NCBI GenBank assembly: GCA_964291405.2
Contig: OZ219926.1
Span: forward strand, 1,792,001-1,856,000
Length of the DNA: 64,000 nucleotides
Source: Thermodesulfobacteriota bacterium
Lineage (GTDB): Bacteria; Desulfobacterota; Binatia; Bin18
Reading direction: 5' to 3'
Part shown: positions 1 through 64,000 of the stretch, one piece after another
How the letters are laid out: every line of letters begins with the position of its first letter
Numbering within the stretch: position 1 is the first letter of the stretch
Notes under the pieces: generated by a model
What the model was told of the DNA's origin: nothing
The model's input: only the letters and a program-made list of their open reading frames with translations
The model's database searches: none
Position numbers and translations under genes: made by a program

Positions 1-79
1 CAATTATTACTCTTGGGATATATACAGTCAAACCTACGCCGTATTATTCAAGGACAGAATAGCGTCCCTACCTGAATAT

Positions 80-1213
80 TTAACTCGCGGCCCGTCCAGG
101 CGGAGGCAGCTCTTCCGCATTCCCAGCGGGCTGAACCGATAGTCCTTCAGGCATATGAATCGTGGAGGTCGGGAAGGCGGCCTGGGCGCCGTGCGCTTCG
201 ATAATCTCCAGGATTTTCAGCAGCACGTCCTGCTTGACCTTGTGGTAGTCGGCCCAATCCGTCGTTTTGGTAAACGTGTAGACAAAGAAATCCAGGGACG
301 ACGGAGCAAAGGTATTGAAATTGACCATCAGAATCCGCGAGGTATCGATCTCGGGATGGGAACGCAGCATCCGCTCAACCGCGTGGACAATGGGCTCCAT
401 CTTATTGGCGTCGTCATAGCGGATGCCGATCGTCTCGTAGATGCGCCGGTTCAACATCCGCGAGGGGTTCTCGACCGCGATCGTGGTGAAGATCGCGTTC
501 GGGACGTATAACGGCCGCTTATCAAAGGTGCGGATACGCGTCAGTCGCCAACCGATCTGCTCAACGTCTCCCTCAATCTCGCGATCCGGAGAGCGGACCC
601 AGTCGCCTACCGCAAACGGACGGTCAAGATAGAGCATCAGGCCCCCGAAAAAATTGGCCAATAAATCCTTGGCGGCAAAGCCGATGGCAAGGCCGCCAAT
701 GCCGCCAAACGCCAGCACGCCGGCGACACTCACCCCCAGCGTCTGCAAGATTACCAAGGTCGCGATAACCGTCACGGTCAGGCGCAGCAGCTTGGCAACG
801 GCATCCATGGTGGTGCGATCGTAGACTGCGCCTGTGTCTTCATATTTGGCGATAGTCGCTTCTTCCCCTTCTCTGATGAGGCGGACCAAAAACCAGGCAA
901 AGAGGAGCACGACTCCCAGCAGGCGCACAGGGCCAAGCGCCGGAAAAAGCGCGAGTTCGGCCTGTTGCCGGACAGTATCAAGGGCCAGGCTCAGACCGAT
1001 AAAAAGCACCAGAAAAGCCAGCGGTCTTTGCAGCGCCGTGACGAACGCGTCGTCCCAATAGGCATGCGAGTCCAGGGCTTTGTGATGTAGACGGTTGAGG
1101 AGCCGCCGCAAAATGAAATGCAACGCGAGGGTGAGGGAAACAATGACAACAATCTGGACCAGCCACGAGGTGAGCCAATCGGGCTTGTCGGCGAAAAGGC
1201 GTGAGAGTTCCAT
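80..1213 (-). CDS. mscS: Small-conductance mechanosensitive channel (MscS family, YnaI-like)
   Basis: Multi-TM N-terminus; GGIGGLAIGFAAKDLLANFFGG pore helix; DRPFAVGDW, IGWRLTRIRTFD and AFPT motifs. Confidence 0.92.
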   Translation of the reverse strand: MELSRLFADKPDWLTSWLVQIVVIVSLTLALHFILRRLLNRLHHKALDSHAYWDDAFVTALQRPLAFLVLFIGLSLALDTVRQQAELALFPALGPVRLLGVVLLFAWFLVRLIREGEEATIAKYEDTGAVYDRTTMDAVAKLLRLTVTVIATLVILQTLGVSVAGVLAFGGIGGLAIGFAAKDLLANFFGGLMLYLDRPFAVGDWVRSPDREIEGDVEQIGWRLTRIRTFDKRPLYVPNAIFTTIAVENPSRMLNRRIYETIGIRYDDANKMEPIVHAVERMLRSHPEIDTSRILMVNFNTFAPSSLDFFVYTFTKTTDWADYHKVKQDVLLKILEIIEAHGAQAAFPTSTIHMPEGLSVQPAGNAEELPPPGRAAS

Positions 1214-1246
1214 ACCTGCCTCTGTCCGGTGTGTGAATGACGGGTC

Positions 1247-1879
1247 TCAACGCAGGATAACCACCCAGCGCGCACTCCAGTATATGAAGAAGAGCGCCAG
1301 CGCCTGGACTACATGGTAGAGCGCATTATAGCTCAAGTACACGGGGTGAAGGCTCCACCGCGCTTGCTGTATTCCCGCAGCAGCCAAGGTCAGGACGAGG
1401 CCGAGCAGGCCGATCAAAATCGCCGACTCACGCCCCTGTTGATACACCAGACCATAGACAACCAACAGGAAAAGCGTAGCCGGCAGATAGTATGAAACGG
1501 CAACCAGGAAATCCCGCGTAACGAACAGCACGACGCCGCAGTAGAGGACGAAGAGCGCAACAGCGCCGTACTGAATCCAGGCAGCCACACTTTCCGAGCA
1601 ATAGAGTCGCGCGCCGATGATCCAGCCGCACAGCGCGGTGACCCCAATCGCAATGAGGGTCGCTCCCCACAGGACGCTATGACCGAAGGTATCTGCGTTG
1701 GGGAAGTAGCCGTGCACCGTCCCACCACTGAGGGCAGCCACGCCGATTGAGGCAAAAAAGATGGCAAACCAGAGACGTAGCGAGCTGTCCGTCTGACCAT
1801 GGACGAGCAGCCAATAGACAAACAGCCCACACTCCAGCGTCAGGGCGTAATCGGTCAGGGTGACATCTGGCTCGTTCAT
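1247..1879 (-). CDS. Integral membrane protein of unknown function (DUF6962-like)
   Basis: About 7 hydrophobic segments; EPDVTLTDY, GGTVHG and YNALYHVVQ motifs. Confidence 0.7.
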   Translation of the reverse strand: MNEPDVTLTDYALTLECGLFVYWLLVHGQTDSSLRLWFAIFFASIGVAALSGGTVHGYFPNADTFGHSVLWGATLIAIGVTALCGWIIGARLYCSESVAAWIQYGAVALFVLYCGVVLFVTRDFLVAVSYYLPATLFLLVVYGLVYQQGRESAILIGLLGLVLTLAAAGIQQARWSLHPVYLSYNALYHVVQALALFFIYWSARWVVILR

Positions 1880-1968
1880 GCTCGTCGTCTTACATCCACT
1901 TCTTGTTCTGGCGTGGTCTTTCCGTTACCACACTGACGAAAAGGATTGAATACAAAAAGGAGGACAGC

Positions 1969-2847
1969 ATGAAATATGGCATTCAACTCGGCGGTGGCGC
2001 GTCCGTGTCCCAACGCGACTCCCTCAAAAAACTCGCCGCAGCCGCAGAAGAGTTGGACTTTGATTCGCTCCTGATCGGCGACCATATTGTCATTCCCAAA
2101 CAGATCAGCTCCCCCTGGCCTTACGACGAATATGTGGGCGGCAAGACGCCGTATGCGGTCTATACCGAAATGGTCTGGCTGGACCCGTTCGACACCATGG
2201 CCTTTCTGGCGGCGATTACCGAACGGGTCCGCCTCGGGATCAGCGTCGTGATCGTGCCGTATCGGCACCCCTTTGATGTTGCGCGTCGCGTGGCCACCAT
2301 TGATGTGCTGTCCGGCGGGCGTTTTATTATGGGCATTGGAGTCGGCTGGTTGGAAGACGAATTTCGTCTGCTGAATATCCCCTTTACCGAGCGCGGCGCC
2401 CGCACGCGTGAGTATATTACCATGATGCAGGCCCTGTGGACTCAGGATTCGCCCCGTTTTTCCGGAAAATTCGTCGAGTTGCAGGAAGATGTCAACGTCT
2501 TGCCCCGCCCACTCCAAAAGCCCCATCCGCCCATCTGGGTTGGGGGAGAATCCAAGCCGGCGTTGAGGCGCGTGGCTGCTTTCGGCAATGGCTGGCACTG
2601 TGGCTTGGTCCTGCCCGAGCGGATTCCCGGCCTGCTGGATCAAATCAAGGACCTTATGGACGAGGCCGGGCGCGATTTTAACGAATTGGAGATTACCGCG
2701 CTGGCCCTCTCCAATAGAGCTGGCGACAAAGAGCTTGACGCGTACCGCACCGCCGGCGTTGACGTGCTCTATATGCTGCCGCTGAGCGACGAGACCGATG
2801 CCGTCATTGAGGAAATGCGCGCTTTTGCCGAGCGAATGAAAAATTAA
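1969..2847 (+). CDS. LLM-class (probably F420-dependent) oxidoreductase
   Basis: AEELDFDSLLIGDH, DVLSGGRF, GVGW and PPIWVGG motifs; ATG at 1969 after an AGGAGG RBS. Confidence 0.9.
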   Translation: MKYGIQLGGGASVSQRDSLKKLAAAAEELDFDSLLIGDHIVIPKQISSPWPYDEYVGGKTPYAVYTEMVWLDPFDTMAFLAAITERVRLGISVVIVPYRHPFDVARRVATIDVLSGGRFIMGIGVGWLEDEFRLLNIPFTERGARTREYITMMQALWTQDSPRFSGKFVELQEDVNVLPRPLQKPHPPIWVGGESKPALRRVAAFGNGWHCGLVLPERIPGLLDQIKDLMDEAGRDFNELEITALALSNRAGDKELDAYRTAGVDVLYMLPLSDETDAVIEEMRAFAERMKN

Positions 2848-2848
2848 A

Positions 2849-3481
2849 TTAAGCGGTCCGCGGCTCCCGGGCCTGTGTGACCCCAATCATACTGTCTCGG
2901 GTGACCAGCTCGGTGAGTGCCTCCTCGCTCATGCCCTCGGTTCCGGCTGGCCGCCGGGGGATCACTAAGTAGCGCATATCGGCCGTGCTGTCGTACACGC
3001 GGACTTCTATATCGGGCGCGAATTCTAAGCCAAATTCTTTGAGGACGGTCCGCGGCTCTTTCACCACCCGTGCTCGGTAATTGAGACTTTTATACCAGTC
3101 GGGCGGCACGCCAAGGAGAGAACGGGGGTAGCAGGAACACAGGGTACACACCACGACATTATGAATAGTCGGCGTGTTCTCCACCGCCACCAGCGTACTC
3201 CAGGTGTCCACGTCAATGCCCAGCGTGGCAATGGCCGCCTTGGCGTCGGCAAGCAGGTGTTGCTTAAAGTGCGGATCGACCCAGGCGCGCGCAATCACCC
3301 GCGCTCCGACTGCGGGAGAGCGGGCATCCATATCTTCGACCGCCCGCCGCACGTCATCCGCGCTCAACAGTCCCTTTTCGATCAGCAGGGCCTGAATGGC
3401 TTCTACCCGCTGCTCGTAATAGGCCAGCTCGGCATCCTCTTCAAGCGGCAGGTGAGGGTCGGGGGCGTCGTGTTCGTGCAT
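2849..3481 (-). CDS. Nitrile hydratase alpha / thiocyanate hydrolase gamma-type subunit (Co-type)
   Basis: VCTLCSCYP metal-binding motif; ARAWVDP, PPDWYKS and LVTRDSMIG. Confidence 0.93.
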   Translation of the reverse strand: MHEHDAPDPHLPLEEDAELAYYEQRVEAIQALLIEKGLLSADDVRRAVEDMDARSPAVGARVIARAWVDPHFKQHLLADAKAAIATLGIDVDTWSTLVAVENTPTIHNVVVCTLCSCYPRSLLGVPPDWYKSLNYRARVVKEPRTVLKEFGLEFAPDIEVRVYDSTADMRYLVIPRRPAGTEGMSEEALTELVTRDSMIGVTQAREPRTA

Positions 3482-3484
3482 CGT

Positions 3485-3790
3485 TTACTCCTCGGGAGCT
3501 GGCTCCAGCCAGTGTTCATAGATATCGATCAACAGCCGGTCATTCTGACAGAAAGGGGTAGATTCGGCGGATTCGGCGTGTACCCACATATGGGCTTGAT
3601 CAAAGCGGACTAAATACAGCGTTTGCTTAGGGCGTCCGTCTCCGCCATACGCCAGCGTCTCGGGGTTACGGAACGCGCCGTGGACCGCCTCGATGACGCC
3701 GACTTTGCCCTGAATATAAGTCGGCGTCCGGTAATGACCGGACGGGGTAGCAATTCGGATACGCACCCGATCTCCGGGCTGATACTGCAT
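3485..3790 (-). CDS. NHase beta C-terminal SH3-like subunit (thiocyanate hydrolase alpha-type)
   Basis: GHYRTPTYIQGKVG, NPETLAYG, LYLVRF and DIYEHWLEPA. Confidence 0.88.
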   Translation of the reverse strand: MQYQPGDRVRIRIATPSGHYRTPTYIQGKVGVIEAVHGAFRNPETLAYGGDGRPKQTLYLVRFDQAHMWVHAESAESTPFCQNDRLLIDIYEHWLEPAPEE

Positions 3791-3799
3791 CGTCCGTCC

Positions 3800-4585
3800 C
3801 TAGTAGGCCGACAGTCCGCCGTCAACCGGCACGACCGCGCCGGTCATCATGCGGGCTTCGTCCGAGGCTAGAAAGAGGGCCACCCGGGCGATATCTTCAG
3901 GCTCACCCACCGAGAACGGATACTTCTTCAGTTGAGATTCCAGGTTGACGATACCGGACTGGCCGGCCGTCTGTGGCCTGTCTACGCCCAGGCGTTGCCG
4001 TACCCGGTCGGTCATGATCACGCCCGGACAGATCGCGTTGGCGCGAATCTTGTCCTTGGCATACGTCCCGGCCAGCACCTGGGTAAAAGCAATGACGCCA
4101 CCCTTGGCGGCGGTATAGACATGCAGCGGAAATGATCCGCGCAAAGCGACGACGGAGGACATATTGACAATCGCGCCACCACCGGCCTTGACGAGTTCAG
4201 GAATCCCGTACCGGCAGCACAAAAACGGGCCGAGCAAATCGAGCGACTGGGTATGCTGCCAGACCGACATATCAACCTCAGTCACCGTCGTGTCTTCGGC
4301 AATTGACCCGCCCGCACAGTTGTACAGAATATCGAGCCTAGCATAGCGCGCTACCGTTTGGTGGATAGCGTTTTTCACACTCTCTTCTTGGGTAACATCG
4401 GTTTCTATGAAAACCGCCTCTCCACCGGCGTCACGGACCAAGCGTTCGGTTTCGCGGCCGAGCTCGGGCTTGAGTTCGGCAATGACGACCTGTGCTCCCT
4501 CTTGGGTAAAAATCCGGGCAGCAGAGCGGGCAATGCCCGAACCCGCCCCGGTAATGAATGCGACTTTGCCATCGAGGCGTCCCAT
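3800..4585 (-). CDS. SDR family oxidoreductase
   Basis: TGAGSGIA, YNCAG, YTAAKGG, and GAVVPVDGG. Confidence 0.93.
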   Translation of the reverse strand: MGRLDGKVAFITGAGSGIARSAARIFTQEGAQVVIAELKPELGRETERLVRDAGGEAVFIETDVTQEESVKNAIHQTVARYARLDILYNCAGGSIAEDTTVTEVDMSVWQHTQSLDLLGPFLCCRYGIPELVKAGGGAIVNMSSVVALRGSFPLHVYTAAKGGVIAFTQVLAGTYAKDKIRANAICPGVIMTDRVRQRLGVDRPQTAGQSGIVNLESQLKKYPFSVGEPEDIARVALFLASDEARMMTGAVVPVDGGLSAY

Positions 4586-4609
4586 CTCTTCCTCCTTTCA
4601 AGCCAGACT

Positions 4610-4933
4610 TCACTCCCCAGTTTCGATTTTACGCTGCTCCACGATCTGTTCAGCCTTGCGGTCAATCTCAGCTTTGGTGAGAACGTTCTTTTCAATCAGG
4701 AGGGTTTCAATCGCGCTGATCCAGCGTTCGTAATAACTCATGGTTTCATATGCCTCGGGCGGCAGACTCTCGATCGCCCGCCGCAACTCATCCACCCGGA
4801 TGACGCGTCGGTCCGCACTACTCAATAGCACGAGGAGTGCGTCGGTCCGCTTCTCCCAGAACGACAGTTCATGTTCCGCCTTGTTGATGGGTCCGGCATT
4901 AGGCCAGCCCCCACGGTCATGTACCCCCGGCAT
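4610..4933 (-). CDS. NHase beta N-terminal subunit (thiocyanate hydrolase beta-type)
   Basis: MPGVHDRGG, WEKR, DELRRAIE and YYERW; start re-called to ATG at 4933 after a GGAAGGA RBS. Confidence 0.88.
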   Translation of the reverse strand: MPGVHDRGGWPNAGPINKAEHELSFWEKRTDALLVLLSSADRRVIRVDELRRAIESLPPEAYETMSYYERWISAIETLLIEKNVLTKAEIDRKAEQIVEQRKIETGE

Positions 4934-5051
4934 GCGACCATCCTTCCTTTTTTTGGGCGGGTCTTTGTATTCTTCTGCCTCAAAAGCCGTGTAAATGGAA
5001 GTACTGAAACAGAGTTTGTCTTCCCTCCGGGGCTCGGTTATAGTCGGCCCC

Positions 5052-5918
5052 ATGCTGAAGGCCGGTGATATCACCATTCACTTTTTGAACGACGGATTGT
5101 GGTGGGATGACGGCGGCGCGCAGTTCGGCATTGTCCCGCGTGAAATCTGGCAACGAGAGAAGCAACCCAACGAGCGCGGGCGCATTACCATGAGTCTGAC
5201 CTGCCCGCTGATTGTGACTCAGAGTGAGCTCATCGTCGTTGACACCGGCATCGGGAATCGGCTGAGTGCACGCGAGCAACAATTTTTTACGCCCCGGCGC
5301 GGAAGCGGTCTGACTGGCCAGCTTCGCGCTCTCGGTTACACAAGGGAGGACGTGACCCACGTCGTACTGAGCCATCTCCATTTTGATCATGTGGGCGGCG
5401 TCATTGATAAAGCGGACGACGGCACGATCACGCCGACTTTTCCCAACGCCCGTGTGGTTCTACAACGAGCGGAGTGGGAGTTGGCAATCCATCCGCCGGA
5501 CGAACGTCTTGCCGCGGCCTACCGACACGCCCCGGAATGCCTGGAGCCGCTTGCGAACATTGATCTCATCAACGGTGATACGACGCTGACCACTCACATT
5601 CGCACAACCGTCTCAGGCGGCCATACCAGCCCTCACCAGTGCGTCATTGTTGAAACGGGTGGAACCGGCCTGATTCACTTCGCCGATATTGTGCCGACGA
5701 CCGCGCACCTGCGTCTCGCCTGGAACGCCGCGTATGACACTGATCCGTTAGCAACGATTGCCGCGAAAAAACGGCTCTACGCCGAGGCCAGACAGAAAAA
5801 TTTATGGGTTTCGTTTTCTCACGACGACGTGGTCGCCGCCGGACGTTTTTCGGACGAAGCAGGAAGAACGCCGACGCTGGCGGAGACGATTCCCATCGCC
5901 CCTCCCAGCGGAGCATAG
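5052..5918 (+). CDS. MBL-fold metallo-hydrolase (YtnP/AHL-lactonase-like)
   Basis: DGGAQFGIVP, SHLHFDHVGG, GGHT and HD motifs. Confidence 0.88.
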   Translation: MLKAGDITIHFLNDGLWWDDGGAQFGIVPREIWQREKQPNERGRITMSLTCPLIVTQSELIVVDTGIGNRLSAREQQFFTPRRGSGLTGQLRALGYTREDVTHVVLSHLHFDHVGGVIDKADDGTITPTFPNARVVLQRAEWELAIHPPDERLAAAYRHAPECLEPLANIDLINGDTTLTTHIRTTVSGGHTSPHQCVIVETGGTGLIHFADIVPTTAHLRLAWNAAYDTDPLATIAAKKRLYAEARQKNLWVSFSHDDVVAAGRFSDEAGRTPTLAETIPIAPPSGA

Positions 5919-5923
5919 ACCGC

Positions 5924-6835
5924 CTATTCAACCGAGAGCTCGACGCGACGATTTACGGCTCTGCCTTCCGGATTGTCCGAACCGTCATCTCTGGCGTTGG
6001 GAGCCAGGGGTTCGATCTCTCCTCGCCCCACGACTCGAAGACGGTCGGCGGCAATCCCACTCGTTACCAGATAGTCTCGGACCGCTTCCGCCCGAGCGCG
6101 GGAGAGTCTCAGGTTAAACGACTCGGAGCCAACCGCGTCAGCATAGCCCTCAATCAGGACGGACAGTGTCGGATTGTCGTTGAGAATACGAACCGTCTCA
6201 TTCAGTTCCGACAGGAATTCCGGTCGAATCGTTCGGTCGTTAAAAGCAAAGGGAATTCCCCGCAGAACGACATCTTTCGGGGTTGTTTCCTCCTTTGGGA
6301 TTGCTTCGGCCTGTAGAGCTGCTTCGTCCTTTTTTACAGAAGGCGGGGGAGGTAAGGGAGACCGGGCCGGCTGCGCGCTCGCCTCTTGATCGGACGCCTT
6401 CTGCTCATTTGCCGTCTCTGACACACTGACGTGCTCGCCGAGATCGTCCGCGTCGTCATAGAGCAGGATTCCTATCGCGCCAACAAGCAACACTACCCCA
6501 ACGAGGGCAGACACGCGCCAATACGCGAGAATGAAAGCGGGAGAGAAACCGGCGAACAGTCCAAGCAAGTACGGCACCAGGAAAGACCAGTCGGCGGCAA
6601 GGACAGCGAGAAGTCCACCGGTGACGACAGTTCCAAGGAGGGCGACCAGAAACTTCTGCGGAGCGCGAAAGGATGTGGAACGAACGGCTTTCAGACGACG
6701 ATTAGGGCGTTTATGAACTCCTTGGAGGGATCGAGCAGCCCTCGCCATCCAGTGGATATTCAGTTGCGGCCAGACTTGGCCGTGGATCATGCCCCACACG
6801 AACCCGCACAGAACAGCAGCAAGCCCAATAAGCAC
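5924..6835 (-). CDS. Membrane protein with C-terminal OmpA-like peptidoglycan-binding domain
   Basis: IEGYADAVG, NLRLSRARAEAV, GRGE and NRRVEL; N-terminal TM helices; start uncertain. Confidence 0.85.
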   Translation of the reverse strand: MLIGLAAVLCGFVWGMIHGQVWPQLNIHWMARAARSLQGVHKRPNRRLKAVRSTSFRAPQKFLVALLGTVVTGGLLAVLAADWSFLVPYLLGLFAGFSPAFILAYWRVSALVGVVLLVGAIGILLYDDADDLGEHVSVSETANEQKASDQEASAQPARSPLPPPPSVKKDEAALQAEAIPKEETTPKDVVLRGIPFAFNDRTIRPEFLSELNETVRILNDNPTLSVLIEGYADAVGSESFNLRLSRARAEAVRDYLVTSGIAADRLRVVGRGEIEPLAPNARDDGSDNPEGRAVNRRVELSVE

Positions 6836-7026
6836 GCCAATACTATAGCGCCTCCATGCTTAAACGCTAGGGTGAGGCTCATACTACTCCCCTCTCGACA
6901 GGTCGTTGAGCCGTCGAGACGGGATACCGCTACTCAGACGAACTCCACTTGTTGAGACGCGTGCCAACGCGATAGGCTTGGACACTTCGCGCACCGAGCA
7001 AGTGTGCCCGTAGTGCAGCATATCGT

Positions 7027-8337
7027 ATGGATACGCCTTCCTTGACTCCCGCTTCAGACCGAAAACCGCGTGTCTTTTACGGATGGTGGTTAGTCGCACT
7101 CAGCGGCTTCATCATGATGCTGGCCCATGTCCCACTGTTTCACGCTATGGGTGTGTGGGCCGTTGCCCTGGAACGAGAGTTTGGCTGGAGTCGGACCCAA
7201 CTCGGCCTGGCCCTGACGTTTACCCGTATTGAGGGCGGCCTCATGGGCCCGGTCGAGGGGTATCTGACCGATCGTCTCGGCACACGCCGTATGGTCCTCA
7301 TGGGTCTCTTTTTTCTTGCCACCGGGTTCCTGTTGTTGAGTCAGGTTGAGGGTCTATGGATGTTTTACACCGCCTATGTCGTCATGGCTGTCGGACAGGG
7401 ATTTGGCGGCTGGCTGCCAATCATGACGATGCTGAACCACTGGTTTGTCCGACGCCGGGCAAGCGCAGTCGGCTGGGCCAATGTTGGCAGTCGCTTGGGG
7501 GCATTATTCCTTGTCCCGGCAATTGCCTGGGCCATTGATCCCGATTATGAGCGTCTCGGCTGGCGGACGACTGCCCTGTTGCTAGCGGTCTTCACCGTTG
7601 TTGTTGCGGTTCCGCTGACGCGGCTCATCCGTGACCGACCGCAGGACTCTGGCCTGCTGCCCGATGGCGGGCCGATATGGCAAAGAGACGAAGCACGTAG
7701 TCCAGCGACATCCCCGCATATCAGCCCTGCTCCCAGTCCCGACCTGACCGCGGCTCAGGCACTCAGAACACCTGCCTTTTGGCTCATCTCCTTTGGCCAC
7801 GGTTTTACCTCCATGGTGCTCTTGGCCATTATGGCCCACCTGGGACTGCTGATGGAGGATGCGGGCTTTTCGGTTCAGACAACGGCCTGGCTGGTGTCTG
7901 TGTACACCGCTGTTTCCATGGTTTTTCAGCTCGTGGGCGGCTATGTCGGCGATCGCATGCCCAAACGTATCGCCCTGTTTATCTTTTCTTCTCTCCAGGC
8001 GGCCGGCGTGGTCGTGCTGACGTTCTCGACTTCGACCCCTATGCTCGTCCTCTTCGCCGTCCTCTTTGGCATAGGATTCGGTGGGCGGAATCCGCTCACG
8101 GTTGCGATTCGGGGCGACTACTTTGGTCAAACCTCTTTTGGCAGGATTCTCGGGCTGTCTACTGTCCCGATGAATATCCTCATGCTTGTCGCGCCACCCT
8201 TTGCCGGTTGGATGCGTGATGTTCGGGGAGACTATATCCTGGCTTTTTGGGTCTTGGCGGCGTGCAGTTTCCTGGGTGGTCTCTGCTTTCTGTTTGCCAA
8301 GAATCCCAGACTGGCACCCTCACCACCCGCCCGATAA
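7027..8337 (+). CDS. MFS transporter
   Basis: FYGWW start; GYLTDRLGTRR and GYVGDRMPKR motif A copies; about 12 TM. Confidence 0.92.
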   Translation: MDTPSLTPASDRKPRVFYGWWLVALSGFIMMLAHVPLFHAMGVWAVALEREFGWSRTQLGLALTFTRIEGGLMGPVEGYLTDRLGTRRMVLMGLFFLATGFLLLSQVEGLWMFYTAYVVMAVGQGFGGWLPIMTMLNHWFVRRRASAVGWANVGSRLGALFLVPAIAWAIDPDYERLGWRTTALLLAVFTVVVAVPLTRLIRDRPQDSGLLPDGGPIWQRDEARSPATSPHISPAPSPDLTAAQALRTPAFWLISFGHGFTSMVLLAIMAHLGLLMEDAGFSVQTTAWLVSVYTAVSMVFQLVGGYVGDRMPKRIALFIFSSLQAAGVVVLTFSTSTPMLVLFAVLFGIGFGGRNPLTVAIRGDYFGQTSFGRILGLSTVPMNILMLVAPPFAGWMRDVRGDYILAFWVLAACSFLGGLCFLFAKNPRLAPSPPAR

Positions 8338-8340
8338 GAA

Positions 8341-8370
8341 TTGACAGGTCTATTCACGTCCTCCTAGAAT
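8341..8370 (+). promoter_or_regulatory. Sigma70-type promoter for the cytidylate-kinase-like/DHOD-like operon
   Basis: TTGACA-18 nt-TAGAAT; a TATAAT also at 8392-8397. Confidence 0.55.
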
Positions 8371-8431
8371 ACGAGTCCTGGGAGTCTCCCGTATAATCAG
8401 TTTCCGCGAAGACTCCGAGGAAGGACCCATT

Positions 8432-9076
8432 ATGAATACGCCCATCACCCTGCTCACGCTGTCTCACCAGTACGGCAGCGGGGGAAGCCTGATTGCTCGC
8501 GACCTTGGCCAACGCCTCAACTGGAAAGTCTGGGACAAGGAAATTGTCCGAACCATTGCGTCCCAACAACATGTCTCTGAGGATTATATTGAAACCAAAG
8601 ACGAACGCGTGGGTTCGTTTATCGAACGCGTCGTCGAATCCTTTGGCGTCGGCGGTTTTGAAAGCGCGTATAACATTCCGCCGCCGCTGCGTCTCAAAGA
8701 CAGCCAACTCGCGCGCCTGACCCGCAAGCTGATCGAAGAAGTCGCGCAGGAGGGTAGCGCTATTATTGTCGGACGCGGGGGGAACTGCATTCTGGCCAAC
8801 AGACCAAAGACCCTCCACGTCTTTGTTTTTGCCGCGCTCGATGCCCGTATTGAGCGCGTGATGAATGTGGAGGGCCTCACCACGGACGAGGCCAAGCGAC
8901 GCATCACCGGGATGGATAAACTGCGGACAGATTACGTCCACAAGTGCTACCAGGCGGACTGGCGCGACGCGGACGGGTATAATCTCCAACTCGACTCAAG
9001 CGTGTGGGGCGAGACGGGAACCGCAGATTTCATTCTCCAGGCGTTGGAACAGCATACCGAGCCTGTTCGGAGCTGA
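8432..9076 (+). CDS. Cytidylate kinase-like family protein
   Basis: TLSHQYGSGGSLIA, IIVGRGG and YNLQLDSS. Confidence 0.85.
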   Translation: MNTPITLLTLSHQYGSGGSLIARDLGQRLNWKVWDKEIVRTIASQQHVSEDYIETKDERVGSFIERVVESFGVGGFESAYNIPPPLRLKDSQLARLTRKLIEEVAQEGSAIIVGRGGNCILANRPKTLHVFVFAALDARIERVMNVEGLTTDEAKRRITGMDKLRTDYVHKCYQADWRDADGYNLQLDSSVWGETGTADFILQALEQHTEPVRS

Positions 9077-9091
9077 GCCAGGGGTAGCAGC

Positions 9092-9868
9092 ATGACACCC
9101 ACGACTCCGATCATTGCCAATATTCATTTTCCTTTTAGTTTGATGAATGCAGCCGGTGCATTATCGACCACGCGAGCAGAGTTGCTCGCCCAGGCCCATT
9201 CGGAAAGCGGTGCTGTTGTCACCAAGTCGATTACACCAACGTCGTTTCTTGACCCTGGAGCGCAATGTGGCCTGGAAAACCCCGGAACCGACTACTACGC
9301 TAAGGTCATTCCAGAACTGCGTCAGTGGAACAAGCCGGTGATTGCCAGTGTTGCCGGGCTTACCATCGAAGAGTTCGTTCAGGTTGCGCAGACACTGACG
9401 CAAGCCGGTGCGGACCTGATTGAGATGAATCTGAACGATCCGCATGTGCATATCCATGTGAATCCGTTTCAGTCTATCGAACGCTTGGACGAGGTCGTTT
9501 CAGCGCTCCGCAGACAGATTGCCGCCCCGCTTGCCATCAAGCTCCCGGCTACGGTTCCACTTACACTTTCGGATGTCGTACACACCTTGGTCCGGAACGA
9601 TATTCCCGTTGTCATGTGTCACAATACCAGCGCGAACAGCGGTCCGTCTCAGGCCCAGGCCGTTCTTGAGGCAGCGGAGGGAAAACTCGATGTGATCGGC
9701 GTGGGTGGTGTATCAACCGGCACGCAGGCGCTCGCTATTCTCCAACAGGGCGTGAAGGCCATTCAGGTCGGCTCGGCGGTCGTCAAGGAAGGCGTCGGGG
9801 TATTCGCGCGACTAAAACACGAACTGGGGGAGTTAATAGGGACGGATACCGCAAAGTTGGCATCCTAG
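9092..9868 (+). CDS. Dihydroorotate dehydrogenase-like FMN TIM-barrel protein (atypical active site)
   Basis: NAAG, VTKS, GLENPG, IKL, IGVGGV and QVGS; EMNLNDPH where ELNxSCPN is expected. Confidence 0.75.
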   Translation: MTPTTPIIANIHFPFSLMNAAGALSTTRAELLAQAHSESGAVVTKSITPTSFLDPGAQCGLENPGTDYYAKVIPELRQWNKPVIASVAGLTIEEFVQVAQTLTQAGADLIEMNLNDPHVHIHVNPFQSIERLDEVVSALRRQIAAPLAIKLPATVPLTLSDVVHTLVRNDIPVVMCHNTSANSGPSQAQAVLEAAEGKLDVIGVGGVSTGTQALAILQQGVKAIQVGSAVVKEGVGVFARLKHELGELIGTDTAKLAS

Positions 9869-10542
9869 AGCCGGTTGAGAAAATTCCGAGTTCGTGGGGT
9901 ATCCTCTTCATCCGGTGTTTTCTTTAACTGCTCTGCCAGTTTCCGCATATCCTCCACGGTATCCACGTCGTACCAGCGCGGGATCAGACGTACATTCAGG
10001 TTATGTAAGCGGGCCTGTCTCAAGGTCTGCTGCATGACCTTTTCCGTACTCCACTCGATATGCTCAAACAGTGCCGGCAGCCCTGCCCGTCCAGCCTGCG
10101 CACCGATGCAGTAATAGCCGCCGTCACGACTCGGTCCGAGGACGGCATCACAGCCCGGGCTCTTCAACAGGTGGAAGGCTGAGCGGAGATAGGCGAGCGG
10201 TACGGAGGGAATATCGCTCCCCATGATTGCTACTCGCGTCGCTTTTTTCTCGAACAGATCAACAAAGATATTCAGCTCACGCTCACCAAGATCAGTACCC
10301 CGCTGCGGCAGGTAGCGGACGGAGGCAGGCAGCAGCGCACGAAAGCGGGCCTCGCTATCAGCCGGGGTAAAGGCGACCCAGACCTGCACCTCTTCGAGCC
10401 GTGACACTCGCTCAACCGTATCGAGGAGAAAGCAACGCGCCAGTTCCGCAGCCTGGTCGGGCCGGAGCGGCGGGCAGAGGCGTGTCTTGACCTGTCCGGG
10501 CAGCGGCCATTTGGCAAAGATCACCAGCGCGTCGGCAGCCAT
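9865..10542 (-). CDS. DUF2064/TIGR04282-type glycosyltransferase-like protein
   Basis: FAKWPLPGQVKTRL, QRGTDLGER, GSDIP, LGPSRDGGYY and WYDVDT. Confidence 0.88.
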   Translation of the reverse strand: MAADALVIFAKWPLPGQVKTRLCPPLRPDQAAELARCFLLDTVERVSRLEEVQVWVAFTPADSEARFRALLPASVRYLPQRGTDLGERELNIFVDLFEKKATRVAIMGSDIPSVPLAYLRSAFHLLKSPGCDAVLGPSRDGGYYCIGAQAGRAGLPALFEHIEWSTEKVMQQTLRQARLHNLNVRLIPRWYDVDTVEDMRKLAEQLKKTPDEEDTPRTRNFLNRL

Positions 10543-10616
10543 GCTGGGGTGTGTAGCGTGGATCGTTGTATGGGGCAAACGGACGCCACATGAGGAAGCT
10601 GAGAGCAATCTCCAGG

Positions 10617-11213
10617 CTAGGTCCGCTCCAGGCCGGAGAGTAGGCGCTCCAGTGAGCCCACCATCTCCTGTCGGGCGGCGGCACTATCCTCGGCATGGGC
10701 AATATAGATCCCCGCCTCGAAGCACATCGCCCAGACCAGATGGATCAACGGGTCAAGCGGCAGCGGGTCGATCACCCCCTCGGCCATCAACGGCTCGAAC
10801 ATCTGCTGCAGAAGCAGGAGAGCAGGCTTGGATTCTCGGAGGACCTGCTGGTCCAGGATTGCTGGTCCATCCACAAAGAGAATGCGCTGCACGCGCGGGT
10901 CTACGGCCTCGTCAATAAAGGCCTGACATACCGTGAGCACGACTTGCTGCCGTGGAGTGGTCTCGGCGACCTGGATGCGCTCACTGATGGCATGGGCTAA
11001 GGCGATACGCTGCTCCAGATGGACCGCTGCAAAGAGCGCGGCCTTATCCCGAAAATGATGGTACAGCGTGCCTCTGCTCACCCCGACGCGGCGGACAATC
11101 TCTTCGGTCGAGGTTGCTTCATACCCCTGCGTGGCAAACAACTCTCGAGCCACATCGATCACGGCCCTGCGCCGCCTTTGAGCCGATTCTTCTCGTGAAA
11201 TTCTCGCTGACAA
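10617..11213 (-). CDS. TetR/AcrR family transcriptional regulator
   Basis: ARELFATQGYEATSTEEIVRRVGVSRGTLYHHFRDK HTH. Confidence 0.92.
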   Translation of the reverse strand: MSARISREESAQRRRRAVIDVARELFATQGYEATSTEEIVRRVGVSRGTLYHHFRDKAALFAAVHLEQRIALAHAISERIQVAETTPRQQVVLTVCQAFIDEAVDPRVQRILFVDGPAILDQQVLRESKPALLLLQQMFEPLMAEGVIDPLPLDPLIHLVWAMCFEAGIYIAHAEDSAAARQEMVGSLERLLSGLERT

Positions 11214-11329
11214 AAACTACCCCCCTCCTTCCCGAAACGCGGCAACCTCGCCCTACTAACCAGGGGCGTCACATTCTTCGTGCCACCGTTTGTTGCGCGC
11301 TTATATACTCAATCCCGCCTCGCTTTGCG

Positions 11330-11349
11330 CCTGTAAAATTACGGGGATG
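11330..11349. promoter_or_regulatory. Palindromic operator copy A (CCTGTAAAATTACGGGGATG)
   Basis: Matches the copies at 12801 and 14364; upstream of tetR. Confidence 0.6.
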
Positions 11350-11480
11350 AGCAAAAAATAGAAAAAATTTCCGATGCTGCCGGATTGTTAAAGAAGAGGG
11401 CTCCAAGGCGGGACGGATAGGTCTCCGTGGGGGTCAGACGGGTGACTGGGTAGTGGGCCTGCCTCAGAAGATGTGCACGG

Positions 11481-12617
11481 TCAGGCGAACTCAGCGAGCG
11501 ACAGCACCAGCCGCACAAGGTCCGCCTGCCGGAAGAGGCCCTGCTTGTGGTATATCTGCCGGAGGTGCCAATGGATGGAGCGTTCCTGCCGCCCCGTCTC
11601 CACAGCAATCTCGCGTACAGTCTTACCTTCCGTCAACCAGACTGCTATTTGGCTCTCCGCCGGGGTGAGACCCAGGGTCTCGGCCACCAGACTGGGATCG
11701 ATACGGGATTGTCGCCCCGGCTCGACAAGCAGCACGAGCGCGGCGACGCGTCGGGCTCCGAAGTCCATCTGCGGAGCGACCACGGGTTTGATGTGTACTA
11801 CGAACGGCGGCAACATGGTCGCCCGGCGGAGTAGCATCGACCCACTGACGGCGACGGCACTGGAGGTCGGTAGTGCAGCGGCCACTAGCCGCTCAAGACG
11901 GACGTGGTCGTCCGGTACGCGAGCGCGCAGCACCCCACCACGGTCCGACAGCGCGTCGCCGTGTAGCAGGATGGTACGGGCACAGTCGTTCACTGCCACG
12001 ATCTGGCCACGCCGGTCCAGGTGGATGACGCCGACCCTGGGGTTGTCAAGCAGGTCGGTCACGGATGTGCCTAGGGCCTCGGTTTTGGCCAGTGCCTGCT
12101 GGACGCGGACAAATTGCCGGATATGAGGTAGCAGCCCTTTGATCGTCATGATCTGTGAGAACCCCCAGCCACCCGGGGAGACGGGGTCAGCGATGGCCCA
12201 GGCGATGTAGGAGCCGTCCGGCCCGTCTAGCCGCACATGCAAGCTGTCCTGAGCGCTGGCCCGGTGCAGTAGTTCGTTGTAGGTAGGGGAGGTCTTTAAC
12301 TCCTCGGCCGTGTACAGATCGGTGGTGTGCGCCAAGTGGCTGTCGGGCAGTTGCCGAAAACGCGGCACGCATTCGTCTATGGGGTGGTAAACGTCGAGGT
12401 ATTCGCGTTCCAGGTCTTCGCAGCGCTGCCCCCCGTAGTAGAGCCCCGCGGAGATGACCCGAATGTCATCCTTCGGGCCCTCACCGATCCCCAAGGCATT
12501 ACCCTTCGTGCCGCAGGCCTCATCAATCAGGGCCGAGGTTTCCTGCCACTGAGCCGGGTCAAGCATGGCGTCGTACAACGACACCAGGATGCCCTCGAAG
12601 GCGTCTTGGTCGCTCAT
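11481..12617 (-). CDS. LuxR-type HTH regulator with GAF/PAS-like sensor region (paralog 1)
   Basis: C-terminal GLTPAESQIAVWLTEGKTVREIA...HLRQIYHKQG..RQADLVRL; PAS-like VIHLDRRGQIVAVN. Confidence 0.88.
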   Translation of the reverse strand: MSDQDAFEGILVSLYDAMLDPAQWQETSALIDEACGTKGNALGIGEGPKDDIRVISAGLYYGGQRCEDLEREYLDVYHPIDECVPRFRQLPDSHLAHTTDLYTAEELKTSPTYNELLHRASAQDSLHVRLDGPDGSYIAWAIADPVSPGGWGFSQIMTIKGLLPHIRQFVRVQQALAKTEALGTSVTDLLDNPRVGVIHLDRRGQIVAVNDCARTILLHGDALSDRGGVLRARVPDDHVRLERLVAAALPTSSAVAVSGSMLLRRATMLPPFVVHIKPVVAPQMDFGARRVAALVLLVEPGRQSRIDPSLVAETLGLTPAESQIAVWLTEGKTVREIAVETGRQERSIHWHLRQIYHKQGLFRQADLVRLVLSLAEFA

Positions 12618-12800
12618 GACGCCACTTCCTGCAGCCATACTAGGATGAACGGTACAGAGGCACTCGCGGTACATGCGCCGCGCCATACTAAGCCGTGGGC
12701 TGAGCCCTGCCATCCGCTTCCTACCTGATTGTATGCCACCGACTCCCCTGATCTGACGCTCATAATACAGCGCATAGATAATACATCAGGGCTTTCATTT

Positions 12801-12822
12801 CCCCACTAATTTTACGGGGATG
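12801..12822. promoter_or_regulatory. Palindromic operator copy B (CCCCACTAATTTTACGGGGATG)
   Basis: Upstream of LuxR paralog 1. Confidence 0.6.
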
Positions 12823-12947
12823 GGTTCACAAATCCGTAATGCACTACTGGTATGTGGATGGAGGCAAACCGTAAGGTGGGTAGATCAACGTGGGGAGGGA
12901 GGCGGACGGCCAGAGGGGCGGGGGCACCCCCGGAGACCCACGCACGG

Positions 12948-14087
12948 TCAGGCGAACTCGGCGATAGACAGCACCAGCCGCACCAAGTCCACCTGCCGGG
13001 AGATACCCTGCTTGTCGTAGATCTGCCGCAGGTGCCAATGGATAGAACTTTCTTTGCATCCCGTCGCCTCGGCAATGTCGCGTACGGTTTTACCTTCCGC
13101 CAACCAAGCGGCTACCTGGCTCTCCATCGGTGTCAGTCCCAGGGTCGTAGCCACCAGGCCGGGATCGATGCGGGACACGTGCCCCGGCTCGGTAATCAGC
13201 ACCAGGACGGCAACGGACCGAGCCCCACCAAAGTCCAACTGCGGGACGCCCACGGGTTTGACGTGCACCACGAACGGCTGCAACATGGCCGTCCGGTGGA
13301 GTAGCATAGACCCACTGACGGCGACGGCCTTAGAGGTCGGTAGTGCGTCGGCCACTAGCCGCGCGAGACGGGTACGGTCGGCCGGCAGGCGGGCTCGCAG
13401 CACCCCGCCCCGGTCCGACAACGCGTCGCCGTGCAGCAGGATGGCCCGGGCCCGGTCATTCGCCGCCACAATCCGTCCCCGCCGGTCCAGGTGGATGACC
13501 CCAATTCGAGGGTTGTCGAGGAGTTCGGTCACGGACGTATCTAGCGCTCCGGCGCCAGCCAGCGCCTGCCGGACGCGGACAAATTGTCGGATGTGGGGCA
13601 GCAGCCCTTTAAACAGCATGGTCTGTGTAAATTCCCAGCCATCTGGGGTAACGGGATCAGCGGTAGCCCAAGCGATGTGGGAGCCATCCGGCTCGACCAA
13701 GCGCACGTGCAGGCCATCCTGGCCGCGAGCCCGAGACATCATCTCGTTGTAGGTGGGGGAGGTCTTCAACTCCTGTTCGGTGTACAGGTCGGTAACGTGT
13801 ACGAGGTGGCTGTCGGGCAGTTGCCTGAAGCGTGGCACACGTTCGTCTATAGGGTGGTAAAGCTCAAGGTACTCGCGCTCCAGTTCTTCATGGCGCTGCC
13901 CCCGGTAGTAAAGCCCAACGCTGATGACCCGGATGTCGTCCTTCGGACCTTCGCCGACCGCCAGAGCATTGCCCTGCATGCCGCAGGCCTCATCGATCAG
14001 GACGGAGGTGGCCGGCCACAGGGCATCGTCGAGCATGGCAGCGTATAACGACGCCAGGATGCGCTCGAAGGCGTCTTGGTCGCTCAT
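12948..14087 (-). CDS. LuxR-type HTH regulator with GAF/PAS-like sensor region (paralog 2)
   Basis: Colinear and highly similar to 11481-12617 (MSDQDAFE...LSIAEFA). Confidence 0.88.
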   Translation of the reverse strand: MSDQDAFERILASLYAAMLDDALWPATSVLIDEACGMQGNALAVGEGPKDDIRVISVGLYYRGQRHEELEREYLELYHPIDERVPRFRQLPDSHLVHVTDLYTEQELKTSPTYNEMMSRARGQDGLHVRLVEPDGSHIAWATADPVTPDGWEFTQTMLFKGLLPHIRQFVRVRQALAGAGALDTSVTELLDNPRIGVIHLDRRGRIVAANDRARAILLHGDALSDRGGVLRARLPADRTRLARLVADALPTSKAVAVSGSMLLHRTAMLQPFVVHVKPVGVPQLDFGGARSVAVLVLITEPGHVSRIDPGLVATTLGLTPMESQVAAWLAEGKTVRDIAEATGCKESSIHWHLRQIYDKQGISRQVDLVRLVLSIAEFA

Positions 14088-14363
14088 GACGCCGCTTCCT
14101 TTGGCAATATCAAGATGAGCAGCGCGAGGACGCTCACGGTATATGCGCCATACCGGACCGAGCCGCGGGCTGGACGCGGCGCACCCTCGAGCCCGTGCCC
14201 GGAACCTGCCCGCCATCCGCTTCCTACCTGGCTGTATGCCATCGGTTTCTCCTGACGCCTCGATCCCGAGGAGGCCGTAGAGAGAACACAAATCACTGGT
14301 ACCTCACTCATGATACAACGCAGAGAATGCAGGGTAAGTATAGAAAGTCGGATTTCTCATTTC

Positions 14364-14384
14364 TTCCGTAATTTTACGGGGATA
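14364..14384. promoter_or_regulatory. Palindromic operator copy C (TTCCGTAATTTTACGGGGATA)
   Basis: Near-perfect palindrome CCGTAA-TT-TTACGG upstream of LuxR paralog 2. Confidence 0.62.
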
Positions 14385-14487
14385 GCCTCGAAAAACCGGA
14401 ATACACCGCCTGTACACAGATGAAGGCAACCAGACGGTGCGACAGGGTCAGATAGGGATAGGGCGTCCCTGCTCCGCGTGCTTTCGC

Positions 14488-14516
14488 TTGACACTCTCCG
14501 AGCCCCTCAGTATCGT
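14488..14516 (+). promoter_or_regulatory. Sigma70-type promoter of the NUDIX-LLM-amidohydrolase-PhyH operon
   Basis: TTGACA-17 nt-TATCGT just upstream of ATG 14526 (possibly near-leaderless). Confidence 0.5.
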
Positions 14517-14525
14517 TTCGTCCAC

Positions 14526-15044
14526 ATGAGCGCTGCCGAGGAAATCGTTGCCATCGTTGATGAAAACAATACCGTGGTGGGCTCCGCTCCTCGGAGAGAA
14601 ATGCGCGCCAAGGCCCTGCCTCATCGGGCCACGTATGTGCTGGTCTTTAACTCGCGCGGCCACCTCTACGTCCAGAAACGGACCCTGACCAAGGATGTCT
14701 TTCCCGGTTATTACGACCCGGCCGCGGGCGGGGTCGTGTTGGCGGGCGAAGAATACGAACAGGGCGCTGTGCGCGAGGTCGAAGAAGAGATGGGCGTCCG
14801 AGGAGTGCCCTTGACGCCTCTCTTTCGGTTCTATCATCAGGATGCGCGTAACCGGGTGTGGGGCGCGGTCTTCTCGTGCGTGTACGATGGTGAGATTGTC
14901 CTGCAGGAAGAAGAAGTCGAGAGTGGCGCGTTTATGGCCGTGCCTGATATTCTGCACCTGGCACAGACCGAGCCGTTCACACCGGATGGCCTGTACGTGT
15001 TGAAGCGCTATCTGGCTGAGTGTCAGGCCCAGGGCGGAGCATGA
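14526..15044 (+). CDS. yfcD: NUDIX hydrolase YfcD-like
   Basis: HRATYVLVFN, VQKRTLTKD and GGVVLAGEEYEQGAVREVEEEMG Nudix box. Confidence 0.85.
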   Translation: MSAAEEIVAIVDENNTVVGSAPRREMRAKALPHRATYVLVFNSRGHLYVQKRTLTKDVFPGYYDPAAGGVVLAGEEYEQGAVREVEEEMGVRGVPLTPLFRFYHQDARNRVWGAVFSCVYDGEIVLQEEEVESGAFMAVPDILHLAQTEPFTPDGLYVLKRYLAECQAQGGA

Positions 15045-16075
15045 AATTCGGACTGATTTTCACCCTCCAGGACCCGCCCCACGGGGAGCACCTGTCCCGG
15101 CTCTATGACGAGGTGTTTGCTCAGGCGGCCCTGGCCGAAGAGGCCGGCTTTGAGTTGTTTCTCCTGCCGGAACATCACCAGATGCCGGACGGTTATATGC
15201 CCGCGCCCCTCACCTTTGCCGCGGCGCTGACGGCACATACCAAGCGCGCGCAGATTGGCACGGGCATCCTCCAACTCCCGCTGTACCATCCACTGCACGT
15301 TGCCGAGCAAATTGCCGTGATCGACACAATTGCCAAGGGCCGCTTTATCCTGGGTGCGGGCTTGGGTCTGGTTGAGCACGAATTCAACGCCTTTGAGGTT
15401 CCGTTGTCTGCCGCAGCAACGCGCTTTACCGAGTCGGTCGAGATTCTCAGACAGGCCTGGAGCGGTCAGACATTTTCTCATCACGGCCAGCATTTCAATT
15501 TTGACGATGTCACTATTACTCCTCGTCCCCTACGCCAGCCACCGATTTGGATCGGCGCCATGTCAACCATCACGCTCACGCGCGCCGGCCGGATTGGCGA
15601 CGGGTGGCTGTCGGACCCGCTCCACAACTTTGATGTGATGCGGGCCTGGTCCGAGATGTACCGGGCTGCGGCGCAGCAGGCGGGGAATCCACGGGTGGAA
15701 ATTGCCCTGCTGCGGAACGCCTGGGTCGGCGACAGCCAGGTTGAGATTGAGCAAACCTGGTGGCCACACGTCAAAGACTACCACCTTTTCTATCTGCGGC
15801 TAGGCTTTTTCGCCTCGGGCCGATTTAACGCTAAGTGGGAACCCTGGGTGAAAGAGGTCACAGCGGACGCCGAGTGGACATGCGAGCGGGTCGCACCGAA
15901 CCGATTGATCTACGGCACGCCGGAGCAGGTCGTGACCGAACTCAAACGCTACGAGCACGCAACTGGGTGCCAGTATATGATTCTCATGCTACGCTGCCCG
16001 AGCGGCCCTAGCCATGCAGAGACTATGCGGTGTATTGAGCGATTCGGTACGGATGTCTTACCGCATTTTGCATAA
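15041..16075 (+). CDS. LLM-class flavin-dependent oxidoreductase
   Basis: AEEAGF..PEHH, HPLHVAEQIAVID, GRFILGAGLG and PPIWIG. Confidence 0.9.
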   Translation: MKFGLIFTLQDPPHGEHLSRLYDEVFAQAALAEEAGFELFLLPEHHQMPDGYMPAPLTFAAALTAHTKRAQIGTGILQLPLYHPLHVAEQIAVIDTIAKGRFILGAGLGLVEHEFNAFEVPLSAAATRFTESVEILRQAWSGQTFSHHGQHFNFDDVTITPRPLRQPPIWIGAMSTITLTRAGRIGDGWLSDPLHNFDVMRAWSEMYRAAAQQAGNPRVEIALLRNAWVGDSQVEIEQTWWPHVKDYHLFYLRLGFFASGRFNAKWEPWVKEVTADAEWTCERVAPNRLIYGTPEQVVTELKRYEHATGCQYMILMLRCPSGPSHAETMRCIERFGTDVLPHFA

Positions 16076-16091
16076 GGGAGGGAAATACACC

Positions 16092-17300
16092 ATGCCAAAC
16101 GGACACGGATTCATTGATAGCGATGCCCATATTATCGAACCCGAAGATATGTTCGAGAAGTATCTGGATGCCAGATATCGCTCAGCCATGCCCAAGGCGT
16201 GGGCCAATTACCGGGGGGAACCGCTCGGCTTCGGCTTTGAGGTCAGGATTCCCAACCCGGATGGGGGTGAATATCTGATGCCGTTCGGGCGCGACCCGCT
16301 GCGGGACCCCACCCAGGCCGATGGAAAACCGCATAGCGGAGCGCAGGAGGCTGGCGAACGCGTTTTTCTACCGGGGAATGACGAAGCCTATGCTCAATAC
16401 GCCAAGCAGGACTTCCCGCCAGAGATCTACCCGGAGGTCATGCAGCGGGTCGGCATCGACTATATGGTCGTCTATCCCACCAACGGTCTCCTCTCGGTAA
16501 CGGTTCCAAATTTGGCGGCCGATACGGCTGCGGCCTATCGTCGGGCGTATAACAACTGGCTGGCCGACTTTTGCGCGGCTGCCGGGGGACGGGTGTTCGG
16601 GGCCGCTTCCATCGACCTGCGCGATGCGCAGGAGGCCGCCCGGGAAGTCCGCCGATGCGTCACGGAGTTTCACTTCAAGGCGGTTCATATTAACCCCGTT
16701 CCGGTATGTGAGCATCGCTTATATGACGAGTTTTATGAGCCACTGTGGGAGACGCTTGAGGAACTGGACGTGCCGCTCGCCGTTCATACCGGAAACGGTA
16801 CAGCCGCAGATGAGATGCTGTACTATTATCTCCCCCGATTACGCTCCGCCCAGACAACCGTGGCCTTTACGATTGGGAATATGCTGGCCAGCACCGCCCT
16901 GATCATGGGTGGGGTACTGGAACGTCACCCTCGGCTGCGCGTCGTGCATCTGGAGTCTGGCGCAGGCTGGGCCGCGTTTTGGCTTGACCGCTTGGGCGCC
17001 GGCGTACAGGGCGGCTTTCGCGGCCTTGCCATTGAGGGGCTCAGCATGCCGCCGGTCGAGTATTTCAAACGCCAGTGCTATATCTCGGCTGATCCTGACG
17101 ATCCCGGTATTCGGCAAGTCATTGACGCCATCGGAGATAATAATATCGTCACCGCAACCGACTTCGCCCATCCCGAGGGCCGGCAGTACGCCTGGGCGGT
17201 CAAGGAGATGATGGCCTTGCCGGGCGTGTCAGATGACAGTAAGCGCAAGATCATGTGGGATAACGCCTTGCGGCTGTATCCCATTCAGCCTGACGCATAA
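16092..17300 (+). CDS. Amidohydrolase family protein (Amidohydro_2)
   Basis: IDSDAHIIEP, YNNWLADFC, ERHPRLRVVHLESG, ATDFAH and IMWDNALRLY. Confidence 0.9.
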   Translation: MPNGHGFIDSDAHIIEPEDMFEKYLDARYRSAMPKAWANYRGEPLGFGFEVRIPNPDGGEYLMPFGRDPLRDPTQADGKPHSGAQEAGERVFLPGNDEAYAQYAKQDFPPEIYPEVMQRVGIDYMVVYPTNGLLSVTVPNLAADTAAAYRRAYNNWLADFCAAAGGRVFGAASIDLRDAQEAAREVRRCVTEFHFKAVHINPVPVCEHRLYDEFYEPLWETLEELDVPLAVHTGNGTAADEMLYYYLPRLRSAQTTVAFTIGNMLASTALIMGGVLERHPRLRVVHLESGAGWAAFWLDRLGAGVQGGFRGLAIEGLSMPPVEYFKRQCYISADPDDPGIRQVIDAIGDNNIVTATDFAHPEGRQYAWAVKEMMALPGVSDDSKRKIMWDNALRLYPIQPDA

Positions 17301-17311
17301 GGAGGACGATC

Positions 17312-18178
17312 ATGGGCGAACTCACGCGGCTATCCGCAACCGCGGCAGCAAAAGACCTCACCAGTGCCATTGAGCGTGATGGCGCGGCTATCGTTGAAAA
17401 TCTCATCGATGAGAGCCAAGTGCAGGCGACCCTCGATGATTTGATGCCACATATCGAGGCCACCCCCAACAGCCGGGATGACTTTGCCGGCTATCAGACC
17501 ACGCGCACGGGCGCTCTGGTGGCGCGTTCTCCGGCCTGTCGTGCCCTCGTCATACACCCCAGCATCCTTGAGACCTGCGACGCATTCCTCCTACCCAACT
17601 GCAACCGCTACCAGCTCCATCTGACCCAGGTTATCCGCCTGATGCCCGGACAAAAGAAACAGCCCTTGCACCGTGATCGTCTGGTCTGGGGCGATTATTT
17701 GCAGGGGGTTGAGCCCCAGCTCAGTACGCTGTGGGCGCTGACGGACTTCACCTATGAGAACGGTGCCACCCAGGTCGTGCTGGGCAGCCCGGCCTGGCCC
17801 AAGGGCCGCGAGGCCAAAGCGGAAGAAATCAGCTATGCGGAAATGCCACGGGGCTCGGTTCTGGTGTATTCCGGGACCGTTTTGCACGCCGGTGGGGCAA
17901 ATAGCAGCGCGGCCGACCGGGTCGGACTGAATATCACCTATTCGCTCGGCTGGTTGCGGCAGGAAGAAAATCAGTATCTCTCCTGCCCGCCGGAGATCGC
18001 CAAGGATTTGGACCCCACCCTCCAGGAACTCCTCGGCTATACCATGATGAGTTACGCCCTGGGCTATTTCACCCCACCCGACCTCACCAAGGGAGAGTCG
18101 GGCCTCCGTGCGCCGGAATTCGCCCTTGGCCGCCGGCCGCGGAAAAACAGGCGTAAACTTGAGCTCCCCGCGTCTTAG
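17312..18178 (+). CDS. Phytanoyl-CoA dioxygenase (PhyH) family 2OG-Fe(II) dioxygenase
   Basis: LHRD, TDFTYENGAT, HAGGAN and GWLRQEENQYL. Confidence 0.9.
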   Translation: MGELTRLSATAAAKDLTSAIERDGAAIVENLIDESQVQATLDDLMPHIEATPNSRDDFAGYQTTRTGALVARSPACRALVIHPSILETCDAFLLPNCNRYQLHLTQVIRLMPGQKKQPLHRDRLVWGDYLQGVEPQLSTLWALTDFTYENGATQVVLGSPAWPKGREAKAEEISYAEMPRGSVLVYSGTVLHAGGANSSAADRVGLNITYSLGWLRQEENQYLSCPPEIAKDLDPTLQELLGYTMMSYALGYFTPPDLTKGESGLRAPEFALGRRPRKNRRKLELPAS

Positions 18179-19584
18179 GCGGTTTTCAGTTTTGAGACGC
18201 CCTTGAGGCTGAGGTAGACGAGGAGGGCGGCGCTGAAGCCGGGGACGCTCTCGTTGATATACGAGTTCAGGCCCAGCATATTCCAGGCGACAACGGTTGT
18301 CCCACCAACCAGGGCGACGAGGAAAGCGCCCCATTCGGAGATACTGTCATTGAGAAGGCGCAGAACCAGCACGCTGCCAATGGACGCGCCCAGGCCCGCA
18401 TACGCAAAGGCGACCAGCGAAAAGATATTCTGTTCGGCAAACAGGGCCAGGAGCGTCGCCGCACAAGCTACGCCGACCGTACCCGCCTTGGCCTGAAAGA
18501 GAGATTGCTTCGGCGGTTCGGGCAGGTCGCGCATCAGGGAGGCCGAACAGCTCAGGATTTGCGAGTCGGCGGTGGACAGGGTGGAAGAAAAGGCACCCGC
18601 CAGCACAAAGCCCACGGCCAGCGGAGGCAGCATCTCTTTCGCTGACAAAAACAGGGCCAATTCGGGCTCGAAAGCGCTCATGTCTTGCAGGATCACACGG
18701 GTGCTCAGTCCCACCAGCGTGAACAGGATAATAAAGAGCGCTTCAAAGGTGTAGTTGGCGATAATGAATTTTTTGGTGTCCTGGGCGTTTTTCAAAGCCA
18801 TGGCGCGAATGAGGATGTGAGGCTGGCCGAGGACGCATAGGCCAAAACCCAAGGAGCCAAAGCAGAAGAGCATCCAGCCGGTATAGCCGCCAATGGAGAG
18901 ATTCTGAGGGATCAGGTCGGTGCCCGGCGCGGTCGCGTGAAAGCTGGCCACCAGGTTGGCCACCCCGCCTTCCTTGACCACGGCCATGACCAGGATAAGG
19001 AGCAGGCTCAGCGTCATCATGATGATCTGGGCGCTGTCCGTCCAGATGGAAGCCCGGATGCCCCCGGCCCAACAATAGAAGAGAATAATGGCCGTACTCA
19101 GCAGAATACCGACGTACAGCGGTTGCCCGAGAGCCACTTCGAGAGCCATGCCGCCCGCCTTCAGTTGGGCAGCGGCGTAGAAGCTGAGAAAAAACAGGGT
19201 TAGGAGACCGATAAAGCGGCGCAGCAGGACGCGATTTTCTCCGTTCCAGAAGGTGAGCAGCTCGCCGATGCTCAGAGCCCAGCCGCCGCTGTTCATATAC
19301 TGCAAGCGGTAGACGGTCAGGGCATAGACGAGAAAATGGCCCAACAGCAGGCCCAGGCCCAGCCAGATGACCATGGTCCCGTTGAGATAGGCCGCCCCCA
19401 TGAAACCGGCAAAAATAAACCCACTGTATTTACTGGCGCTGCTGGAAAAGGCCAGGCTGTAGGGAGAGATGGTCTGGCTGGCCAGAAAATAGTCCTCTTC
19501 TGATTTCCGACTCTCTCGGACGGCAAAGAAGCCAACCAGACAGGTGAGGCCGAGCAGAAAGAAGAGGAAGCCAGCCAACATCAC
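18175..19584 (-). CDS. Sodium:solute (proline-type) symporter
   Basis: DYFLA, AAQLKAG, GGIRASIWTD, GQPHILIR and STADSQIL. Confidence 0.88.
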   Translation of the reverse strand: MMLAGFLFFLLGLTCLVGFFAVRESRKSEEDYFLASQTISPYSLAFSSSASKYSGFIFAGFMGAAYLNGTMVIWLGLGLLLGHFLVYALTVYRLQYMNSGGWALSIGELLTFWNGENRVLLRRFIGLLTLFFLSFYAAAQLKAGGMALEVALGQPLYVGILLSTAIILFYCWAGGIRASIWTDSAQIIMMTLSLLLILVMAVVKEGGVANLVASFHATAPGTDLIPQNLSIGGYTGWMLFCFGSLGFGLCVLGQPHILIRAMALKNAQDTKKFIIANYTFEALFIILFTLVGLSTRVILQDMSAFEPELALFLSAKEMLPPLAVGFVLAGAFSSTLSTADSQILSCSASLMRDLPEPPKQSLFQAKAGTVGVACAATLLALFAEQNIFSLVAFAYAGLGASIGSVLVLRLLNDSISEWGAFLVALVGGTTVVAWNMLGLNSYINESVPGFSAALLVYLSLKGVSKLKTA

Positions 19585-19814
19585 TGTTCGTGATCCTATG
19601 CAATAGCACTTGGGTTGTCAACGGATTTTCTCATCGAGGAAACCGGCCCTTCCTGTTCGATGCACGGAAACGCAGAGTCTTTGAGGATATGGGGGCGTGA
19701 GGTTCGTCTGACTCTGGTCGTCACCAACCGATAGCGTGCCGGACTGTTATCTGATAGCTGGCTTTTGATCTGCCCGCCCCTCAGGCAAGTAAAAATTCTT
19801 TGGAGAAGTCCGCT

Positions 19815-20552
19815 ATGAGCGACTCGGCATCGCATTCCGTCTACCATCCGGCCTATCCGCATGATCCGATTGAGGAGATTGCCCAAGACGTTTTCATGGT
19901 CCGGGGTAGTCTCAAAATGAATGCCCTTCTACGGATCTCACGTAACATGGCCGTCATTCGTCACGACAGTGAGCTGACTCTGGTAAACCCGGTCCGGTTA
20001 CATGCTGCCGAGGAAGAGAACCTCCAGACGCTCGGGACAATCAAACACGTCATGCGTCTCGGCCCGATGCATGGCATCGATGATCCGTATTACGTCAACA
20101 CGTTTCAGGCAGCATTCTGGTGCCAACCTGGTGGTAGCATCTATACTCAACCTACTATTGATGTCGAAATGCAGCCCGACGGCCCGCTCCCCTTCCCGGA
20201 TGCGGAGTTGTTCTGTTTCAATGACACGGTGCAGCCTGAGGCGGCGCTCGTGCTGCAACGCGGGAGCGGCTTGCTCCTCACCTGTGACGCGCTCCAGCAC
20301 TACGGGGATTATAAGCACAATAATCTTCCGGCCCGTCTGATTTTACCTTTGTTGGGCTTTCCAAAAACCACTCTGGTCGGCCCCGTTTGGCTGAAGCGGA
20401 TGACACCTGCGGATGCATCGCTCAAGCGGGAATTCGAGCGGCTGTTAACCCAGGACTTCGATGCGCTCCTGAGCGCTCACGGGAGTTTTCTGGCACACGA
20501 GGCAAAGGCAGCAGTCCGAGCAGCCATTGAGCGCGCCTTTCCGGATGGATAA
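19815..20552 (+). CDS. Conserved hypothetical protein with MBL-like fold (DUF4336-like)
   Basis: RNMAVIR, LGPMHGIDD, LLTCDALQ and LLSAHG. Confidence 0.65.
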   Translation: MSDSASHSVYHPAYPHDPIEEIAQDVFMVRGSLKMNALLRISRNMAVIRHDSELTLVNPVRLHAAEEENLQTLGTIKHVMRLGPMHGIDDPYYVNTFQAAFWCQPGGSIYTQPTIDVEMQPDGPLPFPDAELFCFNDTVQPEAALVLQRGSGLLLTCDALQHYGDYKHNNLPARLILPLLGFPKTTLVGPVWLKRMTPADASLKREFERLLTQDFDALLSAHGSFLAHEAKAAVRAAIERAFPDG

Positions 20553-20573
20553 GGGCCGCGGTCGTCTGGCCGT

Positions 20574-21011
20574 TTACGAATCAGGCAGGGACGTATACTC
20601 CCGCTCGGCGTACGGGAAACCCTCCAATTCAAAATTGGGCTGTTCGTAGGGCAGGTGACGGTTGATATAGTAGGCGCGAATCTCCGCGATTTTATCCTCG
20701 CGAAAAACATACCACTCCGCCCCACGCATGGCCTCGACTGTGCCGGTTGGCGGCGTCCAGGTCATCGTCCATTCGATCACGCACTCATCCCCTTGGACAA
20801 TCGCATGGTCACAGGTCCACGTCGCCCGAATGCGTGGCTGCATCTTGGCCCAATAGGTCGCAAGTGCTTGTGCACCGCGGATGGGGGCGTGATGCGTAAA
20901 GTAATGGACAACGTCGGCGGTAAAGGTCGATTTCATGAGTTCCGCGTCTGCCGTACTACAGCCGTGATAATACTGCTTTATGGTGTGGACGAATGGATGG
21001 TCTTGAGACAT
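20574..21011 (-). CDS. NTF2/SnoaL-like protein
   Basis: FTADVVHY, CVIEWTM and FREDKIAEIRAY; ATG at 21011 with AGGAGG RBS. Confidence 0.85.
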   Translation of the reverse strand: MSQDHPFVHTIKQYYHGCSTADAELMKSTFTADVVHYFTHHAPIRGAQALATYWAKMQPRIRATWTCDHAIVQGDECVIEWTMTWTPPTGTVEAMRGAEWYVFREDKIAEIRAYYINRHLPYEQPNFELEGFPYAEREYTSLPDS

Positions 21012-21256
21012 GGCGTTCCTCCTGTTCGTAAAGCCAGCGCTACGCGGTTTGGCGTACACAAATGCTGGACAGAATCCGTGTCCGGCATCTCCCGGGGCTG
21101 TAACTCTTCTAGCTGCTCCTTCAATTCTTCGAGCATCTGCTCCTCAAAATGTCCCGCACACATGGCCATACCAAACAATAGCAGGAGCAGAAGAGCGCCG
21201 GCGCCAACCAGACAGCCAGCGCCCATTTTTATCCCCCGTATAAAGTCTGATGGCAT
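20978..21256 (-). CDS. Small single-pass membrane hypothetical protein
   Basis: Hydrophobic segment followed by an acidic coiled-coil (EEQMLEELKEQLEEL); overlaps the next gene start. Confidence 0.45.
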   Translation of the reverse strand: MPSDFIRGIKMGAGCLVGAGALLLLLLFGMAMCAGHFEEQMLEELKEQLEELQPREMPDTDSVQHLCTPNRVALALRTGGTPCLKTIHSSTP

Positions 21257-21454
21257 ACGGCTTCCCGCTGTATCACAGCCGAAAACGGGCGGGAATAGCG
21301 AGGCCGGCTTGACGAGGAAAGAGCGGGGAAAGAGCGGTGCCCGAGAAGCCCCGGACGAACCTGAGCGGGCGGGGCATACGAGGTTCTCGCGTTGCCAGCG
21401 GTCTGAGCGGCATGGTAGAAAGACGCCCAATGGCAATGCTGACTTGCATAAGGG

Positions 21455-22969
21455 ATGCCCGTGCACCGCGCTCACTATATCCTTGCCCTTGATCAAGGCA
21501 CAACCAGCTCCCGCGCTATTCTCTTTGATCAGGCAGGCGCGATACGCGGGAGTGCGCAGAAAGCATTGACTCCGCTATTTCCTCAGTCCGGTTGGGTGGA
21601 ACAGGACGCCAATGAAATCTGGTCGTCACAGGCCACGGCCGTGACCGAAGTTCTGGCCCAGGCGGGGCTGTCGAGCACCGATGTCGGCGCCCTAGGTATT
21701 ACCAATCAGCGTGAGACCACCCTCATCTGGGACCGAGAAACGGGCCAGCCGATCTATAATGCGATTGTCTGGCAAGACCGTCGCACCGCCCCGCTGTGCG
21801 ACACGCTCAAGCAACAGGGCCTGGAGACCTTTTTTCGAGACAAGACCGGCCTGGTTATCGACCCGTATTTCTCGGGAACGAAAATCCGCTGGCTCCTGGA
21901 TACTATTCCGGGCGCACGCTCCAAGGCCGAGGCCGGCCGGCTGGCCTTTGGGACCGTTGATACCTGGCTCGTCTGGCAACTGACTCAGGGGAAGAAGCAT
22001 ATCACCGACGTCACCAACGCTTCGCGTACCCTGTTGTTGAATATCCAAACGGGAGAATGGGATCAGGAATTACTCGATGTCCTCCATATCCCTCGCCAGC
22101 TCCTCCCCGAGGTGCGCAGCTCCAGCGAAGTCTACGCGGACACGTCAACCGACCTCATCGACACGGCCGTACCGATGAGTGGGATGGCCGGCGATCAGCA
22201 CGCGGCGTTATTTGGCCAGATATGTACGACACCCGGCATGGTGAAAAATACGTATGGCACGGGCTGCTTCATGCTTATGCATACCGGTGAGCAGCCCATT
22301 GCCTCTCGGAACAATCTGCTTACTACCGCGGCGTGGCGTTTCGATGGCCGCACCCAGTATGCGCTGGAAGGCAGCGTCTTTATAGCAGGCGCCGTCGTGC
22401 AGTGGCTGCGCGATGGGTTGGGCATTCTCAAGTCATCGGCAGAGGTCGAGACCTTGGCGGCCAGCGTTCCGGACACGGGTGGGGTCTATCTCGTGCCGGC
22501 CTTCTCCGGCCTGGGCGCTCCGTATTGGGACCCCTACGCGCGCGGCTCACTCTTCGGTTTGACGCGCGGCTCGACCGCAGCCCATATTGCCCGAGCCGCA
22601 CTGGAAAGCATTGCCTACCAGTCCATGGATGTCCTGACAGCCATGGAGGCAGATGCGGGCTTGCAACTCACCCAGCTTCGCGTTGATGGCGGCGCAAGTA
22701 TGAATAATCTGCTGATGCAGTTTCAATCCGACATCCTCGGCGTGCCGGTGGTTCGTCCGAAAATTGCAGAGACAACCGCGCTGGGGGTCGCCTATTTGGC
22801 CGGCTTGGCGGTCGGCTATTGGAAAGATCCAAGCGAGATTGCGAGCCAGTGGCAGATTGATCGCGTTTTTGAGCCTGACCTGTCACCAGAACGTCGGGAG
22901 GAACTCAAGGTCGGCTGGGCAAAAGCCGTGAACCGCGCCAAGGAGTGGGAAACACCGGACACCGAATAA
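21455..22969 (+). CDS. glpK: Glycerol kinase
   Basis: [46 protein letters not shown] and GLGAPYWD. Confidence 0.97.
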
Positions 22970-22981
22970 GGAGGATACACT

Positions 22982-23836
22982 ATGCAAACAGGTAACTTTC
23001 GTGGCTTCGCCGTTTCGATGCAGGACCCAGGCATTACCCTGATTACCTTTAACCAGCCCGAGCGCCTGAACGGGATGACGCATCACCTGAAGCGCGACCT
23101 GGTTGAAACCCTCATTCAGGCCCAGATGGATGACGCGGTCCGTGTGGTCGTATTTACCGGCTCGGGACGCGCCTTTTCCGCGGGCGACGATATTACGGGT
23201 CGTCCGGTCGGACAGCATACCGGGCAGGCGCGGGTACCTGATATTCCGGGCGGTCATCACAACCCGACGGGGACGTATAACGGCTTGCGGAATCTCTCGC
23301 AGCCGCTCAATCAGGCGGTCAGAAATCTGGACAAATTGACCATTGCCGCGCTGAACGGTGTGGCGATTCAAACCGGCTTCTCGCTCGCCCTGGCGTGTGA
23401 TTTCCGTATTGCATCCGAAGAGGCTCGTATGGGCAGCGCTACGCTTCGTTTCGGACTCTTACCCGACGAAGGCGGCCAGTTTCTGCTCACACAATTAATG
23501 GGCGTAGGAAAAACCATGGATTTCCTCATGCGGAAACGGATTGTGTCGGCCCAGGAGGCATTGGACCTCGGACTGGTGCATGAAGTTATGCCGCCAGCCG
23601 AACTCATGGACCGAACGCTGGACCTCGCCCGTGAACTCGCCAACGGCCCACAGGTCGCCATGCGGATGCTCAAACGCTCTCTCTATAATGCGGCCGAGAT
23701 GACCTTTGCCCAGTCCCTGGACGAGATTGCCTCGAAAACCGCAGTCTCGGACCATCATCCCGATGCCGAAGAAGGCATGCGGGCGTTTCAGGAAAAACGC
23801 TCGCCCCGGTTTAATCAGTGGCTGGAGAGAGACTAA
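22982..23836 (+). CDS. Enoyl-CoA hydratase/isomerase family protein
   Basis: GRAFSAGDD, LALACDFRIA, GLLPDEGG and EGMRAFQEKRSP. Confidence 0.9.
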   Translation: MQTGNFRGFAVSMQDPGITLITFNQPERLNGMTHHLKRDLVETLIQAQMDDAVRVVVFTGSGRAFSAGDDITGRPVGQHTGQARVPDIPGGHHNPTGTYNGLRNLSQPLNQAVRNLDKLTIAALNGVAIQTGFSLALACDFRIASEEARMGSATLRFGLLPDEGGQFLLTQLMGVGKTMDFLMRKRIVSAQEALDLGLVHEVMPPAELMDRTLDLARELANGPQVAMRMLKRSLYNAAEMTFAQSLDEIASKTAVSDHHPDAEEGMRAFQEKRSPRFNQWLERD

Positions 23837-24048
23837 CGCTCGGTCCCCTTCGTTACCCAACTTGGAGAGAATACTGTCATTATCCTGGTGGCTTTCAATA
23901 AGTCTTGTCTGCAACAAAGCATATGTTCCGTATCGACCTGCGAAACCAACCCTCTGTTTTCCCGGACAGGCTCCCGGTATGTAGTACTTCACACTTGTCT
24001 GTGTTGGGCAGATGAGAGACTCCTCGACAAAACAAATCAGGAGGGCAA

Positions 24049-25410
24049 GTGCAAAGGATTCTCATTCGTTGTCTCGTCTGGCTCAGTCTGATCAGTATAG
24101 GCGTTCCCCCAGGCAGGGTTTTAGCTCAGGAGCAGCCAGCGTCTTCTTTCGCTCTCACTGGAGCTACTCTGCACACTATTACACACGGGGTCATACCCAA
24201 CGGTACGCTCATTATCCGAGACGGAAAGCTTGCCGCGGTCGGCCCGCTTCCTGATGTCTCAATTCCAGACGATACGGTCATACATGATGTCAGTGGCAAA
24301 GTTATTTTGCCTGGTCTAGTGGATACACATTCCCATCTTGGTGTCTCCTCTCGCCCGCGTGTACCAGCCAACGCAGATACGAATGAAACAACAGGTCCAG
24401 TTCAGAGCAGGGTTCGCGCGCTGGACGCGATTTATCCGTCCGACCCAGGCATCCGCATGGCCCAAGCGGGTGGTATTACGACGGCAAATATTATGCCCGG
24501 CAGCGGGAATGTGGTTGGTGGCCAAACAGCCTATGTAAAACTCCGAGGCCGTACGATTGAAGACATGCTCATCCATAAAGAGGGCGTACAAGGCGGCATG
24601 AAAATGGCCAATGGCGAAAACCCAAAACGCATCTATGGGGCACGACAGCAAGCACCGTCCACACGCATGGGCGTAGCCGCGCTCCAACGACAACTTTTTG
24701 TTCAAGCCCAGAATTACCAGAAGGAGTGGACTCTCTATCACGAGCAAAAGGAAAAAGACGGGAAGGCGACGCCGCCTGATCCGAATATCGGTCTTGATCC
24801 AGTCATTGAGATACTGGAAGGCAAACGAGTCGTGCATTTCCATACTCATCGTTCAGATGACATCATGACTGCCATTCGTCTGGCAGAGGAGTTTCAGTTT
24901 CGGCTGGTACTCCAACACGTAAGCGAAGGGTATAAGGTGGCGGATGAAATCGCCCGCCGAAATATCCCATGCTCGATCATCGTTTTAGATGCTCCTGGCG
25001 GCAAGCCTGAAGCCGTGGAGATGGCCCTCCGTAACGCAGCCGTCTTAGAACAGTCCGGAGTCAAGGTTGCTTTCCACACGGATGATCCCATTACCGACTC
25101 ACGCTTTTTCTTACGGACAGCGGCTCTGGCTGTTCGTGCCGGTATGAGTGAGCATGGAGCACTGCGGGCCTTAACTATCGACGCAGCAGAAATGCTTGAT
25201 TTACAAGACAGGGTCGGCTCACTGGAAGTCGGGAAAGACGCAGACTTGGTGATCCTGTCCGGTCCGCCCTTCAGCGTGTACTCCCAAGTGCTTGAAACGT
25301 ACATCGAAGGCGAAAAGGTCTTTGACAGAAGCCGTTCAGAGGATATTCGGTATGCGACTGGTGGTTTCGCGGTAAGAGATCGCTATCCCGGACAAGGCGA
25401 AACGGAATGA
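24049..25410 (+). CDS. Secreted amidohydrolase (metal ligands intact)
   Basis: Signal peptide; PGLVDTHSH, MKMANGENPKR, FHTHR, QHVSE, HTDDP and GKDADLV. Confidence 0.88.
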   Translation: MQRILIRCLVWLSLISIGVPPGRVLAQEQPASSFALTGATLHTITHGVIPNGTLIIRDGKLAAVGPLPDVSIPDDTVIHDVSGKVILPGLVDTHSHLGVSSRPRVPANADTNETTGPVQSRVRALDAIYPSDPGIRMAQAGGITTANIMPGSGNVVGGQTAYVKLRGRTIEDMLIHKEGVQGGMKMANGENPKRIYGARQQAPSTRMGVAALQRQLFVQAQNYQKEWTLYHEQKEKDGKATPPDPNIGLDPVIEILEGKRVVHFHTHRSDDIMTAIRLAEEFQFRLVLQHVSEGYKVADEIARRNIPCSIIVLDAPGGKPEAVEMALRNAAVLEQSGVKVAFHTDDPITDSRFFLRTAALAVRAGMSEHGALRALTIDAAEMLDLQDRVGSLEVGKDADLVILSGPPFSVYSQVLETYIEGEKVFDRSRSEDIRYATGGFAVRDRYPGQGETE

Positions 25411-26723
25411 TTGGGGTCGGAAAGAAAAATCGGAGCAACGCTTGGGGTTTGCAAACTCTCTTGGCCGGCATCTTTTTTTGCAGTTGCTTCTGCCTCCCTG
25501 TACGAGCGCAGACGATTGCAGTCTCAGGAAAAACGATCCACACTGTTTCACAGGCCGGAACAATTCAGGATGGGGTCATTCTCATACAAGACGGACGCAT
25601 TGCCCAGGTTGGACCGGTGGCTGAGGTAATGATTCCGAGCGAGGCTGAACGCTTCGCCGCAGAAGTTATCACTCCTGGTTTTATTGATGCTCACTCCGTC
25701 GTAGGCCTCTCGGGCTGGCATAACGTGTTAGCCGATCAAGACCAGGACGAAACCACCGCCCCCAACCAAGCTGAACTCCGAGCGATTGATGGATTTAATC
25801 CGGCAGATCCGTTGCTCGCCTATCTGCTTCGGCACGGCGTGACAGTCATTCAAGCGGGACCGGGTCATGGAAATCCCATAGGTGGACAGGCCGGAATTTT
25901 CAAGACCGCGGGCACGACGGTTGAAGCAATGACCATCCGGTTTCCCTCAGCCATGATTTTTACTCTTGGCGAATCCCCCAAGAAGGTCTATGGAAAGCGG
26001 AAACACACACCAATGACACGTATGGGTACGGCAGCTTTTATCCGCCAAGCTCTGACAGATGCTCGGATTTATGTCACACAATGGCAAGAGTATAAGACAC
26101 AGGAAACGGATACAGTAGAAAAGCCAGAAAAGAAAAAGAAGAAGGCTCCAGATCGAGACTTAAAAAAAGAGGCGCTCGCCGCAGTTGTTCAGGGTCAGTT
26201 TCCTGTCCTCATTACCGCGCATCGTGAAGACGACATCCTCACTGCACTGCGAATAGCTCAAGAGTTTAACCTTACGATCATCCTCGACGCGGCAACCGAG
26301 GGCTATCTGGTTGCGCCTGAGATTCTACAGGCAGGTATCCCCGTCATTGTCCATCCGACCATGCAACGTATCAGGAGTCCGGAAACAGCCAATACATCCT
26401 TGGAGAATGCGGCCCTGTTGGCTGATGCAGGGATAGCCATTGCGCTCCAATCCGGCGTTGAGGCTTATATGCCCAAAACCCGTCTTGTCTTGTTTGAAGC
26501 TGCGATTGCGATGGTCAACGGATTGGGGTTTGAGCGAGCCCTGCGCTCCATCACGATTGACGCTGCCCGCCTCCTGAATATCGACAAAATCGTGGGGTCA
26601 CTCGATATAGGGAAAGATGCCGACCTCGTCTTGTTTGACGGTAATCCGTTTGAATATACGTCGCATATTCAGGCTGTTATTTTGAATGGACGTACCGTCT
26701 ATCAACGGCCGGCTTCTCCCTAA
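25407..26723 (+). CDS. Secreted amidohydrolase paralog (degenerate metal ligands)
   Basis: Signal peptide; PGFIDAHSV, GESPKK and GKDADLV; 4-nt overlap with the upstream paralog. Confidence 0.85.
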   Translation: MIGVGKKNRSNAWGLQTLLAGIFFCSCFCLPVRAQTIAVSGKTIHTVSQAGTIQDGVILIQDGRIAQVGPVAEVMIPSEAERFAAEVITPGFIDAHSVVGLSGWHNVLADQDQDETTAPNQAELRAIDGFNPADPLLAYLLRHGVTVIQAGPGHGNPIGGQAGIFKTAGTTVEAMTIRFPSAMIFTLGESPKKVYGKRKHTPMTRMGTAAFIRQALTDARIYVTQWQEYKTQETDTVEKPEKKKKKAPDRDLKKEALAAVVQGQFPVLITAHREDDILTALRIAQEFNLTIILDAATEGYLVAPEILQAGIPVIVHPTMQRIRSPETANTSLENAALLADAGIAIALQSGVEAYMPKTRLVLFEAAIAMVNGLGFERALRSITIDAARLLNIDKIVGSLDIGKDADLVLFDGNPFEYTSHIQAVILNGRTVYQRPASP

Positions 26724-26731
26724 ATGCCAAG

Positions 26732-26893
26732 TTAATGCGAGCAGTCTGACGACGCCGTCAACACGTGAATGCTTACGACGCTTTCTCTATTGCCGCTACC
26801 CGGCTTGCTGACGCTCCTATGCTGACCGCGGATGGTTTCCTTTCCAGAGTCCCTCTGCCTGGCATCATCGTTTAGAACGTTCGGCCAGGATGA
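26732..26893 (+). pseudogene. PIN-domain (VapC) toxin C-terminal remnant
   Basis: Frame reads LMRAV*RRRQHVNAYDAFSIAATRLADAPMLTADGFLSRVP..., matching the PIN AYDA...LTAD motif; internal stops; no 5' half. Confidence 0.65.
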
Positions 26894-27027
26894 GCATCTT
26901 TTTAGTGAATCAGGAACGGAAGTGGATATGCGACTTCCCATAGCTATGAAGTTTGCAGGTCACATGCTACGCGGGGGAATGGTGCACAGAGGTGCGCTGA
27001 AGCACACGACAGATAGGGAGGCCAGCC

Positions 27028-28194
27028 ATGTTCGTTGCCACGCTCAATCGTCCACTTGCCACGACGATCACCGGCTCTTTGCCACGACCCGAATGGTTTA
27101 CGCTCAACCTTGCCGGCCGCTCGATGTCCTCAGCCTTGTTGGGCGATTATCAGTTTCACGAGCAGTATATTGATGCGGTTGCCAGTTGTATCAGCGATCA
27201 ACGCCGGGCCGGGATCGATATCATGACGGATGGCGATATGCGCTTTGATCGGGATATCGGCGGGCGGGCGTGGTTTGGCTATATCTTTGATCGGGTGGAG
27301 GGCCTGTCGCCCGGTGCGTTGCGCTCCCTCCCGTTCGGCGGCTCTCCGCGAGAACTCCAACCTGGAGATATTTTTCATGAGATTATGGTGACCCGCTTAC
27401 CACCCACAGTCACGGGGCCGGTGAGCGCCGGCAGCCTCGAGTACGATATCGCCTGGAAAACCGCTCAGGGGCTGGCCGAACAGCCGGTTAAATTTGGGGC
27501 CTGCTCGGCCCAGGTTGTCGATATGCTCGTGATTAACGAGCATTACCGGGACCGCCAAGAAACGATCATGGCCCTCTCCCAGGCCGTTAATGGCGAATAC
27601 CATAAACTGGCCGATGCCGGCTGTCCCATTGTCCAGGTCGAAGAGCCGTGTTTCCACTTCGTAGAAGATATTGACTGGGAAATCCCACCTGAGGTCTACG
27701 TGAAGGCCTTTAACCGGGAAGTCGCCGGGCTGCGCGACAAAACCGAAGTGTGGTGCCACACCTGTTGGGGGAACCCGTTTGCCCAGAACCTCGGCTACGG
27801 CGCACGCTATAAGCCCGTTTTGCCGTATCTCGATCAACTTGAGGTAGACGTGGTGACCTTTGAGATGAAGTTCAACAATTTTGCCGAACTCGCCGATGTT
27901 GCCGCTGCTATCGGTAAGGACAAGAAAATCGCTATTGGTGTCGTCTCGCATCGCACCCTGCAAGTCGAAACAGCGGAAGAGATTGCCGAGTCCGTACGCC
28001 AGGCCCTGAAAATTGTTGAACCCGAACGCTTAATTCTCAGCACCGACTGCGGGTTTGGACGCCAGGGCATTTCCCGCAAGCACGCCTTCTATAAGATGGT
28101 CGCGCTCGTCCAAGGCGTCAACGTCGTCCGGCGCGAACTTGGACTGACCCCTGCCGTCATTCCTGTCGAGGCAAGAAACCTGGCGTATTTGTAA
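27028..28194 (+). CDS. Cobalamin-independent methionine synthase II family protein
   Basis: TGSLPRP, TDGD, VQVEEP, HTCWGN and STDCGFG. Confidence 0.88.
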   Translation: MFVATLNRPLATTITGSLPRPEWFTLNLAGRSMSSALLGDYQFHEQYIDAVASCISDQRRAGIDIMTDGDMRFDRDIGGRAWFGYIFDRVEGLSPGALRSLPFGGSPRELQPGDIFHEIMVTRLPPTVTGPVSAGSLEYDIAWKTAQGLAEQPVKFGACSAQVVDMLVINEHYRDRQETIMALSQAVNGEYHKLADAGCPIVQVEEPCFHFVEDIDWEIPPEVYVKAFNREVAGLRDKTEVWCHTCWGNPFAQNLGYGARYKPVLPYLDQLEVDVVTFEMKFNNFAELADVAAAIGKDKKIAIGVVSHRTLQVETAEEIAESVRQALKIVEPERLILSTDCGFGRQGISRKHAFYKMVALVQGVNVVRRELGLTPAVIPVEARNLAYL

Positions 28195-28237
28195 AGGTTG
28201 AGAGAGATTTCTGAGCGAACATCCAAATTGAGGAACT

Positions 28238-29758
28238 ATGAGCACAGAACATTTCGATGTCCTGGTCGTCGGCGCGGGAATCTCCGGGATTGCCGCCGGC
28301 TATCATCTACAGACTACCTGTCCGGGCCGGACGTACGCCATTCTCGAACGCCGCGATACCATCGGAGGCACCTGGGACCTGTTCCGCTATCCCGGTATCC
28401 GCTCGGATTCGGATATGTATACGTTGGGGTATCCGTTCCGGCCCTGGACCGACCCAAAGGCCATCGCCGATGGGCCTGCCATCCTTCGCTATGTCAACGA
28501 GACCGCTCGGGAATTCGGGATCGATCGTAATATTCGTTTTGGTTATCACGTCAAGCAAGCCTCTTGGTCCACAGCGGACGCACGTTGGACGGTCGAAGCC
28601 GAACGGACCGACACGAAGGAGCGCTGGCGCTTCACCTGCAACTTCCTCTTCATGTGCAGCGGGTACTACAACTACGACGCAGGCTATACACCGGATTTTG
28701 CCGGAACCGAGCACTTTCGAGGCCGAATCGTGCATCCGCAGCAATGGACCGACGATATCGAGTACGCGGACAAGCGCGTCATCGTCATCGGCAGCGGAGC
28801 GACTGCGGTGACGCTCGTTCCCGAACTGGCCAAGCAGGCGGCCCATGTCACGATGCTGCAACGCTCGCCCAGCTATATTCTCTCCCTGCCGTCTAAGGAC
28901 TCTCTCGCCAATGCGCTGCGCCGTTTTCTTCCGAATGCCCTCGTCTATCGCCTGATTCGGTGGAAAAATGTGCTTATCGGAGCCTACTTCTTCTGGTTCT
29001 GTCGCTACTCCCCAGAGCGCGCCAAGGCGTTTCTCTTGCGCCAGGTTCGCGCGGCGCTGGGGCCTGATTATGATGTCGAGCAGCATTTCACACCCCACTA
29101 CAACCCCTGGCAGCAGCGCCTGTGCCTGATCCCGGACAGTGACCTGTTCAAAGCGATCAAGGCCGGTCAGGTTTCGGTTGTGACCGACCATATCGAGACC
29201 TTCACCGAGCGGGGCATCCGTCTGCGTTCGGGAAAAACGCTTGAGGCCGGGCTCGTTGTGACAGCTACGGGTCTCAATCTGCAACTCCTTGGTGGTCTCG
29301 AGGTAACGGTCGATGGGGAGCCCGTCGAGTTCTCAAAGACGCTGACATATAAAGGCGTCATGTTCAGCGATGTGCCGAACCTGGCCCTGACTGTTGGCTA
29401 TACGAACGCGTCGTGGACGCTGAAATGCGATCTCACCTGTGAGTATGTCTGCCGCCTGCTCAATTATATGCAGGCGAACGGCTATGCGCAGTGCTGCCCG
29501 CGCCCCCACGACCCGGATATGGAGCGGGAGCCGTTCATCGACTTCACGTCGGGTTACGTCCAAAGAGCAATCGATGCCTTCCCCAAGCAGGGCGTCAAGG
29601 TGCCCTGGAGAGCGTATCAAAATTACCTGCTTGATACCTGGACAGTTGCCTATGGTTCGCTGACTGACGACGCGCTGAAGTTCACCCGGCGACCGGTTGG
29701 ACGACACCAGAATGCTACGACAGACAATGCCACGCTACCAGAGCAAGCGGCTGGCTGA
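28238..29758 (+). CDS. Flavin-containing monooxygenase (EthA-like BVMO)
   Basis: VGAGISG, GGTWDLFRYPGIRSDSD, HPQQW, GSGATAVT and GYTNASWTLK. Confidence 0.93.
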   Translation: MSTEHFDVLVVGAGISGIAAGYHLQTTCPGRTYAILERRDTIGGTWDLFRYPGIRSDSDMYTLGYPFRPWTDPKAIADGPAILRYVNETAREFGIDRNIRFGYHVKQASWSTADARWTVEAERTDTKERWRFTCNFLFMCSGYYNYDAGYTPDFAGTEHFRGRIVHPQQWTDDIEYADKRVIVIGSGATAVTLVPELAKQAAHVTMLQRSPSYILSLPSKDSLANALRRFLPNALVYRLIRWKNVLIGAYFFWFCRYSPERAKAFLLRQVRAALGPDYDVEQHFTPHYNPWQQRLCLIPDSDLFKAIKAGQVSVVTDHIETFTERGIRLRSGKTLEAGLVVTATGLNLQLLGGLEVTVDGEPVEFSKTLTYKGVMFSDVPNLALTVGYTNASWTLKCDLTCEYVCRLLNYMQANGYAQCCPRPHDPDMEREPFIDFTSGYVQRAIDAFPKQGVKVPWRAYQNYLLDTWTVAYGSLTDDALKFTRRPVGRHQNATTDNATLPEQAAG

Positions 29759-29808
29759 CCAGCGCTTTCCAAGAAGCACGCTTCTCTCCGAGGGAAAAGA
29801 GAGGAGGA

Positions 29809-30909
29809 CTAAGCCATACTCACAATCGCTCGTCCAATAATCTCACCACGACTCAAGGCCGCATAGGCTTCATCCGCCTGTTCCAGGCCGTAACGCCGCG
29901 TAATAGGTTGAGACACATTCACCTGCCCCTGGGCTGCCAAGGCCAAGACCTCGGGCAGGTCGGTGCGGACACGACTGCCGTAGGAGCCCATAAGCTGAAT
30001 GCCACGGCGGACCAGACGGGTAATCTCGATGCCCGCAGTTGTCGTGCCTGGGGCAATACCGATCACCACGACCCGCCCCCCATCGCGGGTCATCATGAAC
30101 GCGTTCACCACGGTCTCCGGTCGTCCCAAGGCTTCAATGGCTACGTCCACCCCCTGGCCGTTGGTGGCATTGTTCACGGCTGCGACGGGCTCTTCCTGAC
30201 TGGCATTCACGGTATGGGTTGCGCCCAGGGCCTGGGCCGCTTCCAACTTATCGTCACGTACATCAACCGCGATAATCTGGCCGGCCCCAAAAGCCTTGGC
30301 GACCTGAACAACATTTGACCCCACACCGCCTGCACCGACGATGGCCACGCTATCGCTCGGTTGGACTCGCGCCTGATTCTTCACCGCACCATAGGCTGTC
30401 ATCATGGCACAACCGAGAATGCACGCATCGGTCAGGGACACATTGGCAGGAGCGGGAAAGACATCGCTGGCTGGAACAACCGCGTACTCAGCGAGGCCAC
30501 CCATACTATACATCGCCAGGGGCGAACCATCGGAACGAGAGAGACGACTCTCCCCATCGTAGAGCGTCCCCTTCAGACGGTTCAGGGCGAAGAAGATTTC
30601 ACACAGATCGTCCCGACCCTGCACACAGTACGAGCACACTCCACACGGCATGATAAAGCTACACACCACGTTCTCTCCGGTCCGTGTCGTTTGCACCTCG
30701 GGACCGACCTCCTCAACAATGCCAGAGATCTCGTGTCCCAGTACACACGGCACCGGGAACTTCACTTCACCCTTCATCACATGCAGGTCGGTATGACACA
30801 CACCACACGCGGCGACTTTGACCAATACTTCACCAGCCTTGGGACGGGGTTGCGGAATATCCTCAATAACCAACGGGCCACCAACTTCCGACAGGACTGC
30901 AGCTTTCAT
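29809..30909 (-). CDS. Zinc-dependent alcohol dehydrogenase
   Basis: CGVCHTD, GHE, CGVCSYC..C and GAGGVG. Confidence 0.92.
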   Translation of the reverse strand: MKAAVLSEVGGPLVIEDIPQPRPKAGEVLVKVAACGVCHTDLHVMKGEVKFPVPCVLGHEISGIVEEVGPEVQTTRTGENVVCSFIMPCGVCSYCVQGRDDLCEIFFALNRLKGTLYDGESRLSRSDGSPLAMYSMGGLAEYAVVPASDVFPAPANVSLTDACILGCAMMTAYGAVKNQARVQPSDSVAIVGAGGVGSNVVQVAKAFGAGQIIAVDVRDDKLEAAQALGATHTVNASQEEPVAAVNNATNGQGVDVAIEALGRPETVVNAFMMTRDGGRVVVIGIAPGTTTAGIEITRLVRRGIQLMGSYGSRVRTDLPEVLALAAQGQVNVSQPITRRYGLEQADEAYAALSRGEIIGRAIVSMA

Positions 30910-31007
30910 CTGGAGATTCCTCCTTATACGCCTGAGTATCCTATGCCGCGTTGACATTTTCGCCAAGGCATTTCTATTATTCAAAACGAGAGAGAGGGAG
31001 GTTCGTC

Positions 31008-32273
31008 ATGAAGACCGACCGTTTCGGGAACCCATTTGCCGAGGCTCTGCCGTACGCCCGAGGGGCTATCCTGACCAGTACGGAGGATGATTTCCGCAAA
31101 CTTCAGCAGGCGGGCCGGATTGTCCGACGCCGCATCGGTGAGAATGGTCCCGAGGCAATTTTCAATTTTACCGGGCTCGAACATGGCCTGCCGCTCAGCG
31201 GCGAGGATATCCTGTTTGCCCACGATGAAATCGCGCCCGCGCTGTATACGGAGCAGCTCCGCCGGCTGACGCTGGAGCACCTCGGCGGGTCTCCGGATCG
31301 TCACGACGTCATGCTCTTTAATCGACTCACCGCTGCCACATTGGCGACCCATCTCGTACTGGTGAAACCGGGCGCTGTCGTCATCGGGGTGTCAGCCAGC
31401 CATAGTCATCCGTCCGTCATTCGGGCGGCCGCACATGTCGGCGCGCGCCTCGTGGATACCAAAGGTGTAGAGGAGTTTACTGCGGTGCTGGAGCGAGAAA
31501 GAGAAGTCGCCCTGGTTGTGCTCACTCGCTTAGCGGTGACCTATGAGGCACTGTCCGTTGAAGCGTTGCAGCAGATCGTCCGTCTGGCTCACGAGCGGGA
31601 TATCCTCGTGTATGCGGATGAGGCTGGTGGGGCGCGGGTCGGTCCCGCTATCCTAGAGCAGCCCAAGATGCTCGAACTCGGCGTAGACCTGGGCGCGACC
31701 GGGCTTGATAAGTATGGCACCAGCGGCCCACGGGTTGGATTGATGGCGGGCGAGCAGCAGCTTGTTGCCCGCATCCGGGCGCGTGCCTGGGAGTTTGGGC
31801 TTGAGGCCCGCCCCCTGCTGTATCCGGCAGTCATCCGCTCGCTGGAAGCCTACACACCGGGACGTGTGCAAGCCCTGGTTGATAGCACGAAACAGGTCGC
31901 AACCGCTCTGCGGACTCTCTTGGGGAGCCGTATACACGAAACGCCCGTGATCGCCGAGCTGCCGGCAGACGATATACTCGAACTGGTCCTGGAGCGGGCC
32001 GGTCTGAGCGCGGTCCCGCAGGCACCGATTGTTCCGTACGAGGCGGCTGCCGCGTTGGCTATGCTGCTCTTGCGGGATTATGGCATTCTGGCGGTTCATT
32101 TCGCCGCCCTGCCACCCGGTACGGCCGATTTCCTGTTCAAGTTTATGCCGCCAGACACGGTAGAGCGATTCGGCGGGCCGGATGCTTTCGCCCAGGCTAT
32201 TGATGCCTCACTGCACAAGCTGGCGGGCCTGGTCACCCGGCCCGAACATATGCGGCAACTCTTGTTCGGTTAA
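31008..32273 (+). CDS. SelA-like PLP-dependent enzyme (MJ0158/UPF0425-like)
   Basis: FNFTGL, FNRLTAA, SHPSV, DEAGGAR, GLDKY (PLP Lys) and GPRVGL. Confidence 0.7.
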   Translation: MKTDRFGNPFAEALPYARGAILTSTEDDFRKLQQAGRIVRRRIGENGPEAIFNFTGLEHGLPLSGEDILFAHDEIAPALYTEQLRRLTLEHLGGSPDRHDVMLFNRLTAATLATHLVLVKPGAVVIGVSASHSHPSVIRAAAHVGARLVDTKGVEEFTAVLEREREVALVVLTRLAVTYEALSVEALQQIVRLAHERDILVYADEAGGARVGPAILEQPKMLELGVDLGATGLDKYGTSGPRVGLMAGEQQLVARIRARAWEFGLEARPLLYPAVIRSLEAYTPGRVQALVDSTKQVATALRTLLGSRIHETPVIAELPADDILELVLERAGLSAVPQAPIVPYEAAAALAMLLLRDYGILAVHFAALPPGTADFLFKFMPPDTVERFGGPDAFAQAIDASLHKLAGLVTRPEHMRQLLFG

Positions 32274-32326
32274 CACTCCAGCAGGCAAACAACACCGCGC
32301 TCATTGGCCTAATGGGCCGCCACCCC

Positions 32327-32416
32327 TCAAAACGGCTCCAACTGATCCGCGGTCTTTTTCCTCCGGGGCGGCGCCTGACTCCGGCGACGTTCGAGCAGTT
32401 GTTCCTTAATATCGGC
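32327..32416 (-). repeat. Displaced 90-bp copy of the 3' end of the EndoQ-UvrD gene (left island boundary)
   Basis: Ungapped match to 36399-36488 with 16 mismatches by hand count; encodes ADIKEQLLERRRSQAPPRRKKTADQLEPF*. Confidence 0.9.
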
Positions 32417-32550
32417 CTATGGGCTTGGCCGATGCCTCTCTTGTGTGCTTGGCAGACTAGCTCGGAATACGAGATATCTTTACGCTTGACCGAAACGACT
32501 TTCAGACTTATCGACTGCACGGCCTGCGTACGTTTCATCTCTGACCGTAA
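32410..32550 (+). pseudogene. PIN-domain (VapC) toxin C-terminal remnant
   Basis: RPMGLADASLVCLAD*LGIRDIFTLDRNDFQTYRLHG, matching the PIN ADASLV...IFTLD..DF motif; in-frame TAG at 32458. Confidence 0.75.
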
Positions 32551-32626
32551 TTTGACGGCTTAGAAACTGAACCAACCAATCAAGCCCCTTTACCTAAATC
32601 GTTTCTGGGATAGCATCCCTCTTGCC

Positions 32627-34195
32627 TTACCCAGATTCTTCTGCGGTTGCAGGAGGCGGTGCACTGCTTGCAGCTTCACAGCCCGTAGTAGATACATTAT
32701 TTAAGATTTCTTTAAGCCTTTCCAGATAGGTCGGATGTGATTCTTTGCCAAGGGCTTCTATGGCTTCTTTATTGTCTTCATTTACCTTAGAGAAGGCAGC
32801 GATGGCGGCTCGGGTTCTTCGACCAAAGTCACCGTCGATATTAGTTTTTCCATCTTTACGGGTTTGCGCCAGACATCCCATGTCGACGAGGCGTTGCTGG
32901 ACCTGGCTTACCTCATTGGATTCTTTCGGTTCGAATTTTGGCTCAATGTGAACCAACAGAGTTGCTCGCCCTCTACCAGAATCTTTGAGGCTCAAAGTAT
33001 AAGTCTCACGCTTGGCTTGGGCGGTCACGGTTATCTCCACCTCAGCATCGTCTGCGCTACCATAGTCATGATTCACGGGCTGGAGACTGACATCCACCCC
33101 AGGTGTCTGACCTATCCACCGAGCCGAGTAGGGAGGCACGCCACCGCTCAGATAGATTTTTGTGAGACGGTCAGGCGTCGCCGCACTGATATGGACACTA
33201 GAGGCTGGATCGACGCGAAACGTTAGGCCAGCCGAGGTTGCGTCAATCTGACTACATGCTTCGATTTGTTCACTATCTGGACCGGTATCGAGTCCAATCA
33301 GCATCTGTTCAATGACGGCGGTCTGCTCTTTAACGGCGTCAGCAGCATCTCGCAATGGGTTTAATATATGATCACTAAGTTTTGTTGTTAGCTCTCCGGG
33401 GGCGTCCAAAGGTTGGCCGGTGATCAGACCAGCCTGGATAGGAATAGTTTTAGACAACGTGGCGACGAGACTCGCTACATCCGGTTCGGATTCGGTTAGT
33501 GCTTTAGTGACTTTTGACCGGATGAGGTGAACCGCATCGTACAACGTGACGGCGGCTCGTTTCCGTAACGTTTTGACTGTACCACCTTTTTCCAGAGCTG
33601 CCTCAGCGTTACTGAAAATGATTCCTGCCCGGACAACGTCAGGACTCTCATCTCCCCGTTTCTTTTTGGCAATGTCAAGCTTCGTTTTCAGATCTGGTAA
33701 GGCATTGCGGAGTGTCGTCATTTTCATGTCTAGGTCACGATCGAAACCCGTACTATCTATAGCCCGTACGGGTCCGAATACTGTCAGGGTGCAGGTAAGA
33801 GCGTCGATACCAGCTTGATAAGCAAGCAGCTTTGGCCGCCCGTGTAGCCAATTACGCAGACTGTAGAGCCCAGCCCCACCGACGCCGAGGCCTGTGATAG
33901 CATCCGAGCTCCCGTTAGTAATACCTAGAACGAGTGCGGCTGCGGTTGATCCAATAAGAGTAGATCCTACCGCTCGGTTAAAGCCAGTGTGCTCGCGAAT
34001 GGCTTGATAATAGACCCCTCGGGTATCTTCGGCATATTTCACCGCATTCGTTAACGATTTGGTTTCCCTGAAGAGGTCATCCTTAGGCTCGACATATGGG
34101 TCCACGACAGCCATACACGAGGCTAAGACACACAGGAGTATTGCGAAAGCAATGAAGCTAGCAGTACAGTTGAACCAACGGGTATACATGTACAC
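32627..34195 (-). CDS. Lipoprotein with Gly-rich hydrophobic hairpin, helical region, Ig-like segment and C-terminal PG-binding domain
   Basis: Lipobox LASC; SGGVPPYS Ig-like motif; VSQVQQRLVDMG...IDGDFGRRTRAAIAAF. Confidence 0.7.
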   Translation of the reverse strand: MYMYTRWFNCTASFIAFAILLCVLASCMAVVDPYVEPKDDLFRETKSLTNAVKYAEDTRGVYYQAIREHTGFNRAVGSTLIGSTAAALVLGITNGSSDAITGLGVGGAGLYSLRNWLHGRPKLLAYQAGIDALTCTLTVFGPVRAIDSTGFDRDLDMKMTTLRNALPDLKTKLDIAKKKRGDESPDVVRAGIIFSNAEAALEKGGTVKTLRKRAAVTLYDAVHLIRSKVTKALTESEPDVASLVATLSKTIPIQAGLITGQPLDAPGELTTKLSDHILNPLRDAADAVKEQTAVIEQMLIGLDTGPDSEQIEACSQIDATSAGLTFRVDPASSVHISAATPDRLTKIYLSGGVPPYSARWIGQTPGVDVSLQPVNHDYGSADDAEVEITVTAQAKRETYTLSLKDSGRGRATLLVHIEPKFEPKESNEVSQVQQRLVDMGCLAQTRKDGKTNIDGDFGRRTRAAIAAFSKVNEDNKEAIEALGKESHPTYLERLKEILNNVSTTGCEAASSAPPPATAEESG

Positions 34196-34211
34196 TTCCC
34201 CTGCTGAGCTA

Positions 34212-35279
34212 TCAGGCGACTAGGGTTTGCAAAGCGTTTTTACGTTCTGCGTCGAAGCGATTCTGAACGGCCTTTTTCTCTCGTACAGTAGAACTCGTAA
34301 AGTAAATGTCGACTTTAGAGCGTTCATCGTAGATAGCATTAATAAGAGCTCTGTCAGAAGCCTGAAGGGCAGGACTTAAGGTATTAAGCGCACGGGTAAA
34401 AATATGGACACTACGAGGTCCGTGCTGGACACTGACCGACCAAGCCACATCGCGCAGGACTTTGGACCGTGTCGCGATATCAAAGCCATGGTGTCTGGAC
34501 AATGTGTTCACAAAGACGTCGTAGTGAGTAGCCTTGATATAGTCGTGTTGGGCTGTAGAGAAGGCAGGATCAGTGGCCAGTTCCTTCCACGCGGCTTGAA
34601 AGCTCGGGGTACCCGCACGCGCTTGGGCGTCACCGCCCGCGGCTTCAAGTTCGTCCGCAAAGGTCTGGTAAGCCATTCGTGTTTTAAGAAAGTCAATAAA
34701 GTCGCGGATTCGACGCTTATTGGAAGCCAGTTGGTAGAGGCCATAGGACCATCCTCCGTTTTTGTCACGGCCAATGGCAGCAGGATTTCCTCTAGATTCA
34801 TACCGGCGTGATAAGATTCCTAATTCTTCTTTGGGAGCGTGAATTAAATCGCCGGGTTTGAGGACGCAATTGCCATAGGCGGCTTTCTCAAAGGCAACCC
34901 CCATTTCCTGAGGCTCACACTTCCCTTGCCTAAAGAGTGCCCAATGAACCAGTTCGTGGAGGATGGTGGCTTCAATAAGTTTCTGTTTGTTTACATTGGT
35001 AGAGTCTTGCTCAAAATCATTAACCAATTTTTTGCCAAGATTGATAGTGTCGGGCAGACTCTCATCAAATTGACCATAAGACCCTTTTAGATCGTATATA
35101 AACAGCCGGGGACAGGTTCCAAATAGGAGAGCATTGCGGGCCGTTTCTTGGGGATACTGAGTGTGGCCTAAGAATGCCTCCCAGACTTGGGTTTTAGATT
35201 CGATCTGCGGCAATTCGGTTTTGACCCAGCTAGTCAATATTCGATAAGATTTTTGTTGGACCCCTAGTATCTTGACCAT
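34212..35279 (-). CDS. HExxH metallopeptidase fused to a lysozyme-like (VgrG3-C-like) domain
   Basis: ATILHELVHW...EMGVAFEKAAYG; LSRRYES.G...GGWSYGLYQL; WSVSVQHG; IYDER; NRFDAE. Confidence 0.72.
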   Translation of the reverse strand: MVKILGVQQKSYRILTSWVKTELPQIESKTQVWEAFLGHTQYPQETARNALLFGTCPRLFIYDLKGSYGQFDESLPDTINLGKKLVNDFEQDSTNVNKQKLIEATILHELVHWALFRQGKCEPQEMGVAFEKAAYGNCVLKPGDLIHAPKEELGILSRRYESRGNPAAIGRDKNGGWSYGLYQLASNKRRIRDFIDFLKTRMAYQTFADELEAAGGDAQARAGTPSFQAAWKELATDPAFSTAQHDYIKATHYDVFVNTLSRHHGFDIATRSKVLRDVAWSVSVQHGPRSVHIFTRALNTLSPALQASDRALINAIYDERSKVDIYFTSSTVREKKAVQNRFDAERKNALQTLVA

Positions 35280-35375
35280 AGATACTTTCTCCTTTTTATG
35301 TTGATGACATCAACTATCCGTTCTGCCTTCCTCCTGCGTAATACAAATAATCTACACCTGTGGGCTGCTCTGCGA

Positions 35376-36311
35376 TTAGAGTCGGACTTTTGACGCACGC
35401 GCGTCTTCCAAAAGATCCAGGAGTTTCGGCCAAAAGTCTGGGGCGGCCTCGTCTCCTAATGTTGCGGTACGATCCTCCCCAACAATGTCTTCTGTAGTAA
35501 GAAAGCGTTCGATAGCCTCACGCGTCTTCGGACCGAGGAATCCATCGTCCAAACGTCGCCCATCTTCGCTCACAGGGGGCAAGTAGTTGAGCGTAATGAG
35601 ATGGGTTTGTACCTGTTGGATAGTGTGGTCTGAGCCTAAGGGGTGTTCGTCCGTATCGAGATTGTCACTCCTCGATTGAAGTGGCTCGATCTGTGGGCTT
35701 ACCTTGGAGCCAATCTCGTCTTCGCGTATCACCGGTTTGCTAGGCATAAACAAGTTATCAATCAAATCGCTGAGTTTGTCCGCAACTTGCCTGGAGAATA
35801 GTCCACTTAACCCTGCAAGAAGGATTACGAAATAGATGTGTGAAGGAATATTGAGTTCTAACTCTCCAAACACGCCAGCCCGGACTGCAACATAGACAAG
35901 CAAGGCTAACATCGTCCCGATTGGAATACGTACATAGAGCCACCACAACCAACTACGCACGAGCTGACGGTTGCCTGCAAATGTAGCAAACGATGTCATA
36001 GTATGAATGGCACTGCCTGTCGCTCCGGCGAGCACCACCAGCAGAAGCAACTGGCTTGGCGAGATGCAGTCGCTCAAACATGTTTCCGTCGTAGTTTGTT
36101 GAGCACCAACGGTTGGTAGAAACCACAGTAGGAGTCCCAGGATTACACCAGAGATGAGCATCAATGGAACCCCATATTTCCAGTAATCTTTGATCGCAAT
36201 ATAGACCCGCTTTGGGCGATACTCATCGACCTCGATGTTAGGCATGCTTAAATTGTCCGAGAAATTCTGCATTATCTGTACTCCTAATGGGATATGAAGA
36301 GTTTCGATCAC
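35376..36311 (-). CDS. Multi-pass membrane protein with C-terminal PG-binding domain
   Basis: About 4 TM (GATGSAIH, WWLYVRIPIG, GLSGLFS); IQQVQTHLITLNY...DDGFLGPKTREAIERF; start uncertain. Confidence 0.7.
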   Translation of the reverse strand: MIETLHIPLGVQIMQNFSDNLSMPNIEVDEYRPKRVYIAIKDYWKYGVPLMLISGVILGLLLWFLPTVGAQQTTTETCLSDCISPSQLLLLVVLAGATGSAIHTMTSFATFAGNRQLVRSWLWWLYVRIPIGTMLALLVYVAVRAGVFGELELNIPSHIYFVILLAGLSGLFSRQVADKLSDLIDNLFMPSKPVIREDEIGSKVSPQIEPLQSRSDNLDTDEHPLGSDHTIQQVQTHLITLNYLPPVSEDGRRLDDGFLGPKTREAIERFLTTEDIVGEDRTATLGDEAAPDFWPKLLDLLEDARASKVRL

Positions 36312-36398
36312 TTATTATTCTTTCGCATTCCAGATCAGTTCCTAGCTGAGAATGGTCTCCTCGAACTCATTATTGTCAACGGGGAAATGCCATCCACC

Positions 36399-39300
36399 TC
36401 AAAACAGCTCCAACTGATCCGCTTTCTTCTTCCCCCGTGCACTCAACTGACTCCGACGACGTTCGAGGAGGTGTTCCTCAATATCGGCTAAATACGGGGA
36501 GGGTGACATGGGTTGCATCATCCCACGCCAGCGGCGTTTCTGTGCATGACACAGATAGAGTTTGGTTTTTGCCCGCGTGACGCCGACGTAGAACAGACGG
36601 CGCTCTTCCTCAAGGTCGGCAGCTTCGGCCTTGCCCCAGGTCAGCGGGAGAATGCCATCTTCACAGCCAACGATAAAAACAACGGGGAATTCCAAACCCT
36701 TGGCGGCGTGGAGGGTGAGTAAGGAAATCCGGTCGGCGCGTGGGTCCCAGGTATCGACCTGCGTTTCGAGCGCAAGGGCGGAGAGAAATCGATCCAGATC
36801 GTCCCCACACTCCTGAGCGACGGGTTGCAGGAGTTCAAGGGCCGCTCTTGTCTCCTCTCCTGCCCCAGTGGCCTCAGTTTTTTCACACGCGGCTTCAAGC
36901 CGCGCAACCAGAGTACCGTCGCCGGGCTGTTCGCGCAGAGTGTCGATCAGTATCGCCATACCAGGATGGTCGAGCAGCCGCGTATGGGCGTGTTTCTGAA
37001 ACGGCATACCCGAACGGTGGAGGGCTTCAACAACCGCCTCTGCTTGGGCTTCGGTTCGGTACAGCACGACGATGTCAGAAAAGGAGACGGCCCGGTCTTC
37101 GGCGTCTCGGGATCGACCGCTATCGATCGAAAAGAAGCTGTGTCCACCCAGCAGCGTTTCGATTGAGTGCACGACGAACTCGGCCTCGGCCTTCTCCGTC
37201 CGCGCCTCATGCAGCGTGATTAAACTTGGGGTGTCGGCAAGAACCGGAGTGGATTTCTGCTCAGACCCGGACGGTGCAATGACCTGGGAAGAGAGATGGA
37301 CGATGTTACTGTCAGACCGATAATTCCGCGTCAGGCGGACTACCTGCGTACCGGGGAAATCAGTAGTGAACTGGGCGAAGAAACGGACGTCCGCCCCACG
37401 GAAACGATAGATCGCCTGATCCGGATCGCCAATCGCACAGATGTTACCGTCGGACGGCACGAGCAGCTTGATGAGACGGGCCTGCTGCTCGTCCACGTCC
37501 TGATATTCGTCAATACACACCCATTGGTAGCGCTCACGATAGACGTCACGCAGGCCGGAGTCGGCCTCGAAGGCCTGGATCGTGCGGCCAATCAGATCAT
37601 CGAAGTCGACCAGATTCCGCGCGTCCAATTCCCGTTGGTATCGGTGATAGACTTCGGCCTGCCGAGCCTCAGCCGGCGCCTGTCCCGTTCGTTTTGCCAC
37701 CGAAATGGCTGACAGCAGGCTGCGTGTCCGGCGAGCCGAGACGCCAAGTGTTTCGCGCAGCAGATGTTGACGCTCCGCGTCTGACGCGACCCGAAAGCCC
37801 CGTTGGAGACCTGCCGCGTTCCAATGTTCCTGGAGAACGGACAGGCCCAAAGCGTGAAATGTAAAAAGCGGAATCGTATCGGCAACAGCGGGCAGAAGAC
37901 GGTGTAAGCGTTCGCGCATTTCGTCCGCAGCTCGGCGGGTAAACGTGATGGCCAAGCAGTGTTCGGGACGGACGCGGTGGGTGCGGATGAGATGGGCGAT
38001 ACGATGTGTGAGAGTGCGCGTTTTTCCAGAACCCGGTCCGGCAACAATCAGCAGCGGGCCTGCTATAATCTCGGCGGCCCTCCGCTGGTCGCTATCAAGT
38101 CCGGCTAAGATATCTGCGGACGGCACCGCTGTTGTATCGTCTGAAGGTGCAGGAGACACGCTGGGAGTATGGGTTAGTGCAGCGTCTGCTTTTCGCCGTG
38201 TCGCTCTTCTCTGCTTGGGACTGTCCACTACACGCACATCGGTCGACGTATTTTCCTGCTTGGTCTGGAGTGGGGGCTCCTGTGTGAACAACGACGCGCC
38301 GCTCGTCTTTTGGCGCAGCTCTTCCTCCCGGAACAGCCTGATTGTTCCGTACACACCGTCATAACCAGCTTCGCGGATCACTTCTTGTTTGCGCAGTCGG
38401 GAGATGGCTTCCGCAATAAGCGTGTCTCCGCCTTTCCGAATCTCTTCTAGCGGAATATCGTTGATCAATTGCAGTTCGGGCCCAAGGTGGTTGAGTAAGC
38501 CCTCGTAGTAGTGGCCCACCTTTTTACTCTTCGGACCTACATGCAGAATCTCGGATAACATCTCGGGGAGAGGAACAAGGCTCTGGACCGCGCCGGCAGT
38601 CTCGGGCTGAGTGTCGTCTTCACGGTCGGCCAAATCGTCCACCCGGTGCATCACGCCCACCGTCAGCGGCTTGCCACACGCAGGACAACGGCCCTCAAAT
38701 TGTTTGGTCTGGTGCGGTAGGAGGCGGACCAGACAATTTCGATGCCCGTCCAGGTGGTATTTGCCCTCTTCAGGAAAAAACTCGATCGTGCCCTGATACC
38801 CCTGTCCGGTCTCCAGGGCGCGACGGATCGAGAAATAGTCAAGCTCCGTATCAAACACACAGGCTTCGCGCCCGAGCTTCTCCGGCGAGTGTGCATCGGA
38901 GTTTGACACCAACCGGAAGCGATCTAGAGACGACACCCGCCAGTTCATCTCCGGGTCCGACGACAAGCCCGTCTCCACCGCAAAGATATGGGGAGCCAGG
39001 TCAGCGTAACACTCGTCTATGGCATCAAAACCGGACTTTGAGCCCAGCGCGGCAAACCACGGTGTCCAGATATGGGCCGGGACGAGATACGAGCCAGGGT
39101 CCGACTCCAACGTGATTTCCAAGAGGTGGCGGGAGTCCAGCCCCAGGATAGGTCTGCCGTCCGACTTCACATTCCCGATCCTGGACAACCGTTCGGTCAT
39201 CCTTTCCACTGCCGAAAAGTTTGGGGCGTATAACAAATGGTGAATCTTTCGGGTCTTGTCGCCCTTTTTGTAGATCGTCGAGATTTCAACCGAGAGCATG

Positions 39301-39563
39301 AAACGTGTCGTACCCTGGCACGCTGACGGTAGCATCTGGGCGACTTCTTTTTCCAGCTCGGGGCGGAGGCGGAACAGGCCCGGCTCGGCAGGTACCAACT
39401 GCTCCTTGAGTTCGGCCTGCCAGACCGGATGGGTGAAGTCCCCGGTGCCGACGACCGTGATACCCTTTTTCCTGGCCCAGTAGGCAAGATGTTTTAAATC
39501 ACAGTTTTTACTGGTGGCGCGGGAATATTTGGAATGAATGTGCAGATCAGCATAAAAGGCCAT
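36399..39563 (-). CDS. Endonuclease Q-like PHP domain fused to a UvrD/PcrA superfamily-1 helicase
   Basis: ADLHIHSKYSRAT, GTGDFTHP, PAHIWTPW, NSDAHS, GKYHLDGHRNC..CPACG; AGPGSGKT, ITFT, IDEYQD, GDPDQAIY, NYRS, HAAKGLEF and YVGVTRA. Confidence 0.92.
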   Translation of the reverse strand: MAFYADLHIHSKYSRATSKNCDLKHLAYWARKKGITVVGTGDFTHPVWQAELKEQLVPAEPGLFRLRPELEKEVAQMLPSACQGTTRFMLSVEISTIYKKGDKTRKIHHLLYAPNFSAVERMTERLSRIGNVKSDGRPILGLDSRHLLEITLESDPGSYLVPAHIWTPWFAALGSKSGFDAIDECYADLAPHIFAVETGLSSDPEMNWRVSSLDRFRLVSNSDAHSPEKLGREACVFDTELDYFSIRRALETGQGYQGTIEFFPEEGKYHLDGHRNCLVRLLPHQTKQFEGRCPACGKPLTVGVMHRVDDLADREDDTQPETAGAVQSLVPLPEMLSEILHVGPKSKKVGHYYEGLLNHLGPELQLINDIPLEEIRKGGDTLIAEAISRLRKQEVIREAGYDGVYGTIRLFREEELRQKTSGASLFTQEPPLQTKQENTSTDVRVVDSPKQRRATRRKADAALTHTPSVSPAPSDDTTAVPSADILAGLDSDQRRAAEIIAGPLLIVAGPGSGKTRTLTHRIAHLIRTHRVRPEHCLAITFTRRAADEMRERLHRLLPAVADTIPLFTFHALGLSVLQEHWNAAGLQRGFRVASDAERQHLLRETLGVSARRTRSLLSAISVAKRTGQAPAEARQAEVYHRYQRELDARNLVDFDDLIGRTIQAFEADSGLRDVYRERYQWVCIDEYQDVDEQQARLIKLLVPSDGNICAIGDPDQAIYRFRGADVRFFAQFTTDFPGTQVVRLTRNYRSDSNIVHLSSQVIAPSGSEQKSTPVLADTPSLITLHEARTEKAEAEFVVHSIETLLGGHSFFSIDSGRSRDAEDRAVSFSDIVVLYRTEAQAEAVVEALHRSGMPFQKHAHTRLLDHPGMAILIDTLREQPGDGTLVARLEAACEKTEATGAGEETRAALELLQPVAQECGDDLDRFLSALALETQVDTWDPRADRISLLTLHAAKGLEFPVVFIVGCEDGILPLTWGKAEAADLEEERRLFYVGVTRAKTKLYLCHAQKRRWRGMMQPMSPSPYLADIEEHLLERRRSQLSARGKKKADQLELF

Positions 39564-39676
39564 GGGCCGCCCTCCCCTCCTACCCGGTCCGGGGATTATC
39601 CACTGAGAGAAGGAGGGAGGTCAACGGCCTGTATTCCAGAACGGCAAGGGGAGCGGATTTCCGGGCCTTGAGGACC

Positions 39677-41092
39677 TTACCGGCCCAGTGCTCTATAGTG
39701 TTCAGCCAGCACGCGGGCCACACACGCAGTCAGCCGTTTGCCCATCGAGAGTTCCAGAAACTCATTCGGTCCGTGCGCGTTCGAGTGTGGCCCGAGCACA
39801 CCGGTAATCATGAACTGGGCGGTGGGGAATTTTTCACCCAGCATGGCCATAAATGGGATCGTCCCGCCCTCGCCTATGGCACACATGTCTCTGCCGAAAA
39901 ACTCCCGCGAGGCACTCTGCAAGGCAGTCTCCAGCCACGGAGCGGGCGGGGGGGCGTTCCAGCCGCCCGCCGCCCATTCGGGCTCAAAGGATACCTGTGC
40001 ACCATAGGGCGGGTCATTCTCCAGGAGCTGTTGCAACGCGGCTGAAGCCGCGTTCGCGTCCAGGGTCGGTGGAATCCGCAGCGACACCTTGGCCGCGGTA
40101 ACGGGCCGCAGGACATTACCGGCTTGCTCAAGCGCGGGCAGACCAGCCGCACCGGTAATTTCGAGTTGAGGCCGCCAGGTCCGGTTGAGCAGGAGCTGAC
40201 GGATATCGTCCGTCACTGCCTGGGCTCCGGGATGAAAAGGAAATTCTGCTGAGGCGGTCTGCCCCAACACGGTCGCGGTTGTTCGGGCCTGTTGCAGTCG
40301 TTCGTCCGGTATTTCAACCTGAAATTCGGGCGGCAGGACCTCTCCGGTTCGTTCGTCTTCGAGGCGGCTCAGGAGTTGGCGCAGAATACGAAAGCTTGAA
40401 GGAACGATGCCGCTGGCTGCGCCTGAGTGAACTCCTTCGGTGAGAGTAGAAACGGACAGATTTCCTGACACCAGGCCGCGTAAAGAAGTCGTAATCCAGA
40501 GCTGGTCGTAGTTGCCACAGCCCGAGTCAAGGCAGACGACGAAGCTGGGCGTACCGATGCGGTCGGCCAGGGCATCCATATAATAGGGCAAATCTCCACT
40601 GCCACTCTCCTCGCAGGCTTCGATAATGACCACACAGCGGGCAACCGGAACGCCCTGACGCTTGAGCGCCGCAATGGCGGTCAGGGAAGCACAGGCTGCA
40701 TAACCATCGTCGGCGCCTCCACGCCCGTATAGCTTGCCGTCTCTCAGCACCGGCTGCCACGGGCCGAGCCCGTCATGCCAGCCGTCCATGGGCGGCTGCT
40801 TATCCAGGTGACCGTAGAGCAGCACGGTTTCGGCCGAATCGCCCGGAACCTCGATAAAGAGTAAGGGCGTACGGCCTTCAAGCCGGACCACCTCAAGACT
40901 CAGACCGGGAACCGCTTGGCCGCGAATCCAGCCGGCGATGAGTTCGACAGCCTGATCCAGATAGCCGTTCGTCTGCCAGTCCGGATCGTAGGCTGGGGAT
41001 TGGTTAGGGATGGCTAGGTATTCTGTCAGGGTGGGGGTAATACTGTTATCCCAGGTGGATTCGACAAATTGCCAGGTTTTTTGGGTATCCAT
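39677..41092 (-). CDS. M20 family metallopeptidase/dipeptidase
   Basis: YGHLDKQP, GRGGADDG, EESGS, HSG, GGTIPF and NAHGPNE. Confidence 0.92.
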   Translation of the reverse strand: MDTQKTWQFVESTWDNSITPTLTEYLAIPNQSPAYDPDWQTNGYLDQAVELIAGWIRGQAVPGLSLEVVRLEGRTPLLFIEVPGDSAETVLLYGHLDKQPPMDGWHDGLGPWQPVLRDGKLYGRGGADDGYAACASLTAIAALKRQGVPVARCVVIIEACEESGSGDLPYYMDALADRIGTPSFVVCLDSGCGNYDQLWITTSLRGLVSGNLSVSTLTEGVHSGAASGIVPSSFRILRQLLSRLEDERTGEVLPPEFQVEIPDERLQQARTTATVLGQTASAEFPFHPGAQAVTDDIRQLLLNRTWRPQLEITGAAGLPALEQAGNVLRPVTAAKVSLRIPPTLDANAASAALQQLLENDPPYGAQVSFEPEWAAGGWNAPPPAPWLETALQSASREFFGRDMCAIGEGGTIPFMAMLGEKFPTAQFMITGVLGPHSNAHGPNEFLELSMGKRLTACVARVLAEHYRALGR

Positions 41093-41188
41093 ACGGGAAT
41101 TGTAACCGGCTGTCGGGTCCGTTGCCAATCCGGTCTAGCCGTCCGGCCCCCAACTCGGTAAGCTGACAGTCTCAAGGAGGTTGACGCT

Positions 41189-41542
41189 ATGGCAGAACTC
41201 GTTGTGTATCACAATCCTGGTTGAGGCAAGTCACGCGGAGCGCTCGATATTTTGCAGGAGCGCGGCGTCGAGTTCGACGTGATTGAATATCTCAAGAGCC
41301 CCCTCAGCCGAGGAGACTTTGAGCATTTTCTGGACCTGTTGCCGGATGAACCCGCGGAACTGGTCCGTAAGGATAAGAAATTCAAGGAACTCGGTCTGAG
41401 CGCGGACGACTATGTGACGCGCGAGGCCGTGGTCGAGGTCTTACTCCAGCATCCTGAGCTGATGCAGCGGCCGGTTATTATCAGGGATCAAAAGGCGGTC
41501 ATCGCCAGGCCATCCGAAAAGGTGCTGGAGCTGCTGGATTAG
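41189..41542 (+). CDS. arsC: Selenocysteine-containing ArsC-family (glutaredoxin-type) arsenate reductase
   Basis: AAGGAGG RBS and ATG 41189; reads MAELVVYHNPG-UGA-GKSRGALDILQERG in frame with ORF 41252-41542; LVRK, LMQRP and IARP arginines conserved. Confidence 0.85.
41233..41268 (+). promoter_or_regulatory. Putative bacterial SECIS hairpin
   Basis: ACGC-GGA-GCGCTC[GATATTTTGCAG]GAGCGC-G-GCGT; loop starts with G, 21 nt after the UGA. Confidence 0.6.
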
Positions 41543-41547
41543 CGAAG

Positions 41548-41578
41548 GGTCGGATTACGCTACGCTAATCCGACCTAC
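41548..41578 (-). repeat. GTAG-type REP-like palindrome between convergent arsC and miaB
   Basis: Minus strand GTAGGTCGGATTAGCGTAGCGTAATCCGACC. Confidence 0.65.
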
Positions 41579-42894
41579 AGATCATCCGCACGCGCAGGTA
41601 CGCCCACTAGAGTATGGGCATTGGCGGAGGTCACCCGGACCGGCACCAACTCGCCGGGCCGGGCTCCGTTGCCGGGGAAGACTACTGTTTTGAACTGCGG
41701 GTCCTTCCCCGCGAGCCAATCTTTTTGCTTCTTGGCCGGCCCTTCAACCAGGACCTCCACGGACTGACCCACCCGTTGTCGGTTGATCTCTCCCCCAATG
41801 CCTTCCTGCAGGCGGATAATCTCCTGTAAACGCTGTCCCTTTTCCTGTTCCGAAAGGGTCTCGCCCCACTTATAGGCCCGTGTCCCCTCGCGGGCCGAGT
41901 ACTTGAACATAAAGGCGAAATCGTAGCGGACCTCCGCCATAAAGTCGTAGGTGGCACGAAAATCGTCTTCCTCTTCGCCCGGAAAGCCGACAATAATATC
42001 CGTCGACAAGGCCAGGTGGGGGATGGCTGCGCGCAGCCGGTCCACAAGCGCGGCATATTCTTCGATCGAGTAGCCCCGTTCCATACGCTCCAGGACCCGA
42101 TTCGAGGCGGCCTGGAGCGGCAGGTGGAGATACGGGACGACCTTGTCACAGGTCGCCATGGCGTCAATTGCACTAGCATCCATATCGGATGGATGCGGCG
42201 AGGTAAAACGAATCCGCTCAATCCCATCGATGCACGCGGTCTGGCGCAGGAGGCGGCCAAAATCGACCTCGCCATCCCGGTAGGCGTTGACGGTCTGGCC
42301 CAGATAGACGACTTCTTTATACCCTTGGTCGGCAAGCGCTCGGACTTGGTCTAATAATGCCGACGCGGGCACACTGCGTTCCCGTCCGCGGACGTAGGGC
42401 ACGATGCAGAATGTGCAGAACTTGTCGCAGCCCCGCATGATGGTCACCCACGCTCGCACCCCTTCCCCGCGCGCGGGCGCAATATCGGCATAGGTTTCAT
42501 CCCGGTCGAGACGGACGGACACCAGCGGTTCCTCAGCACTCTCCTGCGCCAGCAAGGCCGGCAGGTTACGATAGGCATCCGGTCCTAGCACCAGATCAAG
42601 AAAGGGGGCTTTATCGAGCAGGGCATCCCGATGGTGCTGGGCCATGCAGCCGGTGAGCCCCAGGACGACACTTGGATTCCGGGCTTTATACTGCACCAGA
42701 TCGCCCAGTCGCCCGATGATGCGTTCTTCCGCGTGCTCCCGAATCGCACAGGTATTCAGCAGGATGACATCGGCGCCCTCCGGCGTAGGCGTGGATTCGT
42801 ATCCCTGCGGTTTCAGCACGCCCAGGATGAGCTCGGTGTCAGCGATATTCATCTGACAGCCGTAGGTTTCAATATAGACGGTCCGTAGTTCCAT
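41575..42894 (-). CDS. miaB: tRNA-2-methylthio-N6-dimethylallyladenosine synthase MiaB
   Basis: TYGCQMN, NTCAIRE, GCDKFCTFCIVPYVRGRE, RFTSPHP, DIIVGFPGE and TRAM domain. Confidence 0.95.
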   Translation of the reverse strand: MELRTVYIETYGCQMNIADTELILGVLKPQGYESTPTPEGADVILLNTCAIREHAEERIIGRLGDLVQYKARNPSVVLGLTGCMAQHHRDALLDKAPFLDLVLGPDAYRNLPALLAQESAEEPLVSVRLDRDETYADIAPARGEGVRAWVTIMRGCDKFCTFCIVPYVRGRERSVPASALLDQVRALADQGYKEVVYLGQTVNAYRDGEVDFGRLLRQTACIDGIERIRFTSPHPSDMDASAIDAMATCDKVVPYLHLPLQAASNRVLERMERGYSIEEYAALVDRLRAAIPHLALSTDIIVGFPGEEEDDFRATYDFMAEVRYDFAFMFKYSAREGTRAYKWGETLSEQEKGQRLQEIIRLQEGIGGEINRQRVGQSVEVLVEGPAKKQKDWLAGKDPQFKTVVFPGNGARPGELVPVRVTSANAHTLVGVPARADDL

Positions 42895-43015
42895 AGCGTC
42901 CCTGGCAGGGAATTTTTGTAGCCGTTCCATGACCGCAAAGCAACGGCTATAGTGGATGGCCGCCGGTAGACTGTCACGGTGCGGTTTTTATGTAAAAGCA
43001 AATATCTGGAGATGT

Positions 43016-43930
43016 ATGGCCGCACGCATTATCTCACTCCTGCCCAGCAGTACGGAAATTGTCTGCGCGCTGGGTCTGCGCGAGCACCTCGTCGGCGTCT
43101 CTCACGAGTGTGACTATCCCTCGGACGTTATCGGGCTTCCCATCTTGACCGAACCCAAACTTGATCCCCGCGGAACCAGCGGTGACATCGATACCCGAGT
43201 CCGTGAGATTGTGCAGGAGGGGTTGAGCGTCTACCGTCTGCAAACCGAGGCATTACAAAGGTTGAAGCCGGACCTCATCGTGACCCAGGACCAGTGTGAG
43301 GTGTGTGCCGTTTCCCTGCCCGAGGTTGAAGACGCCGTGCAGTGTTTTCTGACTCCGGACGTGACCGTCGTATCGCTCAGACCGGAGAAACTCGACGATA
43401 TCTGGACGGATATCCGTCGGGTCGCCCAGGCCACCGATCAGGAAAAAGCCGCGTACGTACTGATCCAGGACGCAAAAGAACGTCTCTGGAACATCGCCCA
43501 AAAGACTCGGCATTTACCCCGTCCGCGGGTGGCCTGCCTGGAATGGCTCGACCCCCTCATGGCGGCGGGCAACTGGATTCCGGAACTGGTGGATATTGCG
43601 AGCGGGGAATATGGCCTGGTTGAGGCCGGCGCGCATACACCAACGCTGACCTGGGAGGCCCTGGTCGCCTACCAACCGGAGGTCATCGTTATCACCCCGT
43701 GCGGATTCAAAATCCCACAGTCGCAGGCAGACCTGCCACAACTGACGGCGCATCCAGACTGGCAAGCCCTCCCGGCCGTGCAACAGAACCGGGTATATGT
43801 GGCAGACGGCAATGCCTATTATAACCGGCCCGGTCCGCGCATTGTGGAGAGTACGGAAATCCTCGCCGAGATGCTGCATCCGGAAGCATGCGCCGGCATG
43901 GCGGTGCCGGGCTCCTATATTCAGGTCTGA
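43016..43930 (+). CDS. Cobalamin-binding/BtuF-like periplasmic-binding-fold protein
   Basis: RIISLLPSSTEIVCALG, VSHECDYP, QDQCEVCAV, LEWLDP and NRPGPR. Confidence 0.85.
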   Translation: MAARIISLLPSSTEIVCALGLREHLVGVSHECDYPSDVIGLPILTEPKLDPRGTSGDIDTRVREIVQEGLSVYRLQTEALQRLKPDLIVTQDQCEVCAVSLPEVEDAVQCFLTPDVTVVSLRPEKLDDIWTDIRRVAQATDQEKAAYVLIQDAKERLWNIAQKTRHLPRPRVACLEWLDPLMAAGNWIPELVDIASGEYGLVEAGAHTPTLTWEALVAYQPEVIVITPCGFKIPQSQADLPQLTAHPDWQALPAVQQNRVYVADGNAYYNRPGPRIVESTEILAEMLHPEACAGMAVPGSYIQV

Positions 43931-43980
43931 GCGATTCTGACAGTCGTCAGGGAAGGACGTGTCCTTGCGCGGTGTTCCTC

Positions 43981-44322
43981 TCACTCGCTGGGATCAAGAA
44001 TCTCAATCTTTCCATCTCGGAAATCCCGACCTCGTTCTTTTACCATGTGGGGATAGCTGTGGTAGAACTGCCCGCCGAGACGCAGGAAGGACTCCACTTC
44101 GGTCTCTTCAAGATCGAGGTCTTCAATGGCGCTAACCGCGTCCGCCTGGCTGGAGGCGTTGACTAAGACGTCAAAAATCAGTTGGCTTTCCGCGGTCTGG
44201 AAATCCTCGCGGCTCGGCAGCTCGTCACGGTTCTGCATACTCTCCGGATGGTTATCCAGAAGATAGCGGAGCGCCTTGAGTTCATGTCGCTGTTGATCCA
44301 GCTTTCTTATTTTTTCAGGCAT
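43981..44322 (-). CDS. Hypothetical protein
   Basis: 113-aa ORF with GAGGAG RBS; protein-like composition. Confidence 0.6.
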   Translation of the reverse strand: MPEKIRKLDQQRHELKALRYLLDNHPESMQNRDELPSREDFQTAESQLIFDVLVNASSQADAVSAIEDLDLEETEVESFLRLGGQFYHSYPHMVKERGRDFRDGKIEILDPSE

Positions 44323-44341
44323 GGATAGTCTCCTCTGTCAT

Positions 44342-44370
44342 GTAGGGGCGGGTTTCAAACCCGCCCCTAC
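44342..44370. repeat. GTAG-type REP palindrome
   Basis: GTAGGGGCGGGTTT-C-AAACCCGCCCCTAC, a perfect inverted repeat. Confidence 0.8.
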
Positions 44371-44390
44371 CTAGTATATACACAGGAGCT

Positions 44391-44909
44391 ATGGCTGTGA
44401 CAGAGCATAAAGGCAAAGCCCACCGCACGGTCAGGTGCGCCGTAATTACCCTGAGCGACACCCGGACCGAAGAGACGGATACGAGCGGTAAACGCATCAA
44501 AGACCTCCTGGCTGAGCAGGGTCAGCCTGTTGTCTCGTATCGTATTCTCAAGGACGAACCGGAGCAGATCACGGCGGTCGTGCAGGCTCTCCTGGCCCAG
44601 CCGGAGGTTGACGCGATTATCACCAACGGCGGAACCGGTATTGCGCCGCGCGACACGACGTTCGAGGCGATCCAAGGCCTGCTCGAAAAAGAAATCACCG
44701 GTTTTGGCGAGATGTTCCGCATGCTGAGCTACGCAGACATTGGCGCTGCGGCTATGCTGACCCGCGCCACCGCAGGGGTCGCGAACGGGAAAGTCATTAT
44801 TTCTTTGCCCGGTTCAACCGGGGCGGTCGAGCTGGGCATGACCAAACTGGTCTTGCCGGAACTCGGCCATATGATGTTCCTGCTCCGGGGAGAACGCCAT
44901 GCACATTAA
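44391..44909 (+). CDS. moaB: Molybdenum cofactor biosynthesis protein MoaB/Mog
   Basis: ITLSDTR, DTSG, TNGGTGIAPRDTT, GFGEMFR and LPGS. Confidence 0.92.
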   Translation: MAVTEHKGKAHRTVRCAVITLSDTRTEETDTSGKRIKDLLAEQGQPVVSYRILKDEPEQITAVVQALLAQPEVDAIITNGGTGIAPRDTTFEAIQGLLEKEITGFGEMFRMLSYADIGAAAMLTRATAGVANGKVIISLPGSTGAVELGMTKLVLPELGHMMFLLRGERHAH

Positions 44910-45615
44910 GTTACGCTTTTTTGCCTCGCTCCGAGAGCGACTCGGCCGCAGTGAAGGCAGTTGTGAAGTACCGGAAGGCGCAACGGTCAGGACGGTTTGG
45001 GAGACGCTCAAACAAGAGCATCCGGCCCTCGTCGAGGTTGAGCGTTCGCTCGCCTTTGCCGTCGCCCAAGAATACGTTGACGGAGATCACCCCCTGCACG
45101 ATAACGATGAGCTGGCCTTTATCCCGCCAGTGAGTGGCGGCGTTCTGATGGACAGTCGTCTGTCCTGTCGGATTACCCAGGATCCGATTCGCCTGGACGA
45201 GTTGACCGCCTTTGTGGCCGACCCCGGCGCGGGCGCCATGGCAACATTTGTCGGCACGACCCGAGACACCAATGAGGGCCGGCGAGTCATTCGGCTGGAA
45301 TACGAGTGTTATCCCGGTATGGCGGAAAAAGAGATGGAAAAGATCAGCCAAGAGGTCCTGGAGCGCTGGCCAGTGAAAAAAATCGCCATGCTACATCGGC
45401 TCGGTCGGGTCGATATTGGAGAGGCCAGTGTGGCCATAGCCGTATCGTCCAGTCACCGCCACGCCGCGTTTGAGGCGTGTCATTACGCGATCAATCAGCT
45501 CAAAGAAACGGTCCCGATCTGGAAGAAAGAACTGTACGAAGGAGGCGAAGTGTGGATAGGCTCACAGACGGGGAAAAACGGCACCCTCCACCCGAGCGGA
45601 AGCACCGAGCAGTGA
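44899..45615 (+). CDS. moaE: Fused molybdopterin synthase MoaD-MoaE
   Basis: FFASLRE...IPPVSGG (MoaD) read through into GAMATFVGTTR, LEYECY, HRLG and PIWKKE (MoaE). Confidence 0.92.
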   Translation: MHIKLRFFASLRERLGRSEGSCEVPEGATVRTVWETLKQEHPALVEVERSLAFAVAQEYVDGDHPLHDNDELAFIPPVSGGVLMDSRLSCRITQDPIRLDELTAFVADPGAGAMATFVGTTRDTNEGRRVIRLEYECYPGMAEKEMEKISQEVLERWPVKKIAMLHRLGRVDIGEASVAIAVSSSHRHAAFEACHYAINQLKETVPIWKKELYEGGEVWIGSQTGKNGTLHPSGSTEQ

Positions 45616-45645
45616 TGCATCGCAGCAGAACTGGACGCTAGGCGT

Positions 45646-46503
45646 ATGGCAACAGACATTCGGACGGTTGGGATTGTCGGCACGGGACAAATGGGGAGTG
45701 GAATCGGTCAGGTTGCTGCGCAGGCGGGTATGGCGGTGGTCCTCTACGACGTCAACCAGGAGATCGTTGACCGCGCGCTGGGAAACATCCAGAAGGGACT
45801 CGTGCGCCTGACGGACCGGAGCAAGTTGTCGCCTGATGAGCGAGACGCCATTCTCGGCCGTCTGCGTGGCACAGCCGTCCTCGAAGACCTGAGTGGTGCC
45901 GACGTCATTATCGAGGCCGCCCCGGAAGACTCGGCCATCAAGGAGGATATCTTTCGGAAGCTCGACCATATCGCCCGGCCAGAGGTCATCTTGGCCAGCA
46001 ATACCTCGTCCATCTCGCTGACCCAGCTCGGGGCGGTTACCAACCGGCCGGAAAAAGTCATTGGTATGCACTTCATGAACCCGCCGGTCGTCATGCAGCT
46101 GGTCGAGATTGTGCGCGGCCTGGCCACCGCTGACGAAACCTATACGACCATTGATGGGTTGGCCAAGAAAATGGGCAAAACCACGATTCAGGCCAAGGAC
46201 TATGCCGGTTTTGTGGTCAACCGCATCCTGTTGCCCATGATCAACGAAGCGATCTATGCCTTATACGAAGGGGTGGGCGGCGTGGAGGATATTGACCAGG
46301 GGATGAAGCTCGGCACCAACCAGCCCATGGGCCCACTCGCCCTGGCCGACCTTATCGGACTGGACACCTGCCTGGCGGTCCTGGAACGCCTGCACCACGG
46401 CCTGGGTGACGACAAATACCGCCCTTGCCCGCTGCTGCGCAACTATGTTGCGGCGCATTACTTGGGGAAAAAAACGGGCAAGGGTTTCTACGAATATAGA
46501 TAG
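45646..46503 (+). CDS. hbd: 3-hydroxybutyryl-CoA dehydrogenase
   Basis: GTGQMGSGI, ASNTSSI, GMHFMNP, GFVVNRIL and PMGPLALADLIGLD. Confidence 0.9.
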   Translation: MATDIRTVGIVGTGQMGSGIGQVAAQAGMAVVLYDVNQEIVDRALGNIQKGLVRLTDRSKLSPDERDAILGRLRGTAVLEDLSGADVIIEAAPEDSAIKEDIFRKLDHIARPEVILASNTSSISLTQLGAVTNRPEKVIGMHFMNPPVVMQLVEIVRGLATADETYTTIDGLAKKMGKTTIQAKDYAGFVVNRILLPMINEAIYALYEGVGGVEDIDQGMKLGTNQPMGPLALADLIGLDTCLAVLERLHHGLGDDKYRPCPLLRNYVAAHYLGKKTGKGFYEYR

Positions 46504-46516
46504 GGGTTCGGGATTC

Positions 46517-47674
46517 TTACAAGGCGGCAGCCGCCTCTTTGCACGCGTCAATATACTCCGTCTCCGCTTGGGCACAGGACTGGGCTCGTTGTTGGTTGTC
46601 CGGATATAACGACAAGAGGACCTCGCCGGTCGCGGCGTAACACGCTTCTTTTGAAGCGTCATCAAGTCGACGGCAAAATGCCAGTCCACGCTGCGGGTCG
46701 GCATGGGTCAGAATAAAATCCTTCACCGCGCCAACAAGACACGCGGTAGCCTGTTCCGGACTGCCTTGCTGACACAGGCTCATGGTCTTCTCGGCATTAC
46801 GCAGGGTGAAACCGCTCACATCGCGACCCAGACTTTCATAACAGACGGACACAAACGCTGCCGGCGCACCGCTACACACCTGAAAAGCCTTTGCGAAATC
46901 GTGCTGCGAAAAAGTCAGGATGGCTGAGGATTGCATCCGGTAACAGGCCCGTTGGTAAGGCTCACCCACCGCGGTACAGGGATACAGGGGGTCTTCTGGC
47001 CGGAGCAAGCTTCTTGGACGGTCGGCGTGGCTCTGATGTCCCTCCTGATGCGTGTGATGAGGCTGAAGGAAGGCCACGACATTCTCCATAAAGACGCCGC
47101 TGTAGCACGACTCGCGCTCCCAGGGCGAGGCTAAGGCATCGCAGCCTTCAAGCGCGGTGGGGAGTTGGTAATCAAAGTATAAGGTGAGGCCGTGCCCCAG
47201 GCCATGCAGACATTGGTACTGCAAGAACGTGGACTGCCATGCATCAATCTCCCTGGTACACACCGCCGCGATGGTGTCGGCCCGTACCTCGGGCAGACTA
47301 CGCAGATAGCTTTCCAGCACGCCGTGGTAACAGCCCGACCAGAATGTCTCCCGGCAGTGAGCAAATGCCTCGGCCACATCCTTATAGTATGCAAATGATG
47401 CCCGGCCGAGGTGATGGGTGTAGGGATGCGCATCACGCAGCACATCGGGGTCCTGCTGTGTCAGCGTGTCCAGAGTGGCCAGCGCGTGTTCGGTGCCCTG
47501 GGTCTGCAGTATTTTTTCCAGCCCGGTATGGTAACACTGCCGCTTTTGGGGCTGGTGTTGATGCCCACCGCACTGCCCCCAGAGTTGCTCTGCCTCATTT
47601 TCCTGAGCAAAGCTCGGCACCGTCAAGACACCGACAATCCCAGCGAGTAGGATGCTTGATAGGATATGCCCCAT
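46517..47674 (-). CDS. Secreted Cys/His-rich repeat protein
   Basis: Signal peptide; HPYTHHLG, GCYHG and CLHGLGHG; many paired Cys repeats. Confidence 0.7.
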   Translation of the reverse strand: MGHILSSILLAGIVGVLTVPSFAQENEAEQLWGQCGGHQHQPQKRQCYHTGLEKILQTQGTEHALATLDTLTQQDPDVLRDAHPYTHHLGRASFAYYKDVAEAFAHCRETFWSGCYHGVLESYLRSLPEVRADTIAAVCTREIDAWQSTFLQYQCLHGLGHGLTLYFDYQLPTALEGCDALASPWERESCYSGVFMENVVAFLQPHHTHQEGHQSHADRPRSLLRPEDPLYPCTAVGEPYQRACYRMQSSAILTFSQHDFAKAFQVCSGAPAAFVSVCYESLGRDVSGFTLRNAEKTMSLCQQGSPEQATACLVGAVKDFILTHADPQRGLAFCRRLDDASKEACYAATGEVLLSLYPDNQQRAQSCAQAETEYIDACKEAAAAL

Positions 47675-47689
47675 GGTCTTCTCCTTGTA

Positions 47690-48709
47690 TCAGGTCCGAT
47701 ATTGAACAACCTCAAGCAGAGCGGAGAGCTTGCGGACCACACTCCAGGGCGCGGGTTGCTGATTCCATGCCGTGCGTACACCCTCAACGCCTCCCAGGGC
47801 GGCTAAGCCGCGTTGCCCGACCTCGTAGACTATTTCTCCAATCCCCCACTCCAGGTGTTGGGCAGCACGTTTTCTTTCAAGACTAGCGGTCGCTTGCAGA
47901 TGCCGCCAGTGCGCACGGAGGGCCTGGTTGAGAGTGTCCATATTCAGATTGGTTGCCGCGCTGACGGCCAGCACCGGACTGTCCCAGACTTCAGACTCAG
48001 GAGGGGCTGGCCGTCGTGCCAGGGCGAGCGCCGCCTGCGTATCAGACAGCGCCTTTTGCGCCAGCGTCTGATTATCCGCCTTGTTCACTGCCAAAATGTC
48101 CGGGATCTCCATCACCCCGGCTTTGATAAACTGAAGCAGGTCGCCGGAAAATGGCTGGACGACCAGGACAGTCGTATCGGCAAGGGCAGCAATATCGGTC
48201 TCGCTTTGGCCCACCCCAACCGTTTCAACCAGGATGACATCGCAACAATGCCGCAGTAGAAACACCGCCGAAAACGCCTCTCGACTCAGGCCGCCCAAAC
48301 GATCCCGCGCCGCGTAACTGCGGGCATAGACCTGAGCGGGCAATTGCATCCGGCCACGGTCGCCCAACAGAGCTCCGCCCGACACTTTACTAGACGGATC
48401 GACTGCAATAATGGCGACCCGGAGGCCATCTTGTACCTGCGGCTCAATCAGCCGCGAAATCAGCGAGCTTTTACCCACACCGGGCGGGCCGGTCAAGCCG
48501 ACGACCTGGGCCGATGCGGGTCGCGCCGAGAGGGTATCCAGGAGCGTGAGCGCTTGAGCTTGACGGTTTGGACGCCGATCTTCGAGAAGGTTGAGCGCAC
48601 GCGCAATAGCCTGACGATTAAAATCAACCAGAGCGGCAACAGTGCTGTGGGATGACTGTGTCACAAACAGAGGCGCCGGACAAAAGGCGCGGGGCAGCTC
48701 GGGCCGCAC
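47690..48709 (-). CDS. meaB: Acyl-CoA mutase-associated GTPase MeaB
   Basis: GLTGPPGVGKSS, AVDPSS..SGGALLGDR, ETVGVGQSE, KAGVME and VNKAD; start uncertain. Confidence 0.92.
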   Translation of the reverse strand: MRPELPRAFCPAPLFVTQSSHSTVAALVDFNRQAIARALNLLEDRRPNRQAQALTLLDTLSARPASAQVVGLTGPPGVGKSSLISRLIEPQVQDGLRVAIIAVDPSSKVSGGALLGDRGRMQLPAQVYARSYAARDRLGGLSREAFSAVFLLRHCCDVILVETVGVGQSETDIAALADTTVLVVQPFSGDLLQFIKAGVMEIPDILAVNKADNQTLAQKALSDTQAALALARRPAPPESEVWDSPVLAVSAATNLNMDTLNQALRAHWRHLQATASLERKRAAQHLEWGIGEIVYEVGQRGLAALGGVEGVRTAWNQQPAPWSVVRKLSALLEVVQYRT

Positions 48710-48745
48710 CTAGGGATGTGTTCAATACCCTGGCTGAGCCGACCG

Positions 48746-50731
48746 TTATGCGGCCGCCTCAGCCACCTCGACCATGTCAGACAGAATGCGCAGCATTTCA
48801 AAATCCTTCGGGGTGTATACCCGCGCAACGCCGGCCTGCCGTAAATCTTCCGCGTCGTCCTCGGGAATAATACCGCCGACCACAACCGGAACGTCGCTGA
48901 GACCCTCCGCTCGCAGACCGGTGAGCACCTCGGGGACGAGGCGGAGGTGAGAGCCGGACAGGATACTCAGACCGACCAGATGTACGCCTTCATCACGCAC
49001 GCTGGTGACGATTTGCTCAGGTGACAGACGAATGCCCTCATACACGACTTCCATACCCGCGTCGCGACACCAGACAGCGATTTGCTCCGCACCGTTGGAG
49101 TGTCCGTCCAAGCCCGGCTTTCCGATCAGCACCTTGAGCGGCCGACCCAGCGCGGTGGCACTTTTCCGCACTCTCGCACGCAGTTCTTCAAGTGCCTGGG
49201 CAGCCGCGCCATTGACCGTACGCGCAGCCACGGCTCCACCAATACCGGTTGGTGCCCGGAATTCTCCAAAAATATCGCGCAGGGTCTGGGTCCATTCGCC
49301 CGTAGTCACACCAGCCAGCGCGCACCGTATAGAGGCCGGCATGATATTCTCGCCATTGAGGACGGCGACGCGCAGCCCGGAGAGAGCCGTTTCTACCTCT
49401 GCCTGATTGCGGGTTGCGCAAAACGCTTGCAGGCGCGCCACCTGATCCCGCTCGGCCTCTTCATCCACTTTGAGAATAGCCGACGAGTCACCTGAGTAGA
49501 GGGGAGATTCCGCGGTCTCGGTAAATTTGTTGACCCCCACAACAGTATGGTCCCTGGCAGTAATATTACGCACCCGTTCGGTATGACTCGCCACGAGTTG
49601 CTCTTTGATATAGCCCAGGGCCGAAATCACGCCGCCCAGGTCCGTCACGCGCTCGACCTCTGCCCAGGCCGCGTTTTTAATCGCGCTCGTTTTTGCCTCA
49701 ACAACCTTGCTCCCCTCAAAAATATCGCCGTACTCCAACAGATCGGTCTCAAAGGCCAGGATCTGCTGAATCCGCAGGCTCCACTGCTGGTCCCAGGGGC
49801 GCGGCAATCCCAGCGCCTCGTTCCAGGCCGGTAACTGCATGGCGCGGCAGCGCGCATCCTTGCTGAGCGTCACACCTAAAGCCTCCAAGACAATCCGGGG
49901 GATATTGTTCTCCGGCTGGGCTTCAGTCAGCCCCAGAGAATTGACCTGGACACCATACCGAAAGCGGCGCAACTTCGGATTCTCAACGCCGTAGCGTTCG
50001 CGTGTCAACTCGTCCCAGAGCTGACCAAAGGCGCGCAGTTTACACACCTCCTCAATAAAGCGGACACCGGAATTCACAAAGAAGCTGATCCGCCCGACCG
50101 CGGCGGTAAACTCGGCAGCGTCGAGCCGACCGGACGCACGCACCGTGTCGAGCACCGCAATCGCCGTGCACAGCGCGTAGGCGATCTCCTGGACGGGTGT
50201 GGCTCCGGCTTCCTGGAGATGGTAGGAGCACACATTGACCGGATTCCATTTGGGAACGTTTTTGACCGTATAGGTGATCACGTCGCTCGTCAGACGCAGG
50301 CTCGGTTCTGGTGGAAAGATATACGTGCCACGCGACAGATATTCTTTCACGATGTCGTTCTGCGTCGTGCCCTGGAGGGCTTGAGGCTCGACTCCTTGTC
50401 GCTCTGCCGCGGCAATATACAGGGCCAGCAGCCAGGCCGCAGTCCCGTTAATCGTCATGGACGTATTCGTCTGGTCGAGCGGAATATCGGCAAACAAGGT
50501 TTCCATATCGCCGATATGGCAAATCGGGACGCCGACTTTTCCAACCTCTCCACGCGCCAGGGCGTGATCGCTGTCGTAGCCGGTCTGCGTCGGCAAATCG
50601 AAGGCAACCGACAAGCCGGTCTGACCTTTACTCAGATTGAGCCGATAGAGTTCATTACTCGCTTGTGCGGTTGAGTGACCGGAATAGGTCCGCATGACCC
50701 AGGGCCGATCTTTCAGTCGGTCTGTTTCCAT
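48746..50731 (-). CDS. ecm: Ethylmalonyl-CoA mutase (MeaA), B12-dependent
   Basis: PWVMRTYSGHS, GQTGLSVAFDLPTQTGYD, YGVQVNSLGLTE, LPAWNEALGLPRPWDQQWSLR and KPGLDGHSNG. Confidence 0.93.
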   Translation of the reverse strand: METDRLKDRPWVMRTYSGHSTAQASNELYRLNLSKGQTGLSVAFDLPTQTGYDSDHALARGEVGKVGVPICHIGDMETLFADIPLDQTNTSMTINGTAAWLLALYIAAAERQGVEPQALQGTTQNDIVKEYLSRGTYIFPPEPSLRLTSDVITYTVKNVPKWNPVNVCSYHLQEAGATPVQEIAYALCTAIAVLDTVRASGRLDAAEFTAAVGRISFFVNSGVRFIEEVCKLRAFGQLWDELTRERYGVENPKLRRFRYGVQVNSLGLTEAQPENNIPRIVLEALGVTLSKDARCRAMQLPAWNEALGLPRPWDQQWSLRIQQILAFETDLLEYGDIFEGSKVVEAKTSAIKNAAWAEVERVTDLGGVISALGYIKEQLVASHTERVRNITARDHTVVGVNKFTETAESPLYSGDSSAILKVDEEAERDQVARLQAFCATRNQAEVETALSGLRVAVLNGENIMPASIRCALAGVTTGEWTQTLRDIFGEFRAPTGIGGAVAARTVNGAAAQALEELRARVRKSATALGRPLKVLIGKPGLDGHSNGAEQIAVWCRDAGMEVVYEGIRLSPEQIVTSVRDEGVHLVGLSILSGSHLRLVPEVLTGLRAEGLSDVPVVVGGIIPEDDAEDLRQAGVARVYTPKDFEMLRILSDMVEVAEAAA

Positions 50732-50805
50732 GTGTCGTCCTTAATCGTCTGCGGATTTAAGGTATGGGAAACAACTCCCCAGCCTCTAATCCCCAATCCC
50801 TATTT

Positions 50806-51843
50806 TTACCCTACCCGTCGCATCTGTTCCAGAATATCATAGCCGGTGATGGCCTTGCTCTTGGCGGCCTGCTCGGCCAGATAGGCCGGCTCGACGGCCT
50901 CGGCCTGAACCGCCTTGGCTAGGTCCATCAGCGCGATCTTAATGGTCGCTTCGTCGATCATCTCGCCAGTTTCCGGGTCGGGCATCGAGCCGCCGCCTTT
51001 CTCGTGGTAGAGGTCAAGGACGCGGGATGCATATTTGACCTGCTCGTCGTTCGGCGTATAGCAGGCGTTGGCGATGGCGGCCTGCTGCGGGTGGATGACC
51101 CAGGTGCCGTCCATGCCGAGGTTGGCTGCGCCAATATTTTTCTCGCGTAGTCCCGCCTCGATTTCCTTGACTTTCTCTTCGGGGTCGTTTTTTCGCCACA
51201 ACGGCAGATAGACATTATCAACCGCGTGCAAGCCGGCGGCCTTGGCCGCCACCACCACAGCCTGCTTGGAGTACAGAAAATTAATGTTCTGGTCTTTCAC
51301 TACCTCACGAATGCCCAGGGTGGCGGCAAAGTCAGCTATCCCGAAAATGAGACCGGCCATGCGGTCCGAAGCGGTCGCAATAGCGTAGGCGTTCACAATG
51401 GCCTGAGGAATTTCGATCAGGGATTCGATCTGCACTCGCGATTTCCAGCCGGCTTCCTGTTCGAGCGTATCGAGCAGGCTGGAAACGTATTTGATATCGT
51501 CCGGCCCGTGCGTCTTGGGCAGGATAATGCCATGAAATTTATCCGGCGCGCCTTTCACTATGGCTTCCATGTCCCCCAGGAAAAACTCGGAGCGGATATT
51601 ATTGGGTCGTACGGTAATGACTTTCTTGCCAAAATCCAGCGTGTTGAGCGCCTCGACGACGCACTGCCGACTTTGCGGTCCCTTGAATTCGTATGGGCAG
51701 GCATCTTCAAAATCCATCATCACATGGTCAACCGGTGACTTGACCGGGTCAGCCGCATTGCGGTGAAGCTTCATACTGTGGCCGGGATAGGTCATTTCAG
51801 TGCGGGGAATGACGAAACGTGTTCCCTCATCAACTACGAACAT
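50806..51843 (-). CDS. mcl: Malyl-CoA/methylmalyl-CoA lyase (CitE-like family)
   Basis: MMDFEDAC, TVRPN, IILPK, LIFGIADF and WVIHPQQ; adjacent to ecm. Confidence 0.75.
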   Translation of the reverse strand: MFVVDEGTRFVIPRTEMTYPGHSMKLHRNAADPVKSPVDHVMMDFEDACPYEFKGPQSRQCVVEALNTLDFGKKVITVRPNNIRSEFFLGDMEAIVKGAPDKFHGIILPKTHGPDDIKYVSSLLDTLEQEAGWKSRVQIESLIEIPQAIVNAYAIATASDRMAGLIFGIADFAATLGIREVVKDQNINFLYSKQAVVVAAKAAGLHAVDNVYLPLWRKNDPEEKVKEIEAGLREKNIGAANLGMDGTWVIHPQQAAIANACYTPNDEQVKYASRVLDLYHEKGGGSMPDPETGEMIDEATIKIALMDLAKAVQAEAVEPAYLAEQAAKSKAITGYDILEQMRRVG

Positions 51844-51966
51844 ACGGTCCTCCTCTATCGCAGTCTCTTGCTTATCGGCGGTCTGTTGGGGTCAGGAAAA
51901 TACAAGGCTCCCCCTCCTATCAGATTCACACCACTCGCCCAACCTCCCTAGGCGGATGTGTGTCCG

Positions 51967-52022
51967 AAAAGAGGAAACGTGTCCTTCCATCATCCACAGA
52001 AGCGGGACACGCTCCCTCTTTT
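51967..52022. repeat. Divergent member of the ~55-bp inverted-repeat element family
   Basis: AAAAGAGGAAACGTGTCC...GGACACGCTCCCTCTTTT. Confidence 0.55.
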
Positions 52023-52066
52023 GTGGTATTTTCTCGGCACTCTTCTGCTTCCATAAGGAGAACTGC

Positions 52067-53713
52067 ATGTCCGACACACTCCAACAGACCGACCTGATCG
52101 TTGACACACTCCAAAAAGTCCGCGACGAGGCGCTTCAGCACGGCCGCAGCCTGACCGACAACGGCAAAGGCATCGATGACCATCAGGTGCATGCCGAGCG
52201 GCTGGCCTATCTGGCGACTGAGGTCGAAGCCGCCCGCTCCTGCCTGCACTACGCCCAAGCCGCCGGAGAAAATAACGCCGACGAGAACGGCCATACGGCC
52301 AATATGGCCTTGGGGTTTGCTGCCGAAGTCGGCCAGCGCCTAGTCGGACAAGCCAGTACTCATATTGAAGATTTCGGATTTGACGAAGCGTTTCTGAATA
52401 ACACGCTGGGACAACCTCAGGTCAAGGCCGCCATCCGGGACGGAGCGCATGAGCGTCGCTTCCGCGCAATCGGTCAGACTATTTTGGCAACGAAAGGCGT
52501 GAACCATTCGTGGTTAGAGAGTGATATCGCGGAAATGACGCGGGATTCGGTGCGTCAGTTTGCCAGGAGCGAAATCGCACCCATTGCGGAGCGCGTCCAT
52601 CGCAACGACGAGCTGATTCCGGAATCCGTGATCACAAATATGTCCGAGCTGGGCTATTTCGGCATGTCGGTGCCCGAAGAGTACGGTGGCGGCGGCATGG
52701 GCAATCTGGCCATGATTATCACCACCGAGGAACTCTCTGCGGCCTCACTCGGCGTGGCTGGCAGTCTGATCACCCGACCGGAAATTCTGACCAAGGCCCT
52801 GCTGCGCGGCGGCACCGAAGACCAAAAGAAGAAGTGGCTACCACCGATTGCCAGCGGAGAGCTGATGGTTGCCATTTCCGTAACCGAGCCGGACACCGGT
52901 TCCGACGTGGCCTCGGTCAAGTGCCGCGCCGAGCCGGCTATGGTCAACGGGCAGAGCGGTTTTGTGATTGACGGGGCCAAGGCGTGGTGCACGTTTGCCG
53001 GACGGGCAAACATTATTGCCCTGCTGGCACGGACGAATCCGGAGGCCAGTTCCGGCGCGCGCGGGTTGTCCTTATTCATTGTTGAAAAGGATGCCTTTGC
53101 GGGCCATTCTTTTGAGATGCAACAGGAGACGGGCGGCATGCTCCAAGGGGACGCCATTCCGACCCTGGGCTACCGGGGGATGCATTCCTATGTGTTGAAC
53201 CTCGATAGATATTTTGTCCCGGCCGAAAACCTCGTTGGAGGAGAGGCGGGGCTGAATAAGGGCTTTTACTTGCAGATGGCCGGCTTTGCCGCGGGACGGC
53301 TCCAGACCGGAGGACGCGCCACCGGGCTCGCCCAAGCCGCGCTTGAGGTTAGCGCGGCCTACGCGGACGAGCGCAAGCAGTTTAAGAAATCGCTGGGAGA
53401 CTTCCAGCTCACCCAGTACAAGCTGGGCCGCATGGCCGCCCATATTACCGCAGCCCGCCAAATTACCTATGCCGCCGCACCGGCTATGGACAAAGACGAG
53501 GCGGCCACGCTGACCGCGGCCATGGCCAAATTGCTCGCCTGCGACGTAGCGGTATGGGTCACCCAGGAAGGCCAGCTCATTCACGGCGGTTGGGGCTATG
53601 GCGAAGAGTACGCCATCTCGCGCTATGTCGTGGACGCCCTGGTGCTACCCATTTTTGAGGGCGTCAAGCCTATTCTGGAACTCAAGGTGATTGCCCGGAC
53701 GTTGTTGGCCTAG
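52067..53713 (+). CDS. mcd: (2S)-methylsuccinyl-CoA dehydrogenase (long acyl-CoA dehydrogenase)
   Basis: N-terminal extension; GSLITRPEI, TEPDTGSD, LGYRGMH, GRLQTGGRA and IFEG; ecm context. Confidence 0.78.
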   Translation: MSDTLQQTDLIVDTLQKVRDEALQHGRSLTDNGKGIDDHQVHAERLAYLATEVEAARSCLHYAQAAGENNADENGHTANMALGFAAEVGQRLVGQASTHIEDFGFDEAFLNNTLGQPQVKAAIRDGAHERRFRAIGQTILATKGVNHSWLESDIAEMTRDSVRQFARSEIAPIAERVHRNDELIPESVITNMSELGYFGMSVPEEYGGGGMGNLAMIITTEELSAASLGVAGSLITRPEILTKALLRGGTEDQKKKWLPPIASGELMVAISVTEPDTGSDVASVKCRAEPAMVNGQSGFVIDGAKAWCTFAGRANIIALLARTNPEASSGARGLSLFIVEKDAFAGHSFEMQQETGGMLQGDAIPTLGYRGMHSYVLNLDRYFVPAENLVGGEAGLNKGFYLQMAGFAAGRLQTGGRATGLAQAALEVSAAYADERKQFKKSLGDFQLTQYKLGRMAAHITAARQITYAAAPAMDKDEAATLTAAMAKLLACDVAVWVTQEGQLIHGGWGYGEEYAISRYVVDALVLPIFEGVKPILELKVIARTLLA

Positions 53714-53724
53714 AGCAATCGCGT

Positions 53725-53750
53725 CCTGGGAGCGCGGGTATCCCGCTCGC
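53725..53750. repeat. REP-like degenerate palindrome
   Basis: CCTGGGAGCGCGGGTATCCCGCTCGC just after the mcd stop. Confidence 0.4.
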
Positions 53751-53838
53751 CTCTATGTTCAGCGCGAGCAGACGATCAGAGCGGCTCAACTCAGCCTATT
53801 AGACAAGCAAATTCCCGGCGTATATAAGAGGCACCGCA

Positions 53839-53919
53839 CATCATCGGATGCTGAGAGTTGGGTCGTTTGATACGACCGTCTCCAGTCCCTTTATTCTCTG
53901 TGCCAGCCTCCGTATGATG
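53839..53919 (+). ncRNA. Candidate structured 5' leader upstream of metH
   Basis: Nested pairings CATCAT/ATGATG, CGGA/TCCG, GCTG/CAGC and AGAG/CTCT enclose hairpin GGTCGT/ACGACC; preceded by TAGACA-17-TATAAG. Confidence 0.4.
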
Positions 53920-53920
53920 A

Positions 53921-53974
53921 AAAGAGTAAACGTGTTCTCCAATAGATACAAAGCTGTTGACACGTTTACTCTTT
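53921..53974 (+). repeat. ~55-bp inverted-repeat element (MITE/REP-like), copy 1
   Basis: AAAGAGTAAACGTGT-TCTCCAATAGATACAAAGCTGTTG-ACACGTTTACTCTTT. Confidence 0.85.
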
Positions 53975-53984
53975 AAGGACTTAG

Positions 53985-56900
53985 GTGGGAAATGTGAACG
54001 ACAGACTCCCTTCATTATCGGCTCGGGCCAGTGACCTGTGCGCCCTCCTGCATGAACGGGTGCTGCTCTTTGATGGGGCCATGGGGACGTCCATCCAAGC
54101 CCAGAATCTGAGTCCGGAAGATTTCGGCGGTCTGGCGTACGAAGGCTGTAATGAACACTTGGTGTTGACCTGCCCTGAGGCGATCACAAAGATTCACAAC
54201 CGCTTCTTGCAAGCCGGTTCGGATATTATTGAAACGAATACCTTTGGCGCGATGAGTATTGTCCTGGCCGAGTATGGCCTGCACGAGCAGACGGGCGCCA
54301 TCAATCAGACCGCGGCCGAACTCGCCCGGGTCTGTGCTCAACGCTATAGCTCTCCAAACCGGCCCCGCTTTGTGGCTGGTTCCATGGGGCCAACGACCAA
54401 AACAATTTCTGTCACTGGCGGTGTGACCTTCGGCCAACTGCGGCACGCCTATGCGGAACAAGCAGAGGGATTGCTGCGGGGTGGCGTGGATCTGCTGCTG
54501 ATGGAAACGACCCAGGATACGCTCAACCTGAAAGCGGGCCTCTTGGGTATCGAAGATGCGTTTCGGAAGGTCGGGCACCGCGTACCTGTGGCTGTCTCCA
54601 TCACCATTGAGACGATGGGCACGATGTTGGCCGGACAGGGAGTGGAGGCGCTCTATACCTCCGTGGCCCATCGGGACCTGTTCGCGCTCGGGCTGAACTG
54701 TGCGACCGGACCCGATTTCATGACCGATCATCTCCGGACCTTGGCAGAGTTCTCCCGTTTTCCTGCTTTATGTATCCCGAACGCCGGGTTGCCGGACGAA
54801 GAAGGGCACTACAACGAATCACCCGAGATGATCGTGACCAAGCTCGAACGTTTTGTCGATGCCGGCTGGCTCAATATGCTGGGCGGCTGCTGCGGCACGA
54901 CACCCGCGCATATTGCATTGCTCAGTCAGATGCTGGAGGGCAAACAGCCTCGAACGCTGCCGACGACAAAACGGAGTGTGGTCTCAGGGCTCGAACCCCT
55001 GGTGATCGACGAAGATAAACGCCCAATGCTGGTCGGTGAACGCACGAACGTCATTGGCTCACGCAAGTTCAAGAGGCTCATCCGCGACGGCGCGTTTGAA
55101 GAAGGCGCGGAGATCGGTCGGCGACAGGTGCGGGGCGGGGCCCACATCGTGGATGTGTGTCTGGCCGACCCGGACCGTGAAGAACTCGGCGATATGACCG
55201 CCTTCCTGGATATTCTGGTGCGGAAGATCAAAGTCCCCCTGATGATCGACTCGACCGACGCCCTGGTCATTGAAGCCGCACTTGAACGCTCACAGGGTAA
55301 GGCGGTCATCAACTCCATCAACCTGGAAGACGGCGAGGAACGGTTTGCGCAGGTCGTTCCGCTCATCAAACGCTACGGTGCGGCGGTAGTGGTGGGCTGT
55401 ATCGATGAAGACCCGGAACAGGGCATGGCGGTCACCCGGCAGCGGAAACTCGCAGTGGCTAAACGGAGCTATGATCTGCTCACCCATAAATACGGTCTGG
55501 ACGCCGAAGATATTATTTTCGATCCGCTGGTGTTTCCCCTTGGAACCGGTGACCGCAACTATATTGGCGCTGGCGAAGAGACGATCGCAGGAGTCCGGCT
55601 GATTAAAAAAGCGCTGCCGGCATGCAAGACCATCCTGGGTATCAGCAATGTGTCCTTTGGCCTCCCGCCGGCCGGTCGTGAGGTGTTGAACTCCGTGTTT
55701 CTCTACCACTGTGTCAAGGCGGGTCTCGATCTGGCGATTGTGAACACGGAAAGGCTGGAACGCTACGCCTCGATTACCGAAGAAGAAAAACATCTCGCCA
55801 ATGATCTGATTTACTGGCGTGGTGAGGATCCGGTCGCCGCTTTTGCCGCTCACTTTCGACAGAAAAAAGAAAGCGCAATTGAGGATACGCGCGCCGACCT
55901 GCCGCTGGATGAACGGCTGGCGCGGTATATTATAGAGGGCTCCAAGGACGGGCTGATCGACGACCTCAACACCGCCCTCAACGAGCGACCACCCTTGGAT
56001 ATCATCAACGAGCCGCTCATGGCGGGGATGGATGAGGTTGGCCGCCTGTTTAACAACAATGAACTCATTGTGGCCGAGGTCTTGCAAAGCGCAGAGTCCA
56101 TGAAGGCTGCCGTCGGGCATCTCGAACCCTTTATGGAGAAAACGGACAGCGCTCTCAAAGGCACGGTCATCCTGGCCACCGTCAAGGGTGATGTGCATGA
56201 TATCGGCAAAAACCTGGTGGAGATCATCCTGTCAAACAACGGCTATCGGGTGGTCAACCTCGGCATTAAAGTCGCACCGGAAACCTTGATAGAGGCCGTG
56301 CGTGAACATCAACCGGATTTAGTGGGTCTGTCCGGTTTATTGGTCAAATCGGCCCAACAGATGGTGGTGACGGCCCAGGATCTCACAACGGCCCAGGTAA
56401 CCTGTCCCCTGCTGGTTGGTGGGGCTGCGCTGACTCCGCGTTTTACTGCCAATAAGATTGCGCCCGAGTACGACGGTCTGGTCTGTTACGCGAACGATGC
56501 CATGCGCGGTCTGGACCTGGCAAACCAGATTATGGATGAAGACCGGTACGCGACACTTCTGCTGGACCTTGAGAAAGAGCGGGAACGGCTCGCCCAACAA
56601 GAACGTACGCCAAAACAAGAACCATCCGAAGCGCGTCCTGTCCGGCCCGCCACGCTCTCACACGACCAGCCAGCCCCCCATCCGCCCGACCTGCGGCTAC
56701 ATACGCTCGATGATTATGACCTGGACACGATCTTCGCCTACCTCAACCCGACCATGCTGTACGGCAAGCACCTCGGGCTGAGGGGGAATCTTGAGACCTT
56801 ATTAACGCAGGGCAACGAAAAAGCTACCGAGTTACACCAGCAGGTTGAAACTGTGATGGATGAGGTGATTGCAAAAAAAATGCTGCGCGCTCAGGCGGTG

Positions 56901-57539
56901 TATCAATTCTTTCCGGCCCAAGCCGAAGGCGACGGCCTGCGACTGTATCGTGCCAACGGCAAAGATATTGCCGCAACGTTTCTCTTTCCCCGCCAACAGC
57001 ATGGAGAGGGCCTGTGTCTGAGTGACTTTGTGGCTCCGACGAGCAGCGGCAAACAGGACTATATTGCGCTCTTCGCCGTGACCTGTGGCCACGGGGTCCG
57101 AGAACTCGCAAAACAGTACCGCGAGTCAGGCCACTACCTCCAGTCCCATATCCTGCAAGCCCTGGCGATTGAGGGCGCAGAGGCGTTTGCCGAACTCCTC
57201 CATCAGCGCCTACGAGAAATGTGGGGCTTTGCCGACCCGCCGGAGCTGAGCATGCGGGAGCGCTTCAAGGCCAGGTATCGTGGCGTCCGGGTGAGTTTCG
57301 GCTATCCGGCCTGCCCGCGCCTCGAAGACCAGGAGCGTTTGTTTCAGGTGCTGCCAGTCACCGCCTCAATCGGTGTCGAGCTGACAGAGGGTTATATGAT
57401 GGAGCCGGAAGCCTCGGTCTCGGCTCTCGTCTTCCATCACCCCCAAGCCAAATACTTCAACATTCTGGACGATGAGCTGGCCGCTTTCGAGCGGCGGCTG
57501 GCCGAGCGCTCAAACGCGCTCAGTGCGGCGGCGTTATAG
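53985..57539 (+). CDS. metH: Cobalamin-dependent methionine synthase
   Basis: DGAMGT, LNCATGP, GGCCGT, GERTNVIGS, TVKGDVHDIGKN and SFGYPACP reactivation domain. Confidence 0.97.
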   Translation: MGNVNDRLPSLSARASDLCALLHERVLLFDGAMGTSIQAQNLSPEDFGGLAYEGCNEHLVLTCPEAITKIHNRFLQAGSDIIETNTFGAMSIVLAEYGLHEQTGAINQTAAELARVCAQRYSSPNRPRFVAGSMGPTTKTISVTGGVTFGQLRHAYAEQAEGLLRGGVDLLLMETTQDTLNLKAGLLGIEDAFRKVGHRVPVAVSITIETMGTMLAGQGVEALYTSVAHRDLFALGLNCATGPDFMTDHLRTLAEFSRFPALCIPNAGLPDEEGHYNESPEMIVTKLERFVDAGWLNMLGGCCGTTPAHIALLSQMLEGKQPRTLPTTKRSVVSGLEPLVIDEDKRPMLVGERTNVIGSRKFKRLIRDGAFEEGAEIGRRQVRGGAHIVDVCLADPDREELGDMTAFLDILVRKIKVPLMIDSTDALVIEAALERSQGKAVINSINLEDGEERFAQVVPLIKRYGAAVVVGCIDEDPEQGMAVTRQRKLAVAKRSYDLLTHKYGLDAEDIIFDPLVFPLGTGDRNYIGAGEETIAGVRLIKKALPACKTILGISNVSFGLPPAGREVLNSVFLYHCVKAGLDLAIVNTERLERYASITEEEKHLANDLIYWRGEDPVAAFAAHFRQKKESAIEDTRADLPLDERLARYIIEGSKDGLIDDLNTALNERPPLDIINEPLMAGMDEVGRLFNNNELIVAEVLQSAESMKAAVGHLEPFMEKTDSALKGTVILATVKGDVHDIGKNLVEIILSNNGYRVVNLGIKVAPETLIEAVREHQPDLVGLSGLLVKSAQQMVVTAQDLTTAQVTCPLLVGGAALTPRFTANKIAPEYDGLVCYANDAMRGLDLANQIMDEDRYATLLLDLEKERERLAQQERTPKQEPSEARPVRPATLSHDQPAPHPPDLRLHTLDDYDLDTIFAYLNPTMLYGKHLGLRGNLETLLTQGNEKATELHQQVETVMDEVIAKKMLRAQAVYQFFPAQAEGDGLRLYRANGKDIAATFLFPRQQHGEGLCLSDFVAPTSSGKQDYIALFAVTCGHGVRELAKQYRESGHYLQSHILQALAIEGAEAFAELLHQRLREMWGFADPPELSMRERFKARYRGVRVSFGYPACPRLEDQERLFQVLPVTASIGVELTEGYMMEPEASVSALVFHHPQAKYFNILDDELAAFERRLAERSNALSAAAL

Positions 57540-57626
57540 CTGGTCCCCCAGGCTCGGCCGGACAGATAGTATCTCGGGGATGAAGCGCTGACTCAGCACG
57601 CTGAGGAAGGAAACTCGGGAATCACC

Positions 57627-58532
57627 ATGTCGGAACAGAACCATCCAGTCTTTCAATCGGTTGAGGCCGTCCAGGCAGAATTTGCCCAGTGGAATTATAT
57701 TGCCGACCGGGCGCTCGCCCTGACCGTCAAGCTTGCCGCCGATCTGGAAAAACCGCTGTTGCTCGAAGGGGAAGCCGGCGTGGGCAAGACGGAAGTAGCC
57801 AAAGTGCTGGCCAGCGTGCTCGGTACGCCGCTGATCCGCTTGCAGTGCTACGAGGGGTTGGACGCACAAACGACGCTATACGAATGGAACTACGCCCGGC
57901 AAATCCTGCATATTCGCATGGCCGAACAGCAGCCGCAGGAGCGTCCGCTGCTTGAGCGTACGATCTTCAGTGATGAATTTCTCCTGAATCGTCCCTTGCT
58001 TGAAGCCATTCGTCATCCGGGTCCCCGACCGGTCGTCCTCCTTATTGATGAGGTCGATCGCGCGGACGAGGAGTTTGAGGCCTTTCTCCTGGAAATTCTG
58101 TCCGACTTTCAGGTCAGCGTGCCTGAGATTGGGACTTTTACCGCCAGGCAGCCGCCCTATGTTGTCCTGACCTCAAACCGAACCCGGGAACTACACGAGG
58201 CCCTCAAGCGGCGCTGTCTGTACTTATGGATCGACTACCCGACGCCGGACAAAGAGCGTGAGATCATCCTGCGCCGGGTGCCGGGGATCCGGACTGTGTT
58301 GGCTGAGCGCATTGTCGCCGTGATGCAGGCGCTACGCAAAATAGACTTCTACAAACGCCCCGGTGTTGCCGAGAGTGTGGACTGGAGCCGAGCCTTACTC
58401 GGACTCGGGGTTGACGAGCTTCGGGCTGAAACCCTGGAGGACACCGCTGGTGTGATTCTTAAATACCATGACGATATTGAGCGCTTACAGACCATTGGAG
58501 CGGAGACCATCCTGAGGGGTGGCACGGAGTGA
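57627..58532 (+). CDS. MoxR-type AAA+ ATPase (CoxD-like)
   Basis: LEGEAGVGKT, RLQCYEGLD, YEWNY, IDEVDRADEEFE and ALKRRC. Confidence 0.92.
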   Translation: MSEQNHPVFQSVEAVQAEFAQWNYIADRALALTVKLAADLEKPLLLEGEAGVGKTEVAKVLASVLGTPLIRLQCYEGLDAQTTLYEWNYARQILHIRMAEQQPQERPLLERTIFSDEFLLNRPLLEAIRHPGPRPVVLLIDEVDRADEEFEAFLLEILSDFQVSVPEIGTFTARQPPYVVLTSNRTRELHEALKRRCLYLWIDYPTPDKEREIILRRVPGIRTVLAERIVAVMQALRKIDFYKRPGVAESVDWSRALLGLGVDELRAETLEDTAGVILKYHDDIERLQTIGAETILRGGTE

Positions 58533-59686
58533 GTATAGGCATGCCTCCGACAGGAGACCCACCCAGAGAAGAACCCTCCGCTCTGAGCACGCTACCCGAT
58601 ACGTTGCTCACCCGCACGCTTGAGCTGTGCCGATTAGCCAAGGAGGCTGGGCTCGGCGTGACCCCGGGCCGAGTCATTGATATTGCCCGCTCCCTGCGCG
58701 GTATTCAGTTTGTCAATGGGAACGATTTCCGCCTCGCCCTACGGACGAATCTGGCCAGTAGTCGAGCGGAAGAACAGCGATTTGATCGGGTATTCAACGC
58801 CTACTGGTACGGAGAAGCAGAGAACGAAGGATACCGCCTAGGAGTACAGACCGAGTTGCTCCGCGGAAACTTTGATCAGGGCCTCCAGGAAGCGCACCAG
58901 GACATTATCGGCCAGCTTGAAGACAGTAGTGCGCAGGAAACCCACCGGGACCTGAACCTGACGGCGCGCTGGGATGAGGAGGCACCACCCATCGAACACA
59001 CCGTCCGTGCCCTGGCCAAGCGTCTCGCCACGCGTCCCAGCCGGCGTCTCAAACCGTCCCCACGGGGCCAGCGGATAGACCTGCGACGCTCACTCCGACG
59101 TAACATGCGGCACGGCATGGATATGCTGGAACTCGCCCGGGTCCATCGTCGCGTGCGCAAGACTCGCCTCGTTCTGCTGTGCGATGTGAGTGGGTCCATG
59201 GATGCGTTTAATCCGTTTCTTTTACAGCTCATGCTGGGGATTCAGAAGGAACTCAAGAACGCGCGCACAGTCGTTTTCAGCACGGCCGTCACCGAAATCA
59301 CGTCCGTGCTGCGCCGCCGCTCGGTGCAACACACCTTACAGCAGGTCGGTGAGACGGTCCGACACTGGTCCGGCGGCACAAATATCGGTGAGGCACTCAC
59401 CAAGTTGAACCGGAGCGTCCTGCGTGAAGGCTCGACCCGCTCAACGGTGGCTATTATTATCAGCGACGGATACGACAGCGGTCGCACCGAAGTTATTGAA
59501 CGCGAAATGTGCGCCCTGCGGCGACGCGTGCGCACCGTGGTCTGGATCAACCCCATGTACGGGGCCTCAAGCTTTGAACCGCGTGCCCAAGGCATGAAGG
59601 CCGCCCTGCCCTATATTGACCATTTTCTGCCGGCGTATAATGCCCAATCGTTGCAGGTCTTGGTGCGCGAGCTGGTACGGGTCTGA
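58529..59686 (+). CDS. VWA domain protein (CoxE-like)
   Basis: CDVSGSM MIDAS, WSGGTNIG, ISDG and WINP. Confidence 0.9.
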   Translation: MSIGMPPTGDPPREEPSALSTLPDTLLTRTLELCRLAKEAGLGVTPGRVIDIARSLRGIQFVNGNDFRLALRTNLASSRAEEQRFDRVFNAYWYGEAENEGYRLGVQTELLRGNFDQGLQEAHQDIIGQLEDSSAQETHRDLNLTARWDEEAPPIEHTVRALAKRLATRPSRRLKPSPRGQRIDLRRSLRRNMRHGMDMLELARVHRRVRKTRLVLLCDVSGSMDAFNPFLLQLMLGIQKELKNARTVVFSTAVTEITSVLRRRSVQHTLQQVGETVRHWSGGTNIGEALTKLNRSVLREGSTRSTVAIIISDGYDSGRTEVIEREMCALRRRVRTVVWINPMYGASSFEPRAQGMKAALPYIDHFLPAYNAQSLQVLVRELVRV

Positions 59687-59832
59687 AGGACGGAGGGAGG
59701 CTGGCCAAAGGGCTCCCGGAAGGCTAAGACGCGGGGACCTCGGCCGGTCTGAGCCATCGCGCAGACCGGAACCCTTGACAAACTCGACCCTGCCCGATTA
59801 GTCAAGTGGCAGTTTTTCCAAAGCGAGGGGAT

Positions 59833-60630
59833 ATGCCAACCAAGTATGTTGATGTTGACGACTATGCGGTGCATTACTTTCACACCGGCCAAACAACGTT
59901 GCCACCGGTTGTTCCTGATGTCAGCAAAGGCAAGCTCTTTTTATACGTCCACGGGGCGGGCAGTAATGGCCACTTCGCCCATAAGATGCTGGATATTCTC
60001 TCGGCCGCCCACAGTCCGCTCGCCTTCGACTTTCCGGGCCATGGGCGTTCGAGCGGAACGGAAAGCCTCAAAAGCGTGGCCGCCTATAGCGACTTCACCT
60101 ATAGTCTGTGGCAGGCCTTAGGCGTGCGTCCGGTGGTTATTATTGGCCATTCCATGGGCGGCGCCATTGCCATGGACCTGGCCCTTCGTCACGCGGATAT
60201 GGTTGAGGGCGTCGCCCTGACCTGTACGGCGGCGAAGTTCAACATCTCGGATGAGCTGACCGGTACCTGGCAGGCAGTAATGAAAGGCCGCCAGGGACAG
60301 CCCTTCACCAAGGTGTCGTGCTCACCTCAGACGCCGCAGGAGATCATTCAAGAAGGCTGGATGGAACAGATCAAGACCGACCCGCGCGTCCGCTACTTTG
60401 ATTTGCTGGCCTGCCAGCAGGTTGACCTGAGGGCACAGCTCGGACAGATCGACCTGCCCACGCTGGTGCTGGCCGGAGCGGATGACGCCACCACACCAGT
60501 CGCTCAGGCCGAAGAGTTGCGGGACCATATTCCGAATGCACAACTGGCTGTCATTCCTGAGGCCGGGCACTGGCTGCCACTCGAAAAACCGCAGGCTGCC
60601 TGTGACGCCATTCAGGCGTTCTTCAGCTAG
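59833..60630 (+). CDS. Alpha/beta fold hydrolase
   Basis: HGAG, DFPGHGRS, GHSMGG and AGHW. Confidence 0.92.
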   Translation: MPTKYVDVDDYAVHYFHTGQTTLPPVVPDVSKGKLFLYVHGAGSNGHFAHKMLDILSAAHSPLAFDFPGHGRSSGTESLKSVAAYSDFTYSLWQALGVRPVVIIGHSMGGAIAMDLALRHADMVEGVALTCTAAKFNISDELTGTWQAVMKGRQGQPFTKVSCSPQTPQEIIQEGWMEQIKTDPRVRYFDLLACQQVDLRAQLGQIDLPTLVLAGADDATTPVAQAEELRDHIPNAQLAVIPEAGHWLPLEKPQAACDAIQAFFS

Positions 60631-60641
60631 AGGGGAATAGC

Positions 60642-61790
60642 ATGAGTATCAGTCGAAAAGCTGCGCTGGCCGGTGTCTACGAGCACCCGCTCCGCTGGGC
60701 CCCGCATAAAACTCAATACCAGATCATGGCCGAAAGCGCCCGAGGCGCCCTGGACGATGCCGGGTTGAGTATAAAAGATGTCAACGGCCTGTTTACCTCG
60801 GGTGTGGGCGGGATGGGGATTATCGCCCTGGCCGAGCACCTGAATCTCAACCCCGATTTCCTGGACTCCAACTCGATTGGAGGCTCGTCCTTTGTTTCGC
60901 ATACGGCCCATGCCGCGGCGGCGATTGCCGCCGGCTACTGCGATGTTGTCCTGATTCTGTACGGCAGCAAATGGTCCTCGGACCGTTTTGCCGTTGGCAC
61001 CGGAGGCGGCGGGAGTGGCGACCCGCCTGAACAGTTTGAAGGTTGCTACGGCCCGACAACCGTTGGCGACTACGCCCTAGCCGCGCAGCGGCATATGTAC
61101 GAATTCGGCACCACCAGTGAGCAACTGGCCGAGATTGCCGTGACGACGCGCAAACATGCCTCGCTGAATCCGCACGCAAAGTTCCGTGACCTGATTAGCG
61201 TTGACGACGTCCTGGCCTCGCGCGAGGTATCTTCACCGCTGCACCTGCTGGACTGCTGCATGATCTCCGATGGCGGTGGCGCCCTGGTTGTCACTTCTGC
61301 CGAACGGGCACGCGATCTCAGAAAGAAGCCCGTCTATCTCCTGAGCGCGGCAGAGTCCTGCGCCCATACCAGCGCTGGGATGCGCGATATTACTGACGCA
61401 GCGGCCAAGCAGTCTGGCCCGAAAGCCATGGCACGAGCCGGGGTGAGTCATAGCGACTTTGACATGGCCATGATCTACGACTCCTTCACCATTACCGTGT
61501 GCATCACCCTTGAAAGCCTGGGGTTTTGTCAAAAAGGAGAAGGCGGGTCGTATGTCCAGAACGGTCGTATTGGTCTGGGCGGTGAACTCCCGATCAATAC
61601 CGACGGCGGCGGGTTGTCCTCCAACCACCCCGGTATGCGCGGAATTTTTTTGGTGATCGAGGCGGTCAAGCAGTTGCGAGGTGAGTGTGGAGAGCGCCAG
61701 GTCAAGGATTGTACACTCGCCTTTTGTCATGGAACAGGCGGAACACTCGGGCTCCGGCACAGCGGAGCCTCTCTGGTCCTCGGAGTATAG
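60642..61790 (+). CDS. Thiolase-like protein (SCP2/Ltp2 type)
   Basis: DCCMISDGGGA, IYDSFT, NTDGGGLS and HGTGG; no canonical N-terminal catalytic Cys (IGGSS). Confidence 0.88.
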   Translation: MSISRKAALAGVYEHPLRWAPHKTQYQIMAESARGALDDAGLSIKDVNGLFTSGVGGMGIIALAEHLNLNPDFLDSNSIGGSSFVSHTAHAAAAIAAGYCDVVLILYGSKWSSDRFAVGTGGGGSGDPPEQFEGCYGPTTVGDYALAAQRHMYEFGTTSEQLAEIAVTTRKHASLNPHAKFRDLISVDDVLASREVSSPLHLLDCCMISDGGGALVVTSAERARDLRKKPVYLLSAAESCAHTSAGMRDITDAAAKQSGPKAMARAGVSHSDFDMAMIYDSFTITVCITLESLGFCQKGEGGSYVQNGRIGLGGELPINTDGGGLSSNHPGMRGIFLVIEAVKQLRGECGERQVKDCTLAFCHGTGGTLGLRHSGASLVLGV

Positions 61791-61817
61791 CCGCGGTTCA
61801 GTAATAGGGGAGTAATT

Positions 61818-62243
61818 ATGGCTGATGAGAAAAAGAAACCGAACCGCCCGGTCCCACGGGTAGATGAAGAGTCGCGACCGTTCTGGGAAGCCTGCGCCCG
61901 GCACGAACTATACGTTCAGAAATGTCGGGCGTGTGGAACGGTCTTCTACTATCCGCGCGCCTTTTGCCCGGAAAACCTGTCGCAGGACTTTGAGTGGTTA
62001 CGCTGTAGCGGCAAAGGGACCGTCTATACCTTTACGATTACCCGTCAGAATCAAAGTTCAGGCTTTCGGAACAAAGTGCCCTATGTCATGGCCTATGTCG
62101 AGTTGGAAGAAGGGGTGCGGATGCTGACCAATATCGTGGGCTGTGACCCGGAGAGCGTCACCATCGGTATGCCGGTCGAAGTCACCTTTGAGGACGTGAC
62201 GCCGGAAGTCTCGGTTCCGCTGTTCAAGCCTATAGCAGAGTGA
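61818..62243 (+). CDS. DUF35 Zn-ribbon/OB-fold protein
   Basis: PFWE, QKCRACG..YPRAFCP, VELEEG and IGMPVEVTF. Confidence 0.92.
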   Translation: MADEKKKPNRPVPRVDEESRPFWEACARHELYVQKCRACGTVFYYPRAFCPENLSQDFEWLRCSGKGTVYTFTITRQNQSSGFRNKVPYVMAYVELEEGVRMLTNIVGCDPESVTIGMPVEVTFEDVTPEVSVPLFKPIAE

Positions 62244-62380
62244 AGAGTCAGATAGGCTGGATGCGCGCCGTGTGATCTGACCCCAGGCAGGGTCCGCTTT
62301 GCATTGCCACACGCGTTCGCTTCTGGCACTATAGGGCCTTATTTTGCAGCCAGAAAAAACTGCTTCGACAAAAGGAGACA

Positions 62381-62437
62381 AAAGAGTAAACGTGTCAACA
62401 AATTTTTTGTATCTATTGGAAGACACGTTTACTCTTT
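62381..62437 (-). repeat. ~55-bp inverted-repeat element, copy 2 (inverted)
   Basis: Reverse complement AAAGAGTAAACGTGTCTTCCAATAGATACAAAAAATTTGTTGACACGTTTACTCTTT. Confidence 0.85.
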
Positions 62438-62474
62438 GAGGAGCTGAGTTCGACCATCGACTCTCATATATCCC

Positions 62475-63149
62475 ATGGCACGAGTAATTGACCTCCACCT
62501 TCATTCTGAAGTCTCGGACGACAGCCGTGCGCCGGTCGAGGCCTACCTCAAGTGGCTAGCCCGTAAACGAGACGAACGGCCGCTAGACGGCATCGTGCTG
62601 ACCGAACACCGCCAGTTCGACACCCAGAGCGACTACCGGGCGCTTGAGGACAAGTATGGCATGCTGATCCTCAAAGCCTCTGAGGTCGAAACCGAGTACG
62701 GTCATGTTCTTGTGTATGGAGTCAATGACGCAATGCTGCAACGCTTCGACTTTTCCAACGTCCGACTGCGGGCCCAAGAGGTGATTGACGAAGTGGCGCG
62801 CATGGGCGGGGTGGCTATGCCGTGTCACCCGGGTCGGCCCACGATTGGCTTGATTGAGCACTATGAAAACCGCCCTCCGCTTGAGGGGGTGGTTGGCGTC
62901 GAGGCTCTGAACGGCGGAAGTAAAAAAGGCGAGAATGAGCGCGTTGCTGAGCTTATCGATACGTACGGCTACCACGCGTTTGGGGGGAGCGATGCCCATC
63001 TGGTGAGCTTTGTCGGGATTTGTGCCACAGAGTTTGAGAAAGATATTACGAATACGGAAGAGTTGGTTGAGGCGCTGCGGACGGGCGGCTACCGCCCGGT
63101 TGATTTTCGTGTCCGGCGAGCCCCGGTCCAGCCGGCCCCAGCGGCATAA
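62475..63149 (+). CDS. PHP domain-containing protein
   Basis: IDLHLHS, LTEH, GHVLVYG, CHPGR and GGSDAH. Confidence 0.88.
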   Translation: MARVIDLHLHSEVSDDSRAPVEAYLKWLARKRDERPLDGIVLTEHRQFDTQSDYRALEDKYGMLILKASEVETEYGHVLVYGVNDAMLQRFDFSNVRLRAQEVIDEVARMGGVAMPCHPGRPTIGLIEHYENRPPLEGVVGVEALNGGSKKGENERVAELIDTYGYHAFGGSDAHLVSFVGICATEFEKDITNTEELVEALRTGGYRPVDFRVRRAPVQPAPAA

Positions 63150-63204
63150 AGAGCGAACGTGTCCTCCAATAGATACAAAAAAATTGTTGACACGTTTACT
63201 CTTT
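63148..63204 (+). repeat. ~55-bp inverted-repeat element, copy 3
   Basis: AAAGAGCGAACGTGTCCTCCAATAGATACAAAAAAATTGTTGACACGTTTACTCTTT; overlaps the PHP stop codon. Confidence 0.85.
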
Positions 63205-63219
63205 GTAGAGGAGACGTGG

Positions 63220-63663
63220 ATGGCGCTTGAATTTGATCGGTCTATTTTAGGTCAAGTGTTTGACGAGACTGACTTTCCGCCGGTTGAGAAAGCAGACCTC
63301 TTACACTTTGCGGACGCGCTGGGAGAGACCAACCCGCTCTACACCGATGAAGAAGCGGCGGTGAATGGGCCCTATGGCGGTCTGGTGGCGGCTCCGACCT
63401 ATGTGACACGGCTCCGACCCAAAAAAATGACACCCGAGCATATGCCACGCTTCGGCAAGGTCGGCTTTGACGGCGGACGTGATGTTGAGATTTTTGCCCC
63501 GGTCCGGCCTGGTGATAGGCTGAAAATGGTCAGCACCATACACGATATTTACGAGAAAACCGGGCGCAGTGGCTCTATGTATTTCATCGTCCTGCGGAAT
63601 GAGATCTCAAACCAAGACGGCCAGAAGGTTGCGATTGTTGACCATAGGATTATGCAGCGATGA
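63220..63663 (+). CDS. MaoC/HadA-like hotdog dehydratase subunit
   Basis: FADALGETNPLYTDEEAA, PVRPGD and EKTGRSG. Confidence 0.85.
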   Translation: MALEFDRSILGQVFDETDFPPVEKADLLHFADALGETNPLYTDEEAAVNGPYGGLVAAPTYVTRLRPKKMTPEHMPRFGKVGFDGGRDVEIFAPVRPGDRLKMVSTIHDIYEKTGRSGSMYFIVLRNEISNQDGQKVAIVDHRIMQR

Positions 63664-64000
63664 AAACACTCTATTTTGAGGAGGTCGAAGAAGGCGACGA
63701 GTTGCCGCCTATCGACCTGCTTCTGACCAAAGACTTTGTCCGCACGTACGCCAAGACGGCCGGTATGGATTTTCCGCGGTTCACGGACGACGAAGGGGCA
63801 CGCCAGGAGGGTCTACCAGGTATGATCGCGCCTGGGGTTTTAAGTATGGGGTTGCTGGCCCGACTGATCGGCGAGTGGAACCAAGCGGCGCAGATTACCC
63901 GGATCGGCACGACGTTTCGCAGCCCGGTCCTACCTGACTGCACGATTCATCTGCTAGGCTTTGTCACCCAAAAGGATGTAGAGCGACATAGTGCTGAGTG
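63660..64000 (+). CDS. MaoC/HadB-like hotdog dehydratase subunit (truncated by window end)
   Basis: ATGA overlap; MKTLYFEEVEEGDELP...GLPGMIAPG...FRSPV; not in the ORF track. Confidence 0.8.
   Translation, partial: MKTLYFEEVEEGDELPPIDLLLTKDFVRTYAKTAGMDFPRFTDDEGARQEGLPGMIAPGVLSMGLLARLIGEWNQAAQITRIGTTFRSPVLPDCTIHLLGFVTQKDVERHSAE

Follow-up and report, generated by a model that had tools for sequence, protein, structure and literature searches.

How might a wall hydrolase that has no leader reach its substrate when it is encoded outside a phage or T6SS locus, and what would hold it in check? This question is raised by three adjacent genes, here termed p1, p2 and p3, in the DNA of a Thermodesulfobacteriota bacterium. 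The stretch analyzed (the window) comprises 64,000 nucleotides of contig OZ219926.1, and an earlier sequence-only reading of it had proposed that the trio forms a self-contained export, lysis or antagonism system.

The island and its insertion site

An ORF check placed p1, p2 and p3 co-oriented on the minus strand, and they are real genes because each has homologues with conserved synteny elsewhere. For p1 and p3, homologues and the protein database favour slightly shorter starts, ATG 36272 for p1 (298 aa; the alternative GTG 36311 would give 311 aa) and ATG 34189 for p3 (520 aa). The genes lie on an insertion of 4.07 kb with a GC content of 0.485-0.531, against about 0.58, and the edges of this insertion are a 92-nt duplication of the 3' end of the adjacent helicase gene. 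The repeat search, translation and comparison with congeners showed that the PHP-UvrD helicase gene (36399-39563) natively ends in copy 2 of this direct repeat (36397..36488, minus strand). This copy hardly differs from the only one that congeners G004 and G011 have, where the flanks are contiguous and the site is empty. Copy 1 (32325..32416, minus strand) forms the left edge of the island and is 83% identical to copy 2. Judged against the congeners it is the diverged repeat, an in-frame decoy of the last 29 codons and stop of the helicase gene, and the 29-residue tails translated from the two copies are similar. The low GC, the 92-nt direct repeat and the empty site in congeners indicate that the trio region is a horizontally acquired integrative genomic island; an acquired island had been proposed from the letters alone.

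The island has no integrase or recombinase of its own, with no recombinase domain in p1, p2 or p3 and no further long ORF, and it carries no cargo gene. Its content is the three genes and a vapC remnant. The latter is the 3' part of a PIN-domain (VapC-like) toxin gene with one internal stop (32413..32547, plus strand), found by tblastn with residues 92-136 of a congener PIN protein (80% identity over 45 residues, E 3e-23); it was also matched at the DNA level. The non-coding stretch that closes the island on the right (36273..36396) runs upstream of p1 as far as copy 2 and presumably holds the promoter; a promoter scan gave nothing above chance.

In congeners the same site is either empty or occupied by a VapBC toxin-antitoxin pair. 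This hot spot and the vapC remnant would suit a role in abortive infection, in which p1 would be the trigger and p2 the executioner of cell lysis on phage attack or stress. A small, autonomous and cargo-free cassette that spreads by transfer would also suit such altruistic suicide, as would a leaderless enzyme that is harmless until released. However, none of the 5027 defence models in PADLOC matched p1, p2 or p3, a sensor domain is not evident, and the neighbours at other trio loci are metabolic genes rather than defence islands. We consider this explanation improbable.

The enzyme and its two membrane-anchored partners

The central gene, p2 (34212..35279, minus strand), encodes 355 aa and was analyzed by Pfam, PDB profile matching and hydropathy. 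Its N-terminal domain (residues 9-136; 34872..35255, minus strand) is a Tox-MPTase3 zincin (Pfam E 9.3e-18) whose H108-E109-x-x-H112 and F130-E131 are kept by all 18 aligned sequences. The C-terminal domain (residues 153-345; 34245..34823, minus strand) belongs to Pfam T6SS_VgrG3-like_C (PF21277, E 1.5e-37), and E161 and D172 are invariant in the family alignment. The p2 family profile matched the structures of the V. cholerae VgrG3 C-domain (4NOO, E 3e-24; 4NSO, E 6.7e-24), and its invariant E and D align with conserved acidic residues of VgrG3 and are putatively catalytic. No signal or TM segment was found in p2, whose maximum 19-residue hydropathy is 0.6. Judged by its motifs, p2 would combine two PG-aimed activities with intact catalytic motifs, a small zincin peptidase and a VgrG3-type muramidase. 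The earlier description of a signal-less HExxH peptidase fused to a lysozyme resembling that of VgrG3 was therefore borne out.

The third gene, p3 (32627..34189, minus strand), was analyzed through ORFs, Pfam, a family alignment, AF2 and hydropathy. All 86 aligned family members keep the lipobox Cys25, and all 86 also keep C133 and C312, as would suit a protein of the periplasm. The AF2 model (pLDDT 85.5) places long helices at residues 46-313, among them a Gly-rich hydrophobic helical hairpin at about residues 68-115, followed by an Ig-like beta-sandwich (320-416) and a PG-binding fold (426-498; Pfam PG_binding_1, E 7.8e-5). The host is a diderm, Omp85 being present, and p3 is predicted to be a lipoprotein of the outer-membrane type, built from a Gly-zipper hairpin that would seek the membrane, a long helical stalk, and Ig-like and PG-binding domains, the same parts that the sequence-only reading had picked out. 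Lipoproteins of the SlyB/17-kDa antigen type are glycine-zipper proteins of the outer membrane in which a lipobox also precedes a Gly-rich hydrophobic helical hairpin, but in p3 a further 400 residues or so form the stalk, Ig and PG-binding parts, and no Pfam glycine-zipper family matched p3 or its 86 relatives. The p3 family numbers 418 cluster representatives at E up to 1e-30.

The first gene, p1 (35376..36272, minus strand; ORFs, homologues, AF2 and hydropathy), has four hydrophobic segments by hydropathy and four long helices in its AF2 model (pLDDT 80.7), in agreement with the earlier count of about four TM segments before a C-terminal PG-binding motif. The helices lie at 27-175 and lead through a disordered linker to a PG-binding fold at 213-297 (35382-35636 in the window). 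A fold search aligned this part with SleB (6tci; Z 7.0, rmsd 2.1, 60 aligned) and SltB3 (5anz; Z 7.0, rmsd 1.7, 56 aligned, 29% identity), and otherwise returned only generic helical matches. Apart from a weak PG_binding_1 match (Pfam E 0.014, below the cut-off), nothing in Pfam, NCBIfam or PHROG matched p1 at E up to 0.1, and no holin or transporter family was among the matches. The helices contain many invariant polar residues (H90, R115 and others), unlike typical holins. With four TM helices, positive-inside counts would put the PG-binding domain on the cytoplasmic side. p1, an inner-membrane protein with a terminal PG-binding domain, is the third constant part of the system. The p1 and p3 families are both undescribed and have no described domain over most of their length.

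Since p1 and p3 both carry PG-binding domains and sit in opposite membranes, the trio might be an envelope-spanning complex that remodels the wall, either in the cell's own growth or to let a large structure be inserted, comparable to hydrolases under membrane or lipoprotein regulators. Lipoprotein or coiled-coil regulators do control wall enzymes, and the helical p3 recalls them. Such housekeeping fits poorly with an accessory distribution on a low-GC island, p2 being found in one of 41 related genomes and the p3 family in one of 401 genomes of the phylum, each time in this genome only, and with an enzyme that has no export signal. We give this reading little credence.

We also co-folded p2 with p3. 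The pair scored 0.44 (runs 0.50, 0.43 and 0.44) against 0.00 for the best of three controls, a value in the range up to 0.60 where, at the mark used, only 18 of 157 solved complexes lay, plus both mismatched pairs that passed. Overall this mark was passed by 116 of the 157 solved complexes and by 2 of 215 mismatched pairs. Contacts agreed between runs by at least 24% and the partner pLDDT was at least 75. The models weakly support binding of p3 to p2.

Conserved neighbours, head swapping and the T6SS and phage context

The sequence-only reading was to be given up if the three families did not co-occur elsewhere, or if the genes mapped to a known T6SS or prophage locus. The families do co-occur: the trio recurs in unrelated bacteria, in a patchy, cross-phylum pattern. 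A p3 relative adjoins in five of five other loci with a two-domain p2 relative (L012, L022, L045, L046 and L055), the p1 family is adjacent in L022, L045 and L046, and a membrane protein with a p1-type PG-binding tail is adjacent wherever the contig permits the check. The genes are tightly packed, with a gap of 16-22 nt between p2 and p3 in the window and an overlap of 4 nt between the p1 and p2 ORFs in L045. The neighbourhood support comes from 8 loci in all, short contigs among them.

The constant partner of p3 is the zincin domain, hereafter the handle, and not the lysozyme domain. None of 52 loci with the VgrG3 C-domain only had p3 (0 of 24 when at least 1.8 kb of flank was available on each side), against 7 of 53 handle-bearing loci (5 of 19 with the same flanks). 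Relatives keep the handle and p3, and the C-terminal head varies between M23, SLT, another head and none. In L090, a handle+M23 and a handle+SLT protein are encoded side by side with no intervening gene. A single p3 adjoins them, as does a single membrane protein that carries a PG_binding_1 domain and is distantly related to p1 (hhalign 93% probability, E 2.6e-7). HExxH is no longer present in the SLT copy, so the handle does more than catalyse. In L113 a handle protein with another head precedes p3, and p3 in turn precedes a relative of the L012 membrane protein; the L012 protein has a C-terminal domain in common with p1. In L093 an ECF sigma/anti-sigma pair takes the place of the p1-like gene. 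From the sequences compared, the zincin domain appears to be the constant handle of a small family with an exchangeable enzymatic C-terminal head. Handle-only small proteins also exist. In L079, L083, L085, L086/L087 and L118 they are followed by a homologous secreted family of about 140-150 aa, and in L036 by an ORF with a lipobox.

This arrangement departs from the one in which the domain was named. According to the available text of Zhang et al. 2012 (PMC3482391), Tox-MPTase3 is a C-terminal toxin tip of long RHS/PVC-type proteins with the motifs K, HExxH and F[DE], and no immunity family is given for it there. p2 belongs to the same Pfam family and has the HExxH and F[DE] motifs, but here the domain, at residues 9-136 of 355, is the N-terminal constant part of short leaderless proteins with PG-hydrolase heads and has lost HExxH once. 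No RHS or PVC gene was seen near the 17 handle loci scanned, and a toxin-tip architecture was rejected.

The main rival explanation is that p2 is an antibacterial toxin and p3, perhaps with p1, its periplasmic immunity protein, with delivery by an unlinked machine or by producer lysis. Effector-immunity loci classically have the layout seen here, a leaderless enzyme that acts in the periplasm with the gene of a periplasmic lipoprotein directly behind it, and the handle-only genes that precede small secreted proteins or lipoproteins resemble toxin-immunity pairs, which favours an immunity role for p3. p2 shares its lysozyme domain with the T6SS effector VgrG3, the co-fold score points weakly the same way, and the patchy cross-phylum spread and the toxin-antitoxin hot spot in congeners are typical of conflict genes. 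The polymorphic toxins in which Tox-MPTase3 was defined (PMC3482391, in the text available) add to this. However, p3 accompanies the constant handle whichever toxic head the latter bears, and in L090 two heads occur without interposed immunity genes, so that nothing in the cassette tracks the head. The conserved p1 is also left without an explained role. To our knowledge, the immunity proteins of PG hydrolases are all far simpler than the 520-aa p3 with its hairpin, stalk, Ig and PG-binding parts, which counts further against this explanation. Bacteriocins of the pesticin/colicin M type have periplasmic immunity proteins and offer a related model, p2 being similarly leaderless, about 355 aa long, with a C-terminal muramidase behind a different N-terminal module and an adjoining gene for a periplasmic partner. 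In contrast to them, the N-terminus of p2 is a zincin with intact catalytic motifs and not a receptor-binding or translocation domain, and it has two large membrane-anchored partners instead of one small immunity protein. Overall we hold the toxin-immunity explanation to be a serious contender, though an unlikely one.

A T6SS pair of the VgrG3/TsiV3 kind was rejected. The lysozyme domains are homologous, but p2 is not fused to a VgrG spike (Pfam found no spike domain in its 355 aa), and the T6SS sheath gene TssC (PF05943) was not found in any of the three trio-bearing genomes searched, the present one (97.5% complete), G432 and G433. No VgrG, PAAR or RHS gene lies beside the scanned handle loci, and the p3 profile, compared with PDB chains at the sequence level, matched only the PG-binding stretch of a VgrG3 fragment and no immunity chain.

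Nor did the window show phage genes: no T6SS or phage family was found among the 55 ORFs scanned in it, as the sequence-only reading had stated. A decayed prophage or tailocin lysis cassette could be suspected, given that a membrane protein, a hydrolase and a lipoprotein follow one another as holin, endolysin and spanin do, that viral contigs often contain the lysozyme domain (203 matching stretches) and that this domain also matches PHROG families. In 80 of 80 viral loci, however, the domain lies in other, mostly long ORFs (median 824 aa), none of these loci carries p1, p3 or the handle, and the trio is intact in several non-phage contexts. With no phage family in the window, a remnant of this kind is highly improbable. 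A phage-type spanin identity for p3 was rejected as well: its sole hydrophobic stretch besides the lipobox is the hairpin near 72-105 (hydropathy), there is no C-terminal TM segment, and the island has no second small lipoprotein gene to make an i-/o-spanin pair. Neither a phage or tailocin context nor an adjacent secreted cargo was found.

A close parallel is type 10 secretion, known from the cassettes that release Serratia chitinase and the Yersinia entomophaga Tc toxin. There too, genes for a membrane protein, a leaderless wall hydrolase and a lipoprotein lie together outside a phage, and the hydrolase has no signal peptide to take it across the inner membrane. The available text of PMC10847048, PMC13284979 and PMC10101115 applies the name to protein release derived from holin, endolysin and spanin. 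In contrast, p1 carries a PG-binding domain and matches no holin family, p3 is a single 520-aa lipoprotein without spanin architecture, p2 is a zincin+VgrG3-type lysozyme fusion with swappable heads, and the island has no cargo gene. No homology of p1, p2 or p3 to such release systems was detected in Pfam, NCBIfam or PHROG.

Proposed working and significance

In all, the co-occurrence of the three families, the homology to VgrG3 and a locus that is neither T6SS nor prophage support the broad idea of a self-contained three-part PG-directed system, which could serve export, lysis or antagonism. The suggested holin/endolysin/spanin logic holds for the leaderless muralytic enzyme; p1 matches no holin family, and p3 lacks spanin architecture. 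These points, and the constancy of the zincin next to p3, suit a keeper or dedicated partner no less than a spanin.

We tentatively favour, short of an even chance, an acquired self-contained system in which a polymorphic wall hydrolase without a leader is managed by p1 and p3. p2 would be made in the cytoplasm without a leader, and we infer that it may reach the periplasm through p1, which would provide or gate its passage across the inner membrane in a holin-like role. There p3, tethered to the outer membrane and PG, would capture p2 by its handle as the dedicated partner of the latter. Such capture might position or restrain cleavage by p2, so that the wall would be opened locally and on command, leading to a lysis-type release of cell contents or of p2 itself. 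Counting against this reading are the lack of a holin or transporter match for p1, of spanin architecture in p3 and of island cargo, the topology that positive-inside counts give for a four-TM p1, the weak complex score, which came with no interface, the small number of loci (8) and the missing p1-like gene in L093. A bolder version, which we find distinctly doubtful, is that p1 and p3 form a previously unrecognised, minimal PG-anchored export or release apparatus, which would recognize its cargo by an N-terminal zincin-fold handle, active or degenerate, and carry from the cytoplasm a polymorphic set of leaderless wall hydrolases (muramidase, M23, SLT and others).

In the libraries and papers searched we found no prior description of the trio as a system. 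Outside phages, the route by which leaderless wall hydrolases pass the inner membrane and the means by which cells survive such enzymes are live questions, and this cassette is a compact, portable test case for them, with one enzyme that by its motifs would have two intact activities and two partner families. Its natural design of handle and swappable head suggests a recognition code. Partners that export or gate p2 would constitute a minimal release system of a new kind; as immunity proteins, they would represent a new immunity class with a T6SS-independent family of wall-targeting toxins. Should the export-apparatus version prove true, it would be a new, compact kind of secretion or controlled lysis that travels across phyla as a three-gene cassette.

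The island and its insertion site

Three ORFs, all on the minus strand, occupy positions 32627-36311 and encode a membrane protein with a C-terminal peptidoglycan (PG)-binding fold (p1), a leaderless enzyme joining a zincin to a lysozyme domain (p2) and a lipoprotein (p3). The sequence-only reading had assigned this trio to an acquired island. This assignment is correct because the GC content across the island is 0.485-0.531 compared to about 0.58 in the surroundings, a direct repeat of 92 nt flanks the trio genes (32325-32416 and 36397-36488, 83% identity), the site is empty in congeners, and the occurrence of p2 (1 of 41 related genomes and none of the 24 other congeners) and p3 (profile matched in 1 of 401 genomes of the phylum) is patchy.

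The right copy of the repeat (36397-36488) belongs to a PHP-UvrD helicase gene (36399-39563), whose genuine 3' end it forms, and the left copy (32325-32416) is a diverged in-frame decoy of the same 29 helicase codons. Using tblastn, we found directly after this decoy the remnant of a PIN toxin gene (32413-32547, plus strand; 45 codons with an internal stop), which shares 80% identity with the C-terminal end of a PIN protein. In G010 and G007 this protein is encoded in a different variable gap, flanked by the homologues of 28238-29758 and 27028-28194. The gap that holds the trio corresponds to 32273-36399, between a PLP-enzyme gene and the helicase 3' end (congener loci L125-L131). Two congeners, G004 and G011, have an empty site, since their flanks are contiguous around a single repeat copy. 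At the same spot G001, G002, G005, G007 and G010 carry inserts of 0.73-0.99 kb, each with an ORF of 151 aa; those of G010, G005 and G002 were scanned and are all PIN-domain proteins, and in G010 a Phd/YefM antitoxin ORF adjoins the PIN ORF. G006 has there a 2.2-kb mixture of Phd-like, ArsR, AHSA1 and RibD_C genes. The helicase-end gap is a hot spot for conflict-type cassettes. No recombinase was found among the ORFs of the island, no Rfam match in 31800-37000, and no promoter or terminator signal above shuffled expectation.

The target gene (36399-39563, minus strand) encodes a protein of 1054 aa in which a PHP-type N-terminal region (TIGR00375-like) is fused to a UvrD/PcrA-type helicase; this protein also scores strongly on GajB models owing to its helicase core; a second PHP_C protein is encoded at the window end (62475-63149, plus strand). 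G005 additionally carries a duplicated 145 nt of the helicase end. In G001 the region containing the PLP gene, VapBC and the helicase exists in two near-identical copies (C1:77000-85000 and C1:5131000-5139000; L129 and L130), reflecting either a large duplication or two strains within one assembly, whose contamination is given as 8%. Elsewhere in the window, and unrelated to the trio, a nitrile hydratase alpha/beta gene set (2849-5077, minus strand) has a short-chain dehydrogenase between its beta-subunit halves.

The island and its junctions were recovered with no differences on single contigs of two metagenome runs, X1 (record 4, spanning 32204-36426) and X2 (record 10, spanning 32256-35971). 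The word depth of the island contig was lower than in the flanks, at 40.3 in X1, with about 66-134 in the flanks, and 4.5 in X2, with 14.8 in the left and 4.3-7.8 in the right flank, these depths adding up related strains and not being copy numbers. Within 30500-38500, loose ends at 32309-32311 and 36397 mark alternative junctions at the island borders in X1/X2. Together with the lower depth, they hint weakly at the coexistence of relatives without the island in these samples.

Domain architecture of the three proteins

The enzyme p2 (355 aa) matches the Pfam families Tox-MPTase3 over residues 9-136 (E 9.3e-18) and T6SS_VgrG3-like_C over residues 153-345 (E 1.5e-37). A profile built from 18 members of the p2 family matched the solved VgrG3 C-domain (4NOO, E 3e-24; 4NSO, E 6.7e-24), bearing out the resemblance to the Vibrio VgrG3 muramidase proposed from the sequence. 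Residues H108, E109, H112, F130, E131, E161 and D172 are invariant in all 18 aligned sequences. Since no 19-residue window exceeds a hydropathy of 0.6, p2 has neither a signal peptide nor a transmembrane segment. Its lysozyme domain is thus of the VgrG3 type, but it comes without a spike and without a type VI secretion system (T6SS). According to PMC3482391, Tox-MPTase3 forms the tip at the C-terminus of RHS or PVC toxins, whereas in p2 the zincin is N-terminal and lies in a short protein.

The start of p1 was set at the ATG at 36272 (298 aa) according to homologue alignments and the protein database. Hydropathy revealed four hydrophobic segments, and in the AF2 model (pLDDT 80.7) a disordered linker joins four long helices (residues 27-175) to a compact C-terminal domain (213-297). 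This domain superposes on the PG-binding domains of SleB (6tci; Z 7.0, rmsd 2.1, 60 aligned residues) and SltB3 (5anz; Z 7.0, rmsd 1.7, 56 aligned residues, 29% identity); its Pfam PG-binding match (E 0.014) is under the cut-off. In two distant relatives a TIG domain replaces it. The closeness of the fold and this swap suggest that the modelled PG-binding domain is periplasmic, although positive-inside counts disagree and, assuming four transmembrane helices, would place it in the cytoplasm. A search of the ESM Atlas with p1 gave no usable match.

The lipoprotein p3 starts at the ATG at 34189 (520 aa). The lipobox Cys25 as well as C133 and C312 are invariant in all 86 relatives, and p3 is predicted from its lipobox and invariant Cys pairs to be extracytoplasmic. 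In E. coli lipoproteins, the residue that follows the lipid-bearing Cys (Asp or not) bears on the membrane destination; Asp occupies this position in none of 8 aligned p3 relatives, which by the E. coli rule suggests a location in the outer membrane. The AF2 model (pLDDT 85.5, pTM 0.69) comprises long helices that include a Gly-rich hydrophobic hairpin (46-313), a beta-sandwich (320-416) and a PG-binding fold (426-498). Pfam identified no family over the first 300 residues of p3 and its 86 relatives, and PG_binding_1 was the sole recurrent family (29 of 86). Among 28 long relatives, 8 had PG_binding_1, 1 had Metallophos and 1 had Flg_new_2, and there were two weak matches under their cut-offs. 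With the helical region, Foldseek against the PDB returned Ig-domain matches only (E >0.001), and a wider VIA fold search returned generic helical proteins with Z up to 9.5, which is under the level that VIA deems meaningful for helical bundles, and we assert no novel fold. The top ESM Atlas score was 0.82, to clusters without names. The p3 family contains 5439, 1663 and 418 cluster representatives at E<=1e-3, E<=1e-10 and E<=1e-30, respectively; no additional loci were found in 400 genomes of its own phylum and 399 genomes of the class of the trio-bearing genome G432.

Conservation of the trio and exchange of the p2 C-terminal domain

A search of 5.8 billion proteins with p2 led to 94 proteins at E<=1e-3; not counting p2, only 17 of these have both domains (41-53% identity). 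In the genome and metagenome collections, we identified five two-domain loci (L012, L022, L045, L046 and L055). A p3 relative adjoins the p2 relative in all five, cut by the contig end in L046 and L055, and a p1 relative lies upstream in L022, L045 and L046 with the same gene order as in the window, so that the three families, first read as one module from the sequence, do co-occur elsewhere. L012 has a different membrane protein sharing only its C-terminal domain with p1, and the contig of L055 starts at p2 and thus bears no information on p1. No p3 was found at any of 52 loci with the lysozyme domain only, including the 24 that extend 1.8 kb or more in both directions, compared to 7 of the 53 loci that have the zincin domain; among those with flanks of this size the count is 5 of 19. 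Linkage to p3 therefore tracks the zincin domain of the p2 family, which we call the handle.

Three more loci keep the handle and p3 and alter the C-terminal enzymatic domain, or head. In L090 an intact handle-M23 gene lies beside a handle-SLT gene (6738-8087, plus strand), in which an SLT lytic transglycosylase domain is joined to a handle that has lost HExxH but retains the sequence signature of the fold; p3 and a PG_binding_1 membrane protein remotely related to p1 (hhalign 93%, E 2.6e-7) adjoin. L093 encodes a 149-aa handle-only protein followed by p3, with an ECF sigma/anti-sigma pair upstream. In L113 a handle with an unassigned head is followed by p3 and by a relative of the L012 membrane protein; the hhalign comparison of this relative to p1 was not significant (E 0.71). 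The genes outside the module are unrelated metabolic genes.

Viral contigs often carry the p2 lysozyme domain, with 203 stretches matching it; the 80 viral loci kept have it inside other ORFs (median 824 aa), and the p1, p2 and p3 profiles detected the handle, p1 or p3 in none of them. T6SS or phage families were absent from the 55 window ORFs, and a search for the T6SS sheath family detected it neither in the genome itself (97.5% complete) nor in the two other trio-bearing genomes. No PADLOC model matched p1, p2 or p3, and the trio was not described in the main texts of the literature searched. It contains two undescribed protein families.

Possible roles of p1 and p3

The host is a diderm (Omp85 is present). 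Co-folding of p2 with p3 scored 0.44 (runs 0.50, 0.43 and 0.44; best of three controls 0.00) and was rated as weak support. Of 157 solved complexes 116 reached the mark used, as did 2 of 215 mismatched pairs; at 0.60 or below, only 18 of these complexes and both passing mismatches did so. At least 24% of the contacts agree between the runs and the partner pLDDT is at least 75; the output contained no interface. Because of this result and the strict adjacency of the genes, we take p3 to be the probable direct partner of the handle.

The layout of a leaderless enzyme with a periplasmic partner would also suit a toxin, p2, with its periplasmic immunity. Small secreted proteins of one homologous family indeed often follow other small leaderless proteins that consist of Tox-MPTase3 only (about 146-150 aa), with ORFs of about 140-150 aa directly downstream in L079, L083, L085, L086/L087 and L118 and a lipobox ORF in L036 (8414-9061). 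These small proteins have signal peptides or a lipobox, matched no Pfam family, and are candidate periplasmic inhibitors or immunity proteins. This is the main rival explanation for the trio, which we hold to be somewhat less likely than the one below: the heads vary while the handle is constant, and the two hydrolases of L090 have a single p3 and a single membrane protein in common, which argues that p1 and p3 serve the handle instead of neutralising one toxic head.

The same observations lead us to favour, tentatively, a dedicated handling system for p2 with a holin/endolysin-like logic. Its closest described counterparts are the release systems derived from holin, endolysin and spanin, such as that of Serratia; the trio differs from these in that it lacks a cargo and is not homologous to their holins or spanins. 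In such a dedicated handling system p2 would be made in the cytoplasm, though the wall is the target of both its domains, p1 would be the gate through which it crosses the inner membrane, and p3, anchored in the outer membrane and PG, may act as its receiver or restrainer.
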